A stretch of DNA of 56,619 nt from Macrostomum lignano. Its lineage: Eukaryota. Within the stretch, counting starts at the first letter, position 1. Every line of letters starts with the position of its first letter. This document shows, one piece after another, positions 1-56,619 of the stretch. The position numbers were made by a program, and so were the translations under genes. The stretch covers positions 1-56,619 of the forward strand of contig NIVC01004176.1 of the NCBI GenBank assembly GCA_002269645.1, written 5' to 3'. Below the pieces are notes generated by a model that did no database searches, was not told where the DNA came from, and saw only the letters and a list, made by a program, of their open reading frames with translations.

Positions 1-232
1 ACTGTCACCAATTTGACTGTCACCAATTTGACTGTCACCAATTTACTGTCACCAACTGTTTTAACTGTCACAAATTTGACACCAATTCTGTCACCAATTT
101 AACTGTCACAATTTAACTGTCACCAATTTAACTGTCACCAATTTGACTCTCACTAAGTTGAATGTCACGAATTTGATTGTCACGAATTTGATTGTCACCA
201 ATCTGACAGTCACCAATTTGACAGTCACCAAT
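1..232. repeat. Degenerate 14-15 bp tandem repeat (ACTGTCACCAATTT[G/A])
   Basis: Unit read directly from the sequence; it produces the spurious TVTNL ORF at 143..331. Confidence 0.9.
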
Positions 233-441
233 GAATTACATTCGCCAATGGCTCGGCATCAACACATCCAGCCTCTTATAAATATTATTGCTGCTTCGAC
301 TGCTTTCAGAACCCTGATTCTCAGGAGGTGAGGCTGCAGTTTTTGTTTCGAAAGGTACTTGAAAGTGCCACAGTACGCTCGTGTGATGATGGGGTTTAGG
401 CTGTGACAGAGTCTCTCACCAACCGCCGCTTCTCCATACAG

Positions 442-2891
442 CAATGGTTCGATTCGCGTTGCCGTGGCATGGCAAGTTCAACTCGACTTTTGACGATATT
501 GAGGTCATCCATGTGGCACCCGGTAAACTTTGGCAACCCGAAGCGACAACAAACTCTGAGTGAGTTGCGAGGAACACTGAGCACTCGTGCCCACAGATAC
601 TAAAATATCGAGATGAGCCACTCAGGCATACATGCTTAGTAAAACAGCTTTCTACTTTCAGTTCAGTAGCAAAGAAGAATACATAAGCTATTTTAAAGGC
701 AGCTGAAATGATTTGATAAGTTTAGAAGCCAGCGTAATCCAGGCGTGCACAGACATGCATAGATGCAGGCGTAAACAACTTGCTAATTGGTTCAGCAATA
801 ATGTACATTAGCCAGTAAACTGAAATGTACATGGCAACTTTAGGCTGGAATTCCGAGAAAGGCAATAAAAATTGGAGGGGCGGGTCGGGGTAGTGTGGAT
901 AGGCGCGGTGGGGGTTTAGGCTTGGGGTAAGAGTCAATAAATGAGCCCTGGCTTTAAAAATTCATTAAAAGCTTCAATTTAACTCACTACTGAACTGAAA
1001 GTAGTTTACACGCAAAACGCAATGTGCTGATGGGCCCATCCAGTTATTCTAGTATCTGCGCTCGTGCCAGGAAAACCTTGAGAATAATTTCGATGCCATA
1101 ATTGTTTCACTACGCAGGATGGAGCGGAAGGAGGTGGCGCCGAACCAGACGCCAGCTCGAATCGTGAGCGATGGGGCGGTCTATCACAGCAAGATGCTGC
1201 ACGCCACTTTCAAAAGTCAGATGGAAATGCTTTTCTTCCGCGTTCGAAAGTCAGAAATGCGGCCTGATCTTCAGCCCCCAGATGCAGAGCAGGTATGTAA
1301 CATCGCTCAAGGTGGCTTCATTCCCAGATAACGGACCTTGAACCTACCTGACCAAGAGCAGCGAGTTTTGCGTACCGAAAATAATTATAGAAGAGCGTGT
1401 CCTTGGTGACGGCTTTGAATCGGTTGACACGATCATCTTTGCACTCAAATTTCAAGTAAGTTGTATTGAAACAACCTTTTCCGTCCAGGTCAAGAGGTCA
1501 AGAAGGCAAGAGGCCAAGAGGGCAAGAGGTCAAGAAGGCAAGAGTAAGAGGCAAGACGTCAGAAGGTCAAGAGGGCAAGAGATCAAGAGGGCAATAGGTC
1601 AAGAGGCAAGGGCAAGAGGGCAAAAGGTCAAGATTTAAAGAAGGCAAGAAGTCAGGAGGTCAGGAGGGCAAGAGGGCAAGAGGTCAAGTGGGCAAGAGGT
1701 CAAGAGGAAGAGGTCAAGAGGGCAAGAGGGCAAGAGGTCAAGAGGGCGAGACGTCAGAAGGTCAAGAGGGCAAGAGATCAAGAGGGCAATAGGTCAAGAG
1801 GGCAAGGGCAAGAGGGCAAAAGGTCAAGATTTAAAGAAGCAAGAAGTCAGGAGGTCAGGAGGGCAAGAGGGCAAGAGGTCAAGTGGGCAAGAGGTCAAGA
1901 GGGCAAGAGGTCAAGAGGGCAAGAGGGCAAGGGGTCAAGAGGGCGAGACGTCAGAAGGTCAAGAGGGCAAGAGATCAAGAGGGCAATAGGTCAAGAGGGC
2001 AAGGGCAAGAGGGCAAGAGGGCAAGCGGTCAAGAGGTAAAGAAGGCAAGAAGTCAAGAGGTCAGGAGGGCAAGACATGTCGAATCAGGCATGCCCGACAT
2101 CTGACTGCCAAAAACTCAGGTAATGGGTTTTGATTAGGGTCGGTGTTAGATGGTTGGCAGTCAAACTGGGACAGTCAAATGTCCTGGGCCCGTCGAATAG
2201 ACAGCTGCAAAAACGCTATCGCCTCGCATCCAGTAGGCAACAGTACCGCCTCCTTTTCAGAGACGGCCAGCCTTCTACGTAACCAATCTTCTTTTTCCCA
2301 GCATCCTTCTCCTCGCCATCTCTGCTCTCGCATTCCGCCTGCCGCCGGAGTGCGGCGAGCGAGTGTCGTTCAGCGTCACCATCTTGCTGTCCATGTGCGT
2401 GTTCCTGCAGCTGGCTGGCGACTACACGCCTGCTCAGAGCGAGTCCGTGCCGCTCACCAGTGAGCATCACGATGCTTCCACTTCGCACACGCGGCGCATA
2501 GAAGCGCATTTTAATGGCGTTTTATTCTGTTTCAGCCTGGTACTTCAGCACCGCAGTGGTGACTACAATGCTAAACGTGCTCTGCAACGTATTCGTGCTC
2601 AGTTGCCACGCCAAGCAGCTCGTCGGCAACGGTCGCTGCGACCGGCTGATCCGGGCGCTCTTTCTTAACCGGCTTGTCGCTGGAAGAAGAGATCGCAGCA
2701 GGTGGCTGCAAGCGCTGCTGATCAGCTGACTGACGTTTCCGACAACCCAAGGGGCCGATAAAGTCTTCTTCTATGCTTATGCAGTTGCCACGGTGATTCC
2801 GGCTCTAGCAATCAGCGCTCTTTATGCCACTACCAATGAGACCGAGTGTGTTGAAGGACTCTATGGCTCTTTGGTGGATGTGATCGACTGA
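442..2891 (+). CDS. Cys-loop ligand-gated ion channel, nicotinic acetylcholine receptor-like subunit (5' exons not in window; several lesions, possibly a pseudogene)
   Basis: GT-AG exons at about 442-559, 1118-1292, 1328-1455, 2261-2459 and 2536-2891 give QWFDSRLPW..FDDIEVIHVAPGKLWQPE, a Cys-loop-like (S)QMEMLFFPFESQKC, FALKFQ|RRPAFYVTNLLFPSILLLAISALAFRLPPECGERVSFSVTILLSMCVFLQL (M1-M2), WYFSTAVVTTMLNVLCNVFVLSCH (M3) and ADKVFFYAYAVATVIPALAISALY (M4). Needs about 3 frameshift corrections and has an in-frame TGA at 2727-2729. Confidence 0.8.
592..1060. mobile_element. Non-autonomous P-element-like DNA transposon (469 bp) in an intron of the Cys-loop gene
   Basis: Termini CACAGATAC...GTATCTGCG; 8-bp direct repeat CTCGTGCC at 584-591 and 1061-1068; both ends match the ends of the 9145..11488 element in inverted orientation. 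Confidence 0.85.
1488..2075. repeat. Purine-rich low-complexity repeat (GGTCAAGAG/GGCAAGAG) with larger internal duplications, intronic
   Basis: Read directly from the sequence. Confidence 0.9.
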
Positions 2892-3681
2892 CTGTGCAGC
2901 ATCGCACCTTCAGGCTTATTGATTGACTAACGAGTAAATTGATACGGCACTGCAACACATCAAGACGAAACCTGAGCAAACTATACGAATAATCTGGTTA
3001 AGGTGAAAACAATATCAACAGGATACTGGTAGCATCTCGAAACAATTCTCAAACTTTGCATGAAACGAGTAATAAGAATACTCAGCATAGCATCGCAGCT
3101 GTACATCCTGTGTGAGCGTGTGTATGATTGCGTGCCTACGTACTGTATCTGTATGTGCTCAGCGGAATGGGTTGTGGGACCATATCGCACAAAACTTTGC
3201 CCCAAGACGCCGACAGCCTTCTGGCAATTGCAATTATCAATATTATTATTATTATAACCTCGTAAAAGCCAAAAAAACTTCAACAAGTATCAAATTCTCC
3301 TGTATTCATTAGACTGATTAATTGTGTAGTGACTGCTTGTTGCGTACACCTTTCTTGTTACGTCTATCTATCTCTATTTTCTTTTGAACTGCCATCAGTT
3401 ATCGACTTTATACCGAAACACTTATTTGCGTTCAATAAGGTTTCAAACCTACTTTCTAATTAAGTGCTGCTTTCTAAATGAATAATTAATAATTTATTTA
3501 GCAAATAAAGTCTTCTGCTACTTTCATATCATTACCCCTCTAGCACAAGTGTACTGAGTAGTCTCTTTCATTAATAATTAACCTTGAAAGTTGTATAATA
3601 AGTAACTAAATTCATGATAAATTTTGTAAGGAAGTAGTCATATAGTAAGCATAACTATGCATATCCACGCGAGTGGCTGCT

Positions 3682-6600
3682 TCACGGCTTGGCGTTGGCG
3701 TCGGCGGTGATCACCCTCAGCAGCGGGCTGCCGTTCTGCGCCTGGCAGCTGCAGTGGCCGAACAGGGCGCCGCGGTCGTCGTGGCACTTGAAGTTGGCGC
3801 TGCTGGAGGTGCCGTAGCACCGGTTCTCAGAGCCGGGGCACTCTGCAGAGAGATAGAGACTTGGTCACGCTCATTCGCTTTTCAGCTACTGATAGAAAGT
3901 TTGAACAAGTAGTATCTTACCTTGAGCAGTGGGCTTGAACACTTCCGTCTGAGAGGTTGGCCGCTTGCAGACGAAGGTGGCGCACTCGGACTTCCAGGTC
4001 TCACCCTCGTAGTACTGGTTGCCGTTGATGGGGTCGGTGCAGATCACCTCTGCGGGTTGGGATATAGCGCGCATGCGTGTATATTAACCAAGGAAAAAGA
4101 TCACGGAAATCATGTACAGTAAGGACAGTGCAGCTCAATTTGAGCAATCTGTGTTTGGTCGTTAATTTTTTCTTGCAAAATGCATTCTATCTACTTTCAT
4201 TTAGGCCTATGAGTTCGTAGGGCTTTCTAGCTTTCGAAAAGGCACTTGGAGAGGCTCGATGGGACTGTCAAGTAAAACCTGCGATCTGTTAAACTGAATA
4301 TTGCCAACGCCCTAGTTTCTAGCTATATTAGAGACGGCTACTATTTTCTCCAAAGAGAATGTCAGCCGTGCCATCCGCAAATCCCGTCCAACCGAAGCCA
4401 TTGGCCCGGACGGCCTTCGCCCTTACTTCTCTAGCACTTTGGACCCAAAGTTTTGCAGGCGCTCACTCGGCTGGTTCACAGTAACTGAACCGGATCCCAG
4501 AGTCCGCTTCTGAAGGCCAACAAAGATCCACTCAATGGCAAACCCTATCGCCTCCGTCTCCTTCGTCTGCCCTGCAGCTAAAAGCCTAGATCGTTTACTG
4601 CTCCCAGGCTAGTAATTGTGAGGAGCTTCTGTCGGACGAAACCTCCGCAACCGGTTTACAGGGTTTACAGCAAGCATTTGACACTGTCGACCACTGTGAG
4701 TTGCTACAAGACCTGCAAAGTCCTGCCACTCCAGCCTGGCTCACTTAATGGGTGGTCAACTACATCTGCGGCCGTCCGGCACGGACTAACTTCAGGGCAG
4801 CGACATCTCGTTGGCGCTCTGTACATTTACACATGCATATATGGATGTCCCTCAGGGGCACCTGCATCAGCCCTTTGCTGTTTGCGCAGCTTTTGCGCAG
4901 GTCTAAATGCCAAAACTAAGTGAGCGAATTAGCCATGCACTGTTACAACGGGAAAATGTCGGCGGGCAAAATTCCGACGGCCAGACAAATGCATCCCGAG
5001 GAAAAAGAGAGGAAAGCATATTACGAGCTACAAAGCCTAGCCAAAGCTAAAGCACACACATTTTAACCAAGCTACTAAACTTTCGCAAGCAAGCTGTTAA
5101 AAGTTTTGCCTGTCCGGTGAGGTTCTTGAGTCAATGGTTGGCCCTTCCCCCCCCCCCCCCCTATCAAGCCGCTCGCTTTGTGTTCCACCCCAATTCAGTG
5201 CATGAGAGGCGAGAGATCAACATGGAAACTCACTGCAAGGCGAGATGGTGCGCGACACAATCTTCTTGTTGCAGCGGCCCTGAGCATCGAACTCGTACTT
5301 GATCTCGGTCACCTTCTGCAGGCTGTTGAAGCAAGTCGACACCACCCGCTTGGGCGGCAGGTCGCACAGGCTCGGATCTGGCGGGGTGATGCTCTCGCAG
5401 GTCTCCTCCGAGATCTTGGCGGCCCAGTCCATCAGCTTGTTGAAGTCCGTAGCGTAGAAGAGGTGGTCGGAGAGCGGCGGGGTCGCGATAGCCTGCAGCT
5501 CCTCTCTGGAGCGAAATGATTGATAAGTCGTGAGTTATATCTCAGGACCATTCTATCCGGAAAGCCAGATTAAAACTCTTATTCTGAGGTTACACAAAGA
5601 ACTACTAGGGGTCCTTGGCACGCATCCAAGATTCCATTTCGTCTTCTGCTATATGTTAGCATGAAGCATGGCTAGTTATGGACGACGAGAAAATCGGCTT
5701 TGATATAGGGGCATAATGTGGGGGCCGCAAGCAACCGCCAGCAATTAGGCTATTGCGAGCCACTGAACCTGTGTGTCCGCGCGCGTGTGTATATGATAAA
5801 CGTATGGATGAGCAATAAATTTACGAACATGGTGAGCATGTTTTTGGCTACAATTACCACACGAAGAATCGGATACTGAAAGCAAGAATGCAACAAAAGA
5901 CATTTTACGAGCCATACCGCACAAGTTCCCGATGGGAAAAGGTGGGATTGTATGCTCACCTCTTGAGGTCCTTGCCTACGCCAATCACAACGATGGTTGT
6001 GCCTTCGCTCTCCAGTTTAGCCGCCTCGCTGATGGCATTGGCGCCGCGGTTGCTCTCACCGTCGGTCATGAGGATGGCCATGCGGGACACGCCGGGACGG
6101 GAGAGCCGGCCGAGCTCTGTGCGAGCCTTGGCGATGCCGTCGCCGGTGTTCGTCCACTGATTGACGCGCCTCTGCAGGGCCAGGATGCGCTGCAGCAGCT
6201 GCGGCTTGGAGCCAATTGAGCCCAGTGGGATGTCGTTCCACACGTTGGTGCCGAACACGATGACGCCGATGTGGATGGCGCCGGGACCGACCTTCATGTT
6301 GCTGACCATGCGGTGGACGAAGTTCACCTGCAGTCGCCAGTTCTGGTCATTGATGGAGCCGGAGCTGTCCAGGATGAACATGATCTCGGCCACCGGCTCC
6401 TTGCACTCTTCGATGGCGTCTGCGGGCGAGTTGGAGCTAAGATTTTAATGAGAGGTGTGGATGACTGTACGTATATCACGGCAGATAGCAACTGATTGCG
6501 AATTTCGTCAGAGGAGCTCACCATCCAGCTATGGCTGGATGGTGGCGCAAAGGTTTCTATCCTTCAGCAGGCACTCACTGCAGTCGGTCTCCTGCACGGA

Positions 6601-8401
6601 TCGCCGGAGGACGCACTTCTGCTGCTTGACGTCATAGTCCTCCCAGGTGGTGACAATCTTGCGAACGCCGTTCACGCAGTCCTCAATTGTCACATCCACA
6701 TCCTTGCAAAGGTGAGAGTTGCCTGTGGAAAGGGGCCGGGCATTTAAAATGGATAATACGAGAATAATGACCAAAAATACTGTTTGGTAGCTAATACGAA
6801 GTAATAATATATAATAATTGATTACACCTGCCCCAATGGGCAGATGTGCAACCGACAGCTCAGCCGCAGCTATTGCGCGGCGCATTTGAAGGCTGCGTAC
6901 GGCTATTCAGTCCAAGGACTGGGGGGTCACCACCCAAAACCTCAATTCTTTAGCTATCATTGCTGTTCACTCACCGCAGTACTTGTACTCGTAGGTGATG
7001 GCCTTCTCGCAGCGCTTCAGAGCTTTGTTGTGCGTCTTTTTGACGTTCACGATTCGCTGGGTGCCGCTGAAGCACTGGCCAGGGAAGCTCTCCTCGCCGA
7101 GGTCGTCGCAGCGCACGCTGCAGATGTCCTTCACCATGTTGTCCACCAGAGCCTTCAGACCGTCGAAGTCGTGGATCATGGAGTAGTCATCTGAGCCGGC
7201 GATGGCCACCAGTTCGTCTCTTTGGGGTCGGGGAGGTGACGAGTTGAAGGGCTGGATTGGAACCCATCCAGTTTCACACCAGTCCCAATCCGTCCCAATC
7301 CTACAGTCCCACTTAAGTCCAATTCCCAGTGATGCCAGCACTCACTTCAGCCAGATGTCACCAATGCCGATGGCGTGAATGCGGACACCGGCGTTGCGCA
7401 GCTCCTCGGACTCGGAGCGCACCAGCGCGATGGCCTCGGCCCTGCTGCCCGGGTAGTTCGCCCGGCCGTCGGTGACCACCACGAGCAGCTTGGATGCTCC
7501 GGAACGGGACTTGGAGAAGACGGTGCGGCGCGCCGTCTGCATGGCGGAGCCAGTGGCGGTGAAGCCGCGATAGTACGGGATGGCCTCGATGCCGTTCTTG
7601 AAGCTCTGCAGATCGTTGGCATCGCCGAGGTCGACCTCCACCTGGTGCGGGGATTTGGATCAAATAAATCGACTTAAGGCGATTATTGATTAAGGACACA
7701 GACCCGAAAGCCAGTGCTGAAGAAGAAGCAATGAATATTCTTTATGATCGATTCCAATCGGAATTATGAGTTATGGATCGTCTGAATTACAGGCATGACC
7801 CTATGTTTAACATGTCCTTATGACCAATCCACATGACCAGCCCCTATGACCAATCTCCATGACGTGGCCAGTATCTATGACCAATATCTTGACCAGTATC
7901 TATGATCAGTATTTATGACTCGTATCTATGTATAGCATCTACGACCAGTATTTATGACTAGTATTTATTTATAACCCGTATCTATGAACAGTATCTATGA
8001 CCAGTCTCTCTGACCAGTCTCTCTGGCCAGTATTTATGACCAATGCCCAGTACCAATGAGTATAAAACTCTGGCATGACCAGTGGTAGCAGCCAGTCTCA
8101 ATGAGCTATGAAATCCCCCGCCTACAAGTTGAGCAGCTGGTCTCACCTTGACATTGGTGGAGAAGCTGATGACGGCCGGCCTTGTTGCGGTCTCAGCAAT
8201 CGGCAGGTGCTCGGCCATCGCCTGCAGGAATTTCTTCAAGTTGGCGAAGTCAGTCCGGGTCAGCGAGGAGGACACGTCGATGGCGAAGACGATCTCCAGC
8301 GGGCTGGGCTTGCAGGTCACGGAGCCGGCGGCCACCGGCTGCGGCGGGCAGACGGCGAGCAGCACGGCCAAGGCCGCCAGGAACGCCAGTCTGGTTGCCA
8401 T
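3682..8401 (-). CDS. Secreted two-VWA-domain protein with three 4-Cys modules and a C-terminal Cys-rich (VWC-like) region, about 650 aa, 8 exons
   Basis: Phase-compatible GT-AG exons 8401-8147, 7641-7346, 7219-6975, 6722-6579, 6419-5960, 5505-5234, 4049-3921 and 3842-3682. Signal peptide MATRLAFLAALAVLLAVCPPQPVAAG. MIDAS motifs FAIDVSSS...VVVTDG and FILDSSGS...ILMTDG. Confidence 0.85.
4330..4900 (+). mobile_element. Degenerate non-LTR retrotransposon reverse-transcriptase fragment, intronic
   Basis: Broken-frame motifs AIRKSRPTEAIGPDGL, LKANKDP..GKPYR..SF.CPAAKSLDRLLLP resemble LINE RT domains 0-2; many stops and frameshifts. Boundaries approximate. Confidence 0.6.
6805..6935 (-). mobile_element. 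5'-truncated copy (3' end) of the SINE at 55380..55660
   Basis: ACACCTGCCC.AATG.GCAGATGTGCAACCGACAGCTCAGCCGCAGCT...GAAGGCTGC.TACGGCT.TTCAGTCCA.G.ACTGGGGGTC.CCAC is shared with 55400-55500 in the same orientation, next to an (AAT)n-like tract. Confidence 0.75.
7790..8080. repeat. Degenerate ATGACCAGTATCT-type tandem repeat in VWA gene intron 1
   Basis: Read directly from the sequence. Confidence 0.7.
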
Positions 8402-9144
8402 GCTCAGTAGTTGCTAGGCAGAACAGAAGAAGACAATGAGAAAGAAAAGGCTCTGGGAGACTCTCGGGTTTCGAACTGAATTAGAGTGCCCTGCATTTTA
8501 ATGCCAGAATTTTGTGCGCGCTATCTGCTGCTCTATCACCTGCCCGGGCCTTATCGGTAGTAGTGCTGTTGCCATAGCAACCAATTGGCCAAGCGACAGG
8601 TGCCATGGAGTCGGGCGGCAAGACGTCAACAAGCGGTGTTTCAGGTATTCATTACTGCGAAAGATAAGCACTGATACACCTGCAATTATCTGTAGTCTTG
8701 AGACCCGCCCAGAGCCGAACTGTGCTGCTCAGTTGATTGGGAAAAAACATTTCTGAGCAATAAAATGTTAAACTGTCGCCTCGTAAATTCTCGGGGTTCA
8801 TGACGGCAGGAATTGAGCCACTCAGCTGTGACAGCCCTATTCGCTGTTTCGCTAACCTTATCGGCAAATGTCTCAAGCACCCAAACGAGCATATCGAAAA
8901 GAGAGAGCTGAGAGTTATAAAAGTCTCGATTAAGCAGGGCAAATGATCTTAAAGTCTTAAACTGAGACAGAAGGTTTGAAGTTTGTGGCGTACTGTCACT
9001 GTTTGGGCTTCATTCTGCTCGGCTTGTACACATTTCTAACATTTAACATTAGAGAGCAACCTTACTATGACTCGGTGGGAACAACTTTGCGGGCAGAAAT
9101 AGGAGTCGCCAAGAGCCCCTGAGTTTGGCACCCTTGCGTTAAAC

Positions 9145-11488
9145 CACATATACTAGAATAACTGGATGGGCCACTCAGCACATTTGCGTGTAAACTACTT
9201 TCAGTTCAGTAGTAAGTTAAACTGAATCATTTTAATGTATTTTTAAAGCTAAGGCTCATTTATTGACTCTCACCCCAAGCCTAAACCCCCCCCACCGCGC
9301 CTATCCACAGATACTATAAACACTAGATAGGCCACTCCAGCTAATTTTCACAACACGACAGTTTACTCTACTTTCTGCTTAGTAGTAGTAAAAACATTTT
9401 AGCGTTATTTATATTTTTTTAAAATAAAAAAACAGATGAATGCAATGCAGCAATTATATTGATTTTATTTGCAAAAAGAAACTTATAATTATACTTTCTA
9501 CAATTCAAAGCAACGTTGTGAATGCTTTAGATTGCATAGAAGGCTATATTATTGCAGTCAACTATTGTATATTTAGCAAATACGAGCTATATCATATACT
9601 CCATAATCCATATTCGTGTAGCAAAATAGAAAGATTTCTCATCTTAATCAGCTCATCTGTTTATGAAACTCGCAGCGTGCTGTTGAAGAACAGGGTCTCC
9701 AGTCGCCCTTGTTCAGAGGCAGCATTCAGCACGGCCCAACAGATGAAAAAAACTGGCAAATGCGCCACTTCAAGGTCCAGGGATGTATCCGATGGAGAGC
9801 CAATCCTCAGTGGTTTCGTAACAGGCAGCCGATAAGCAGCAGGACTTTTGTGGTGCAGCTGCAATGAGCTGCTGATGAGATGATATCCTTTGACCAGAGC
9901 ACCCCTGACTGCGAGCGCCCTGCCGCCCAGTCGACCGCTGGAAGCTGCGCTAGCCACGCCTCAAAAGTCCATGGATGCACAACTGCGCTGCACTTGCCTT
10001 GACCATCGAGAGTTGCTGCTGCAGCCGCTTGATTTGCCTGTCGCTTTCGGGATTGCTGCTGCAGCCGCTTAATTCGCCTGTCGCTTTCGGGATCGTTGCT
10101 GCAGCCGCTTGATCGTTGCCTCTAGCGCTTGGAACCCGCGAATCGGCTGCAGAGGTGAGAGCTTTCAGCCGCAACAGCTGTTCTCGTCGCAGAATCTTGT
10201 AGCCGAAGGTTGCTCTGCCACAGCACTGGCAGCAGGCAAGTCGCAGGCTCGGCTGCAGATAGATTGCTAATAGGCCCCAGCACTGGAGGGTACATGTCGT
10301 CTGCCTCTTCGTCGTTTATCAGTCCTTTGCACAGAGCTGGTAGCTGGTCTATTTGAACGAGCCGAGGCAGCATCAACTCTTGGTGTGGGATTGCGTCCCA
10401 GCGAAAACAGACGTCTTGCACATCCGTGGCACTTTGTAAGGCAGCAGTAGGCCTCGTCCATAAAGTGCAAGCTGAACACACGTAGGCCCCGTGATTTAAT
10501 TGTTTATAAAGGTCAATAATATCCACGCTCCTGCAGTAGCTGCTACCAGCGCTTCGCCAGTGTCATCTTTTGGTAATTTATGCATTCGCAACGGATTTTC
10601 TTTCTCAGATGTTAATAGCACTAGTACAGAGCTCGTGCAAGTGGGAGCACAGCAGTGGTTCGAATCAAAACATTTCTCGAGTACGAGATTAGATAGAAAA
10701 GCTAGTATGCACTCGAACTTTCTTTAACTCTGAATCTTGTCCTGTTCATCTATATATATAAGCTTGTATTTAAGCACGATTCGCCACCCCCAAATTTTCT
10801 AACCCACAACCTCTAAACCCCCACCCCTAACCCAGGCTAGCTATGTGCAGTCCTTTATTTTCTATCCCACCACCAGTGGGCCTAAATTATCGATCCACTC
10901 ACCCTTCCTTATACGAAACTGATATTAACCCTATTCCAGACTACCCCCCTTTCCTCCACTTTGAAAGATAGCGGCATTGTACACTGTCTGTCGCGTCTTA
11001 ATGTACACCATTACTGCACATAACAAGTTAGTTGTTTATGGCGTTAGCAAAACGATGTCTCAAAACAGTCACTTGATTTGTCTAATTTAGCAAATAATAC
11101 TGTTGCTTCCTTTCATTGCTACTAAGCAGAAAGTAGAATAAAAAACTTGCCCAGAAAATTAGCCTGAGTGGCCTATCTAGTGTTTATAGTATCTGTGCGC
11201 CTATCCACACTACCCCCCACCCCGCCCCGCCCCAAATTTTATTGCCTTTCTCTGAATTCCAGCCTAAATCTGCCATGTACATTTCAGTGGACTGGCCAAT
11301 GTACATTATTGCTGAACCAATTAGCAAGTTGTTTACGCCTACAAGCTTGGGCTTCAAAACTTATCAAATCATTTCAGCTGCCTTTAAAATAGCTTATGTA
11401 TTCTTCTTTGCTACTGAACTGAAAGTAGAAAGCTGTTTTACTAAGTATGTATGCCTGAGTGGCCCATCTCGATATTTGAGAATCTGTG
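9145..11488 (-). mobile_element. Internally deleted P-element-superfamily transposon (2344 bp) with a decayed THAP-transposase 5' region
   Basis: 8-bp TSD CGTTAAAC at 9137-9144 and 11489-11496; imperfect TIRs CACATATACT.../...AGAATCTGTG. Minus-strand frameshifted THAP motifs (CCAPTC, HKLPKDD, YVC-SLHF, DAIP), a coiled-coil segment and LHHKSPAAYRL, similar to the N-terminus of P/THAP9 transposases. Confidence 0.8.
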
Positions 11489-11790
11489 CGTTAAACCAAT
11501 AAATTCCCTATTAATCATAATGCTTCAGTTTATTTCAGACTACTCACATTGCGACCTAAAGTTGCTTTTTGAAAGAACAAACATATTTAGCGCTCTTTTC
11601 TACTTCAACTGCAAGTAAATAAGTACTAGTAGAGTGTAGGTGACATAGCTCATATTTTTATTTATGTAGAATAGAACACACAGCAGTGCTGACATTGAAA
11701 GCCAACAGGGAAAAGCTAAGAAAGTACGAGTAAAATCTAGTAGGGTGCCAGGTTCAGAGCGCGGCATCAGCTGACCAGCCCCAGCAGGGC

Positions 11791-13560
<1,770 letters not shown>

Positions 13561-13979
13561 TCTCACCGGTTTGAAGCAAACCTTGCAGCAGCCAATGAGG
13601 ACTCCAAGCAGTACTGGAGGACAATGAATGGCGTGGCCCAGTCTCTCTAGCTAGCTAGATGTACAGTGCAGCCCTCAGTCCAGTGTCTTTACTTAGCTCT
13701 TCATCAACTCACAGAAAAAGTCCACGCAATTATGACGCTAGCATTATTGGCATAACCATTACTGGATAGAAGACTTTATAGCAGTCTCTCAGTCTGCTAG
13801 TGAGATAATTCTGCTGCATTAGTGGTGGCGCGCACTATTTTACCCAGTCTACCCAGAAATGAATTATTTATGAGTCCTTGACTGGAACAAAGATTTTGCC
13901 TGCAGTATTGAGTTCATTAGACACGACATTGCCCCTAGCCTAACACGGGAGCACTTCCCATGTAGACTAGAGGTACACA

Positions 13980-15085
13980 CGGTGGACCAAGCTGAGGATT
14001 TGGAGACAGCGGTGGACCAAGCTGAGGATTTGGAGACAGCGGTGGACCAAATTGAGGGTTTGGAGACAGCGGTGGACCAAGCTGAGGATTTGGAGACAGC
14101 GGTGGACCAAATTGAGGGTTTGGAGACAGCGGTGGACCAAGCTGAGGATTTGGAGACAGCGGTGGACCAAGCTGAGGATTTGGAGACAGCAGTAAACCAA
14201 GCTGAGGATTTGAAGACAGCGGTGGACCAAGCTGAGGATTTGGAGACAGCAGTAAACCAAGTTGAGGATTTGAAGACAGCGGTGGACCAAGCTGAGGATT
14301 TAGAGACAGCGGTGGACCAAGCTGAGGATTTGGAGACAGCGGTGGACCAAGCTGAGGATTTAGAGACAGCGGTGGACCAAGCTGAGGATTTGGAGACAGC
14401 GGTGGACCAAGTTGAGGATTTGGAGACAGCGATGGACCAAGTTGAGGGTTTGGAGACAGCGGTGGACCAAGTTGAGGATTTGAAGACAGCGGTGGACCAA
14501 GTTGAGGATTTGGAGACAGCGGTGGACCAAGTTGAGGATTTGGAGACAGCGGTGGACCAAGCTGAGGATTTGGAGACAGCGGTGGACCAAGCTGAGGATT
14601 TGGAGACAGCAGTAAACCAAGCTGAGGATTTGTAGACAGCGGTGGACCAAGCTGAGGATTTGGAGACAGCAGTAAACCAAGCTGAGGATTTGGAGACAGC
14701 GGTGGACCAAGCTGAGGATTTGGAGACAGCGGTGGACCAAGTTGAGGATTTGGAGACAGCGGTGGACCAAGTTGAGGATTTGGAGACAGCGGTGGACCAA
14801 GCTGAGGATTTGGAGACAGCAGTAAACCAAGCTGAGGATTTGGAGACAGCGGTGGACCAAGTTGAGGATTTGGAGACAGCGGTGGACCAAGCTGAGGATT
14901 TGGAGACAGCGGTGGACCAAGCTGAGGATTTGGAGACAGCGGTGGACCAAGCTGAGGATTTGGAGACAGCGGTGGACCAAGCTGAGGATTTGGAGACAGC
15001 AGTAAACCAAGTTGAGGATTTGAAGTCAGCAGCAAGTAAACAGAGGATTTGAAGTCAGCAGCAAGTAAACAGAGGATTTGAAGTA
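13980..15085. repeat. 30-bp minisatellite (GGTGGACCAAGCTGAGGATTTGGAGACAGC), about 35 copies
   Basis: Read directly; the period is a multiple of 3, which explains the long repetitive ORFs on both strands. Confidence 0.97.
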
Positions 15086-15435
15086 CGTCAGTAGCAGGCC
15101 AAAGATCAGTAGTGAGTCCAAAAAAATCGACAAACAACAGAAGCCAGTTAAGTTTCTTACCAATAATAATCAGAGCACTGCTGCCAGACAAAAAGAGTTA
15201 TTTAGCATCATTTTCACCGCTATATTTTATGTACACAGACAGAACAGGTTGACGCAACAGGCAGAGCGGAAATGCACCGGAAGCCAGCGGGATTCAAGCA
15301 GCTTGCGAGCAGTACACACAATTTAACTGGAAATTTACGAACTAAACCCAAGCATTGATTAGGAAAATTTGCACAAGCCTAATTTGCTATGAAAATTGGA
15401 ACTAGAGCTGTTTCATCGATTGCGCTAATTCTGTT

Positions 15436-16175
15436 TCACTCGAATTTCGTCCGCTTAGCCGGCGGTCCTTCGCTGTGCCGCCGATCGCCAAAGCCACCGC
15501 CTCGGCCGCCGCCGCGGTCAAAGCCGCCGCGACCGCCGCCGCGGTCAAAGCCGCCCCGACCGCCGCCGCGACCGCGGTCAAAGCCGCCACCGCGACCTCC
15601 GCGTCCACGGTCAAAGCCACCGCGACCGCCACCCCGCCCGCGATCAAAGCCGCCGCCGCGGCCGCCACCGCCTCGGCCCCTATCGAAGCCGCCCCGACCG
15701 CGGTCCCCGCCGCGTCCGCCCCTGCCGCCCCTCGGAGCGCCGCGCGGCTGCGGCAGAAACCTGGCTAACGGCAGCAGCTTCATGGAGTCGATGAACACCT
15801 TCGTGTCCTTGCCGAGCGACTGGCACTTCACGCCGGGCGCCATCTTTACGGAGAAGTACGCGTCCTTGATGGGACCGAATATCTCGTCCACCTTGCCGAT
15901 TTGCTCCTTGTTCTCCAGGAAGATGGCGCATTGAAGTAGGGAATCTTCTCGTGCGTCAGCTTGCACACCATGTCCTCCACGCACGGCTGCATGAAGTAGC
16001 CGACCTCGTCCACGCTGGCCGGCGGGCCCTGGTCCTCGTACCGGCCGCCGCCTCCGCCACCGCGGCCGCCTCGGAAACCGCCGCCTCGGAAGCCGCCGCC
16101 GCGACCTCCGCGAAATCCGCCACCGCCGCCGCGACCTCCTCCGCGACCGCCGCCGCCACCGCCTCTGAATCCCAT
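15436..16175 (-). CDS. GAR1: H/ACA snoRNP subunit GAR1 (single coding exon; one apparent 1-nt deletion near 15927)
   Basis: N- and C-terminal RGG domains flank the core [64 protein letters not shown]. The span is 740 nt, one short of an open frame; adding one C (gcgcc[c]atc) joins the two ORFs. Probable 47-nt 5'UTR intron 16224-16178 (GTAAGC...TTGCAG). Confidence 0.97.
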
Positions 16176-16300
16176 GGCTGCAAGCGACAAGTTGAATGAA
16201 TAAAAAACTGATGTTGCTGCTTACGGCAGGCAACAAGTTATAAAATAATTTCTTCTTATCACTCAATGAAGCAGGCGACAAAAAACGAATCAATATCCCA

Positions 16301-16800
16301 TGGCGTCACTGCTGCATACATGAAACTAACTAGGGTCCTATGACGTCACTGCTGTATACATTAAACTAACTAGGGTTGTATGACGTCACTGCTGCATAAA
16401 CGAAACTAACTAGAGTCCTATGACGTCACTGCTGCATACACGAAACTAACTAGGGTCCTTTGACGTCACTGCTGCATACATGAAACTAACTACTAGGGTC
16501 CTATGACGTCACTGCTGCATACATGAAACTAACTAGGGTCCTATGACGTCACTGCTGCATACATGAAACTAACTAGGGTCCTATGACGTCACTGCTGCAT
16601 ACATGAAACTAACTAGGGTCCTATGACGTCACTGCTGCATACATGAAACTAACTAGGGTCCTATGACGTCACTGCTGCATACATGAAACTAACTAGAGTC
16701 CTATGACGTCACTGCTGCATACATGAAACTAACTAGGGTCCTATGACGTCACTGCTGTATAAATTAAACTAACTAGGGTTGTATGACGTCACTGCTATAT
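16301..16800. promoter_or_regulatory. 40-bp tandem repeat carrying 12 perfect CRE palindromes (TGACGTCA) directly upstream of GAR1
   Basis: TGACGTCA at 16341, 16381, 16421, 16461, 16504, 16544, 16584, 16624, 16664, 16704, 16744 and 16784, plus TGGCGTCA at 16301. The repeat is certain; a regulatory role is inferred. Confidence 0.6.
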
Positions 16801-17277
16801 ACAGGAAACAAACTATAGACAAATGATGTCTCTTATAAACGCAGGATGAAATAAAGAAGTCAAGCCATTTTTATTCTAATTTTCTCAATCATAAAACAAA
16901 ATGAACTGCCTCAGTACGGCCCAGCAAAAAGTTATTATCGGTCGCATTTTCAATGCAATTGTTTCGCTTCTGTACAAACCAGCACACAAACGCAAACGCA
17001 CGCGCGCTAACGGCGGGAAAATGCAGCTGCAGCCAATCGGGATTTTACCGCATAGAGACAGTTGCCATGCGGTAACAAGCGGGTAAAATATTAATTTTGG
17101 CTAACAGAACTGATGCACGATACGGATTTGGAGGGTGGAAATGCCGGGGAAAAAACAGAACTAGAGGGGCCATCAGGGCCGTCAAAAATCAAATCCACGT
17201 TGCGTTTATGCTGCGTAGGAACAACTTTACCCTAGTAGTGGAATTTCCTCCAGCAAAGGGGTTTTAGTTACATCTCT

Positions 17278-17750
17278 TCAGTAACTGAATTTCCCCATAG
17301 CAACAGATTTTCTCAGTAACTGAGTTTCCCCATAGCAACAGGAGCTTTCCTCAGTAGCTGAGTTCCCTCTAGCAACAGGAGATTCCCCGAGTAGCTGAGT
17401 TCCCCCTAGCAACAGGAGATTCCCCGAGTAGCTGAGTTCCCCCTAGCAACAGGAGCTTTCCTCAGTAACTGAGTTCCCCATAGCAACAGGAGCTTTCCTC
17501 AGTAGCTGAGTTCCCTCTAGCAACAGGAGATTCCCCGAGTAGCTGAGTTCCCCCTAGCAACAGGAGATTCCCCGAGTAGCTGAGTTCCCCCTAGCAACAG
17601 GAGCTTTCCTCAGTAACTGAGTTCCCCCATAGCAACAGAAGATTCCTTCAGTATCTGAGTTCCCCCTAGCAACAGGAGCTTTCCTCAGTAACTGAGTTTC
17701 CCCATAGCAACAGGAGCTTTCCTCAGTAACTGAGTTCCCCTTAGCAACAG
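17278..17750. repeat. 37-bp minisatellite with an internal CTCAG-TAA-CTGAG palindrome, about 13 copies
   Basis: Read directly; head-to-tail units without spacers. Confidence 0.92.
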
Positions 17751-17928
17751 AATAATACAGCCTGCAGTCCAACTCAATATAGATTTTGCAACTCAAGTAA
17801 AAATTGCTGCTACGCAGGTTGAGAAGCCCAAAATTCAAACAATAATAAAACGCATTTGTCAATTACGCCCAAATAGTAACAGAATAGTTTTAAACAGCTA
17901 GCAACAGAGCCGAGGGCCCTGTTTTCCA

Positions 17929-20900
17929 TCAGGCCACGGACTGCCTGGCTTTCTTCTTTTTCTTCTTGTCGGACTGGGGCGCCGCCGCCTCTTCTTCTTG
18001 AGGCTCCGCCGCGGCCGCCTCTTCGCGGTGCTTTTTCTTGGCCTTCTTGGCTGAGGCGGGCTGCTCCTCACCAGGCTCCTGCTTCACCTCCGCCTGCAAT
18101 GCGAGTGCAAGGTGGGAAGTTCGTGATTTCGGGTCAGTCTAAAGTACAGTTCATCCTCTCGTAACTTGCATCGTTGCTCACTAGGAAACTTCTGTTTTCA
18201 GCTTTCACCGTTTCAGTTATCTTCTGTAACCCCACACTGATCCCATGGAGTCCCACACTGATCCCATGGAGTCCCACACTGATCTCGTGGATTCCCCACA
18301 CTGATCCCATAGAGTCCCACACTGATCCCATGGAGTCCCACACTGATCCCATGGAGTCCCACACTGATCTCGTGGATTCCCCACACTGATCCCATAGAGT
18401 CCCACACTGATCCCATGGAGTCCCACACTGATCCCATGGAGTGCCACACTGATCCCATGGAGTCCCACACTGATCCCATGGAGTCCCACACTGATCCCAT
18501 GGAGTCCCACACTGATCCCATGGAGTCCCACACTGATCCCATGGAGTCCCACACTGATCCCATGGAGTCCCACACTGATCCCATGGAGTCCCACACTGAT
18601 CCCATGGAGTCCCACACTGATGCCATGGAGTCCCACACTGATCCCATGGAGTCCCACACTGATCCCATGGAGTCCCACACTGATCCCATAGAGTCCCACA
18701 CTGATCCCATGGAGTCCCACACTGATCTCATGGAATCCCACACTGATCTCGTGGATTCCCCACACTGATCCCATGGAGTGCCACACTGATCCCATGGAGT
18801 CCCACACTGATCTCGTGGATTCCCCACACTGATCCCATGGAGTGCCACACTGATCCCATGGAGTCCCACACTGATCTCATGGAATCCCACACTGATCTCG
18901 TGGATTCCCCACACTGATCCCATGGAGTGCCACACTGATCCCATGGAGTCCCACACTGATCTCGTGGATTCCCCACACTGATCCCATGGAGTGCCACACT
19001 GATCCCATGGAATCCCACACTGATCCCAGGGAATCCCCATACTGATCCCAGGGAATCCCCACACTGATTCCAGGGAATCCTCACACTGATCCCAAGGAAA
19101 CCAACAAACTGATCCCAGGGAATTTTCATACTTCTCAAGGAAGTTTCATACTGACATATCATTTTCGTGAGTCCTTTTATACCCCAACAAATGCCGCAAC
19201 AAGCGCAGCGCCACTCTCACCGCCTGCTCATCGCGCTGCTGCTTCTTTTTCTTCTTTGGCGGCGACGAAGCTGACGCAGCCTCGGAGTCGCCGTCTCCGC
19301 CGACGGCTGCAGCCGGCCGCTTCTCGCCGCGCTGCTCGGCGTTGGCGGCCGAAGCGTCGGCGTCCCGCTTGCCGGTGTAGCCGGCGCCGGAGGGCCCGAA
19401 GTCCGGCACGAAGCGGTCCGACTGGGCGCGGGCCCGGCCGAGGCCGCCGCGGCCGCCGCCTCCGGACTCCAGGCTCTTGAGCCGGCGCTCCAGGTACGCC
19501 CTGCTGGCCAGGCCCATGTCCGGGCCGACGCTGTCGCCTTCGCCCAGTGCGTCAACGCGGATGGCCAGAGCGGTCTTGGCGGCCAGCATGCGGGAGATTT
19601 TGCCTTTGATCTTGGCGTTGGCCTGACCGACCAGGGAGGCGTGGTACAGCAGGCCGTACTTCGGAGTCTGGTGCTTGGTCTTGAGCGCGCGGAATAGCGC
19701 CTTCTCGGCGCCGAGAATCTGCACCGTTGATGACGGGTGCTTGGCCAGAGACAGCAGTGTGCCGGCGTGAGAGATCAGGCGGGCGCCGACCAGCTCGCCG
19801 ACCAGAACCGTCAGATTTGGCGCCACGGCATTCATGCGGCTGCGAATGTAGTCATAGAGCTGAGTCCGGTATTCGCTCATCTCGGACACCTGGTCGCACA
19901 TTGAGTGCACTGCGACCAAATCCGCATCCGTCATCTCCGTGCCCAGCGACACCAAAGCGGCGTTGCGCACATCTTCAATTATCTGTGGGGAATGAGTTCG
20001 GGTTGGTGTACATGCTGGGATGGGATTGGCGTACATGCTGGGGATGGGATTGGCGTACATGCTGGGATGGGATTGGCTTACATGCTGAGGATGGGATTGG
20101 CGTACATGCTGGGGATGGGATTGGCGTACATGCTGGGGATGGGATTGGTGTACATGCTGGGATGGGATTGGCTTACATGCTGGGATGGGATTGGCGTACA
20201 TGCTGGGGATGGGATTGGTGTACATGCTGGGGATGGGATTGGCGTACATGCTGGGGATGGGATTGGCGTACATGCTGGGGATGGGATGGGATGGTGTTAG
20301 AGTGTTTACAGAAACACTCATTTAGAACTCAGCAGACAGCAGAGTGAAGTCACACAAACCTCTTCCGGCAGGCACTCGGTCAGGTCGGTGCTAATGGCAT
20401 TCTCACGCAGTCCCATGGTTTTGACGGCTTTGACGTAGGCCTGGCCATCCTGCACAATCTTGGCCAGCTCGGGAAAGTGCCAGCCGTACATCTCCTTGAC
20501 GCGCATCACGTAGTTGTTGGTTTCCTTGTCCAGGTCGTCCAGCAGGGAGATGGCCTGCACAATCATTGTGTCGATCTTGTCGGGGCTGAACTTCAGCTTG
20601 TACCTGCAGGGTGTTGGCAGCGGGTTAATGGGTGAAGGAACAGAATTTATTGCTAATCAAGACAAAGAGTACATGGATAAAAAACAATGGCTCGCTAATC
20701 TGGCATGGCCTATATTGACGAAGGAACATAATGGATTGCTAATTTAGTCAACAAAGAGCAAGATGGATTGCTAATCTGGTCAACAAAGAGCAAGATGGAT
20801 TGCTAATCTAGTCAACAAAGAGCAAGATGGATTGCTAATCTAGTCATCAGAGAGCAAGATGGATTGCTAATCTAGTCAACAAAGAGCAAGATGGATTGCT

Positions 20901-21707
20901 AATCTAGTCAACAGAGAGCAAGATGGATTGCTAATCTAGTCAACAAAGAGCAAGATGGATTGCTAATCTAGTCAACAAAGAGCAAGATGGATTGCTAATC
21001 TAGTCAACAAAGAGCAAGATGGACTGCTAATCTAGTCAACAAAGAGCAAGATGGATTGCTAATCTAGTCAACAGAGAGCAAGATGGATTGCTAATCTAGT
21101 CAACAAAGAGCAAGATGGATTGCTAATCTAGTCAACAGAGAGCAAGATGGATTGCTAATCTAGTCAACAAAGAGCAAGATGGATTGCTAATCTAGTCAAC
21201 AAAGAGCAAGATGGATTGCTAATCCAGCCAAAACAGCTCGCACGCAATGTGAGCTTACCTGCTCAGGCTGTGCGCCAGTCCCAGCTGCATAGCCGCCATC
21301 TCTCGCGGCGCCACCTGGGGCAGCAGGGCGTCTATTTGGGACCGGATCGCCCGCACCAGCTCCATCACGGCCGAGCTGCACACGCAGCCGATGCCCAGCT
21401 TCTCCTTGATGGCGCTGCCCAGCCGAGAGTCGGCAACGCCGAGAACTCCGTCGAGCACTTCGGTGGTCTGCAGTTTGCGCAATGCCTTGCGCAGCTTCTT
21501 GCTGATGCGGCCCTCCAGCAGGGAAGTGGTGGCTGCCAGGGCCTCCGTAATGTCATCGAACTTGACAAACTGACACAGCTGAACGGCCGAGGCGGCGGCG
21601 GAGGCGTCGGCAAAGTCGCCGAGCACATTCTGGCTCTCCACTAGCCGCTTCTCGTCTAGCACCTTGAAGATGGCGAAGCCGGCGGAGGACTCGAGTAGCA
21701 CTAGCAT
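17929..21707 (-). CDS. NOP58: Nucleolar protein 58 (box C/D snoRNP core), 4 exons
   Basis: Exons 21707-21259, 20603-20360, 19982-19221 and 18093-17929 with GT-AG sites. [29 protein letters not shown]|[37 protein letters not shown], Nop domain [72 protein letters not shown] and a Lys-rich tail. Confidence 0.96.
18230..19120. repeat. 21-bp minisatellite (CCACACTGATCCCATGGAGTC) in NOP58 intron 3
   Basis: Read directly. Confidence 0.95.
20010..20292. repeat. 23-24-bp minisatellite (CATGCTGGGGATGGGATTGGCGTA) in NOP58 intron 2
   Basis: Read directly. Confidence 0.95.
20745..21225. repeat. 32-bp minisatellite (GAGCAAGATGGATTGCTAATCTAGTCAACAAA) in NOP58 intron 1
   Basis: Read directly. Confidence 0.95.
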
Positions 21708-21959
21708 TGGGGAGCTGCGCCGCGGTTCATGCATACAGTGCATAGTTTTGTTTCCAGATCAGTAAGTCAAGGGGGCATTAGTCAGTGCTGCAATTTAAGA
21801 CGCTCTCAAACTGGCCCTGAGCCAGTCCTGCCACTTGTATCTCAAATCCTCTCTACAAAATAGTACCGCTGTAACCAAAACTTTCCCATATCCATCTCTT
21901 TTTCTCATAGCTTATCCACATCACTTAGCTAATTAATTTACTGATTAAAAATAAATTAA

Positions 21960-22465
21960 GCGTCATGTCAAACATAAAATAAGTCATGTCAGACAAAATA
22001 AGTGACGTCAAACATAAAAAAGTCATGTCAGACATAAAATAAGTCATGTCAAACATAAAAAAAGTCATGTCAGACAAAATAAGTGACGTCAAACATAAAA
22101 AAGTCATGTCAGACAAAATAAGTGACGTCAAACATAAAAAAGTCATGTCAGACATAAAATAAATCATGTCAGACATAAAATAAATCATGTCAGACATAAA
22201 ATAAGTCATGTCAGACATAAAATAAATCATGTCAGACATAAAATAAATCATGTCAGACATAAAATAAGTCATGTCAGACATAAAATAAGTCATGTCAGAC
22301 ATAAAATAAATCATGTCAGACATACAATAAGTCATGTCAGACATAAAAAATAAGTCATGTCAGATATAAAATAAATCATGTCAGACATAAAATAAGTCAT
22401 GTCAGACATAAAATAAGTCATGTCAGACATAAAATAAGTCATGTCAGACATAAAAGAAGCGTCAT
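21960..22465. repeat. 21-bp minisatellite (GTCATGTCAGACATAAAATAA) upstream of NOP58
   Basis: Read directly. Confidence 0.93.
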
Positions 22466-22519
22466 GTAAAAATAAATGAGGCGTCACGTGAAACTGTGCA
22501 GTGACTCTTTGGGAGAGTT

Positions 22520-22738
22520 ACTGAGATGTCAAGGCTTACTGGGGAATTGCTGAGATTCCAAGGCTTACTGGGGGAATTGCTGATTTTAAGGCTCATGGGG
22601 AGATAGCTGAGATGCCAAGGCTTATGGGGGAATAGCTGAGATGCCAAGGCTTATGGGGGAATAGCCAAGATGCCAAGGTTACAGGGGTATTGCTGATGTC
22701 AAGGCTGGGAGGGGGGAATTTTGAGATGTCAAGGCTAA
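22520..22738. repeat. Degenerate ~29-30-bp repeat (GCTGAGATGCCAAGGCTTATGGGGGAATA)
   Basis: Read directly; related sequence flanks the RTE insertion near 27040-27110. Confidence 0.7.
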
Positions 22739-23865
22739 GGTCAGAAGCTACGAGCATACATGTAGTTTATTAAAAAATTGTACTCCATTCTTTGTTGGCT
22801 TCCCAATATGGGGTGCTTATTGCTAGTCATTCACCATAACTTAAGAGTTAAATATCAATAGTGATTCAAGTGCATCCCTAGGCCCATGCATTGAAATTAA
22901 AAAAATATTCATCTGAACTTTAGTCCCCACCATTCCAACCATACAATAGAGAGCACAAGAAATACCCACAAGCGAATTGTCCACCAAGTTTTTTTCCTGC
23001 AGTGCATTTAGCCATGCGGCAGATTTTGTCTACCCAATGCTTAGTAAGTTTTAATAAAGAGATTTACCTGATAAAAATGTTTTGATAGTAACTGCATATC
23101 AAATATATTTGGGGGGGGGGGCAATGCAGACAGAATCTAGCTGCCAAATTTGCTGCAGGAAAAAAGCATTGCAGGCAAACCTTGGTGGGAAAAAACTTGG
23201 TGGGCAATTCACTCGCGGGCAAATTGCACTGTGGGCAAATCTTGGCAGGCAATTTTCCATGGGCAATTCACTCATAGGCAAAATGCTCTATAGGCAAATC
23301 TCTATGGGCAATTTGTCTGCAGGCTATTCTTATGGACCCCATGCAATATGAACATTGTGTCAAAAATCGATTGCTTGAGTCCCTAACCCTAGCAAATAAT
23401 ACTCAATAGAGGACCTAGACATAGGAAATATATATATTCCGATAACTATACTTATCTATATGGCCTCTAAAAACTTCAACATCTTTAACTTCCTATAACC
23501 ATATCCATAGCTATATACAGTAGAACTTTACTAAAAAACTAAGTAAATAGTACTCTATTATATACTTATACAAATTAACTTGGCCAATTTTACTCAATGT
23601 CCATCATAAAATATATTAAAATGGTTTTTATTTATAAAAAAATATTTTCTCTTTTATTCCAATGCAGAGCACAATATATTTGTTTTTAGACAGACTGAAA
23701 ATTTGTATTTTGAATCAATGCAAAATCATATGGCTGGAATGAAAGATTTATCTTTAGCAAATAGCGCAACTTAGTGCTAGGCAGCTGTAATTTAGTCACA
23801 ACTTAGTAGTTATGCAATTAAATTATCCTAGTAGTAATTTAATCAAACCAAAACTATGGCTGGTA

Positions 23866-24792
23866 TAGAGATGTTCCAAAAGCAAATTTTCTATCGAAAT
23901 CGAAATCAAATTGAAATTCGCTACTTTTTGAAATCAAAATCAAAATCGAAATTTTCCGAAATCGTAATTCAGAAAAACAAAGTTTAGTACAACCGACACT
24001 CACTTTTCTACTTTTGATTTACTGCTCATGCAAAACAAAATACATGTATGTTAGCAGCAGTTTGTTTATTTTTGGCCACTAAATAAGTAGAATCCCTCAT
24101 TGCCACTTTTAAATGCAAAATTTTTTTTTCGACGCAAAAGCTTCATATCTGTAAATGTGTTAAGTAATTTATTTGAACTAGTGCCTTTAAAAGAAACACT
24201 AAGGTGCGTATATTGCATTACTAGATGGTATTAAAGCACGGCAGCAAAGTGCGCCTTTTCCCTGCTAGACAAAACAAATTTCTCTGCCTTTATCCGTCTA
24301 GGCGGTAGGGTATAGTGTGCATACTGAGTTGTACATATATAAAATGTACAGTGAAAATGTACATGTATCACTGCATGACTAGCAATAACTAAGATCGTGT
24401 AAACGAAAATGCATGTACATGTACGGTAAATGTACATATATATACTGTAAAATGCGAAAAAATGCAATATATCAGCAGACGCTTTTGCAGCTTTAAAGTG
24501 CAACAAAATTTATGAAAATTTACAGTTCCATATGTACAAACTACCATGTTACATGTCCTACATGCATGGAACAGTTTTAACAAATTTAAATAGTTTTACA
24601 TGTAAAAATTGTATAATATCACTGATAAAAGACAGTAACAAAGTTCTAAAAAAACTAAAATCAGATAAAAATTTCGGAAGTAGGCACTTCCAAAATTTTG
24701 ACTTCTGAAATTTTTTCGAAATCGAAATTTGCTCTAAAAAAATCCAAATTTTGGAAAATTGAAATCGAAATCGAAATTTTGGAACATCTCTA
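23866..24792. mobile_element. Non-autonomous hAT-type element (927 bp)
   Basis: TIR TAGAGATGTTCCAAAA / TTTTGGAACATCTCTA; 8-bp TSD GGCTGGTA at 23858-23865 and 24793-24800; subterminal (AAATCG)n motifs. Confidence 0.9.
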
Positions 24793-25409
24793 GGCTGGTA
24801 ACCTACTTGTACTAAAAGCAATTGTAATAACAATGTTGGGCACCATTAATGAAAATCTTAACTTCCATTAATGGCAAAAGCATTAGCGTTAAAACAAAAA
24901 ATATTAACTTATTAACTCTTAATTTCATTAAGTTAACTGAAATAGTTATTTGTTAATAAGCATTAATCCATTAAAGTTAACATAGAAAATACAGAAATTT
25001 GGCATTTTTTTCCAAGACTTTTATAATGCACTGTCTTTGTTTTTCTATCTTTTTAGCAAAACACAGGTTATCTAAGGGATTTACAAGCCAAGAAAGTCAA
25101 TAATAAATTCAAAAACATGTATGTATAATATTATTAAAACTAAGCATATGGAAAAGAGGTAACTTGTTTATTTGAAACTTAAAAGCTAATTAGTTAATAA
25201 TAAAATATGAATAAGAAGGCTGTTTTAGTAGCATTAGTAGACATAGAAAAAAGTTACAAAAGATTGGGAAAGAAGTGAATCAATTCTTTTCATTTTTATT
25301 TGCATATTATCAAGACTTTTAAATATGTCAGATAAGTATTTAATTGGAATTATACTGCTAGGCCTATCACTTAGGCTTATAAAGTGGAGACCATGTAACC
25401 TATATATAT

Positions 25410-25992
25410 ATATGATATATCATTCTGCTCACAGAGTCACAGTGATACCAAGAAGCTAAATTTGGCAAAAATGTTATAAAAATTGGACCTGGGATAGGAG
25501 AGAATTAGCAAAGGGACAATTTGAATTAGGGACTATTATGTTAATTTAACCTCATAAGGTAAGAGTCTCTAATTATCCCTTTGCTCATTCTCTTATCCTG
25601 AGGTCTAACTTTAGTAACTTTTTTGTCAAATCTAGGCCTAGCTTTTTGGTATTACTACATATAAATATAAGCAAATTGATATATCATTTATACACATAGA
25701 TTACTTGGGCTCTACTTTATAAGCTTAAGTTGACAAGCCCTTTCAGGTTGCGCTATTAGTTATATAGGCCCAATAATTATAATAGAATTTTTTTATATAT
25801 TCCTATAAATATAAATATAATATTTATTTATATTTAGTATATTGGTTCCCAGGTCCAATAGCAATATAAATATAATATTTATAGGAATATATAAAAAAAT
25901 TCTATTATAATTATTGGGCCTATATAACTAATAGCGCAACCTGAAAGGGCTTGTCAACTTAAGCTTATAAAGTAGAGCCCAAGTAATCTATG
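25410..25992. repeat. Two adjacent fold-back (long inverted repeat) structures
   Basis: Imperfect arms of about 130 bp within 25410-25690; perfect arms of about 118 bp at 25695-25812 and 25875-25992 around a 62-bp spacer. Confidence 0.85.
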
Positions 25993-27135
25993 GTCATCAT
26001 GAATGATTTAATTAGTCATTCAGTGCAGATGAATGGCTAACAGGCTAAACATGATTGACAAATAATTTTGGCTTGAACCAAATGTGCAGTCGCCATAAAT
26101 TCTAGGCCCTAGTTAACAAAATGCCAGTTGATGAAATGCCAGTTGACAAAATGTCCTGGAACCTAAAAAAATCTGTCCAGCCTAGCCTAGGCTTATTAAG
26201 CAATTGAATGAATAAATCAGAATTCCACCCATTCTTTTTATTAGAAATCGCGTTAGGCCTAGTGGGAAAAATCTAAAAGTGGGATAAACAATTTTTAAAC
26301 AAGTGGAAAATCTAGCTGAAGCTGTTAATCAATTACTTAAACAAATATTCAATTGCAATGTATGAAAACAACACGTGTCAAGATAAAAGTTTCTTAATGA
26401 AATTTCGTAGGCAAGACAAAACAAATCTTAAGAGCATAACGCGGATCGTTACTGGAGTGTTCGCTAAAACCCGTAAAACTTTAAAACAGAGACGCTAGCT
26501 ATTGCAAGCCAATTTAAACCAATAGTGATTAAGTCACATAGTCATGCCTTCATTTTTCAATATTCTGACAGGTTAGAAAATAAACGTATGTGTGCCGACT
26601 AAATTTCTCGATCATACATATGCAGTAGGGCCCTTTTCTTCGGGTAGCGAATACAAAAAATAGCCCGATGATTAGTCTGATGATTATTCGCTCTAACTCT
26701 ACTGCTGATATTTGGTCGTAAAGCCAGTTTTAAACACCAGAAAGGGCTCTAATTAGTTAGCTTAACTTTTGTCATCATTTATACCTCATTCCGGATTAAC
26801 TTACTTAGATTCTAAAGGGTTTTTGCGCTCTTGGAGTGACTGCATCCATTGTTTGAAAGACTAAGACAAAAGACTTTCCCTACGAGTTTTAGTGATATAG
26901 CGTGTAATTAATTTTTTTTATTTGTCAGAAGCCTTTAAGTCTACTTTACTATTACTTTCATATGTGAAGATCGCGGTTAGAGGTATGGTTTAGCTACTAT
27001 AGAAGGAACCCCCTGTTGAACATAAAAGACTCATTGTCATGTCAAGACTCATGACTCATGGGGGAATTGCTGTAATGTTGTGGCTCTTATGGAGGGTTTA
27101 CTGAGATGCCAAGAGCAATTGGTAGAAAAAGGTAA

Positions 27136-30100
27136 CAACAAACACAACAGAGTACGCTGCCAGATCACAAAAGCAGCGTCAGATGGCGCGCTTCAAAGCT
27201 TGGGCGCGAACAAAAGCCGCACCGCCGGCAGAGTCCGGGGCGCCGGCGTCAGCCAGCAGACAGTCGACGTAGCGCCGAGTCCTCGCCTGTCCCCGCCGGT
27301 AGGGTGCCTGCAACGTAAGTAGCAGCACCTCCTGCACCGGCTCCGGGCAGTAGGCCTCGGCGCGGATGACGTGGCCTGCCAGCTGGAGTCGCCGACGGCG
27401 CAGCAGATCGCTAGGACGGGCCAGGCCGGCGCGATGATAGAGCGCCGTGTTGGTGACTCGCTCGTTGCCGATCTTGAAGGCGGCGCGCAGCAGGCCAGCG
27501 TGCGCCGCGTCGACTTGAGCCTCGAGCGAGTCTGTCAGCGTCCAGGTCTCGGCGTTGTATAACAGGACGGTCTCGATCACCGCCTGGAACAGCGCCGCCC
27601 TCTGGCGGTCCGGTAGGGCCTCGGACTGCAGGACTGACCTTATGGAACGAAAGGCAGCCCAAGCAAGTCCTCGGCGACGCCGCAGATCCTCGCGGACGTC
27701 GGGAACCAGACCGCCGAGGTAGACGAACTGCTGACATCTTGGAAGCTCACTCGCCTGTCCGTCAGCGCATCGGCAGAAGATTGCAGCCTCGGTGTCGTCC
27801 GGCACGCATAGCACGACGGTCTTCTGCGTGTTGACCACCAGGCCGACGCTCGCCGCAACGGCAACCAGCCTATCCAGCTGTCGTTGGGCGCCCTCGACGG
27901 TCGAGGACAGCAGGGCGAGGTCATCGGCGTAGCCAAGCACGCTGAGCCGTCTCTCCGGTTGGCGTCGACCCACGCGTCGCCGCAGCAGGAAGCCGTCGTC
28001 GTTGGAAGGCAGAGCAGTCCGTAGCACCCAGTCAAGCACCAGAATAAATAGGAACGGCGCTAGCGTATCTCCCTGGAGCACCCCGGAGGATGTCTCGAAG
28101 AAATCCGATAGGCCGTCCGGTGTTGAGACAGCAGCCGTCGTGCCGTGGTACAGCGCCATGACAGCAGAAATCAGCAGCTCTGGCACGTTGTACGCACGGA
28201 GCACCTCTGGGAGCGCGTCCCTCACGACCGAGTCAAAAGCCTTCCTGAAATCGACGAAGATCAGGATCAGGGTCAACTGGCGGATGCGCGCCTCCTCGAT
28301 GACTCGTCGAAGAGCCAGGATCTGCGTCACTGTGCCGCGATGGGGCCGGAATCCGTTCTGCTCAGGTCGCAGGTACGGGTCCAGCACAGGCTGTAACCGC
28401 GATAGCAGCATGCGGTTGAACAGCTTCGCGGCGCAGGACTGTAGGCAGATGCCTCGATGCTCCTCGAGCTTGGTGGTGCCCGGCTTCTTTGGAATGGCGA
28501 CGATGTGCGCCGTGGTCCATTCGTTTGGCGCCACCTCACCGAAAAGCACGCGGTTCATCACTCTGGCGACCTCAGTGGCCACGCAGTGGATCCGCAGCGC
28601 CTCGGTGGGCACCTCGTCCGGACCAAGCGCTTTGCCGCCCGGCGACTGCCGAGCGAACTTCACAACGTCGGCTGTGCTGACTGGGGCAACATTGAAGCTC
28701 TCCTCCGCCGGCAACGGCGTCTCCGGCGGCAGCCTCAGATTTTCTGGAAGCGGAGGGGGCGGCGCGTTGACAATGGCGGCGAAGAACTCGCGCAGCTCGT
28801 TCCTGCGCTCGTCCGGAGTGTCGCCTGCCAGGTTGAGCGCGATGCGCCGCTTTCGCCCCGTCAGAGTGTTGATGGCGGACCAGGCCACGCGCCCTCTGGC
28901 ATCGGGCCCTGCGGCAGAGACGGCTTGGATGGCGTCATCGACAGCGGACTGCTGCCGCTGCAGGTAGACAGCCGCCAGAGCCTCCTCCGCCTCGCGAGTT
29001 GGCCGCCCACTCAGACGGAGCCTCTCCAGATCTTCCTCGCTTCGTCGATCGCGGGGTCGTCCTGCCAGACCGGCTGCCCGCGCTGGGCCGGTCGCATCAG
29101 CGGGACTGCTTGCTCCGCAGCGGCTCGAACTGCAGCGCTCACCTCCGCGTACTCGGCTCCTCCACGCTTGTCGCCCAGCGCAGTGACAAAGGCACCGGCA
29201 AAGCGACGTCGCGTCTCGGCGTCCCTGAGCGCGCGGTAGTAGCGCCGCGGTGGCCGCTTTGGCGGACGGTAGAGCGGGTCCCGAAGCCGAAGGTCGCAGA
29301 TGAGCAGCCGATGGTCGGACCGCAGAGCCAGCGGCGTAATGGTGTGGCAGTTGGTGACGCGGCGGCGCTCACGAAAGCGCACAAGCACGTGGTCGAGCTG
29401 TGCCAGCCTCCGCGTAGCGTTCCGGCCACGCGAGTTCCGCCGCCTCCGCTTGCAGCCCACGAAGGTCGCGAACCTGCCCGGCGACTTGCGGAATCTGGTC
29501 TTAATTTATTTGCAGTCTTAATTTATTTGCAGTCTTAATTTATTTGCAGTCTTAATTTATTTGCAGTCTTAATTTATTTGCAGTCTTAATTTATTTGCAG
29601 TCTTAATTTATTTGCAGTCTTAATTTATTTGCAGTCTTAATTTATTTGCAGTCTTAATTTATTTGCAGTCTTAATTTATTTGCAGTCTTAATTTATTTGC
29701 AGTCTTAATTTATTTGCAGTCTTAATTTATTTGCAGTCTTAATTTATTTGCAGTCTTAATTTATTTGCAGTCTTAATTTATTTGCAGTCTTAATTTATTT
29801 GCAGTCTTAATTTATTTGCAGTCTTAATTTATTTGCAGTCTTAATTTATTTGCAGTCTTAATTTATTTGCAGTCTTAATTTATTTGCAGTCTTAATTTAT
29901 TTGCAGTCTTAATTTATTTGCAGTCTTTATTTATTTGCAGTCTTAATTTATTTGCAGTCTTAATTTATTTGCAGTCTTAATTTATTTGCAGTCTTAATTT
30001 ATTTGCAGTCTTAATTTATTTGCAGTCTTAATTTATTTGCAGTCTTAATTTATTTGCAGTCTTAATTTATTTGCAGTCTTAATTTATTTGCAGTCTTAAT

Positions 30101-30945
30101 TTATTTGCAGTCTTAATTTATTTGCATCACGGTGCAGATAAATGCCGCTACCTCCTCGTGGTGAGAGTGGAGAGCCGCGCTTAACTGCTGCGGCGGCCAA
30201 ATGCGGCAGGACCAAGCGAGGGCAGCGGAGCGCGCGTCGGCGAGTTGAACGCCGTCGCGAGCGAAACTGGCGAGGTCGGCAACGTGGCGCCGCCCGCCGA
30301 GCTGCTGCTGCGCTGGCCCAATTGGATCTTCCGGGTGGCCCGGGGACCATGAGGCTCACCAGCATCGAGCCCCAGCCGTACCAGAGGGCACGCTTCGGGT
30401 CGGGACGCTGAACTGCCGCACTCTCAAGGCCACATGGCGGAGAGGGCTGCTGGCGAGGCTAGCGCTCGACCTCAGCTGTGATGTCATCGCACTACAGGAG
30501 GTGTCTATCAGAGCCGACCCCGGACTTCACTGTGAGGACCTGGGCGCCGGTTGGACACTCTGGTACACCTCAGCGGATGAGCGAGGCCGTGGAGGAGTTG
30601 GAGCGCTGATCGGACCGAGGCTGCAGCAGAGCTGTCGCTGCATCTCCCTGTCTTCTCGGCTGCTTCGGGTCGACGTCCGGCTTCGCGGCCGGAACACTGT
30701 TCTGCGCATATGCGCCGCCTGCTACCCGCTCCGATGAGGCTCAGGCCTTCTTCGAGCAACTCTCGGTGCGGGTGGAGGAGATGGCGCAACGTGACACAGT
30801 GGTCATTCTCGGAGACCTGAACGCAGTTCTGCGTAGGTCCGAGCGATCGCTGTTTGTGACAGCGCGCGAGAACGGCAACACCGGAGCGCTAGAGGACTTC
30901 CTGGAGAGACAGGACATGGTGTCGGCCAACACCAGATTCCGCAAG
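27136..30945 (-). mobile_element. RTE-like non-LTR retrotransposon (APE + RT) with an inverted 5' part
   Basis: Minus strand 29499-27179: endonuclease C-terminus (LDHVLV..SDHRLL) and RT (QNGFRPHRG, FVDFRKAFDSV, GVLQGDTLAPFLF, YADD, YLG). Plus strand about 30130-30945: endonuclease N-terminus (LRVGTLNCRTL, DVIALQE, GRGGVG, VILGDLNA, SANTRFRK). Direct repeat AGAAAAAGGTAA at 27124-27135 and 30944-30955. Confidence 0.93.
29498..30126. repeat. 17-bp satellite (GTCTTAATTTATTTGCA) x37 at the retrotransposon inversion junction
   Basis: 629 bp = 37 x 17; one variant unit near 29925. Confidence 0.97.
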
Positions 30946-31701
30946 AAAAAGGTAAGCAAAAGCAAAAGGTAGAAATGTAGGAGTTAGGGTTAAGCTGCCA
31001 TACGGCTTAAAGCGAGGCTTCGATGCCAAAGCTCACAGGGGATGCTGATACCTTTTAGGCTCAGATAGCTGCATGGCTTTCAGAGCTGATGCTTTTTTAT
31101 TTAACATTTTTCTTATGATACTAACAATAATCGTGATTGTAGGTCAAAACCGACATTATGTTTACATATTAAAAGAATTTTACTCCATCGTTTGTTGCCT
31201 CCCCAACGGGGCCGGGGGTCGCTGATTGCTAGTCACATTTAGTTTCTGAGAATTCAATATTGTAACAGTGCTTTCTGGTGTATAGAGAGAGGCTGGCCAG
31301 CACAAGAAACCTCTGTAAAATTTTCTCTCTATATCCCTGCATGGTCAATGCGATTCAGTCCCAGCAGTGTCCTTTGCAGCGGCAACGACTTATTGAGATT
31401 GACGGCAAAAAGGCACTGGTTAGCAGGTTAGTGGGCAGAGGCTCTTCTAGCCGGAAACCCGACTTCGAGAGAGCTGCAGGCAGCGGTGTCGGAACATATT
31501 TCAAAGTGGGGGGGGCTATTGGTGGGAGGGCACATTGCAAATAATTTCTTTAAATCTAAAGGCACCCAAACTCCTGCTATTATATCAGTTTGTGAAATTG
31601 TGACAACCAGGCCGATATTCAATTTTGAGTTGGAAGTGGATTGCGGCGGACTCGGAATTTCGATCAGAGACGCCAAAGTGAACCGATAAATACTAATAAA
31701 A

Positions 31702-32587
31702 CAGGGATTGGCAAACTCCGGCCTGAGGGCCAATTGTGGCCTGCAAAGCCTCTCTATCCGGCCCTCGGATCCTTTAAATCTTCACAATAGCAATCCGGCC
31801 CGCTCGATGTTTGTCTCTTCTCAGCTCTCTTCTCATATTCTCTCTTGTTCTCTCCTCTCCTCTCTCTTCTCCTCTCCTCTCTCTTCTCCTCTCCTCTCTC
31901 CTTTCCTCTCCTCACCTCTCTAATCTCCTATCCTCTCTCCTCTCCTCTCCTCTCCTCTTCTCTCCTCTCTTCTCTCATCTCCTCTCCTCTCTACTCTCCT
32001 CACCTCTCTCATCTCCTCTCCTCTCTCCTCTCCTGTCCTCTCTTCTCTCCTCTCCTCTTTCCTCTCATCTTTTCTTTCCTCTTCTCCTCCTCTCCTCTCC
32101 TCCCCTCTCCTTTCCTCTCTTTCTTTCCTTTCATCTCCTCACCTCTCTCCTCTCCCTTTTCTCTCCATTCTCTTCTCCCTTCCCTCTTCTCTCCTCTCTC
32201 TCCTATTTCGTCTCTCCTCTCCTCATCCATCTCCCCTCTCCAATTTTATCTCTCTTCGTGTCTACTCTCTTCTCCTTTATTCCTTCACCTCTCCTCTCTC
32301 CTTTCCTCTCCTCTCCTTTCCTCTCCTCTCCTTTCCTCTCCTCTTTTCTCTCCTCTCCTCTCTCCTCTTATCTTGTCTTTCCTTTCCTTCTCCTCTCCTC
32401 GCCTCTCCTTTCTATTCCCTATTCTCTACTCTATTCTCTATCCTCTCTCCCTTCTCTTGCCAGCAGTCAGGGACTCCTGGGCGCGTTTTGCTTACGGGGG
32501 CCCAGCGAAGCAAACCCAGAAGGGCAGTCATTGCGCCACGCTAGGTTCTCAATCTGGCCCTTAAGGTGAAAAGTTTGCTGACCAATG
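31702..32587. mobile_element. Nested Charlie-like hAT MITE containing a (CTCCT)n tract
   Basis: Ends CAGGGATTGGCAAAC / GTTTGCTGACCAATG (imperfect); the TSD is only partial (TAATAAAA vs CACTAAAA). Confidence 0.55.
31810..32455. repeat. Polypyrimidine (CTCCT/CTCTT)n microsatellite
   Basis: Read directly. Confidence 0.95.
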
Positions 32588-33137
32588 CACTAAAAGCACT
32601 AGGCTTATGCACATTAGATCAAAACTGTAGTGGAATGGAGATTGAGAACAACATGAACTATTATATCAGCTGATACCCCCTTAGCTTCCAAGACTCAGAA
32701 AAGCCAGAGCCTAAAACCAGTCGACACTTGTTTAAAATTCAAAAAGGGCACTTGCTGGATCATGCTAAAAAGTGGGGGGGGGGGCTCCAGCGTTTCTCCC
32801 GTACCCCCCGGTTCCGACACCCCTGGCTGCAGGTTTGGTGAGTTCGCAAGAGTTGATTGAAGCGGATTAGGTTAATTCCCCGATTAGTTGAATTCCACCT
32901 TTTCAATTCTCCCTGCTTGTGTCTCACTGCTCGTCACATCTTTGCAACCTTGGAGCTGACCATCAATCAGGAGTGGGAGCTGCCAGAGCGCTAAGCGGTT
33001 AGTTGCGATTAGTTTCTGCCCTCTGAGGTCCGAATAACCTTCGATCAAAGATTTTAGAAGGCGGAGCCCAGCACCATAAAAACTCTCCAGGATCCCAAGA
33101 TTCGCGATCGAGGGCCATAGAGTAAAAGTATGCACAT

Positions 33138-33323
33138 TTATTTTCCCAGTTTATTAGCATTCAAATTTTGCGTGAACCAGTAAAGCTGTTGTCTGTATAG
33201 AAACGTTAAAACGCTATCAGTGCATAGCGCGAATCTCTTTGAACGAAGATATGAGCAGAAATGCAGATATGCAGATAAGCGCTGGTTAACCCGCAAACAC
33301 GACACGCTCTCACGAGAAACCAT
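33138..33323 (-). mobile_element. Possible Ty3/Gypsy pol (RNase H end) remnant
   Basis: AYLHFCSYLRSKRFALCTDSVLTFL resembles the F..YL.G..F.L.TDH.PL motif; no other pol domains recognised. Confidence 0.3.
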
Positions 33324-33652
33324 GCACTAACACCTGTTCCCAGCAGCCATCATTTTCCATCGAAACACCTGCATTCATGTGTCAATTAAAGAATTTTTTC
33401 CACCGCAATATGGCATTTTTACCCACGCATATCGATTGATTTCAATTTCAACCATGTCTTCTTAGAAAGCCACTAATCAGAAAGCCACGAGTCAGAATAA
33501 TTGGCACCTCAAACAATACTAAAATATGACAAGAGGCGTTTCAAAACCAGAAAAAGCTGGTTCGTTGATTGACAATTGTTTCTGCAGTGCATAAAAAATA
33601 AAGTTTTGAAGCAGTTTTGTCGCTGTTTGCTGACAAATCTATCTCCCAGGCC

Positions 33653-34594
33653 ATGCTGGGCGGCACCCATCTGACGGTCATTTCTATCCTTTTTAGCAGC
33701 GCCGACTGCCTGATTCGCGGCGTCGGCTCCGGTGTCTGCTTCAACTCGACTCTAGCAATTCGAGCTGCTGGAACTCGACGCTCTCTGCTTGACTGCTTTC
33801 TGAACTTCGAGTCGCAGCAGCCGACAGGTCTGTGGCTGGCTCAGTTCGAAGAATCTACCGGACTATGCTACCAGTTTGCCTACCAGTCGGTGTGTTTCTT
33901 GCTCCAGCAGCCCGGTAGCGGTTGTCAGGTGATGCATAGCTCTCGGCTGAACATCAATCAGGCCGCTTCTCGATTCTCGGCCGTGTGGGAGGCCGCCGAA
34001 GCCGTCATGGACAGCGTCGTGTGCGGCCAGGCTCCACTGCAGGCTCATGATGTCGAATGGACAAGTAACGGAGCGCGGCTGTCGAACCTGACCAGCTCGT
34101 ATCTGCAAGCGATCAACGCAACAAGCTTTACTGCTAGCAAGTCGCTGACGTGGATCGTTAGAGCCAGTCGAATAAATGGGGTTCGTTGCTTCCTGGAGTT
34201 CACTGACTGCAACACTGGCGGGATCGGCGCCAACCTGTGGGAAGCTTCCGAGAAAAGCGGCGGCGCTCGTCGTTTGCTAAGCCGACTGTCATCCTCAATT
34301 CTGATTGAGAGCTCTGAAATGATTTTACCAGACGATCCATACCAGCTTGTTGACGTCGGAGTTGCCTATAACGGGACGGTCAACCAACTGAATCTGTACT
34401 TCAATGGCCGGTTTCTGACTCCCGGTGGGGTATACATTGACTACTCTGGCAGTCCGAGTGTAAATGTTATGTCCTGCTTGAAAATTGGTCGACGAACAAG
34501 CTCCCACGGCTGGCTTGCTGGCACGGTGCAGGTGGTGGCGCTCTCCAAGGAGTATCTGAGTGAAGAAGAAATTCGTCTGCTGTTCTTGAACTGA
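33653..34594 (+). CDS. Intronless putative secreted protein, N-terminal Cys-containing (PAN/apple-like) region plus C-terminal concanavalin A/LamG-like domain, 313 aa
   Basis: Uninterrupted ORF from ATG 33653 with a hydrophobic N-terminus. VGVAYNGTVNQLNLYFNG, LKIGR and LAGTVQVVALSKEYLSEEEIRLLF match the LamG/pentraxin-type pattern. Confidence 0.7.
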   Translation: MLGGTHLTVISILFSSADCLIRGVGSGVCFNSTLAIRAAGTRRSLLDCFLNFESQQPTGLWLAQFEESTGLCYQFAYQSVCFLLQQPGSGCQVMHSSRLNINQAASRFSAVWEAAEAVMDSVVCGQAPLQAHDVEWTSNGARLSNLTSSYLQAINATSFTASKSLTWIVRASRINGVRCFLEFTDCNTGGIGANLWEASEKSGGARRLLSRLSSSILIESSEMILPDDPYQLVDVGVAYNGTVNQLNLYFNGRFLTPGGVYIDYSGSPSVNVMSCLKIGRRTSSHGWLAGTVQVVALSKEYLSEEEIRLLFLN

Positions 34595-35276
34595 TGATGG
34601 AGAAACTGCAAGTCAATCTCTATAGAGAATTCTATTCGAAAAACTGGTCTCTTGCGATCGAAATTATCCTTTAAAAAGAGGAAGCACTACATGAACCGAA
34701 GTCATAGTAATAACTATTTTAGAAATGCAATACGAAAGACTTTAGCTCGTATAGTATTTAATACAAGCTTCAATCGAATTAAAACAAATAAACTGTTAGA
34801 ACGAACCCTATTTTAACCTGGACCTGATTGATTCATTAGCGCAATGCCATATATATGGGCACTACAATTGCAGTATAAAACTTGTTTCCTTCTGGTTTGC
34901 TAGTCTGCCAAGCAAATTGACCTAGAAAATTATCGCCTGATCTCACGCCTGAGTAAAATTTAACTGGCGAGTTCTGCGCATAAGTAAGCATTCATGCAAC
35001 TGGATCGGCACTCATTTAACGCGTGATAGCGACGTTGCGCCAAAGAGCGTTATGGTAGTTCGGTCTTTTACTCGTATTGCTTGGAGAGGCACTTTAAAGT
35101 CTTATCGATTCGGTGCCAGTTTTCAGGTGCCGAAGACACTGGACTGCGTCACTTTCTTTAACGCGGTGATAATATTTAAACTCTAAAAAAACGCAAAGTA
35201 TGAAAAGCGCGCTGGCTCAGCTGATTTCGCCGCTTTTAAAATTAGAAAAATAATCAGAAAATTTGACACTATCAAA

Positions 35277-38179
35277 ATGAAAGAGCCAATTGAACTGAAG
35301 TCGATTGTCACCGAGCGGAGACTGCTGAAGTATCCCGAAGTGTTCGGTAGTTTGGACCGAGGTAACTATACGCAATAGGCCGTATGAATAAAATGAGCAA
35401 TTGCTCAGACTCACACAAAATCTCAAGTCAGTATGAAAAAACGGAGCAGTGACTTCCGAGCAACAGCTCATTAGTTTTGACTTGAAAGTTGTTGTTCCGA
35501 GTGTCAGCGAAAAAATCCGGGGCTGAGCAAACTCTCCGGTCTGTATGAATAAACTCGGGCCATAGACAATCTTTTCTGAGCTGCAACTCACAAAATGTTG
35601 AGGCAGCCCTCTGCCTGCCTCAGCCATCTAGCTCGTATACTCTAGTGGTTGCTGTAACTAGCGCTTTCTAGTTGCTGATGTTCTTTGATTGAGTTCTTTG
35701 GCAGTATGGCTGAGTTCTTTGCTGCACGTGCTCCCGCTCGACGGAAGTTCTATCCGGAGCGCCGATCTTCCGACTTGACTAGAGACACGGAGTATGGTCG
35801 ACTCTACCGATTTTCTCGCACCAACGTGCAGTATCTGGCCGATTATAAAGAAGCTCAAGGGGAAAACAGAAAGAAGGATTCTACATAAAACACAAAGCAT
35901 ATACTCGTAGCATACTCTTAGAAAACAACATTTTTGTCTATGGTTCAAAGTATCGCAATATTGGAGTTACAACTCTGAGACCAAAAGTCTGAACTCTGAC
36001 TAGGAGTCCCAACTTTATTCATACTGACCTTGAGCAGATGCTCCGACTCGGAGCAAAATCTCAGACCTGAGCAGTAGCTCAGTCTCAGCGTTTAAGCTTG
36101 AACTCGCAAGTTATTGCTCATTTTATTCATACGGCCTAGGTCAAATGTCAAGGGAAATTAGAACTTAATTCAACTACGAGCGTAGGCTATGCCGAAGCTT
36201 TCAGCCTTGTAGTACACTAATTATCCTAACATAAAACCCAAGAAAAATGAGCATGGGTCCATGGCAGGCCATCAATACCATCTGCTATCGAGTATTCGCC
36301 ATTGGACGATTTTTTCCAAACTTTTCCCAGGATGTTCTCTTACAAAGGTTTTGTACGTGAAGCCCGTTCCCGAGAAGCCCGAGAAGGTGTCGCTTGAAAT
36401 GGCAGTTTATGCCAATAGCGACTTTGAACACGTGCTCGACTGGCTCGTTGCCAGGGCAACCGAAGAGGGCGTCACTAAAACTGCCAGACGAAAGTTTCGC
36501 GTCACTGGTGTCGGCGGTGAAAAGTTCAAGAATGAAATTGCAGCAACGACCTGCATGGGGTGAGTTATTTCGTGAGCCTTGGCTGATAGACTTGACGTTT
36601 ACATGTAGATGGTGGGTGATCAGCTATTTTTGCACATTGCGCCAACAGGATTGAATTCGTGGACGAGATCATGAGCCACCAGACCGGAGGTCACTTCCTG
36701 CTGAACAACTATGAAGACGACGTCTTTTGCTATGCGGATGGGCGGACAGCGGAGGAATCCAAGCCACCTGTTGAACTGCCACCGTGGATTGCTGCCTTGC
36801 AGAGTCGCATTGATGAGATTTTCACGTCGGCTGATGGTCATCGGCTGCCAGTGATCTTTGGTTTCTGTGGATCCGGCACAGTCATAAACAAGGTGCGCGT
36901 GCTTCAAAACAGTGTCGAAACTGCCTCATGCAAAGGTTTGGCTCTCAGTTCCATGTTGCCGTTTTGATTTAGTTTGAAGCGGCTTTTTAATTTCAGAAAA
37001 GCTGTAGTTGCTGTCTGTAGTGATCGAGAGACAAGCCGGTTAGGTCTAGTCTATTAGAAGAAGTTGGGTGCAAGTTGTCCTGCTTGTCCTGCTTGTCCTG
37101 CATATATATTCGCTACAATGAGAAGAGAAGCACACCTCGCATCTCGTTTCGATTTTCCCTCCAGCTAAATGAGGACGGTACAGCTGATATGCTCGGCGTC
37201 CACTGGTTCGGTGGCAAGAGCTTCCTGGGACTGTCGCACATGTTACTGGGCACAAACAACTATGATGAGATCATGGAGCTGGCTGCCAGAGGTGACAGGG
37301 GTAATGTGGACACTCAGGCGAAGGAGATGATCGATCAGGACGCCAAAGCCGAGTACAGGATGCTACCCGGCGATTTTCCGATGTTTCCGTTCGGCAAGTC
37401 ATCAGAGGGCGCCAGTAAGTTCCAGAGCGAATACTTTAAAGCTCCAATATTTCTTTCAAAAGACTCGAATGCCTGATTCGGATGTAGCATGACTATCGAC
37501 AAAAGTAAATCCGACAATTTTGAGCAGTTCCGACTGGCAGTTTTCGCCGCGAAGACGTGGCTGCGGCTGTGGTCGGTTGCATAGTCTCCGGCCTGCTGAC
37601 CCAAGTGGCCGCCTACTGCAAGTTGCACCGCATTCGCAGAGTCTACCTTGGCGGAAACTTCTTCCGAGCCAAAGTGGCCAGAGACATTCTGAGGGACTGT
37701 GCTGAAACTGTGCCGACCTATGTAAGGCTTGTCATTGGTTATAAAACTGACATAGCTAATCACTTTTCTGGGATTTTGCGCTCATGAAATTGTTCTGGAG
37801 TTCAGTTTCTGAGTCACATCGCTCTGAGGTTTATGCGCATGCATATGGAATAAGATTTGCTTGTAGATTTTTTAACGAAAGAACCAGTGAAACTCGTACT
37901 TTGTTTATTTGAAGTTGTGAATATTGATTGGTGAAAGTGACTCAAAAGGAAGTTCTTTGCTACCTACTTTAGCAAGGACTAATTAAGTAGTTAAAGTAGT
38001 TTATGTGCTCTAGTTAATGCGTTATCCACAGCAAGTAATCCATTTCATTGCAGCGGCCTCTGCGCTTCCATTTCATGTCCAACGGCCACACCGGCTGTCT
38101 GGGTGCCTTGCAGGCGTCGGCTGCGGACGCCGCGGAGATGCGGGCCAAGCTGAGCTCCATGAAGGTGGATGAGAAGTGA
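35277..38179 (+). CDS. Divergent type II pantothenate kinase (fumble/PanK)-like protein, 6 exons
   Basis: Phase-compatible exons 35277-35361, 36331-36559, 36649-36892, 37165-37414, 37528-37721 and 38054-38179. They yield SLDR|GCSLTKVLY, VTGVGG, FVDEI, FCGSG, FGGKSFLGLSHMLLG, AARGDRGNVD, REDVA, VYLGGNFFR and NGHTGCLGAL, collinear with PanK motifs. Confidence 0.85.
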
Positions 38180-40171
38180 ACATCTTCGCTGCAAGTGTCG
38201 CGCACTTGCACGGCGAAAAATGATGATGCTGTGACTTTAAAATGCGTGAATGAAATAAAATCGTGACTGCTCGACTGATCGACGTGATGGAGCTGAGTAT
38301 CTAGCCCGCGCTTTGTAAAATTTAGAAATTCAGTGACGTACAAACATAGAGTTTGTCTGACTCTTCTCATAGATGAAGCCATGAAATTTTTATCCGAAAC
38401 AAATTTCTGAGGGATAATTTGTGCCTGACTTATTTAAGCCCAAAATCGGCCCCTTCGGGCAAAATGTCTAAGTTAAACGATGTCACACGAAGCATGCGTT
38501 CTGTCGCCAGCTGGTTTAGTAGCTTCCAAATTAATGATCAGCAGCATTTTCCGGCTTTAAAGAAACATTTTACGCCAGAGTAACCCGGAATTTTCCGATC
38601 CCGGGATCCCGGACCTGCTCATAAGACGTTTCAGGATATCCCGGACTTAGGGGCCGACTCCCGGGCTCTCGGATCGACTTCCCTGTCAATTGTTAAGTAG
38701 GCTCGTATATTCATTCCCAAGGCTAATCGGAAAATCCATGATTTAATAGCTAACTTTGAACAAATCAATACAAAGCAAATTTGTTCAAAAAAAGATGAAT
38801 CAAAAACCAAAAACAATCCAAGGCGTTCTAAATTACCGCCTTGGCATAAAGTAGTTCAAAAATTACCTGGCGATGGGGTTGTCCGGACAGGGAAGTGACA
38901 CTCCCCCCCAAAAATAGGGCCCTGGTGAACCAGGCCAAGCCAGTTGGTTTCCAAAAATTTGCTTGGTAAGAAAAATTTGCTGTGTGCACAGAATTGTCTG
39001 TGATTTTGAAATAGCAATAACAGATTTTGACAATGTTGGTCTCGTTTTAAAGCTCAGAATAAATTTCCACAACTGACACAAAAATGAGCACGAGTTCAGA
39101 ACTTATGTGACACGAAAGTTAAAAGATAGGATTTTTAGCATGCTAGAAAATTGAACTTGAAAGTTGTGATGCAGAAAATCTTTGATTTTTATTTAGTCGT
39201 ACAACTTGGTTTTTGTAGAAAGTAACCCCTTTCAATTGTCGCCAGTTTCTTTAAAATTCGTTAAAAAATAAGAAAGTTTCAGAATATTGTAGTTTTGGAG
39301 GTGCCTCCAGTGTTCCCAAGCTGGGAGCTTAGTAAAGATTTCGGCTATATTGATCCAAAAAGTATGTTGCAGGAAGGACGGAAAAGTTTCCGTTGATTCT
39401 TCGTACCTTTGTTTATCCAACGAGTTGGCTGGGAACTTCGAAATGGATTGAGAAGTTTGCCAAGTCGATAGATCGTAAAGTCAACAGATTCAGAAAGCGA
39501 TCACAGAGGATGCGATTCGGGGATAATTTCTTAAAATTACGTTGTTACAGTGAATTTAAAATTGCCTCGATGAATATATGGGAATCAAATTGAAGGAAAG
39601 AGTTTAAAACTATTTCAGAAAAGATGTCGGCTTCAAATTACGAGTAAATGTCTCGTATTTCGTAAACTTTGTTGGTTTAAATTGGAATTGTAAAATCGTT
39701 GCTGAAGTACTCGTAGACTTTCGGTCTGCCTGTAAACCAGATCGAATATTAACAAAATAGTAATACATGGGGGTAATTTTTATATGTAAAAGCGCGTCAT
39801 AATCATGAGTCTTTAGGCTAATCTTCACTTGATCAAAGCTCTATTGCAGTTTAGCAGTAGAAATTTTTATGGAACGCATTGTGGTTGAAATGGTAGAAAA
39901 TACTCGTAGCTTGGTATTTCTACTTTCAAGTCGCAGTTCGTTGAAAATAAAAAAGCTGATCAGCTGACTTAAATAATAATAGAAGCGCTTTTAAATGTCG
40001 AATGCAGGTAGTACTGTTACTCGTGGGTAGTAGTATCGCAATGTAGTTAGGGCTCGGAGTTAGGATAGATTCGTGCTTCAAGCAAAATTTTGGTACATTG
40101 CTGCTAGCATAAAAAATTTGAAATTTGACCACTACAGGCCAAGCCAAGCCTGCTTAAAGGTACGCGTGAGC

Positions 40172-42775
40172 TCAGACAGCGGAAAACAACAAAGAATTAG
40201 AAACTGCAAGGCGATCTACTACATTTAGGAGAACAGAATGCAGAGTCCAGAATGCCGTGGTCGCGATCGCGCAGTTCTTCTCCACGACTGGTCGGACCGA
40301 AGGATCGGTCACAATCTGTTTGAGCTCCGAGCTCAGTGGTCGGAACACGGTCACTCCGCTAAGCAGCAGGCACTGCAATGCCCCGCATGGATGGGTTCTA
40401 ATCTCATTTGCTGGTGCGTGTCATATGCTCGTAGCTACACATTTGTCCTACAGCATGTCCTGCGTTTGTCCTACAGCATGTCCTGCATTTGTCCTACAGC
40501 ATGTCCTGCATTTGTCCTACAACATGTTCTGCATTTGTCCAACAGAATATCCTGCATTTGTCTTTAAAGCATGTCCTGAATTTGTCCTACAGCATGTTCT
40601 GCATTTGTCCAACAGAATATCCTGCATTTGTCTTTAAAGCATGTCCTGAATTTGTCCTACAGCATGTCATGCATTTGTCCTACAGAATTTCCTCACCATT
40701 CCGAAAATGACTGCGGCCAGCATCATCAGCATCGGCTTCTGTCGCGCAAGCCAAGGTACCGGACGACCCACTCTGGATGCAGAGAAGATCAGATGGACGC
40801 GAAGGGTCTTCACCAACTGACTCGCGTAGCAAGCAGTCAGGCTGAGCTGGAATGCGCAGTTCAAAGCATTGCACATTACGTGCGAGCTGTCTACAGCGAA
40901 CAGACCGAGACACGCTAGACCGAGGAGGTTCCCACACATGCACGTGACGGACAAGTGTATCGACGAGGCCTTGATGAGCTTGTGGTGTCGACGGTTGATG
41001 AACAGAGCGAGCACGACGACCAGGAAGATCGAGAGTAGAGCGAGACATGCCAGCAGCACAGGAAACTGCAGTCCGTCTCTCCACGCGTACACCGGTATCG
41101 ACTCGCAGCTCAGCCGGTCTTGACTGGGCCAGTGAAACTCCGAACACGACAGACACGACTTGCCATCATCCGACACGATCTCCTGTTTGAAGCACGGCTT
41201 GCACATAAAGCAGCAAGCATCTGTCTCCAACTTGATCTCGCCAGCACTGCACGGAGCACTGCAGAATGACTTTGGCAGTTCCGACTGAGCTGCATGCTGA
41301 TCGGAGCTCGAGTTCTGCCACCATCGAATAGGTGTGAGGTCGCTCAACGTAAGACCGGCTGACTCCATCCACGTTCCGACCTTCACCAGCTGACCGTCCG
41401 GCTGCTCCTGACGAATCTCGTAGGCCGGCGACCCGTCACCGTTCGAGTCGAAGCTCACGTTTCCGGTTCGCATGAAAGGGAAGCTGGAGTTCGCAAGCAG
41501 CTTCATCACCTTCGGACCTGTGACACATGCACTCACAGCCGTAACATTCGGCCACTTTGTCGCGCAATCGACCAGAGCGACACGCTCGATACACGAGACC
41601 AGAATGTTGATTGAGTCCAGAAGTCTTGCGACAGGAGCCACCTCAGAGTCGATTGATAGACTCGACTTTGAGCCGACTCTACAACTGCCGTCAGAGCAGC
41701 ACGATGCAGCGCTATCCAATGTGCAGTTGAACAGAAGTCGGAGCAGTTGTTCACCGAACGGATAGCCGAGGACCTCAGATCCGTTCAGTGAGTGGTAAAA
41801 CTGGATGAGGTCGGGCGTGGCGAACTTTGTAAACGAGGTATAGATGGCACCCGTGGTGAAATGTTTGTAGGCAACGGAATTCGCATCCGTTGTGATGATA
41901 ACTCCTTTTCTGCTACTTATCGCTTGGAGTAAGAATTCTGGAATGCTACTAAAGGTATCGAATACAAGAAAGCCACGCAGGTGGGGGTACTGACTCATCT
42001 GGGTGTCGACATCCTCCTTTGTCAAAAACATGTTGATAGGTAAAGTGAAAGCCACGCACACTGTCTGACCGAATTTGCTACTTTGCTGAAGCAGTAGACG
42101 CGTGTTCTGGAGCAGTCCTCTACCGTACACATCGTCTCTGTGCACGATTCCTACCATGGTCCAGTTGAAGTACTGCACGAGGTGTACGACTGCCTTGGCC
42201 TGGTAGCTGTCAGGAGCTACTTGACGGAACACGTTGGGGTAGAGCGTCTTGTCCGACAGAGCATCGCTGCTGCACTCGTTTCCGACCTGCGGCATGGAGT
42301 AGAGAGACAGCTGACGGGACACCAGCTGCGTCTCGCTGCTACGCCAGCCCGACACGACGGCATGAACGAAGTAGAACTTTTCTCCGAGGCTGGACACTAC
42401 CTGGTCGCAGAATCCGGCAGCCGCATCAAGGCCGGTCGGGTGTGTCCATGCCGGCCTAATCCGCTTCAGCATGTCCACCAGACGACGGTCCAGGTAGCAC
42501 GGATCAAGATGGAGCAGACCGAGGCGGAGATTGCGACTGGTCCATTTCGCATTGATGAGTTTAGCAGCGTAGTGCGGTGCCAGATTGCGCAGAAAAATTT
42601 GTTCGCTTATCATTGAATTGAGAGTGTCACAGTATTTATTCACACTTTGCAGAACGGCTAAGTTGATGAGGCCGTTCGGGACGCATAGCACCTGTCCAGG
42701 GTGGTACTGCACATTCTGCGCTGTAACTGTGTGTAAAAGATAAAGCGCAACAACTGTGGTTGCTGAGAGGGCCAT
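40172..42775 (-). CDS. Class C GPCR (metabotropic glutamate receptor-like), copy 1; truncated at the start of TM5
   Basis: Exon 42775-40697: signal peptide, Venus-flytrap (PQV...LSDKTLY...APDSYQAKA, WTMV, YGR), cysteine-rich domain (PKSFCSAPC..CCFMCKPC) and TM1-4. Exon 40372-40172 matches copy 2 only down to 40243, then reaches a stop after unrelated sequence. Confidence 0.88.
40440..40690. repeat. 23-bp minisatellite (ATTTGTCCTACAGCATGTCCTGC) in the GPCR copy 1 intron
   Basis: Read directly; the counterpart at about 52265-52465 has a different unit arrangement. Confidence 0.9.
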
Positions 42776-45499
42776 CGTTGCTAAAAATTTGCTAGTTTTT
42801 TCCGTTAAGACAGAAGAAAGAGGCAGTCCGTTTTGGCAGTTCAATTTTATGTTGAGCCCGAGACTGCCAGCAATTGGCTGCTGGCCAACCCGTGGGCGCC
42901 TTTCATCGGTTCAATTTTTATAGGCTCCTATTGTGCGACTCTGATGGAGATGGTTTCTGTCGTGGAACCGGATAGAGCTGGCTGACGAAGGTTTTTAGCT
43001 GAGTGATGTATGCGATCTTGGCTTTTACCAGAGTGTCAAACAGTCTAAGAGGAAATATAATTTACTAGCGTATGCAACCCAATAGGTAGCTATAAATTTG
43101 TCTCTTCGTTTGCGGATACAGGGCCATAAGGTCTAACGCAAACACTCAACTCATGATCCTTCCGATCTCTCTCGGCCTCATCAACCACTCATCAGTCTCT
43201 GCGACAGTTAACCAGGTCCAACCAGCTACAGGTGAGAGCTCGCCAAAAGTAAACAGCCCTGTACATTGTTCAAGTTTGGCCAGATAAAACAGAGGAAGAG
43301 AGCGAAAAAGATCTTTTAGCCTAAAACAGGAAAATTTAGTGAGCCAGCAAATATCGTATCAGCATGGCATTCCCCCCTATTGGGCCTGAGCTCTAGCAGG
43401 CCGGTCATCAGGCCCTTTGCGCATGATGCAGCAGATTCGGACAATGAAGAGCAAAGGCTGGATGAATGCTCCTCTCAGTCATTGCTTCACCGGTGTCATT
43501 TGCTATGTCCCATTTAGAATAGAGCTTGGCCGAATGATTTTTGCTAGCCAAGTTTGCAGCTCATTGCGGGTGATTCTGAGTATTACTTGGGATTAACTTG
43601 GATGTAAAAAGTCTGATATATGCCAACACTGATGACTTTGCGCACCCAAAACAAAGCAACTCGAAAACCTACAAAATGGTTTATACAAACGACCAAATGC
43701 TTGTTCCTGTCTTAGCGGGTGTAGCTCGTACTCAAAGTTTTACTTTTACCTGTTTTAATTAGTTTAAAAAGTTACTCGAGACAATTGTGTCGCTTAGGCC
43801 ACTCTATTGTGGGATCGTTTCGTGGTGTGGCAGTTCGGTCCTGTAACAGTTTTTTATATGACAGCTTGGTCATGTAACCTTCTTTCGTGTGACATTTCGG
43901 TCATAACCCTTTTGTCGTGTGGCAATTTGGTCATGTACTCGTATATCACCAAAACTGCATCAGTCAGCGATATTTGAAAACTACACAATAACAAGAGTTT
44001 GAAAACTTATTGGTGAGAAAATATTTTGAACGCCTGTATGCAAGTTTCATGTGAACACTTAGCTAGATCAGAGCCGTGCGGCATTAGGCAGCTCCACCAG
44101 TATCGCAGCAGTACTGCTGTCGCAGATCTTGGGTGTTGATGTCAGCAGTTTTCGTGTGAGCTTGACGCTCTAAGTGCAAGCCAACTTCATCAGGCTGAAT
44201 TTCTCCGTTTTTCGCTTGTGCATACCATTAGGCTGGCAAGCACAATGAACTTCCGTTTTGCACTGGTCTTGCTGTCCTGAGATGATCTGTTGATTGTCGA
44301 TGTTCGTGCTGCTGAGATCGTTGATGCTGCTTCTGCTGCTGCTGTTGTTTTTGTTGTTATTGACGGGCCCAGCTGGGTCACCTGGTCATTGGGCCGACGG
44401 GGACGGTCTAGCTGCAACATGGCACAGCCAGTCGTCATTGTCCCGCTCGCCTCTGGACAGGGGCCTTGCACCACCGCGTCGCCGCGCAAGTGTGCAGAGG
44501 GCATGTCGGCGAGCTTGCCACCAGGTCCACCAGGGTCAACCCCAGCGGAACCGTAATACCAGCTTTCGTGTCCGTAGCCAGCGGACCTTCCACGCCACGC
44601 CTGACAGTCCAGCACCGGCGGCCAGCCCCGATGGGGTCTAGCCAGTGTCTGGAGCTGCTCAGAGGCCTGCTGGATGTGAGGCTGCTGCTGCTGCTGGTGT
44701 AAGCCGAACTAAGTTGGGTGTGCCTTAGACAGAGGCTAGCGTTCGCAACGTTGGCGCCTACTTTTTAACTTTGGTCCCCTCGCTCCAGGCTCACGTTGGG
44801 TCCTCTCGTTGCCGTCCAGCCTCGGCCAGGTTACACGACCAGGTGCCCTAGGCCTAGCCTAATTCCGGTTCCTAATCCTAATCCTATCAACATTTTCCTA
44901 TGGCTCATAAGGCTATTCGTCATTTCGTAGGAAATTTTATTGTTCGCCAAAATACATTGAACAAAAGATCACTACAAGCTCGAATGTTTATTTTAGTTTA
45001 TTTATTTGTCCGAGATTTCGTCAACCGGGGTAAAAAAGAGTCTGCTACAGCTTCTTGTAAATTGTTCTCTGGATTGTACGAGGCGAGAATTCATATTTAC
45101 TAGCCTCCCAAGTGAGTCGGGGCAGCAGTTGAAGCTGCGCTGAGTACATTGCACAAGGGGAGAGCGAGGTGCAGCGGAAAGCAAAGAGAGACGCGTCGTC
45201 AGAGTTGACGATGCCCCTTGGCGTTTGAAAAGCACGCACCTGCAGTACAATAGCAACCCCCAACCCCGATCTAGCGACCAGTGTACACACGTACACTACA
45301 AAGGTTAGAGAGCAGATCAGTGTGCAAGACAACCCTAGCCACGTACACCCGATGGAAGGCGCCGCAGTTACACTTGTCCTCTTTTGAATGCATGACTTTC
45401 ATACCGCATGTAGCGAGGGTAAAGAAAGCATTAATACATTTGCTAGTGTATTAATGTTTGCACGGTAGACGTTAGGATTGGACCCAGTGTGATACCAAC

Positions 45500-47090
45500 C
45501 TCTTGTACTAGAGGTCTCAGGCTCGATTTTCAGGCTCGAGGAGTGACATCGAGGGCCAGCTGGGCATGGAGTGAGTAACGTCTCCATATTACTATATTTT
45601 GTTAGTCAAACTGACGTAAAGAAAAGCACGAATTACTTATTGCCATTTCATATTTATTTGTAACTCTCCGTTCGGCCCGTAGGATCGAAATCATGAGCGA
45701 GATTTTCTACCAGCAACGCGGACCCAAATTCCTCCAGAGCAATTTTGATGGTGCTTCATTTCACTACGAGGAAAATAGGGCAAAGCCAGGCGGCCCAACC
45801 CACCACTGGATAAGTGCCTCAGTGAGTGGTCGCCATCCAAAGCCGCATAAATCAACTGTTCAAAGCAGACGACGGTCACTAACTACATGCGATCTCCGCT
45901 TTCTTCAGAACCGCATCGGTATTCAGCAAGGCGCGCGCCAGTCTGTCAATAGGCTTTCAAGCTTTATTCACCATAATGCACTTTTTCTCAGTTGACTTCT
46001 TGAAGACACTGTCCGTGAAGACGCCAATAAGTCATCAAGATTCATGAATAAAGTCATTTTTCAACGCAATACTGATGCATAAAAATTGAGTCATAAAATC
46101 ATTATCGATTCAATGTGCATTATGTTGAGCCGTGAGCCGAGCTACTCGTGTCAAAAGTTTATTACACTTAAATGAGAATAAAATACACATTTCCACATGC
46201 AACCAGATAAACAACTGTAGGACGGTACGAGTACATCTGACGTACTCGCCACTAGCTGGTTTCGCGGGCAAAAGCACTCTGACTGTCCAAAGTTCTACTG
46301 GGCACCAATAGCTGCGACCAGCTGATGGAGTTGGCCAGCCGCGGCGACCGGGCGTCACGTTGACCCGCTGGCGAAGGAGATGATGGAGCAGGGCGTGAAG
46401 CCTACATCGGAACACCCTTCCCGTGGAGTGGCGTCGCGGGGCGACCCGCTCCAATTGTTCCGGATCCACTCACACTTGTGAGAAGATAGCGCAATCACCA
46501 GAGACTCGGTCTACCGCTTCGGCCTAGATCTGAATGATAAATGTGCAGTGTGCGAGGAAACCCGATAGCGCTGTTCACCTCCTCATCGACTGCCCGGATT
46601 ATCAACCGGCTCGTAGTCAGGTCTGGGGAGGTGGCTGCATCGACATAGACGACATCTTCAGAGACGCGAGCCTCATCTGCCGCTACCTTCGCAATGTGGG
46701 CCGCACGGACCCGCCCATTGACGATCTTGGCGGACGGACAGCCCCTGCCCCCTTGCCCGCGGCGAGGACAGGCGGGAGTGAAGAGAGAAAGAGAGAGCAG
46801 GGTTTGAACTCAGAGTATCGGATGATTCCAGGCGAGATTCGGATCTTCCCATTTGGCAAGGCGTCAGATGGGGCCTGTAAGTTGGCTGGCAATTTACACC
46901 AGCTTTGCGCTTGATGTTGACCTTACAATCTGATCACGGATGCGAACAGTTCCATCAGGCGCTGTCAGCCGAGAATACTGCCCTGGGTCGGCTATGAGGT
47001 GCCTCTGGTGACCTCACTCTGCAAAACACACGAGTCCCCCGAGTTTACTTAGGTGGAAACTTTCTTGGACCAAGAAATTATGCCTGCCGC
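45500..47090 (+). pseudogene. Decayed paralogue of the PanK-like gene (exons 2-5 equivalents)
   Basis: GIEIMSEI (45683), AIQSRINQLFKADDGH* with a GC donor at 45931, LLGTNSCDQLMELASRGD..VDPLAKEMMEQG / LNSEYRMIPGEIRIFPFGKASDGA|gtaagt and PRVYLGGNFL. Same splice positions as 35277..38179, but with stops, frameshifts and a LINE insertion. Confidence 0.85.
46394..46794 (+). mobile_element. 5'-truncated LINE (C-terminal CCHC-type region) inserted into PanK-pseudogene exon 4
   Basis: TSD GAGCAGGG at 46386-46393 and 46795-46802; encodes KCAVCE.PDSAVHLLIDCPDYQPARSQV; GA-rich tail. Confidence 0.8.
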
Positions 47091-49289
47091 GTGAGTTCGT
47101 CAACCATTGCAACAGCTCATGTGAAAAGAAATGGGCTCAGTGCTGAGCGCTTCTCATCGCTGTCTTGACAGAAAACAGTTTTAATCAGCAAATTTTAAAA
47201 CGAGTCAAATACATATTTAGCAAATATGAACGGATGCTAAGCTGTACAGTAGCTACAGCTGATTTCACGTTGATTTGGATTGCTTAGGCTCATCTGAAAC
47301 TATCAGCCAAACTGCGAACTTCCAAAATCTTTTGATTCAGCACGTACGCTCGTATTTTAGATTTTTTCTTACTCATTACAGCAGTTTTTGCGCTTTCAGT
47401 TTCTCTCCAACAGCCACACTGGCTGCCTGAGAACCCTGCAAGCTTCATCTAATGACGATATGGGATTTAGCTGACCCTGATCACAGAATATACACAGAAT
47501 AGCGATTCGGCAGTTCTCTATGAAAGCGAAAATAAATGCACTTGCACTACTAACGTTGTGAAGCTGATAAGTAGTTGCGATTTTTTTAACGCGAAGTTGA
47601 ATGTAAAAGTCGAGCTCAAGATAGCCTTTGAAAGCTTTGAGTCGTCGTTTTGACGCTGCAGATGAATGCTGCGCTATCATTGTAATTAATTTGTTCATAA
47701 TGGTGCGTGCGCAAAGTCATGAGCAGTAGTAACAGTGTTATAACCTCATTGCCATATATATGTAAGCTAAAAAATAAAAGTAACAAACATATAACAACAG
47801 GTTAAGTTTTAGCCCTGCACGCAAGGCAGGAAATGCCAGGCGCAACAGAAATTGCAAATCTCATGCAATCACACTCATCCTCTTGAACTTCCTTGATTGC
47901 TCACTGCAAAATGCTCGCCCGTGCTTTCTCTCCTGAGCCGCAATCCTGCGCCCATTGCAGCAATGGTGTAAGCGCAGCTTCGAAAACAGCCTCGCAATGC
48001 CCATCACGCATCTCTCTGAGTGCTCAGCGCAATGAGTCGCAATATGTTGCAATCGGCCAATAATTTGCTGATTCTGTGTGACACACCAGCAGGCATGAAC
48101 TTTGTCACTTCCAGCAATTTGAATTGGCGTTCCATCTCAGTGACAGCTCTGATTGTAGAGTGTTCTACCTCCCTCAAAAAGTGATAAAATTGTTAACGTA
48201 CTACTTACTAGTAGTAAGACAAGTAGCATGTATAAGAATAAGCGTTGAATCACATATATATTTTAATCAACCAATCAGAAGAGCGAAAAATCAGACATAT
48301 TATTTTTAGCAACCAACCAATCACGTGTGACCTATATTTGTCAGTTCAAACCCCACCTACGATTCATCATTCGGCTTGCACCCGGATGAACCAATCAAAG
48401 GTATCTAAAAATAGCTCAGCTACGGTAACAATCATGCGCGCTTACACTCGACTAGTTGCTTAACTTTCTACCCTGTCATGCTTGACAGCAACCAAAGCGT
48501 GACCCTTTGACATTTACGAAAAAGGTGATGGACGAGAGAGGTCCATTTGCCTATAAATACAAGTGGTCCGAAGCGGACCCGGAGCCAACTCCTGACGATA
48601 GGAGAAGCTCCGAAGAGGAGCCTTAGGAGGACTTCCTGATCACCAAGTCAATCGAGACTCGGTCGAGTTGTTGCGGTAAGCCTTGCTCATTTGCGCCCGT
48701 GGTTTGAGTCGACTCACCATTGTGATAGTGTTAGAGTCTGTTGAGACTTAAGGATCTATTAGAGGATCTAGATCTTAGATTTAGAGGATCTAGATTAAGA
48801 TTTAGAGGATTTAAATCTTAGAGGATCTATTAGAGATTACCGGAGCAATACCTAGAGTACATTGAGGCACTACTAGAAGGAGAAGGCTTAAGTGAAACCG
48901 CAGATCGGCGCAGGGTACCCATTGTTGGCACGAGGCCTCTGATTGGTCCTGACTGCAGATACCGGCCGGAAACAAATTCATCGGAAGTAAAAGAAGATAC
49001 AGGACCAGATCGACCGATTCTAGACGTCTACACTTCCTGAAGGAAAGGAACGCAACAGATTGCGAGAACAACTCATTGGACGAGAACTACAAGGAGATCT
49101 CTCAAACCGGACTCAAGGTAACATATACCTTCATTTGATAACTGGGTTGCCTAGCAAAGTAGCTAGAAGTAATTGTTCCTTGATTACTGAGAGGGTCTTG
49201 GTAGTAAGGAACACATCATGATAACTGCTCGGCTTGGAATGACTAAGCTGTCATTGCACTTGCACTTCAGTCGCAGGAAGCGTGTCCGA

Positions 49290-49652
49290 TCAAATTGCTC
49301 CCTTCAGTTCTTGCTGGCACACCTCACACTTGCACTCGGTTTCAAAGAAGCGGAACAGCAACCAACCGCCGACATATGCGTACTTCTCGTGATCTAAGTC
49401 ATCCGATGTAGCAAAGAGCTCATCACCTGTGTCTGTGAGATCTGAGTCAAGTGTTGCTCTGAATGGTGGACTGGATCTGGAGCTTCTTGGCTCACTGCAG
49501 CCTTGGATGCTCTCTGGCTGCTGCAAACCGGTGAAATCTAGTGCCCGGCGGACACTTGTCGGCGTAGTTGAGGCATCCGTACGCAGCGCACACTGAAGCC
49601 TCGAAGCAGACGTAGTCATGCAAAACAGTATCACAATAAGCTGCGTATTCAA
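49290..49652 (-). mobile_element. Possible P-element transposase C-terminal remnant
   Basis: KYAYVGGWLLFRFFETECKCEVCQQEL resembles the Y(I/V)(A/G)G(Y/W)...C..C motif at the C-terminus of P transposases. Confidence 0.4.
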
Positions 49653-49662
49653 ACTCTAGCAG

Positions 49663-50191
49663 GGGCCTATTTCATAAAGCACTTGTCGGACAAATTACAA
49701 GTGACAAGTGACAATTCCTCAAAATAATGCGTTTCATAAAAACAAGCTGCAACTTGACGAATCGACAAGTTACAAGTGACAAGTGACAAGCGAAATTTGA
49801 CAAATTACAAGCGCTCCTTCGGGGGTTTCGTCCATAGACATGCACTAAGCTGGATGCTTCTGTGAGAAAATACTTCCTCTTGTCTTGTGTTTTTGACAAG
49901 TCGCTGTGACACTTGTAGCTTTATTAAAGCTGTGTATTCAAGCCCGAAAAGAACGCAGAGGCCGTCTTGAAAGCAAGTCTGTCTAAAACTCAGATCCTAA
50001 AATTGTGGTCTGTGGTCTAAAGGCTGGATCGATTTCATATGGTATCTCAACCATAGACATAAAATTGAGTTATTTTTAACACGAGCAAGGACCCATGTTT
50101 ATGAAACCAAAATCGTTGACACTTGTCACTTGTCACTTGTCATTTGTCGACTTGTCACTTGTCACTTGTAGTTTCTTTGTGAAATCGGCCC
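49663..50191. mobile_element. PIF/Harbinger-type MITE (529 bp)
   Basis: TIR GGGCCTATTTCATAAAG / CTTTGTGAAATCGGCCC; 3-bp TSD CAG at 49660-49662 and 50192-50194; subterminal ACAAGTGAC repeats inverted at the two ends. Confidence 0.8.
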
Positions 50192-50924
50192 CAGATATGC
50201 CTTCGGTATTAGCACTTTTGTAGCCAAACCTAGCTTCAGCAGCACTAGCTTGTGCCATTAAGAATGCAATACAACAAATGCAGTCTAGCGCGATCAAAAA
50301 TGCATTTGACCTGCATGCTTTCATGCCACAAGCTCGTGCTAGAATACCCAAGGCATGCTGTCTATGGCACTAACTTAGAGCGCAGAGGCAGCAGAAGCCA
50401 GGGCCAGCCTTAAGGTAGTTTCTAAAAATAGAACAGTTGTCCGATGCGTTCCTATATTCTGTGGGACAAACCCGCAATAAATGGCAAAGAATTGGTAAAG
50501 TGCCATTCAGCCTACTTAGTCTTTTTTCACAACAAGAGTAGCAAGTATAGAATATCATTCTTGTGCAAGAAATTTTCTCACAAGATTCGCCATTCTGGGT
50601 ATATTCTGTGACCCTGATTGTGCCGCAGGCGAGATAAGTCAGCAAGGTGAATCGACAAACATTTGCTTGAATGCCTGTATGAATCTGAGCAGACTGTTAA
50701 CTGACTCCGTGACCTGTTGTGTTCTGCTTGAGTAAATCCAACATACTCATTTTCAACCTCTGGCATGCTTTCTGCTGTTGGCTGTCAGCTATCATGCACT
50801 AATGTAAAGAAAATGATTTTACGCTCGTAAACTTTATAATCATATTTATATAAATAAAGAAAAAATTATAAAGCTTTTACTTGCAGCATTCTTTGAAACC
50901 AGCGGCGCAGCCAGGAATTCGGGT

Positions 50925-51290
50925 CTTCCGACCTTCCAGTCTTCCAGACTTTTAGTTTCCCAGTCTTCCAGCCTTCAAGTCTTCCGGTCTCCCAGTCTTC
51001 CAGCCTTCCAGTCTCCCCGTCTCCCAGTCTTCCTGCAATCAGGTCTTCCAGGCTAGTCACCCGGTCTTCCTGTCATCGATTCTTCCAGTCGTACGGTTCT
51101 CCAGTCTTTTGATCTTTTTTCTGGTCTTCCAGTCTCCCGTTCTTCCAGTCGTACGGTTCTCCAGTCTTTTGATCTTCCTTCTGGTCTTCCAGTCTCCCGT
51201 TCTTCCAGTCGTACGGTTCTCCAGTCTTTTGATCTTCCTTCTGGTCTTCCAGTCTTCCATCTTCCAGTCTTCCATCTTACAGTCTTCCGC
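50925..51290. repeat. CCAGTCTT-based repeat with a 60-bp higher-order unit (about 3 copies)
   Basis: Read directly. Confidence 0.85.
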
Positions 51291-51730
51291 TCTTCCAAGT
51301 CGCGGTGCAGGTATTGCAATTAAAGCGGATCTGTCCAGCTCTGATAAATTTGTTCAGGAGCAAAGGCGTCGCCATGCTATGACAATTATTAGGTTTTTAA
51401 GCTTCCTAGTAATATTAAAAAAAGTGTAGCCGACAAAACTCTTTAAACTAAATCATAAAAACTGTGACTTTGTGTGCAGGTTTAAAAATTACACAAGGCT
51501 AAAGTGCAGCGTCGGTTAAACAACTTTGAACAACTCAGAATAACTTTGCATGCTGGATAAAATATCACAATTAGGGGCGTTTAACTAAACAGCATACACT
51601 TCAGAATCCAAAAAAATCGATTAAACTAAAAACACGCTATTGTGCATACAAAACAAAATCAATGCTCAAAAACTATACATGTACGAGCGTAGTTGCAATG
51701 AGTCAAAGGTCCCTAGTCACTAAAGAGTCA

Positions 51731-54550
51731 CTAAGACCTTGATGCCATAACGGTAGTAGCAGGGTTATTGGTGTAGAACTGGATGTTGTTCTCTGCCTCG
51801 GGCCTCGCGTACACTGCGTACAGCTTCGGAGCGAACAGGATCGACAGCAGCAGCGCGTGCGTGAGGCTGGACGAGAACGCAAGCAGCAACATTGCGGTAG
51901 TCAGAGAGCTGGCCGAAAGAGCGGACGGAACGAACGCCGACCACAAGAAGAGGCCGGACACTCCGCAAGCCAGGATGCACTTGGTGTCGTGAAAGTTGTC
52001 CGGAAGCGATCGGGTCTTCAGCGACAGGCCGCACGTGACAGTCAGGATCAGCAGGTTGCAGCACAGCGGAGTCCAGAATGCCGTGGTCGCGATCACGCAG
52101 TTCTTCTCCACGACTGGTCGGACCGAAGGATCGGTCACAAGCTGCTTGAGCTCCGAGCTCAGTGGTCGGAACACGGTCACTCCGCTAAGCAGCAGGCACT
52201 GCAATGCACCGCATGGATGGGTTCTAATCTCATTTGCTGGTGCGTGTCATATGCTCGTAGCTACACATTTGTCCTACAGCATGTCCTGCGTTTGTCCTAC
52301 AGCATGTCCTGAATTTGTCCTACAGCATGTCCTGCATTAATCTTTAGAGCATGTCATGCATTTGTCCTACAGCATGTCCTGCATTTGTCCTACAGAATAT
52401 CCTGCATTAATCTTTAAAGCATGTCCTGCATTTGTCCTACAGCATGTCCTGAATTTGTCCTACAGAATTTCCTCACCATTCCGAAAATGACTGCGGCCAG
52501 CATCATCAGCATCGGCTTCTGTCGCGCGAGCCAAGGTACCGGACGACCCACTCTGGATGCAGAGAAGATCAGATGGACGCGAAGGGTCTTCACCAACTGA
52601 CTCGCGTAGCAAGCAGTCAGGCTGAGCTGGAATGCGCAGTTCAAAGCATTGCACATTACGTGCGAGCTGTCTACAGCGAACAGACCGAGACACGCTAGAC
52701 CGAGGAGGTTCCCACACATGCACGTGACGGACAAGTGTATCGACGAGGCCTTGATGAGCTTGTGGTGTCGACGGTTGATGAACAGAGCGAGCACGACGAC
52801 CAGGAAGATCGAGAGTAGAGCGAGACATGCCAGCAGCACAGGAAACTGCAGTCCGTCTCTCCACGCGTACACCGGTATCGACTCGCAGCTCAGCCGGTCT
52901 TGACTGGGCCAGTGAAACTCCGAACACGACAGACACGACTTGCCATCATCCGACACGATCTCCTGCTTGAAGCACGGCTTGCACGTAAAGCAGCAAGCAT
53001 CTGTCTCCAACTTGATTTCGCCAGCACTGCACGGAGCACTGCAGAATGACTTTGGCAGTTCCGACTGAGCTGCATGCTGATCGGAGCTCGAGTTCTGCCA
53101 CCATCGAATAGGTGTGAGGTCGCTCAACGTAAGACCGGCTGACTCCATCCACGTTCCGACCTTCACCAACTGACCGTCCGGCTGCTCCTGACGAATCTCG
53201 TAGGCCGGCGATCCGTCACCGCTCGAGTCGAAGCTCACGTTTCCGGTTCGCATGAAAGGGAAGCTGGAGTTCGCAAGCAGCTTCATCACCTTCGGACCTG
53301 TGACACATGCACTCACAGCCGTAACATTCGGCCACTTTGTCGCGCAATCGATCAGAGCGACACGCTCGATACACGAGACCAGAATGTTGATTGAGTCCAG
53401 AAGTCTTGCGACAGGAGCCACCTCAGAGTCGATTGATAGACTCGACTTTGAGCCGACTCTACAACTGCCGTCAGAGCAGCACGATGCAGCGCTATCCAAT
53501 GTGCAGTTGAACAGAAGTCGGAGCAGTTGTTCGCCGAACGGATAGCCGAGGACCTCAGATCCGTTCAGTGAGTGGTAGAACTGGATGAGGTCGGGCGTGG
53601 CGAACTTTGTAAACGAGGTATAGATGGCACCCGTGGTGAAATGTTTGTAGGCAACGGAATTCGCATCCGTTGTGATGATAACTCCTTTTCTGCTACTTAT
53701 CGCTTGGAGTAAGAATTCTGGAATGCTACTAAAGGTATCAAATACAAGAAAGCCACGCAGGTGGGGGTACTGACTCATCTGGGTGTCAACATCCTCCTTT
53801 GTCAAAAACATGTTGATAGGTAAAGTGAAAGCCACGCACACTGTCTGACCGAATTTGCTACTTTGCTGAAGCAGTAGACGCGTGTTCTGGAGCAGTCCTC
53901 TATCGTACACATCGTCTCTGTGCACGATTCCTACCATGGTCCAGTTGAAGTACTGCACGAGGTGTACGACTGCCTTGGCCTGGTAGCTGTCGGGAGCTAC
54001 TTGACGGAACACGTTGGGTAGAGCGTCTTGTCCGATAGAGCATCGCTGCTGCACTCGTTTCCGACCTGCGGCATGGAGTAGAGAGACAGCTGACGGGACA
54101 CCAGCTGCGTCTCGCTGCTACGCCAGCCCGACACGACGGCATGAACGAAGTAGAACTTTTCTCCGAGGCTGGACACTACCTGGTCGCAGAATCCGGCAGC
54201 CGCATCAGCGGTCGGGTGTGTCCATGCCGGCCTAATCCGCTTCAGCATGTCCACCAGACGACGGTCCAGGTAGCACGGATCAAGATGGAGCAGACCGAGG
54301 CGGAGATTGCGACTGGTCCATTTCGCATTGATGAGTTTAGCAGCGTAGTGCGGTGCCAGATTGCGTAGAAAGATGGATTCTGTGAGCTTCGCTCCAGGTG
54401 TGTCGCAGTAGAACTGTGTGCTCTCTAATACGGCTAAATTAATTATTCCGCTTGGGATGCACAGTTGCTGTCCGGGAAGGTACGTGACAGTTTGAGATGC
54501 AAGTCAAGAACTAGAGTATAAGCAATTGCAGCTGCTGTCAGTGAAGTCAT
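51731..54550 (-). CDS. Class C GPCR (mGluR-like), copy 2; complete 7TM, with apparent 1-nt frameshifts
   Basis: Exons 54550-52477 and 52198-51731. TM5-7 present (KTRSLPDNFHDTKCI, LFAPKLY). ATG 54550 gives MTSLTAAAIAYTLVL..QTVTYLPGQQLCIPSGIINL after a 1-nt correction; a second 1-nt loss lies at about 54016. Confidence 0.85.
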
Positions 54551-55379
54551 ACTTACTGTCTCTGCTACGAAGGGCGGATACTTAGCAGGATTTTTCTTAT
54601 GACTTAAGTATCAAATCGGGAAGCCACGCCCATGCCCTCGGCAACCAATAAAGCGTGAGGCCTTAATCAGTGCAATCGATTGGCAACGTTTGGTTTCAAT
54701 TTCTTCCGTCGTGCAAGCTCGATCTGCACAAGGAATTTCAGAGCAATTAAAATTTAAACTCATGGATTTTCGATAAAAGCCTTTAAGACTAGATTGATCG
54801 CAGCAGAGTATATTGATCGATGAGAATTATTGACTGTGCTCTCAAAACTCAATTTGTTTCTGCTTCATGCACGAGCTCGCATTATTGCAAGAAGTGAAAT
54901 CGAGGAGCATCAAAAGAAGGAAATCGTTGGTAAATCTTTTTAAAAACGTTTTTTGTTACATTTTTTAAAACCCACAGGGATCAGCTTTTCAGCTACCTTT
55001 GATAAACGAAAATAGTTGATAATTTTTCTCGTATTTTTTCTAGTCAGTCAATGTTTACGAAATCGATTCAGTGAGTTAAACCGACATATTCACAGGCCAT
55101 TTGCTGTTGTCAACCCGAGGTTCTCGAAGGTCAATGACATTTAAGAAATCATTGACTGTCGCTCAGCTCAGCTCAAGGTGACAAGGTGATAAGATAACAC
55201 GATTGGCTCTGTCACTCTGACACGCAACTGATAACGACTGATTTCAACGTAAAATGCACCGCTATTGTTCTCACTTGGGAGTTCATGGTTGACAATATTT
55301 TGTTGAACCCTTTTTAATATGAGACGCTATGCCAGCCTTTAAGTACACGCTCTTCAGACAGTTCACGCATTCCACGATG

Positions 55380-55660
55380 CAATAATAATAATAATAATAA
55401 TTGGTTACACCTGCCCTAATGAGCAGATGTGCAACCGACAGCTCAGCCGCAGCTGAAGGCTGCTTACGGCTGTTCAGTCCAGGAACTGGGGGTCGCCACA
55501 CACACCCTAAACTACCCAGCGAGTTCTGGTGCCCATTTTACAGCTGGGTGAACTGAAGCAATGCAGAGTTCAGCGTCTTGCTCAAGGACACAAATTGTTC
55601 CGAGTGTGGTCGAGAATCGAACCCCGACCTTTCAGTCGTGAGTCCAACGCTCCAAAAACT
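55380..55660 (-). mobile_element. tRNA-derived SINE with a CORE-like central domain and (TTA)n tail
   Basis: Minus strand: B-box GGTTCGATTC; TGTGTCCTTGAGCAAGACGCTGAACTCTGCATTGCTTCAGTTCACCCAGCTGTAAAATGGG resembles the MIR/CORE consensus; ends in TAT repeats. Confidence 0.8.
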
Positions 55661-56167
55661 AGACTAAAACCCCTCACTAGGCTACAACCCGGTGTAACTG
55701 TAGAAATTTTTTGTGAACATACGCTTGGGCTAAATTAACAAACAATTAAAATTAAGACTCCCAGTTCTCATCGACTATTTGAATGCGGTTAGCTTTGAAT
55801 TTTATAGAACAAAAAATTGTTATTAATTGTAATTTATACTTAATTTTTGCTTTTTCGACCACTAATTTCACTCTCTCTGACTAGAGCTGTGGAGATATCA
55901 GGAGCTTCCTTCGCCAGGCAGTATAGCCCAGGGTTTTACCGAGAGCTGCATGATTTTATCACGACTCTACAAGCTGACTAAATCCATGTTGTAACAGCTG
56001 ATTCAATTTTCGAGTTCACACGAGAAGAAAATGTAGCGGGCGTGGCTTGTACACGTATGCTGGAGTCGAATTTTAGGGAATTTTTTATACAGGATAATCT
56101 ACTGTAAAATTGAGAGTTGCCCTCAAAGATGTCAAGAGGCAGATGGACATAAAAGAAGGGGGCTCCG

Positions 56168-56285
56168 AACGGGTGACTACTGACAGACGGGTGACTACTG
56201 ACAGACGGGTGACTACTGACAGACGGGTGACTACTGACAGACGGGTGACTACTGACAGACGGTGACTACTGACAGACGGGTGATG
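56168..56285. repeat. 18-bp tandem repeat (ACGGGTGACTACTGACAG), about 6 copies
   Basis: Read directly. Confidence 0.9.
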
Positions 56286-56619
56286 GACAGCGTCTGCAAC
56301 CTTCTGACCGCCAAGCAGGAAATATCGAGTGACTTCCTTGAACCTCGAGAGCCAATTCAATCAAATTTCAGCGTTGAAACAAGTCAGTGAGTTTGTCACA
56401 AAATTGAGACATTGAGAGTATATTTTCATTCCAAGATGACTGAGCAGATGTCAGCAAGTACAAGATAAATTTTATTGCAATCGATTAGACTGATGGAGCC
56501 ATCAAAATCTTAAAGTCTATAAAGATATCTTTCTGGCAACGACAACATTATCATTATTTCTTCGCGTGTTAATGTCTTTTTGACCATGCGCCTAATTTAC
56601 TTCAGTACCTCCTCAAGCT

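What the first reader, a model, noticed from the sequence alone, without database searches (positions are those of the whole stretch)
27124..30955. RTE-like retrotransposon with twin-priming geometry and an inversion junction expanded into a 37-copy satellite
Seen: the endonuclease N-terminus is on + (about 30130-30945) while the endonuclease C-terminus and RT are on - (29499-27179). The halves are contiguous in protein (...SANTRFRK / SPGRFATFVG...LDHVLV) and share a 15-bp overlap, ACCAGATTCCGCAAG (30931-30945; reverse complement at 29485-29499). One direct repeat, AGAAAAAGGTAA (27124-27135, 30944-30955), brackets the whole structure and overlaps the internal breakpoint by 2 nt. Established: this layout (TSD, inverted 5' part ending at the RNA 5' end, 3' part, tail, TSD, with microhomology at the internal primer) is the twin-priming signature described mainly for L1. 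Inference: this was one integration event by a non-L1 LINE, and the junction between the two cDNAs was reiterated 37 times (17-bp unit). That would be a route by which retrotransposition directly creates minisatellites in a minisatellite-rich genome.
Basis: partly seen in the sequence, partly recalled or inferred. Interest (0 to 1): 0.85.

Follow-up and report, generated by a model that had tools for sequence, protein, structure and literature searches.

The report
Inverted LINE carrying its own 5' repeats
This is one insertion of an RTE-like jumping gene (LINE) whose front third was copied in backwards by twin priming, and the 37-copy 17-bp array in its middle is the element's own normal 5' leader, not a satellite born at the inversion junction.

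Summary
These are a GC-rich endonuclease+RT LINE split into a + strand 5' part (30127-30945) and a - strand 3' part (29499-27136), a 15-nt overlap, a 12-nt direct repeat bracketing the whole structure, and a (GTCTTAATTTATTTGCA)x37.0 array between the halves.

The layout fits twin priming. There is a 12-bp TSD, a (TTG)-type tail next to one TSD copy, a 2-nt microhomology at each of the two new junctions, and a small duplication at the inversion point. Relatives are collinear across the breakpoint.

Four collinear, non-inverted relatives (57-84% identity, from separate public samples) carry a homologous 17-nt tandem repeat at their own 5' end: 4.8 copies, at least 8.5 copies, and twice at least 2 copies. 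In each it lies directly upstream of a conserved, covarying hairpin that abuts the start codon, and the 3' half of the unit forms the left arm of that hairpin.

The array is therefore the family's native 5' UTR and entered with the full-length inverted cDNA. Later change in copy number cannot be excluded. The host is probably Macrostomum lignano. Interest is moderate: a rare natural non-L1 twin-priming case, plus an apparently undescribed 17-nt "mini-monomer" LINE leader.

The parts
27124..27135 (+). Target-site duplication, copy next to the element's 3' tail (AGAAAAAGGTAA). Its 3' end is the inferred primer for first-strand cDNA.
   Evidence: The 12-mer occurs only here and at 30944. The GC step begins at 27136. 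On the element strand the TSD reads TTACCTTTTTCT, starting with T, and a T-run lies at -9 to -12 upstream. This matches the RTE insertion signature described in PMC6007223.
27136..27178 (-). 43-nt 3' UTR with an 8-bp stem directly after the stop codon, ending in a degenerate (TTG)n tail (GTTGTGTTTGTTG).
   Evidence: Relatives end in (TTG)5-7 at the homologous place: L002, L003, L004, L006, L009. The stem was predicted.
27179..29499 (-). 3' (direct) cDNA segment: endonuclease C-terminal part, linker, reverse transcriptase and C-terminal domain. An open 569-aa ORF runs 27179-28888, and a 1-nt deletion lies near 29032.
   Evidence: Translation, RVT_1 at 8e-29, collinear alignment to L087, L001, L088 and L003, and indel map.
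29485..29499 (-). 15-nt stretch present in both halves (ACCAGATTCCGCAAG on the element strand). This is the small duplication at the inversion point.
   Evidence: Relatives carry this stretch once and read straight through it.
29498..30126 (+). (GTCTTAATTTATTTGCA)x37.0, in sense orientation relative to the 5' segment. This is the element's native 5'-terminal tandem-repeat leader. Its outer end is the cDNA-cDNA junction, with a GT microhomology.
   Evidence: TRF and unit check. Homologous 17-nt arrays sit at the 5' ends of collinear L088, L091, L087 and L004.
30116..30143 (+). Conserved 5' hairpin. The left arm is the 3' part of the last 17-mer plus T30127, the loop is CACG (30128-30131), and the right arm is GTGCAGATAAAT (30132-30143). 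The start codon ATG at 30142-30144 overlaps the right arm.
   Evidence: RNAfold predicts a 10-14 bp stem at the homologous place in the window and 7 relatives. RNAalifold predicts 11 pairs, 4 of them with compensatory changes, and no breaks in the 10 core pairs.
30127..30945 (+). 5' (inverted) cDNA segment: hairpin, start codon, basic N-terminal region and the N-terminal two-thirds of the AP endonuclease. It has a 1-nt deletion near 30339 and a 5-nt deletion near 30695.
   Evidence: The M. lignano protein P0031 is 94-100% identical over these stretches and is in frame at both deletions.
30944..30955 (+). Target-site duplication, second copy. Its first 2 nt (AG) are shared with the element sequence ...CGCAAG, giving the microhomology where the second-strand 3' end primed inside the RNA.
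   Evidence: The GC step ends at 30945.

Best explanation
This is a single retrotransposition event of a full-length, roughly 3.2-kb RTE-like LINE, probably in Macrostomum lignano, resolved by twin priming.

Inferred sequence of events:
1. The endonuclease nicked the + strand after ...AGAAAAAGGTAA. That 3' end primed cDNA from the (UUG)n tail and copied the RNA back to element position about 805.
2. The second nick, 12 nt away on the other strand, released a 3' end (...TTTTTCT-3'). This end paired through 2 nt (AG) with an internal site of the same RNA, at position about 819.
3. That second primer drove a second cDNA all the way to the RNA 5' end.
4. The two cDNA 3' ends were joined through a GT/AC microhomology.

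The RNA 5' end of this family natively consists of tandem 17-nt units followed by a hairpin that abuts the AUG. The second, inverted cDNA therefore carried the array into the middle of the insertion.

Shown: the geometry, the junction sequences, collinearity of relatives, and the presence of homologous 5' arrays and the hairpin in relatives.

Inferred: the order of events, and use of a single RNA for both cDNAs.

Open: whether all 37 units were in the RNA or some were gained later by slippage or unequal exchange.

The 17-mers probably act as a reiterated internal promoter/initiator. The unit junction GCA|GTC resembles an Inr. This last point is inference only.
For: Geometry:
- The TSD, 15-nt overlap, tail and GC boundaries are as described.
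- The endonuclease domain is reconstituted only when the two halves are joined.
- Relatives L001, L002, L004, L087 and L088, and the M. lignano protein P0031, run collinearly through the breakpoint.
- The 3' tail (TTG)n is shared with relatives.
- TSD length and T-rich target fit RTE-clade data (PMC6007223; SR3 TSDs of 10-12 bp in PMC1291365).
- 5' inversions go with TSDs of 10-20 bp (PMC4245944).

The array is native to the element:
- L088 positions 1536-1618 read flank | 15-nt first unit + 4 x GACCYATTATATTTGCA | hairpin | ATG.
- L091 starts inside at least 8.5 x GTCTTAGCATATTTTCA, then hairpin and ATG.
- L087 (84% nt identity) and L004 start inside arrays of at least 2 units.
- The period is 17 in all of them. 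Units share GTCYYA...ATATTTKCA and change together with the hairpin's right arm.
- The outer end of the array is in the same unit phase in the window (GTC...) and in L088 (GACC...), as expected if it marks a transcription start.
Against: - No empty site and no spanning reads could be examined, so single-event origin and assembly correctness rest on sequence logic alone.
- Microhomologies of 2 nt are weak on their own.
- The relatives with arrays are 57-84% identical rather than same-family copies, and three of the four contigs begin inside the array, so normal copy number is unknown. Thirty-seven units is far more than the one fully resolved case (4.8).
- The array has only 1 substitution in 629 nt while the coding part carries three frame-breaking deletions. 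This could mean recent homogenisation or expansion after insertion.
- L090 and L005, a sublineage at 60-66% aa identity, lack the 17-mers.
- In cell-culture assays 5' inversion was almost restricted to human L1 (PMC4245944).
Confidence: 0.8

Rival explanations
1. Twin priming produced a junction with no array, or with a single 17-nt junction sequence, and that junction was then reiterated 37 times, creating a new minisatellite.
For: The array sits exactly at the internal junction and is nearly perfect, with 1 variant in 37 units. The genome is rich in minisatellites (15% simple and tandem repeats in M. lignano, PMC5730564).
Against: Homologous 17-nt arrays sit at the 5' ends of collinear, non-inverted relatives. 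The unit contains the left arm of a hairpin conserved across the lineage. The array is in sense orientation and in register with the 5' segment, not a hybrid of the two junction sides.
Confidence: 0.04
2. An ordinary full-length collinear insertion (TSD - array - 5' part - 3' part - tail - TSD) was later rearranged by an inversion of the segment [array + first 819 nt].
For: Such an inversion would give the same order and orientation of parts (reasoning). The copy is old enough to carry three frame-breaking deletions.
Against: One breakpoint would have to fall exactly at the TSD/element boundary. The other would have to create a 15-nt inverted duplication. Both new junctions show the microhomologies expected for primer annealing. 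No inverted repeats that could mediate such an inversion were found around the element.
Confidence: 0.06
3. Dual priming: two different RNA molecules of the family were used, one at each nick. A related variant is two independent insertions landing at one site.
For: The halves overlap by 15 nt rather than leaving a gap, which a single template explains less simply. Dual priming has been proposed for L1 (PMC2837659).
Against: The end of the first cDNA and the start of the second lie within 15 nt of each other on a 3.2-kb template. This is expected if the first RT ran into the second primer on one RNA. The 15 shared nt are identical, and a single TSD pair brackets everything. LINE insertions are not normally 3'-truncated, which argues against two independent insertions.
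Confidence: 0.07
4. This is an assembly artefact that joins two fragments through a collapsed or chimeric repeat.
For: Tandem arrays are assembly hazards. M. lignano assemblies are highly redundant and repeat-rich (PMC5730564).
Against: A chimera would not produce a perfect 12-nt TSD at the outer boundaries, an exact 15-nt coordinate overlap and in-phase array ends.
Confidence: 0.03

Closest known systems
Twin priming / 5'-inverted LINE-1 insertions (Ostertag and Kazazian 2001, as described in PMC2837659 and PMC4245944)
   Same: One TSD pair bounds two oppositely oriented fragments of one element. The 3' fragment carries the tail. The inverted fragment starts at an internal site next to the other TSD copy. 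There is a small overlap at the inversion point, short microhomologies, and a TSD in the 10-20 bp range.
   Different: The element is an RTE-like LINE with a (TTG)n tail rather than an L1 with poly(A). The inverted cDNA reached the true 5' end, so nothing is missing from the element. In the retrotransposition assays of PMC4245944, inversion was seen only for human L1 plus a single Nimb-2_DR insert.
RTE-clade LINEs (RTE-1 of C. elegans; SR2 and SR3 of Schistosoma; BovB)
   Same: The element is about 3.2 kb. Its single ORF of about 1,040 aa has an N-terminal AP endonuclease plus RT. The 3' UTR is very short and ends in a trimer repeat. TSDs are 10-12 bp and targets are AT/T-rich (PMC1291365, PMC6007223).
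   Different: Phylogenetic placement was not tested here. The 5' leader built only of 17-nt tandem units plus a start-codon hairpin is not mentioned in the RTE papers read, and four targeted literature searches found no description of it.
Tandem 'monomer' 5' UTRs of mouse and rat L1 (my own knowledge; not checked in a paper here)
   Same: Sense-oriented tandem repeats form the 5' end of full-length copies, vary in number between copies, and are carried through the RNA.
   Different: The unit is 17 nt rather than about 200 nt. The last unit base-pairs with a single downstream arm to form a hairpin at the AUG. Promoter activity has not been tested.

Membership tests
Twin-primed (5'-inverted) LINE insertion | Two fragments of one element in opposite orientation inside a single pair of target-site duplications | tested here: met
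   The 12/12 TSD lies at 27124 and 30944. The halves lie on - (29499-27136) and + (30127-30945). This is the only LINE copy in the window.
Twin-primed (5'-inverted) LINE insertion | The direct fragment ends in the element's 3' tail next to one TSD copy, and the inverted fragment begins at an internal element position next to the other | tested here: met
   The (TTG)-type tail at 27136-27148 is homologous to the tails of relatives. The inverted part abuts the TSD at element position about 819.
Twin-primed (5'-inverted) LINE insertion | The inner ends of the two fragments are adjacent on the element map (small deletion or duplication), and the element is otherwise collinear | tested here: met
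   There is a 15-nt duplication. L001, L087, L088 and P0031 read straight through this point.
Twin-primed (5'-inverted) LINE insertion | Microhomology between the second-strand primer and the RNA, and often at the cDNA-cDNA joint | tested here: inconclusive
   There are 2 nt (AG) at 30944-30945 and 2 nt (GT) at 29498-29499. This is consistent with the model but too short to be significant alone.
Twin-primed (5'-inverted) LINE insertion | The empty site carries one copy of the duplicated target | not testable with these tools
   The window's ORF is not on record elsewhere, and no M. lignano genomic DNA is reachable with these tools.
RTE-clade non-LTR retrotransposon | A single long ORF with N-terminal AP endonuclease and RT, and no gag-like ORF1, RNase H or CCHC domain | tested here: met
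   Pfam finds only Exo_endo_phos and RVT_1. Relatives are 936-1087 aa with the same two domains. The best solved match is L1 ORF2p over EN+RT.
RTE-clade non-LTR retrotransposon | Length of about 3.2 kb with a very short 3' UTR ending in AT-rich tri- to pentamer repeats | tested here: met
   The element is 3,168 nt without the array. The 3' UTR is 43 nt and ends in a degenerate (TTG)n tail (GTTGTGTTTGTTG); the relatives' tails are (TTG)n, (TTA)n or (TAA)n. The criterion is taken from PMC1291365.
RTE-clade non-LTR retrotransposon | TSDs of about 10-12 bp. For (GTT)n-tailed members, the TSD starts with T about 10 nt downstream of a T-run | tested here: met
   The TSD is TTACCTTTTTCT, and the upstream sequence is ...CTTTTGCTTTTGC. 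The criterion is taken from PMC6007223. This rests on a single locus.
RTE-clade non-LTR retrotransposon | RT and EN phylogeny places the element inside the RTE clade | not tested
   No named RTE reference sequences were returned. The only named hits are unclassified M. lignano proteins and one Centruroides protein.
LINE with tandem-repeat ('monomer') 5' UTR | Sense-oriented tandem units at the 5' end of full-length copies, varying in number between copies and lineages | tested here: met
   Copy numbers are 37 (window), 4.8 (L088), at least 8.5 (L091), at least 2 (L087) and at least 2 (L004), with a degenerate second unit in L001.
LINE with tandem-repeat ('monomer') 5' UTR | The units carry promoter/initiator activity, and transcription starts inside a unit | not testable with these tools
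   The only hints are an Inr-like GCA|GTC at each unit junction and the outer array end lying in the same phase in the two resolved 5' junctions, the window and L088.
   Homologous arrays are present in collinear L088, L091, L087 and L004.

The most novel reading that the evidence does not exclude
The 17-nt units are not passive leader sequence. They would be a self-renewing 5' end for this LINE lineage: a reiterated initiator whose copies are lost when transcription starts inside the array, and regained when the reverse transcriptase (or later replication) slips between identical units. In effect this would be a telomere-like answer to 5' erosion. The single downstream arm would be able to pair with any unit. 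Every full-length insertion would then seed an expandable minisatellite, contributing to the tandem-repeat load of Macrostomum genomes.
Probability: 0.2. Interest if true: 0.65.

Novelty: new member of a known kind. Interest (0 to 1): 0.4.

Why it matters
Twin priming is documented almost only for mammalian L1. In the paper library searched, all 40 listed of the 106 papers using the term concern mammalian L1-driven retrotransposition. In the one comparative assay found, inversion occurred for L1 plus a single Nimb-2_DR insert.

A clean natural example from an RTE-like element with a 12-bp TSD supports two ideas. [quoted passage not shown] The case also shows why a tandem array inside a rearranged transposon should first be checked against the element's own ends.

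The by-product may be the more useful lead: a LINE lineage whose whole 5' UTR is a 17-nt tandem repeat plus a covarying hairpin at the start codon. It is conserved down to 57% protein identity and found in flatworm and environmental samples. It could be a compact model for how LINEs keep a promoter at their 5' end, and for how transposons spread minisatellite seeds.

Tried and rejected
1. Exact look-up of the window's 569-aa ORF in public assemblies, to find other alleles or an empty site: nothing on record.
2. Metagenome scan with a protein profile: 80 loci, but only L007 and L009 are close, and neither shows a clean 5' end. The roughly 30%-identity RTE-like contigs do not share the 5' architecture.
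3. Second and third protein searches gave no named RTE references, so clade phylogeny stayed untested.
4. Rfam on the whole window: no hit.
5. Viral-contig scan for three ATTTKCA motifs at period 17: 57 unrelated phage or giant-virus repeats, none next to a LINE ORF.
6. Literature searches for RTE or LINE 5' tandem repeats and for Macrostomum RTE elements found nothing relevant. The original twin-priming paper is not held.
7. Considered and rejected: the 17-mer as a satellite that the element targets.
   - The array is absent from the 3' flanks of relatives.
   - It lies inside the TSD here.
   - Its sequence co-varies with the element's own hairpin arm.
8. Considered and rejected: the array as untemplated or filler DNA at a 5' junction. 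The reasons are the same.

Full report
**Observation**

The region 27136-30945 is a GC-rich island (0.61-0.70) in AT-rich DNA (0.23-0.39). A 0.23-GC stretch inside it corresponds to a tandem array.

TRF reports (GTCTTAATTTATTTGCA)x37.0 at 29498-30126 with 99% matches. Only unit 26 differs, by one base.

The - strand of 29499-27179 encodes the C-terminal part of an AP endonuclease followed by a reverse transcriptase. The + strand of 30142-30945 encodes a basic N-terminal region and the N-terminal part of the endonuclease. When the halves are joined, Pfam finds Exo_endo_phos across the join and RVT_1.

ACCAGATTCCGCAAG occurs at 30931 and, reverse-complemented, at 29485. AGAAAAAGGTAA occurs only at 27124 and 30944, exactly at the compositional boundaries. 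A 12/12 match at fixed positions has a chance of about 9e-8 in this flank composition.

**Origin of the window and of the element**

The only named homologues are Macrostomum lignano proteins. P0031 is 94-100% identical to the window's endonuclease segments, and P0048 and P0049 are 91-93% identical over the RT. The window is therefore most likely M. lignano or a very close relative. That genome has 15% simple and tandem repeats (PMC5730564), in keeping with the many minisatellites seen here.

Unnamed relatives at 50-87% protein identity occur on contigs of about 1.9-4.7 kb (most about 3.3-4.2 kb) from ENA, JGI and Logan assemblies. These include a Tara Oceans marine metagenome. The full-length ones have a single 927-1087-aa EN+RT ORF.

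The architecture fits the RTE clade as defined in PMC1291365 and PMC6007223:
- The element is 3,168 nt without the array.
- It has one ORF and a 43-nt 3' UTR ending in a degenerate (TTG)n tail; relatives have clean (TTG)n tails.
- It has a 12-bp TSD that starts with T downstream of a T-run.

A clade phylogeny could not be run.

**Geometry**

Nucleotide alignments show that L001, L002, L004, L087 and L088 run collinearly through the point where the window copy is broken. They carry the 15-nt stretch once.

Read on the element strand, the window shows this order:
1. TSD (TTACCTTTTTCT)
2. the reverse complement of positions 819 to 1
3. the reverse complement of the array
4. positions 805 to 3168
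5. the (TTG) tail
6. TSD

This is the twin-priming layout described for L1 (PMC2837659). The junction sequences fit the model in three ways:
- The + strand end ...GGTAA-3' is continuous with the complement of the tail.
- The - strand end ...TTTTTCT-3' shares AG/CT with the RNA at ...CGCAAG and continues into antisense cDNA.
- The first cDNA end ...CTGGT-3' shares GT/AC with the outermost array unit.

A TSD of 12 bp lies in the 10-20 bp range that accompanies L1 inversions, whereas an element making 5-bp TSDs gave none (PMC4245944).

The copy is defective in any case. It has deletions of 1, 5 and 1 nt near 30339, 30695 and 29032.

**The array belongs to the element**

This is the decisive result.

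| Locus | Identity to window | 5' end as read |
|---|---|---|
| L088 | 77% nt, collinear | ...TTCTGTTC \| GACCCTCTATTTGCA (GACCYATTATATTTGCA)x4 \| CACCCCCGGGTGTGTAAATATCC ATG; TRF period 17, 4.8 copies |
| L091 | 57% aa, (TTA)n tail | contig begins inside at least 8.5 copies of GTCTTAGCATATTTTCA, then CTGCGG TGGAAATATG |
| L087 | 84% nt | contig begins TGAATTATTTGCA GTCCTGAATTATTTGCA CTCCGG TGCAGATAATG |
| L004 | 67% nt | contig begins CATGATATTTTCA GTGCCATGATATTTTCA CAAC TGTGAAAATAT |

L088 has unrelated flank upstream, including a mariner-type transposase gene. L001 has a degenerate second unit at the same 17-nt spacing.

In the window and in all seven relatives with a readable 5' end, the last 10-14 nt before a 3-6-nt loop pair perfectly with the sequence just upstream of, or overlapping, the start codon.

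RNAalifold gives 11 pairs, four with compensatory double changes. Examples are TTTGCA/TGCAGA in the window, TTTTCACA/TGTGAAAA in L004 and TATACGCC/GGCGTATA in L002. No pairs are broken in the 10 core positions.

The left arm is the 3' half of the 17-mer. The unit is therefore homologous element sequence that evolves together with the rest of the 5' end. It is neither a hybrid of the two junction sides nor host satellite. It is absent from the relatives' 3' flanks, and here it lies inside the TSD.

**How it most likely works**

The family's 5' UTR is [17-mer]n + loop + right arm + AUG. Because arrays are found in retrotransposed copies, they must be part of the RNA.

In this event the second cDNA, primed from the second nick, ran to the RNA 5' end. 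It thereby placed the array between the two halves.

The outer array end is in the same unit phase in the window (GTC...) and in L088 (GACC...). In both it falls directly after the position of the A in the unit junction GCA|G. This junction resembles an initiator (YYANWYY; TCAGT in L004), which suggests that each unit can serve as a transcription start. That is inference from two junctions only.

Copy number varies (4.8, at least 8.5, 37). Contigs that start inside arrays suggest arrays too long for short-read assembly.

It cannot be decided here whether the 37 units were all inherited or partly gained after insertion. The near-perfect identity of the units, set against three deletions in the coding part, leaves later homogenisation or expansion open.

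**Rivals**

- A later inversion of [array + 819 nt] in an ordinary insertion would give the same map. It needs one breakpoint exactly at the element/TSD boundary and does not explain the 15-nt inverted duplication or the junction microhomologies. No mediating inverted repeats were found.
- Dual priming on two RNAs (PMC2837659) cannot be excluded. The 15-nt proximity of the inner ends on a 3.2-kb template favours one RNA.
- Misassembly would not create the TSD and the in-phase junctions.
- The junction-born satellite is contradicted as described above.

**Comparison and novelty**

Mechanistically this is a member of the twin-priming class, in a non-L1, RTE-like LINE. That is uncommon in the literature available here but not a new mechanism.

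The 17-nt mini-monomer leader with a start-codon hairpin resembles the monomer 5' UTRs of rodent L1 in principle (my knowledge; not checked in a paper here). It differs in scale and in the hairpin. Four targeted searches found no description of it, which is not proof of novelty.

**Verdict**

Twin priming is well supported. Junction-to-satellite expansion is not supported. Overall interest is moderate.

Noticed in passing
window 30116-30144; L087 18-51; L088 1606-1648; L004 18-51; L001 100-141; L002 44-83; L006 172-207; L091 132-163: A conserved 10-14-bp hairpin whose right arm abuts or overlaps the ORF start codon. It shows compensatory changes across relatives down to 57% aa identity. Its function is unknown; translation control, RNA recognition or a palindromic promoter site are possibilities.
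   Followed up: partly
window 29498-30134: Each unit contains ATTTGCA, and the last unit reads ATTTGCAT, which matches the octamer motif bound by POU factors (recalled from memory, not tested). L004 and L091 have ATTTTCA instead, so the match is not conserved.
   Followed up: no
window 27136-27181 (-); L091 3305-3395: A stem lies immediately after the stop codon and before the microsatellite tail: 8 bp in the window (z = -2.0) and longer in L091 (z = -2.7). It resembles the 3' stem-loops reported for RTE-related elements (PMC6007223).
   Followed up: partly
L090 1-460; L005 1-800: A sublineage at 60-66% aa identity has a long, non-repetitive 5' UTR of 400-700 nt and (TAA)n or (TTG)n tails instead of the 17-mer leader. 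The leader type therefore switches within the group.
   Followed up: no
window 15436-16293 (-) and 19146-20321 (-): Two host genes for snoRNP proteins lie close together. One is GAR1-like (Pfam Gar1, 1e-16, with RGG repeats that TRF reports at 15497-16165). The other is Nop56/58-like (Pfam Nop, 1e-60), with a 24-mer minisatellite at 20003-20287 inside the ORF.
   Followed up: partly
window 40240-42844 and 52066-54207: Two class-C GPCR paralogues (ANF_receptor + NCD3G + 7tm_3) lie in a duplication spaced about 11.8 kb apart at 93-99% identity. Each carries the 23-mer array CATTTGTCCTACAGCATGTCCTG.
   Followed up: partly
window 25695-25992: A 130-nt inverted repeat (96% complementary, 38-nt spacer) lies 1.1 kb from the LINE. 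It may be a foldback or MITE-like element.
   Followed up: no
window 592-1016 versus 9183-11488: Several nested inverted-repeat pairs (44-139 nt, most 91-96% complementary, one 76%) lie about 1.8-10.6 kb apart. These may be the ends of a large DNA transposon or an inverted segmental duplication.
   Followed up: no
window, whole: The density of minisatellites is very high, with 68 TRF rows. Examples are a 30-mer x35 at 13980-15030, a 21-mer x42 at 18231-19121 and a 32-mer x16 at 20731-21231. None is related in sequence to the LINE's 17-mer.
   Followed up: partly
L088 363-1382 (-): A mariner/Tc1-type transposase gene (HTH_48, Transposase_1) sits about 150 nt upstream of the relative's 5' array. 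This confirms that the array there borders unrelated DNA.
   Followed up: no
L020 1-93: A distant RTE-like contig (about 30% aa identity) begins with (TATATCTC)x11.6 upstream of its ORF. It is unclear whether this is flank or another kind of 5' repeat leader.
   Followed up: no

What the first reader, a model, noticed from the sequence alone, without database searches (positions are those of the whole stretch)
35277..38179. Intact but strongly rewired pantothenate-kinase-fold enzyme
Seen: six exons splice into an open frame collinear with type II PanK. Compared with the canonical eukaryotic motifs (established): DIGG(T/S)LxK becomes DRGCSLTK, ATGGG becomes VTGVGG, NIGSG becomes FCGSG, KRVTGTSLGGGTF becomes DMLGVHWFGGKSF, and HEGYFGAVGA becomes NGHTGCLGA. 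The catalytic DE is kept, but the Arg that binds pantothenate and the small pocket-lining residues are replaced by bulky ones. Inference: a lineage-specific PanK-like kinase with a different substrate, or with altered acetyl-CoA feedback.
Basis: partly seen in the sequence, partly recalled or inferred. Interest (0 to 1): 0.7.

Follow-up and report, generated by a model that had tools for sequence, protein, structure and literature searches.

The report
Divergent pantothenate-kinase-like gene in a flatworm
This is an intact, transcribed flatworm (Macrostomum lignano) gene for a pantothenate-kinase-fold protein that keeps the ATP site and catalytic glutamate but has lost nearly every pantothenate-binding residue, and it belongs to an uncharacterised multi-copy family also found in other invertebrates and in environmental eukaryotes.

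Summary
Six GT-AG exons (35277-38179, + strand) give a 375-aa protein identical to the GenBank model BOX15_Mlig003467g1 of Macrostomum lignano. It has the PanK fold: Pfam Fumble E=3e-28, AF2 pLDDT 84, and all top-50 Foldseek PDB hits are type II PanKs.

It fails the curated PanK equivalog model (99 bits against a cutoff of 248). It lacks Arg207, Ser195, Tyr254/Tyr258, Ala269 and Trp341, which are 95-100% conserved in 64 canonical PanKs. [quoted passage not shown]

The rewiring is not a one-off. It defines a clade ("class D"), with:
- at least six named M. lignano paralogue groups;
- four genes in the annelid Owenia and one in a nemertean;
- mRNAs in soil metatranscriptomes and a contig from a coral-associated sample.

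The clade has its own near-invariant Arg (R321). No characterised member or paper was found.

The best reading is an active ATP-dependent kinase with a non-canonical acceptor that escapes classical acetyl-CoA control. A pseudo-enzyme or heteromer subunit is the main rival. Whether M. lignano also has a canonical PanK could not be tested.

Interest is moderate: a new variant of a known kind.

The parts
35277..35361 (+). Exon 1 (ATG at 35277; residues 1-28 plus the first base of G29). Holds the start of the PHOSPHATE 1 motif (D27 at 35355-35357).
   Evidence: Donor is G|gtaact. Identical to the GenBank model.
36331..36559 (+). Exon 2 (residues 29-105). Holds the rest of PHOSPHATE 1, G29-K34 (K34 at 36345-36347), and the VTGVGG motif.
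   Evidence: acceptor cccag|GA, donor GG|gtgagt. D27, G29 and K34 are invariant in the 22-sequence family alignment.
36649..36892 (+). Exon 3 (residues 105-186). Holds D110-E111 (36662-36667; E111 corresponds to the catalytic Glu138 of PANK3) and PHOSPHATE 2 G179-S180-G181 (36869-36877).
   Evidence: The Glu is kept in 92% of core class D, 100% of outer class D and 100% of canonical sequences.
37165..37414 (+). Exon 4 (residues 187-270). Holds M195 (37189-37191) at the Arg207 position, K204 (37216-37218) at the Gly216 position, the GNVDT motif, the lengthened flap (residues 240-260) and the FPFGK motif.
   Evidence: The flap has low pLDDT, 55-66.
37528..37721 (+). Exon 5 (residues 270-334). 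Holds the REDVA motif, the ADENOSINE motif G311-G312-N313 (37650-37658) and the clade-specific R321 (37680-37682).
   Evidence: The Arg is present in 100% of core and 84% of outer class D. It aligns with an Arg of S. aureus type II PanK.
38054..38179 (+). Exon 6 (residues 335-375 plus the stop TGA at 38177-38179). Holds the NGHTGCLGA motif, with H346 at 38087-38089 in place of the canonical Tyr.
38254..38259 (+). AATAAA, the likely polyadenylation signal, about 75 nt after the stop codon (inferred).
   Evidence: Read directly from the sequence. Not tested.

Best explanation
The gene encodes a cytosolic protein of about 42 kDa (estimated from its 375 residues) with the type II pantothenate-kinase (Fumble, ASKHA) fold. 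It belongs to a distinct, uncharacterised eukaryotic clade, here called class D.

Shown:
- The fold is that of a type II PanK.
- The ATP-binding elements are kept: PHOSPHATE 1 (D27..G29..K34), PHOSPHATE 2 (G179-S180-G181) and ADENOSINE (G311-G312-N313).
- The catalytic base is kept (E111, corresponding to Glu138).
- The residues that hold pantothenate, and the pantetheine arm of acetyl-CoA, in PANK3 have been replaced wholesale. These include Arg207, Ser195, Val268'/Ala269', the flap residues Ile253/Tyr254/Tyr258, and Arg306'/Trp341'.
- The clade has its own conserved residues: Arg321, and Lys or Arg at the Gly216 position.

Inferred:
- It is an active ATP-dependent phosphotransferase. E111 would deprotonate a hydroxyl on a small-molecule acceptor that is not pantothenate bound in the canonical pose.
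- K204 and/or R321 may supply the positive charge that Arg207 gives in canonical enzymes.
- It is not subject to classical acetyl-CoA feedback.
- The many paralogues, with variable pocket residues, suggest diversified acceptors.
For: - Gene model and identity to the transcript-derived GenBank annotation.
- Fold: Pfam Fumble E=3.3e-28. AF2 model pLDDT 83.8, pTM 0.84. All top-50 Foldseek PDB hits are PANK1/2/3, Cab1 or S. aureus PanK.
- Not a PanK equivalog: TIGR00555 scores 99.4 bits against a cutoff of 247.6. Ten other class D members score 51-136 bits. The canonical controls score 332 and 358 bits.
- Column statistics on 64 canonical, 25 core and 19 outer class D sequences. R207 is 100% in canonical sequences and absent in class D. 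S195 (98%), Y254 (95%), A269 (100%) and W341 (95%) are all lost. D27, G29 and K34 are 100% kept, E111 92-100%, and G179, S180, G203 and G312 92-100%. R321 is in 100% of core and 84% of outer class D.
- Residue roles are taken from PMC8366970 and PMC6199309.
- Purifying selection: the paralogue Mlig022685 has the same six-exon layout. dN/dS is about 0.24-0.26 at saturated dS. The query keeps every invariant residue of the 22-sequence alignment.
- Clade breadth.
Against: - No biochemical data exist for any clade member.
- The acceptor-pocket positions are variable rather than re-fixed. That is also what relaxed constraint on a pocket no longer in use would look like.
- The catalytic Glu also has structural contacts in canonical PanKs, so keeping it does not prove catalysis.
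- Model coordinates could not be inspected. The spatial roles proposed for K204 and R321 are guesses.
- R321 aligns with an Arg in S. aureus PanK, so it may be an ancestral, nucleotide-side residue rather than a substitute for Arg207.
Confidence: 0.5

Rival explanations
1. Pseudo-enzyme or regulatory subunit. The protein still binds nucleotide but no longer phosphorylates a small molecule. It would act as a scaffold or regulator, or as one half of a heterodimer with a paralogue or with the canonical PanK. Parallels are the apicomplexan PanK1/PanK2 complex, the mammalian PANK4 kinase-like domain and mycobacterial CoaX.
For: - All pantothenate-contacting residues except the Glu are lost, and the pocket positions are not re-fixed across the clade.
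- There is precedent for seemingly non-functional PanK homologues that work only in heteromers (PMC8366970).
- Several paralogues coexist in one genome. The more degenerate ones, Mlig027024 and Mlig007788, have eroded P-loop or C-terminal motifs.
- In phmmer scores the query is closer to PANK4 kinase domains (57-73 bits) than to PANK1/3 (39-45 bits).
Against: - The three ASKHA nucleotide motifs and the catalytic Glu are kept at 92-100% across the clade. Apicomplexan PanK2 has deviating nucleotide motifs.
- No paralogue in the table keeps the complementary Tyr254/Tyr258 flap that would complete a shared canonical site.
- There is no DUF89 domain.
Confidence: 0.25
2. A genuine pantothenate or pantetheine kinase working in CoA synthesis, possibly the worm's working PanK. 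It would bind its substrate in a different way, with K204 or R321 replacing Arg207.
For: - The fold, the ATP site and the catalytic base are those of PanK.
- A basic residue at the Gly216 position occurs in about 70% of class D, and R321 is near-invariant.
- The presence of a canonical PanK in M. lignano was not verified.
- Lacking the carboxylate-binding Arg would fit pantetheine, which has no carboxylate (inference).
Against: - It scores far below the curated PanK equivalog cutoff.
- Residues that are 95-100% conserved in canonical PanKs are all changed.
- At least six divergent paralogue groups is hard to reconcile with one housekeeping step.
- The flap that closes over the dimethyl group is 4 residues longer and of different sequence.
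Confidence: 0.15
3. A decaying duplicate (pseudogene) or an annotation or contamination artefact.
For: - The score against PanK models is low.
- A second database copy (UniProt A0A1I8HMX7, P0002) carries a frame-shifted stretch in exon 4.
Against: - The frame is open across six exons with canonical splice sites.
- The GenBank model is transcript-derived.
- All family-invariant residues are kept.
- The exon structure is shared with a 50%-identical paralogue, and dN/dS is about 0.25 or lower.
- It is embedded among ordinary flatworm nuclear genes.
- No prokaryotic genome carries the signature motifs.
Confidence: 0.03

Closest known systems
Eukaryotic type II pantothenate kinases (human PANK1-3, Drosophila fumble, yeast Cab1; Pfam PF03630, TIGR00555)
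   Same: - Same two-domain ASKHA/Fumble fold: Foldseek TM 0.62-0.70, all top hits.
[quoted passage not shown]
- Same catalytic Glu, and the shared GNVD and FGK motifs.
   Different: - Only 17-20% identity in the Foldseek alignments.
- 99 bits against the 248-bit equivalog cutoff.
- Arg207 becomes Met, Ser195 becomes Val, Tyr254 and Tyr258 are lost with a 4-residue flap insertion, Ala269 becomes Met, Arg306 becomes Ala, and Trp341 is lost.
- ATGGGA becomes VTGVGG, and GGG becomes GGK.
- There is an extra conserved Arg321.
PANK4 (kinase-like domain fused to a DUF89 4'-phosphopantetheine phosphatase)
   Same: - From my own knowledge of the literature, not tested here: in mammals the PANK4 kinase-like domain also lacks the pantothenate-binding Arg207 and is regarded as a pseudo-PanK.
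- PANK4 kinase domains give the best named pairwise scores to the query, 57-73 bits and 25% identity over the full length.
   Different: - The query has no DUF89/PF01937 domain.
- It keeps the catalytic Glu, which mammalian PANK4 has lost (my own knowledge of the literature).
- The fish PANK4 used here still has the canonical ER-x-GGSS-x-GGGTF and KEDEM motifs and passes TIGR00555 at 358 bits.
Apicomplexan PanK2, the divergent partner in the heteromeric PanK1/PanK2/14-3-3 complex
   Same: A divergent PanK paralogue that coexists with other PanK homologues and looks non-functional by sequence on its own (PMC8366970).
   Different: - There, the nucleotide-binding motifs deviate while Tyr254'/Tyr258' are kept.
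- Here, the nucleotide motifs are kept while the Tyr flap and Arg207 are lost.
- In the crude NJ tree class D falls outside the canonical clade.
Bacterial type II PanK (Staphylococcus aureus CoaW)
   Same: - Same fold (Foldseek TMt about 0.8).
- It shares an Arg aligned with R321 ('ALLRK'), and similar HGDRN-x-D and PGD motifs.
   Different: - S. aureus PanK keeps the Arg207 equivalent ('QRRVGG') and the GGG loop.
- The profile score is lower than to eukaryotic PanKs, 46 against 80-90 bits.
- No prokaryotic genome of 185,579 species carries the class D signature motifs.

Membership tests
Type II pantothenate kinase (EC 2.7.1.33; PF03630 / TIGR00555) | Fumble/ASKHA PanK fold | tested here: met
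   Pfam PF03630 E=3.3e-28, covering positions 4-329 of 334. AF2 model pLDDT 83.8. All top-50 Foldseek PDB hits are type II PanKs.
Type II pantothenate kinase (EC 2.7.1.33; PF03630 / TIGR00555) | [quoted passage not shown] | tested here: met
   D27..G29..S31..K34, G179-S180-G181 and G311-G312-N313 are present. The key residues are 92-100% conserved in the clade. Flanking residues differ: DRGC instead of DIGG, and FCGSG instead of NIGSG.
Type II pantothenate kinase (EC 2.7.1.33; PF03630 / TIGR00555) | Catalytic base Glu138 | tested here: met
   E111 aligns with Glu138, as D110-E111 opposite D137-E138.
Type II pantothenate kinase (EC 2.7.1.33; PF03630 / TIGR00555) | Arg207, which positions pantothenate (100% conserved in 64 canonical sequences) | tested here: not met
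   M195 sits at this position in two of three alignments, D194 in the gapped phmmer alignment to PANK1; neither is basic. No basic residue is conserved there anywhere in class D.
Type II pantothenate kinase (EC 2.7.1.33; PF03630 / TIGR00555) | Other pantothenate and flap contacts: Ser195, Val268'/Ala269', Ile253/Tyr254/Tyr258 | tested here: not met
   Ser195 becomes V183, Tyr254 becomes I242, Tyr258 becomes A246, Val268 becomes P258 and Ala269 becomes M259. The flap is 4 residues longer.
Type II pantothenate kinase (EC 2.7.1.33; PF03630 / TIGR00555) | Score above NCBI's curated equivalog cutoff | tested here: not met
   TIGR00555 scores 99.4 bits against a cutoff of 247.6. NF009842 scores 66 against 234. 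The controls score 332 and 358 bits.
Type II pantothenate kinase (EC 2.7.1.33; PF03630 / TIGR00555) | Phosphorylates pantothenate and is inhibited by acetyl-CoA | not testable with these tools
   Needs an enzyme assay or complementation.
PANK4-type protein (PanK-like domain plus DUF89 phosphatase) | C-terminal DUF89 (PF01937) domain | tested here: not met
   Only PF03630 is found in the 375-aa protein. The PANK4 hits carry PF03630 plus PF01937.
Apicomplexan-type heteromeric PanK subunit | Active-site residues split in a complementary way between two paralogues, which form a physical heteromer | tested here: inconclusive
   No Macrostomum paralogue in the motif table keeps the canonical Tyr254/Tyr258 flap or Arg207. 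The canonical PanK of M. lignano was not available. Physical association cannot be tested here.
Class D PanK-like clade (defined in this report) | Arg207 lost, Arg at query position 321, Lys/Arg common at the Gly216 position, flap insertion ending in Tyr250, nucleotide motifs and Glu kept, length about 360-420 aa, no other domain | tested here: met
   The query has all of these features. In the crude NJ tree it groups with the Macrostomum and environmental sequences, outside the canonical clade.

The most novel reading that the evidence does not exclude
Class D would be a previously unrecognised, old eukaryotic branch of the PanK fold. It would have kept the phosphotransfer machinery but replaced the whole pantothenate/acetyl-CoA pocket, and expanded to at least six paralogue groups in Macrostomum and four genes in Owenia. 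Its members would phosphorylate one or several acceptors other than pantothenate, giving new enzyme activities outside CoA synthesis, or a dedicated pantetheine-salvage kinase.
Probability: 0.4. Interest if true: 0.6.

Novelty: new variant of a known kind. Interest (0 to 1): 0.42.

Why it matters
PanK is the gatekeeper of coenzyme A synthesis. Its fold has so far been tied to one reaction, plus a few seemingly non-functional homologues: PANK4, apicomplexan PanK2 and mycobacterial CoaX.

A conserved, multi-copy clade that keeps the catalytic machinery but discards the vitamin B5 pocket would have two consequences:
- It would add a new substrate class, or a new regulatory use, to this fold.
- It would warn against automatic 'pantothenate kinase' annotation of Fumble-domain proteins in invertebrate and protist genomes.

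For M. lignano itself it is one of many unannotated gene families, so the immediate impact is modest.

Tried and rejected
- **UniProt automatic names of the paralogues** ('Glucokinase', 'FGGY_N domain-containing', 'Ppx-GppA domain-containing'). Rejected: all 22 family members hit only Pfam Fumble, and all top structural matches are PanKs.
- **Pseudogene or artefact.** Rejected.
- **Bacterial origin or contamination.** Two attempts failed because the alignments were too diverse. A four-sequence alignment gave two signature patterns with no confirmed hit in 185,579 prokaryotic species. The gene has spliceosomal introns, and the paralogue Mlig022685 shares its six-exon layout.
- **Word-index homology searches.** These were lossy. 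One search returned only Macrostomum-type sequences. One search, run with the profile, lost even members of the query alignment. One search (Owenia query) gave only Owenia paralogues and then canonical PanKs and PANK4. The exhaustive profile search was what revealed the clade.
- **Taxon of the environmental members.**
  - P0008 comes from poly(A) mRNAs in JGI samples I took to be soil metatranscriptomes.
  - P0017 comes from a run cited in a coral-microbiome paper.
  - P0020 comes from the unnamed assembly GCA_046766455.1.
  - None of these organisms was identified.
- **Literature.** No paper mentions Mlig003467, and none describes an Arg207-less free-standing PanK clade.
- **Expression tables.** The supplements of two M. 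lignano papers hold none of the paralogue IDs.
- **Canonical PanK in M. lignano.** No remaining tool could scan that genome or proteome.
- **Rfam.** Nothing in the window.
Full report

The region is eukaryotic. Translating the three forward frames of 35200-38300 and joining six segments at canonical GT/AG sites gives an open 1128-nt reading frame of 375 aa, ending in TGA. The segments are 35277-35361, 36331-36559, 36649-36892, 37165-37414, 37528-37721 and 38054-38179.

The ATG at 35277 is the first in-frame ATG. The product is 100% identical to GenBank 'hypothetical protein BOX15_Mlig003467g1, partial' of the free-living flatworm Macrostomum lignano. That record merely adds 16 residues read from the 5' UTR. 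The window length (56,619 bases) equals the length of that record's contig.

The GenBank annotation of this assembly was made from an RNA-seq-guided transcriptome (Wudarski et al. 2017, PMC5730564). The model therefore rests on a transcript.

The coordinates 35277-38179 are exact.

**2. What is it?**

*Fold.* Pfam finds only Fumble (PF03630), E=3.3e-28, across the whole domain. An AlphaFold2 model built on eight family sequences is confident, with mean pLDDT 83.8 and pTM 0.84. Its 50 best Foldseek matches in the PDB are all type II pantothenate kinases: PANK2, PANK3, PANK1, yeast Cab1 and S. aureus PanK. TM-scores are 0.6-0.8 at 17-20% identity. The fold assignment is solid.

*Not a canonical PanK.* The protein is far from canonical PanKs.
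- NCBI's equivalog model TIGR00555 ('type II pantothenate kinase') gives 99.4 bits against a curated cutoff of 247.6.
- Two canonical controls score 358 bits (a fish PANK4) and 332 bits (P0046).
- Ten relatives of the query score 51-136 bits.

*The wider family.* An exhaustive profile search of 1.84 billion representative proteins returned 1886 hits at E<=1e-3. A motif table from a MAFFT alignment of 123 full-domain hits splits them cleanly into two classes.

Canonical PanKs carry these motifs:
- DIGG[ST]LxK
- ATGGGA
- KxDE[ML]
- NIGSGVS
- ER[VI][SG]G[ST]SxGGGT[FY]
- DIYGG--DY
- SSFGK
- EG[YF][LF]GAxGA

The query and about 45 other representatives lack the Arg of 'ERV' (PANK3 Arg207) and most of the rest. 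I call this group class D.

*Column statistics.* These were computed on 64 canonical, 25 'core' class D and 19 'outer' class D sequences.

| Position (PANK3 numbering) | Canonical | Class D |
|---|---|---|
| Arg207 | 100% | most common residue is Met, at only 20% |
| Ser195 | 98% | no conserved counterpart |
| Tyr254 | 95% | no conserved counterpart |
| Ala269 | 100% | no conserved counterpart |
| Trp341 | 95% | no conserved counterpart |
| Gly216 | 97% | no conserved Gly; Lys or Arg in about 70% |

By contrast, the nucleotide site is kept (query numbering):
- PHOSPHATE 1 residues D27, G29 and K34: 100% in core class D.
- Catalytic Glu (E111, corresponding to Glu138): 92-100%.
- G179 and S180 (PHOSPHATE 2), G203 and G312 (ADENOSINE): 92-100%.

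*Why these positions matter.* The roles are documented. Glu138, Ser195 and Arg207 of one protomer, and Val268'/Ala269' of the other, hydrogen-bond pantothenate. Asp137-Tyr258' and Glu138-Tyr254' stabilise the site (PMC8366970). V250', I253', Y254', Y258' and A269' form the flap cavity for the dimethyl group. R306' and W341' lie at the regulatory dimer interface (PMC6199309).

In the query these positions are V183 (Ser195), M195 (Arg207), P258 and M259 (Val268/Ala269), M241, I242 and A246 (Ile253/Tyr254/Tyr258) and A298 (Arg306). The Trp is absent. The flap is four residues longer and is the least confident part of the model, with pLDDT 55-66.

*Class D's own signature.* An Arg at query position 321 is present in 100% of core and 84% of outer class D members. 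Canonical eukaryotic PanKs mostly have Met there. Lys or Arg occupies the Gly216 position in about 70% of members. The core group has His346 in 'GHTG'. The Arg321 position also holds an Arg in S. aureus type II PanK. It may therefore be an ancestral feature that canonical eukaryotic enzymes lost.

**3. How wide is the clade?**

*In M. lignano* there are at least six named paralogue groups:
- Mlig003467, the query.
- Mlig022685 (P0004, 49-50% identical).
- Mlig034563 (P0005, 33% identical).
- UniRef A0A1I8H9N6 (P0006, 32% identical).
- Mlig027024 (P0161).
- Mlig007788 g1-g3 (P0035 and relatives).

A seventh sequence, P0007, comes from an SRA transcript. Its 5' end is the last 24 nt of the M. 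lignano spliced leader, so it is from Macrostomum too.

*Outside Macrostomum:*
- The closest sequence (P0008, 344 bits) is a polyadenylated mRNA that recurs in several JGI samples I took to be soil metatranscriptomes.
- P0017 comes from a run cited in a coral-microbiome study.
- More distant class D members are four 'unnamed protein product' genes of the annelid Owenia fusiformis, three of them on one scaffold.
- One more is an 'uncharacterized protein' of the nemertean Tubulanus polymorphus.

*Tree.* In a crude NJ tree (BLOSUM62 distances, no support values) the canonical PanKs form one clade. The Macrostomum paralogues are interleaved with environmental sequences in another. This suggests the paralogues are old.

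*Prokaryotes.* No prokaryotic genome among 185,579 species carries the core signature motifs with a confirmed match.

*Literature.* I found no paper describing this clade.

**4. Is it under selection?**

Three lines of evidence argue against a decaying copy:
- The query keeps every invariant and nearly invariant residue of a 22-sequence alignment whose members are 23-50% identical to it.
- The paralogue Mlig022685 has the same six-exon layout. Its exon lengths are 82/226/232/250/188/111 nt, against 85/229/244/250/194/126 nt in the query.
- Pairwise dN/dS among the query, P0004 and P0003 is 0.24-0.26 by the Nei-Gojobori method. Synonymous sites are saturated (dS>1), so this is an upper bound.

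**5. How does it most likely work?**

*Shown:* the PanK fold, an intact nucleotide site, an intact catalytic base and a dismantled canonical pantothenate/acetyl-CoA pocket.

*Inferred, as the best explanation (confidence about 0.5):* it is an active ATP-dependent kinase. Its acceptor is not pantothenate in the canonical pose, and it is not under classical acetyl-CoA feedback. K204 and/or R321 may supply the charge that Arg207 gives elsewhere.

*A caveat.* The acceptor-pocket positions are variable within class D rather than re-fixed. This fits paralogues with different acceptors. It equally fits a pocket that is no longer used.

*Rivals:*
- Main rival (about 0.25): a nucleotide-binding pseudo-enzyme or heteromer subunit, by analogy with apicomplexan PanK2 and PANK4. 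Against it, apicomplexan PanK2 has deviating nucleotide motifs whereas here they are kept. No Macrostomum paralogue supplies a complementary canonical flap.
- A true pantothenate or pantetheine kinase with a new binding mode (about 0.15). This cannot be excluded, because I could not check whether M. lignano also has a canonical PanK. The capped search tools were exhausted, and none scans that genome.
- Pseudogene or artefact (about 0.03).

**6. Comparison with known families**

It works like, and folds like, a type II PanK. It fails the tests of membership in the PanK equivalog: Arg207, Ser195, the Tyr flap and the curated score. It therefore should not be named 'pantothenate kinase'.

It is not PANK4-type, because it has no DUF89 domain and keeps the Glu. 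Even so, PANK4 kinase domains are the best-scoring named relatives, at 57-73 bits against 39-45 bits for PANK1 and PANK3.

UniProt's automatic names for the paralogues (Glucokinase, FGGY_N, Ppx-GppA) are generic ASKHA labels. The data do not support them.

**7. Context**

The neighbours are ordinary nuclear genes with no link to CoA metabolism: a Nop56/58-like gene, a Gar1/Naf1-like gene, a reverse-transcriptase ORF and two class C GPCR genes.

**8. Verdict**

The gene is already annotated as a hypothetical protein with a Fumble domain, so it is not a new gene.

What is new is the recognition that its 'rewiring' is the signature of a conserved, uncharacterised, multi-paralogue clade. I rate this a new variant of a known kind, with moderate interest (0.42). 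Biochemistry, and a check for the canonical PanK, are the decisive missing pieces.

Noticed in passing
window 35376-36138 (intron 1 of the gene): A 763-bp element bounded by perfect 26-nt terminal inverted repeats (TAGGCCGTATGAATAAAATGAGCAAT). A second, imperfect inverted repeat is nested inside it (35538-35559 / 36008-36029). It looks like a MITE or foldback-type non-autonomous DNA transposon. There is no other copy of the repeat in the window.
   Followed up: partly
window 27179-28888 (- strand): A 569-aa ORF with a reverse-transcriptase domain (RVT_1, E=2.9e-29), so a retroelement copy. It lies next to an AT-rich stretch (22-26 kb, GC 0.29-0.35).
   Followed up: no
window 40667-42844 (-) and 52414-54054 (-): Two long single-exon ORFs about 10 kb apart, each encoding a class C GPCR (ANF_receptor + NCD3G + 7tm_3). 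This looks like a tandem pair of metabotropic-glutamate or taste-type receptor genes.
   Followed up: no
window 19146-20321 (-) and 15436-16293 (-): ORFs with a Nop domain (Nop56/58-like, E=1.3e-60) and a Gar1/Naf1 domain (E=1.1e-16). Two snoRNP-related genes lie close together.
   Followed up: no
window 21000-21231 and 21962-22459: Two minisatellites: a 32-bp unit repeated 7.2 times (96% matches) and a 21-bp unit repeated 24 times (88% matches). There is also a short 9-bp repeat, three copies, in intron 3 at about 37075-37101.
   Followed up: no
window 37169-37327 (exon 4, +1 frame), compared with UniProt A0A1I8HMX7 (P0002): The UniProt copy of this gene comes from another M. lignano gene set. 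It differs by three substitutions near residue 80. It also replaces about 30 residues of exon 4 with 'ACRTCYWAQTTMMRSWSWLPE', which is the +1-frame translation of the same exon. This means either a frame-shifted duplicate copy or an assembly or annotation error in that gene set.
   Followed up: partly
L009 1-24 (Logan SRR28338163 contig encoding P0007): The transcript starts with TGCGAAGACTCAATTTATTGCATG, which is the 3' end of the 35-nt M. lignano spliced leader. This paralogue is therefore SL trans-spliced. None of the other loci fetched carries the leader.
   Followed up: yes
Owenia fusiformis proteins P0027, P0171, P0040 and P0069: The annelid has four class D PanK-like genes. Three are on the same 34.9-Mb scaffold, which suggests local duplication. 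All are unnamed in GenBank.
   Followed up: no
P0033 (Periophthalmus magnuspinnatus, UniRef A0A3B3ZKT3): A fish 'uncharacterized protein' of 366 aa groups with canonical PanKs in the NJ tree. It has His in place of Arg207 and SGR in place of GGG. It may be a degenerate PanK copy or a contaminant.
   Followed up: no
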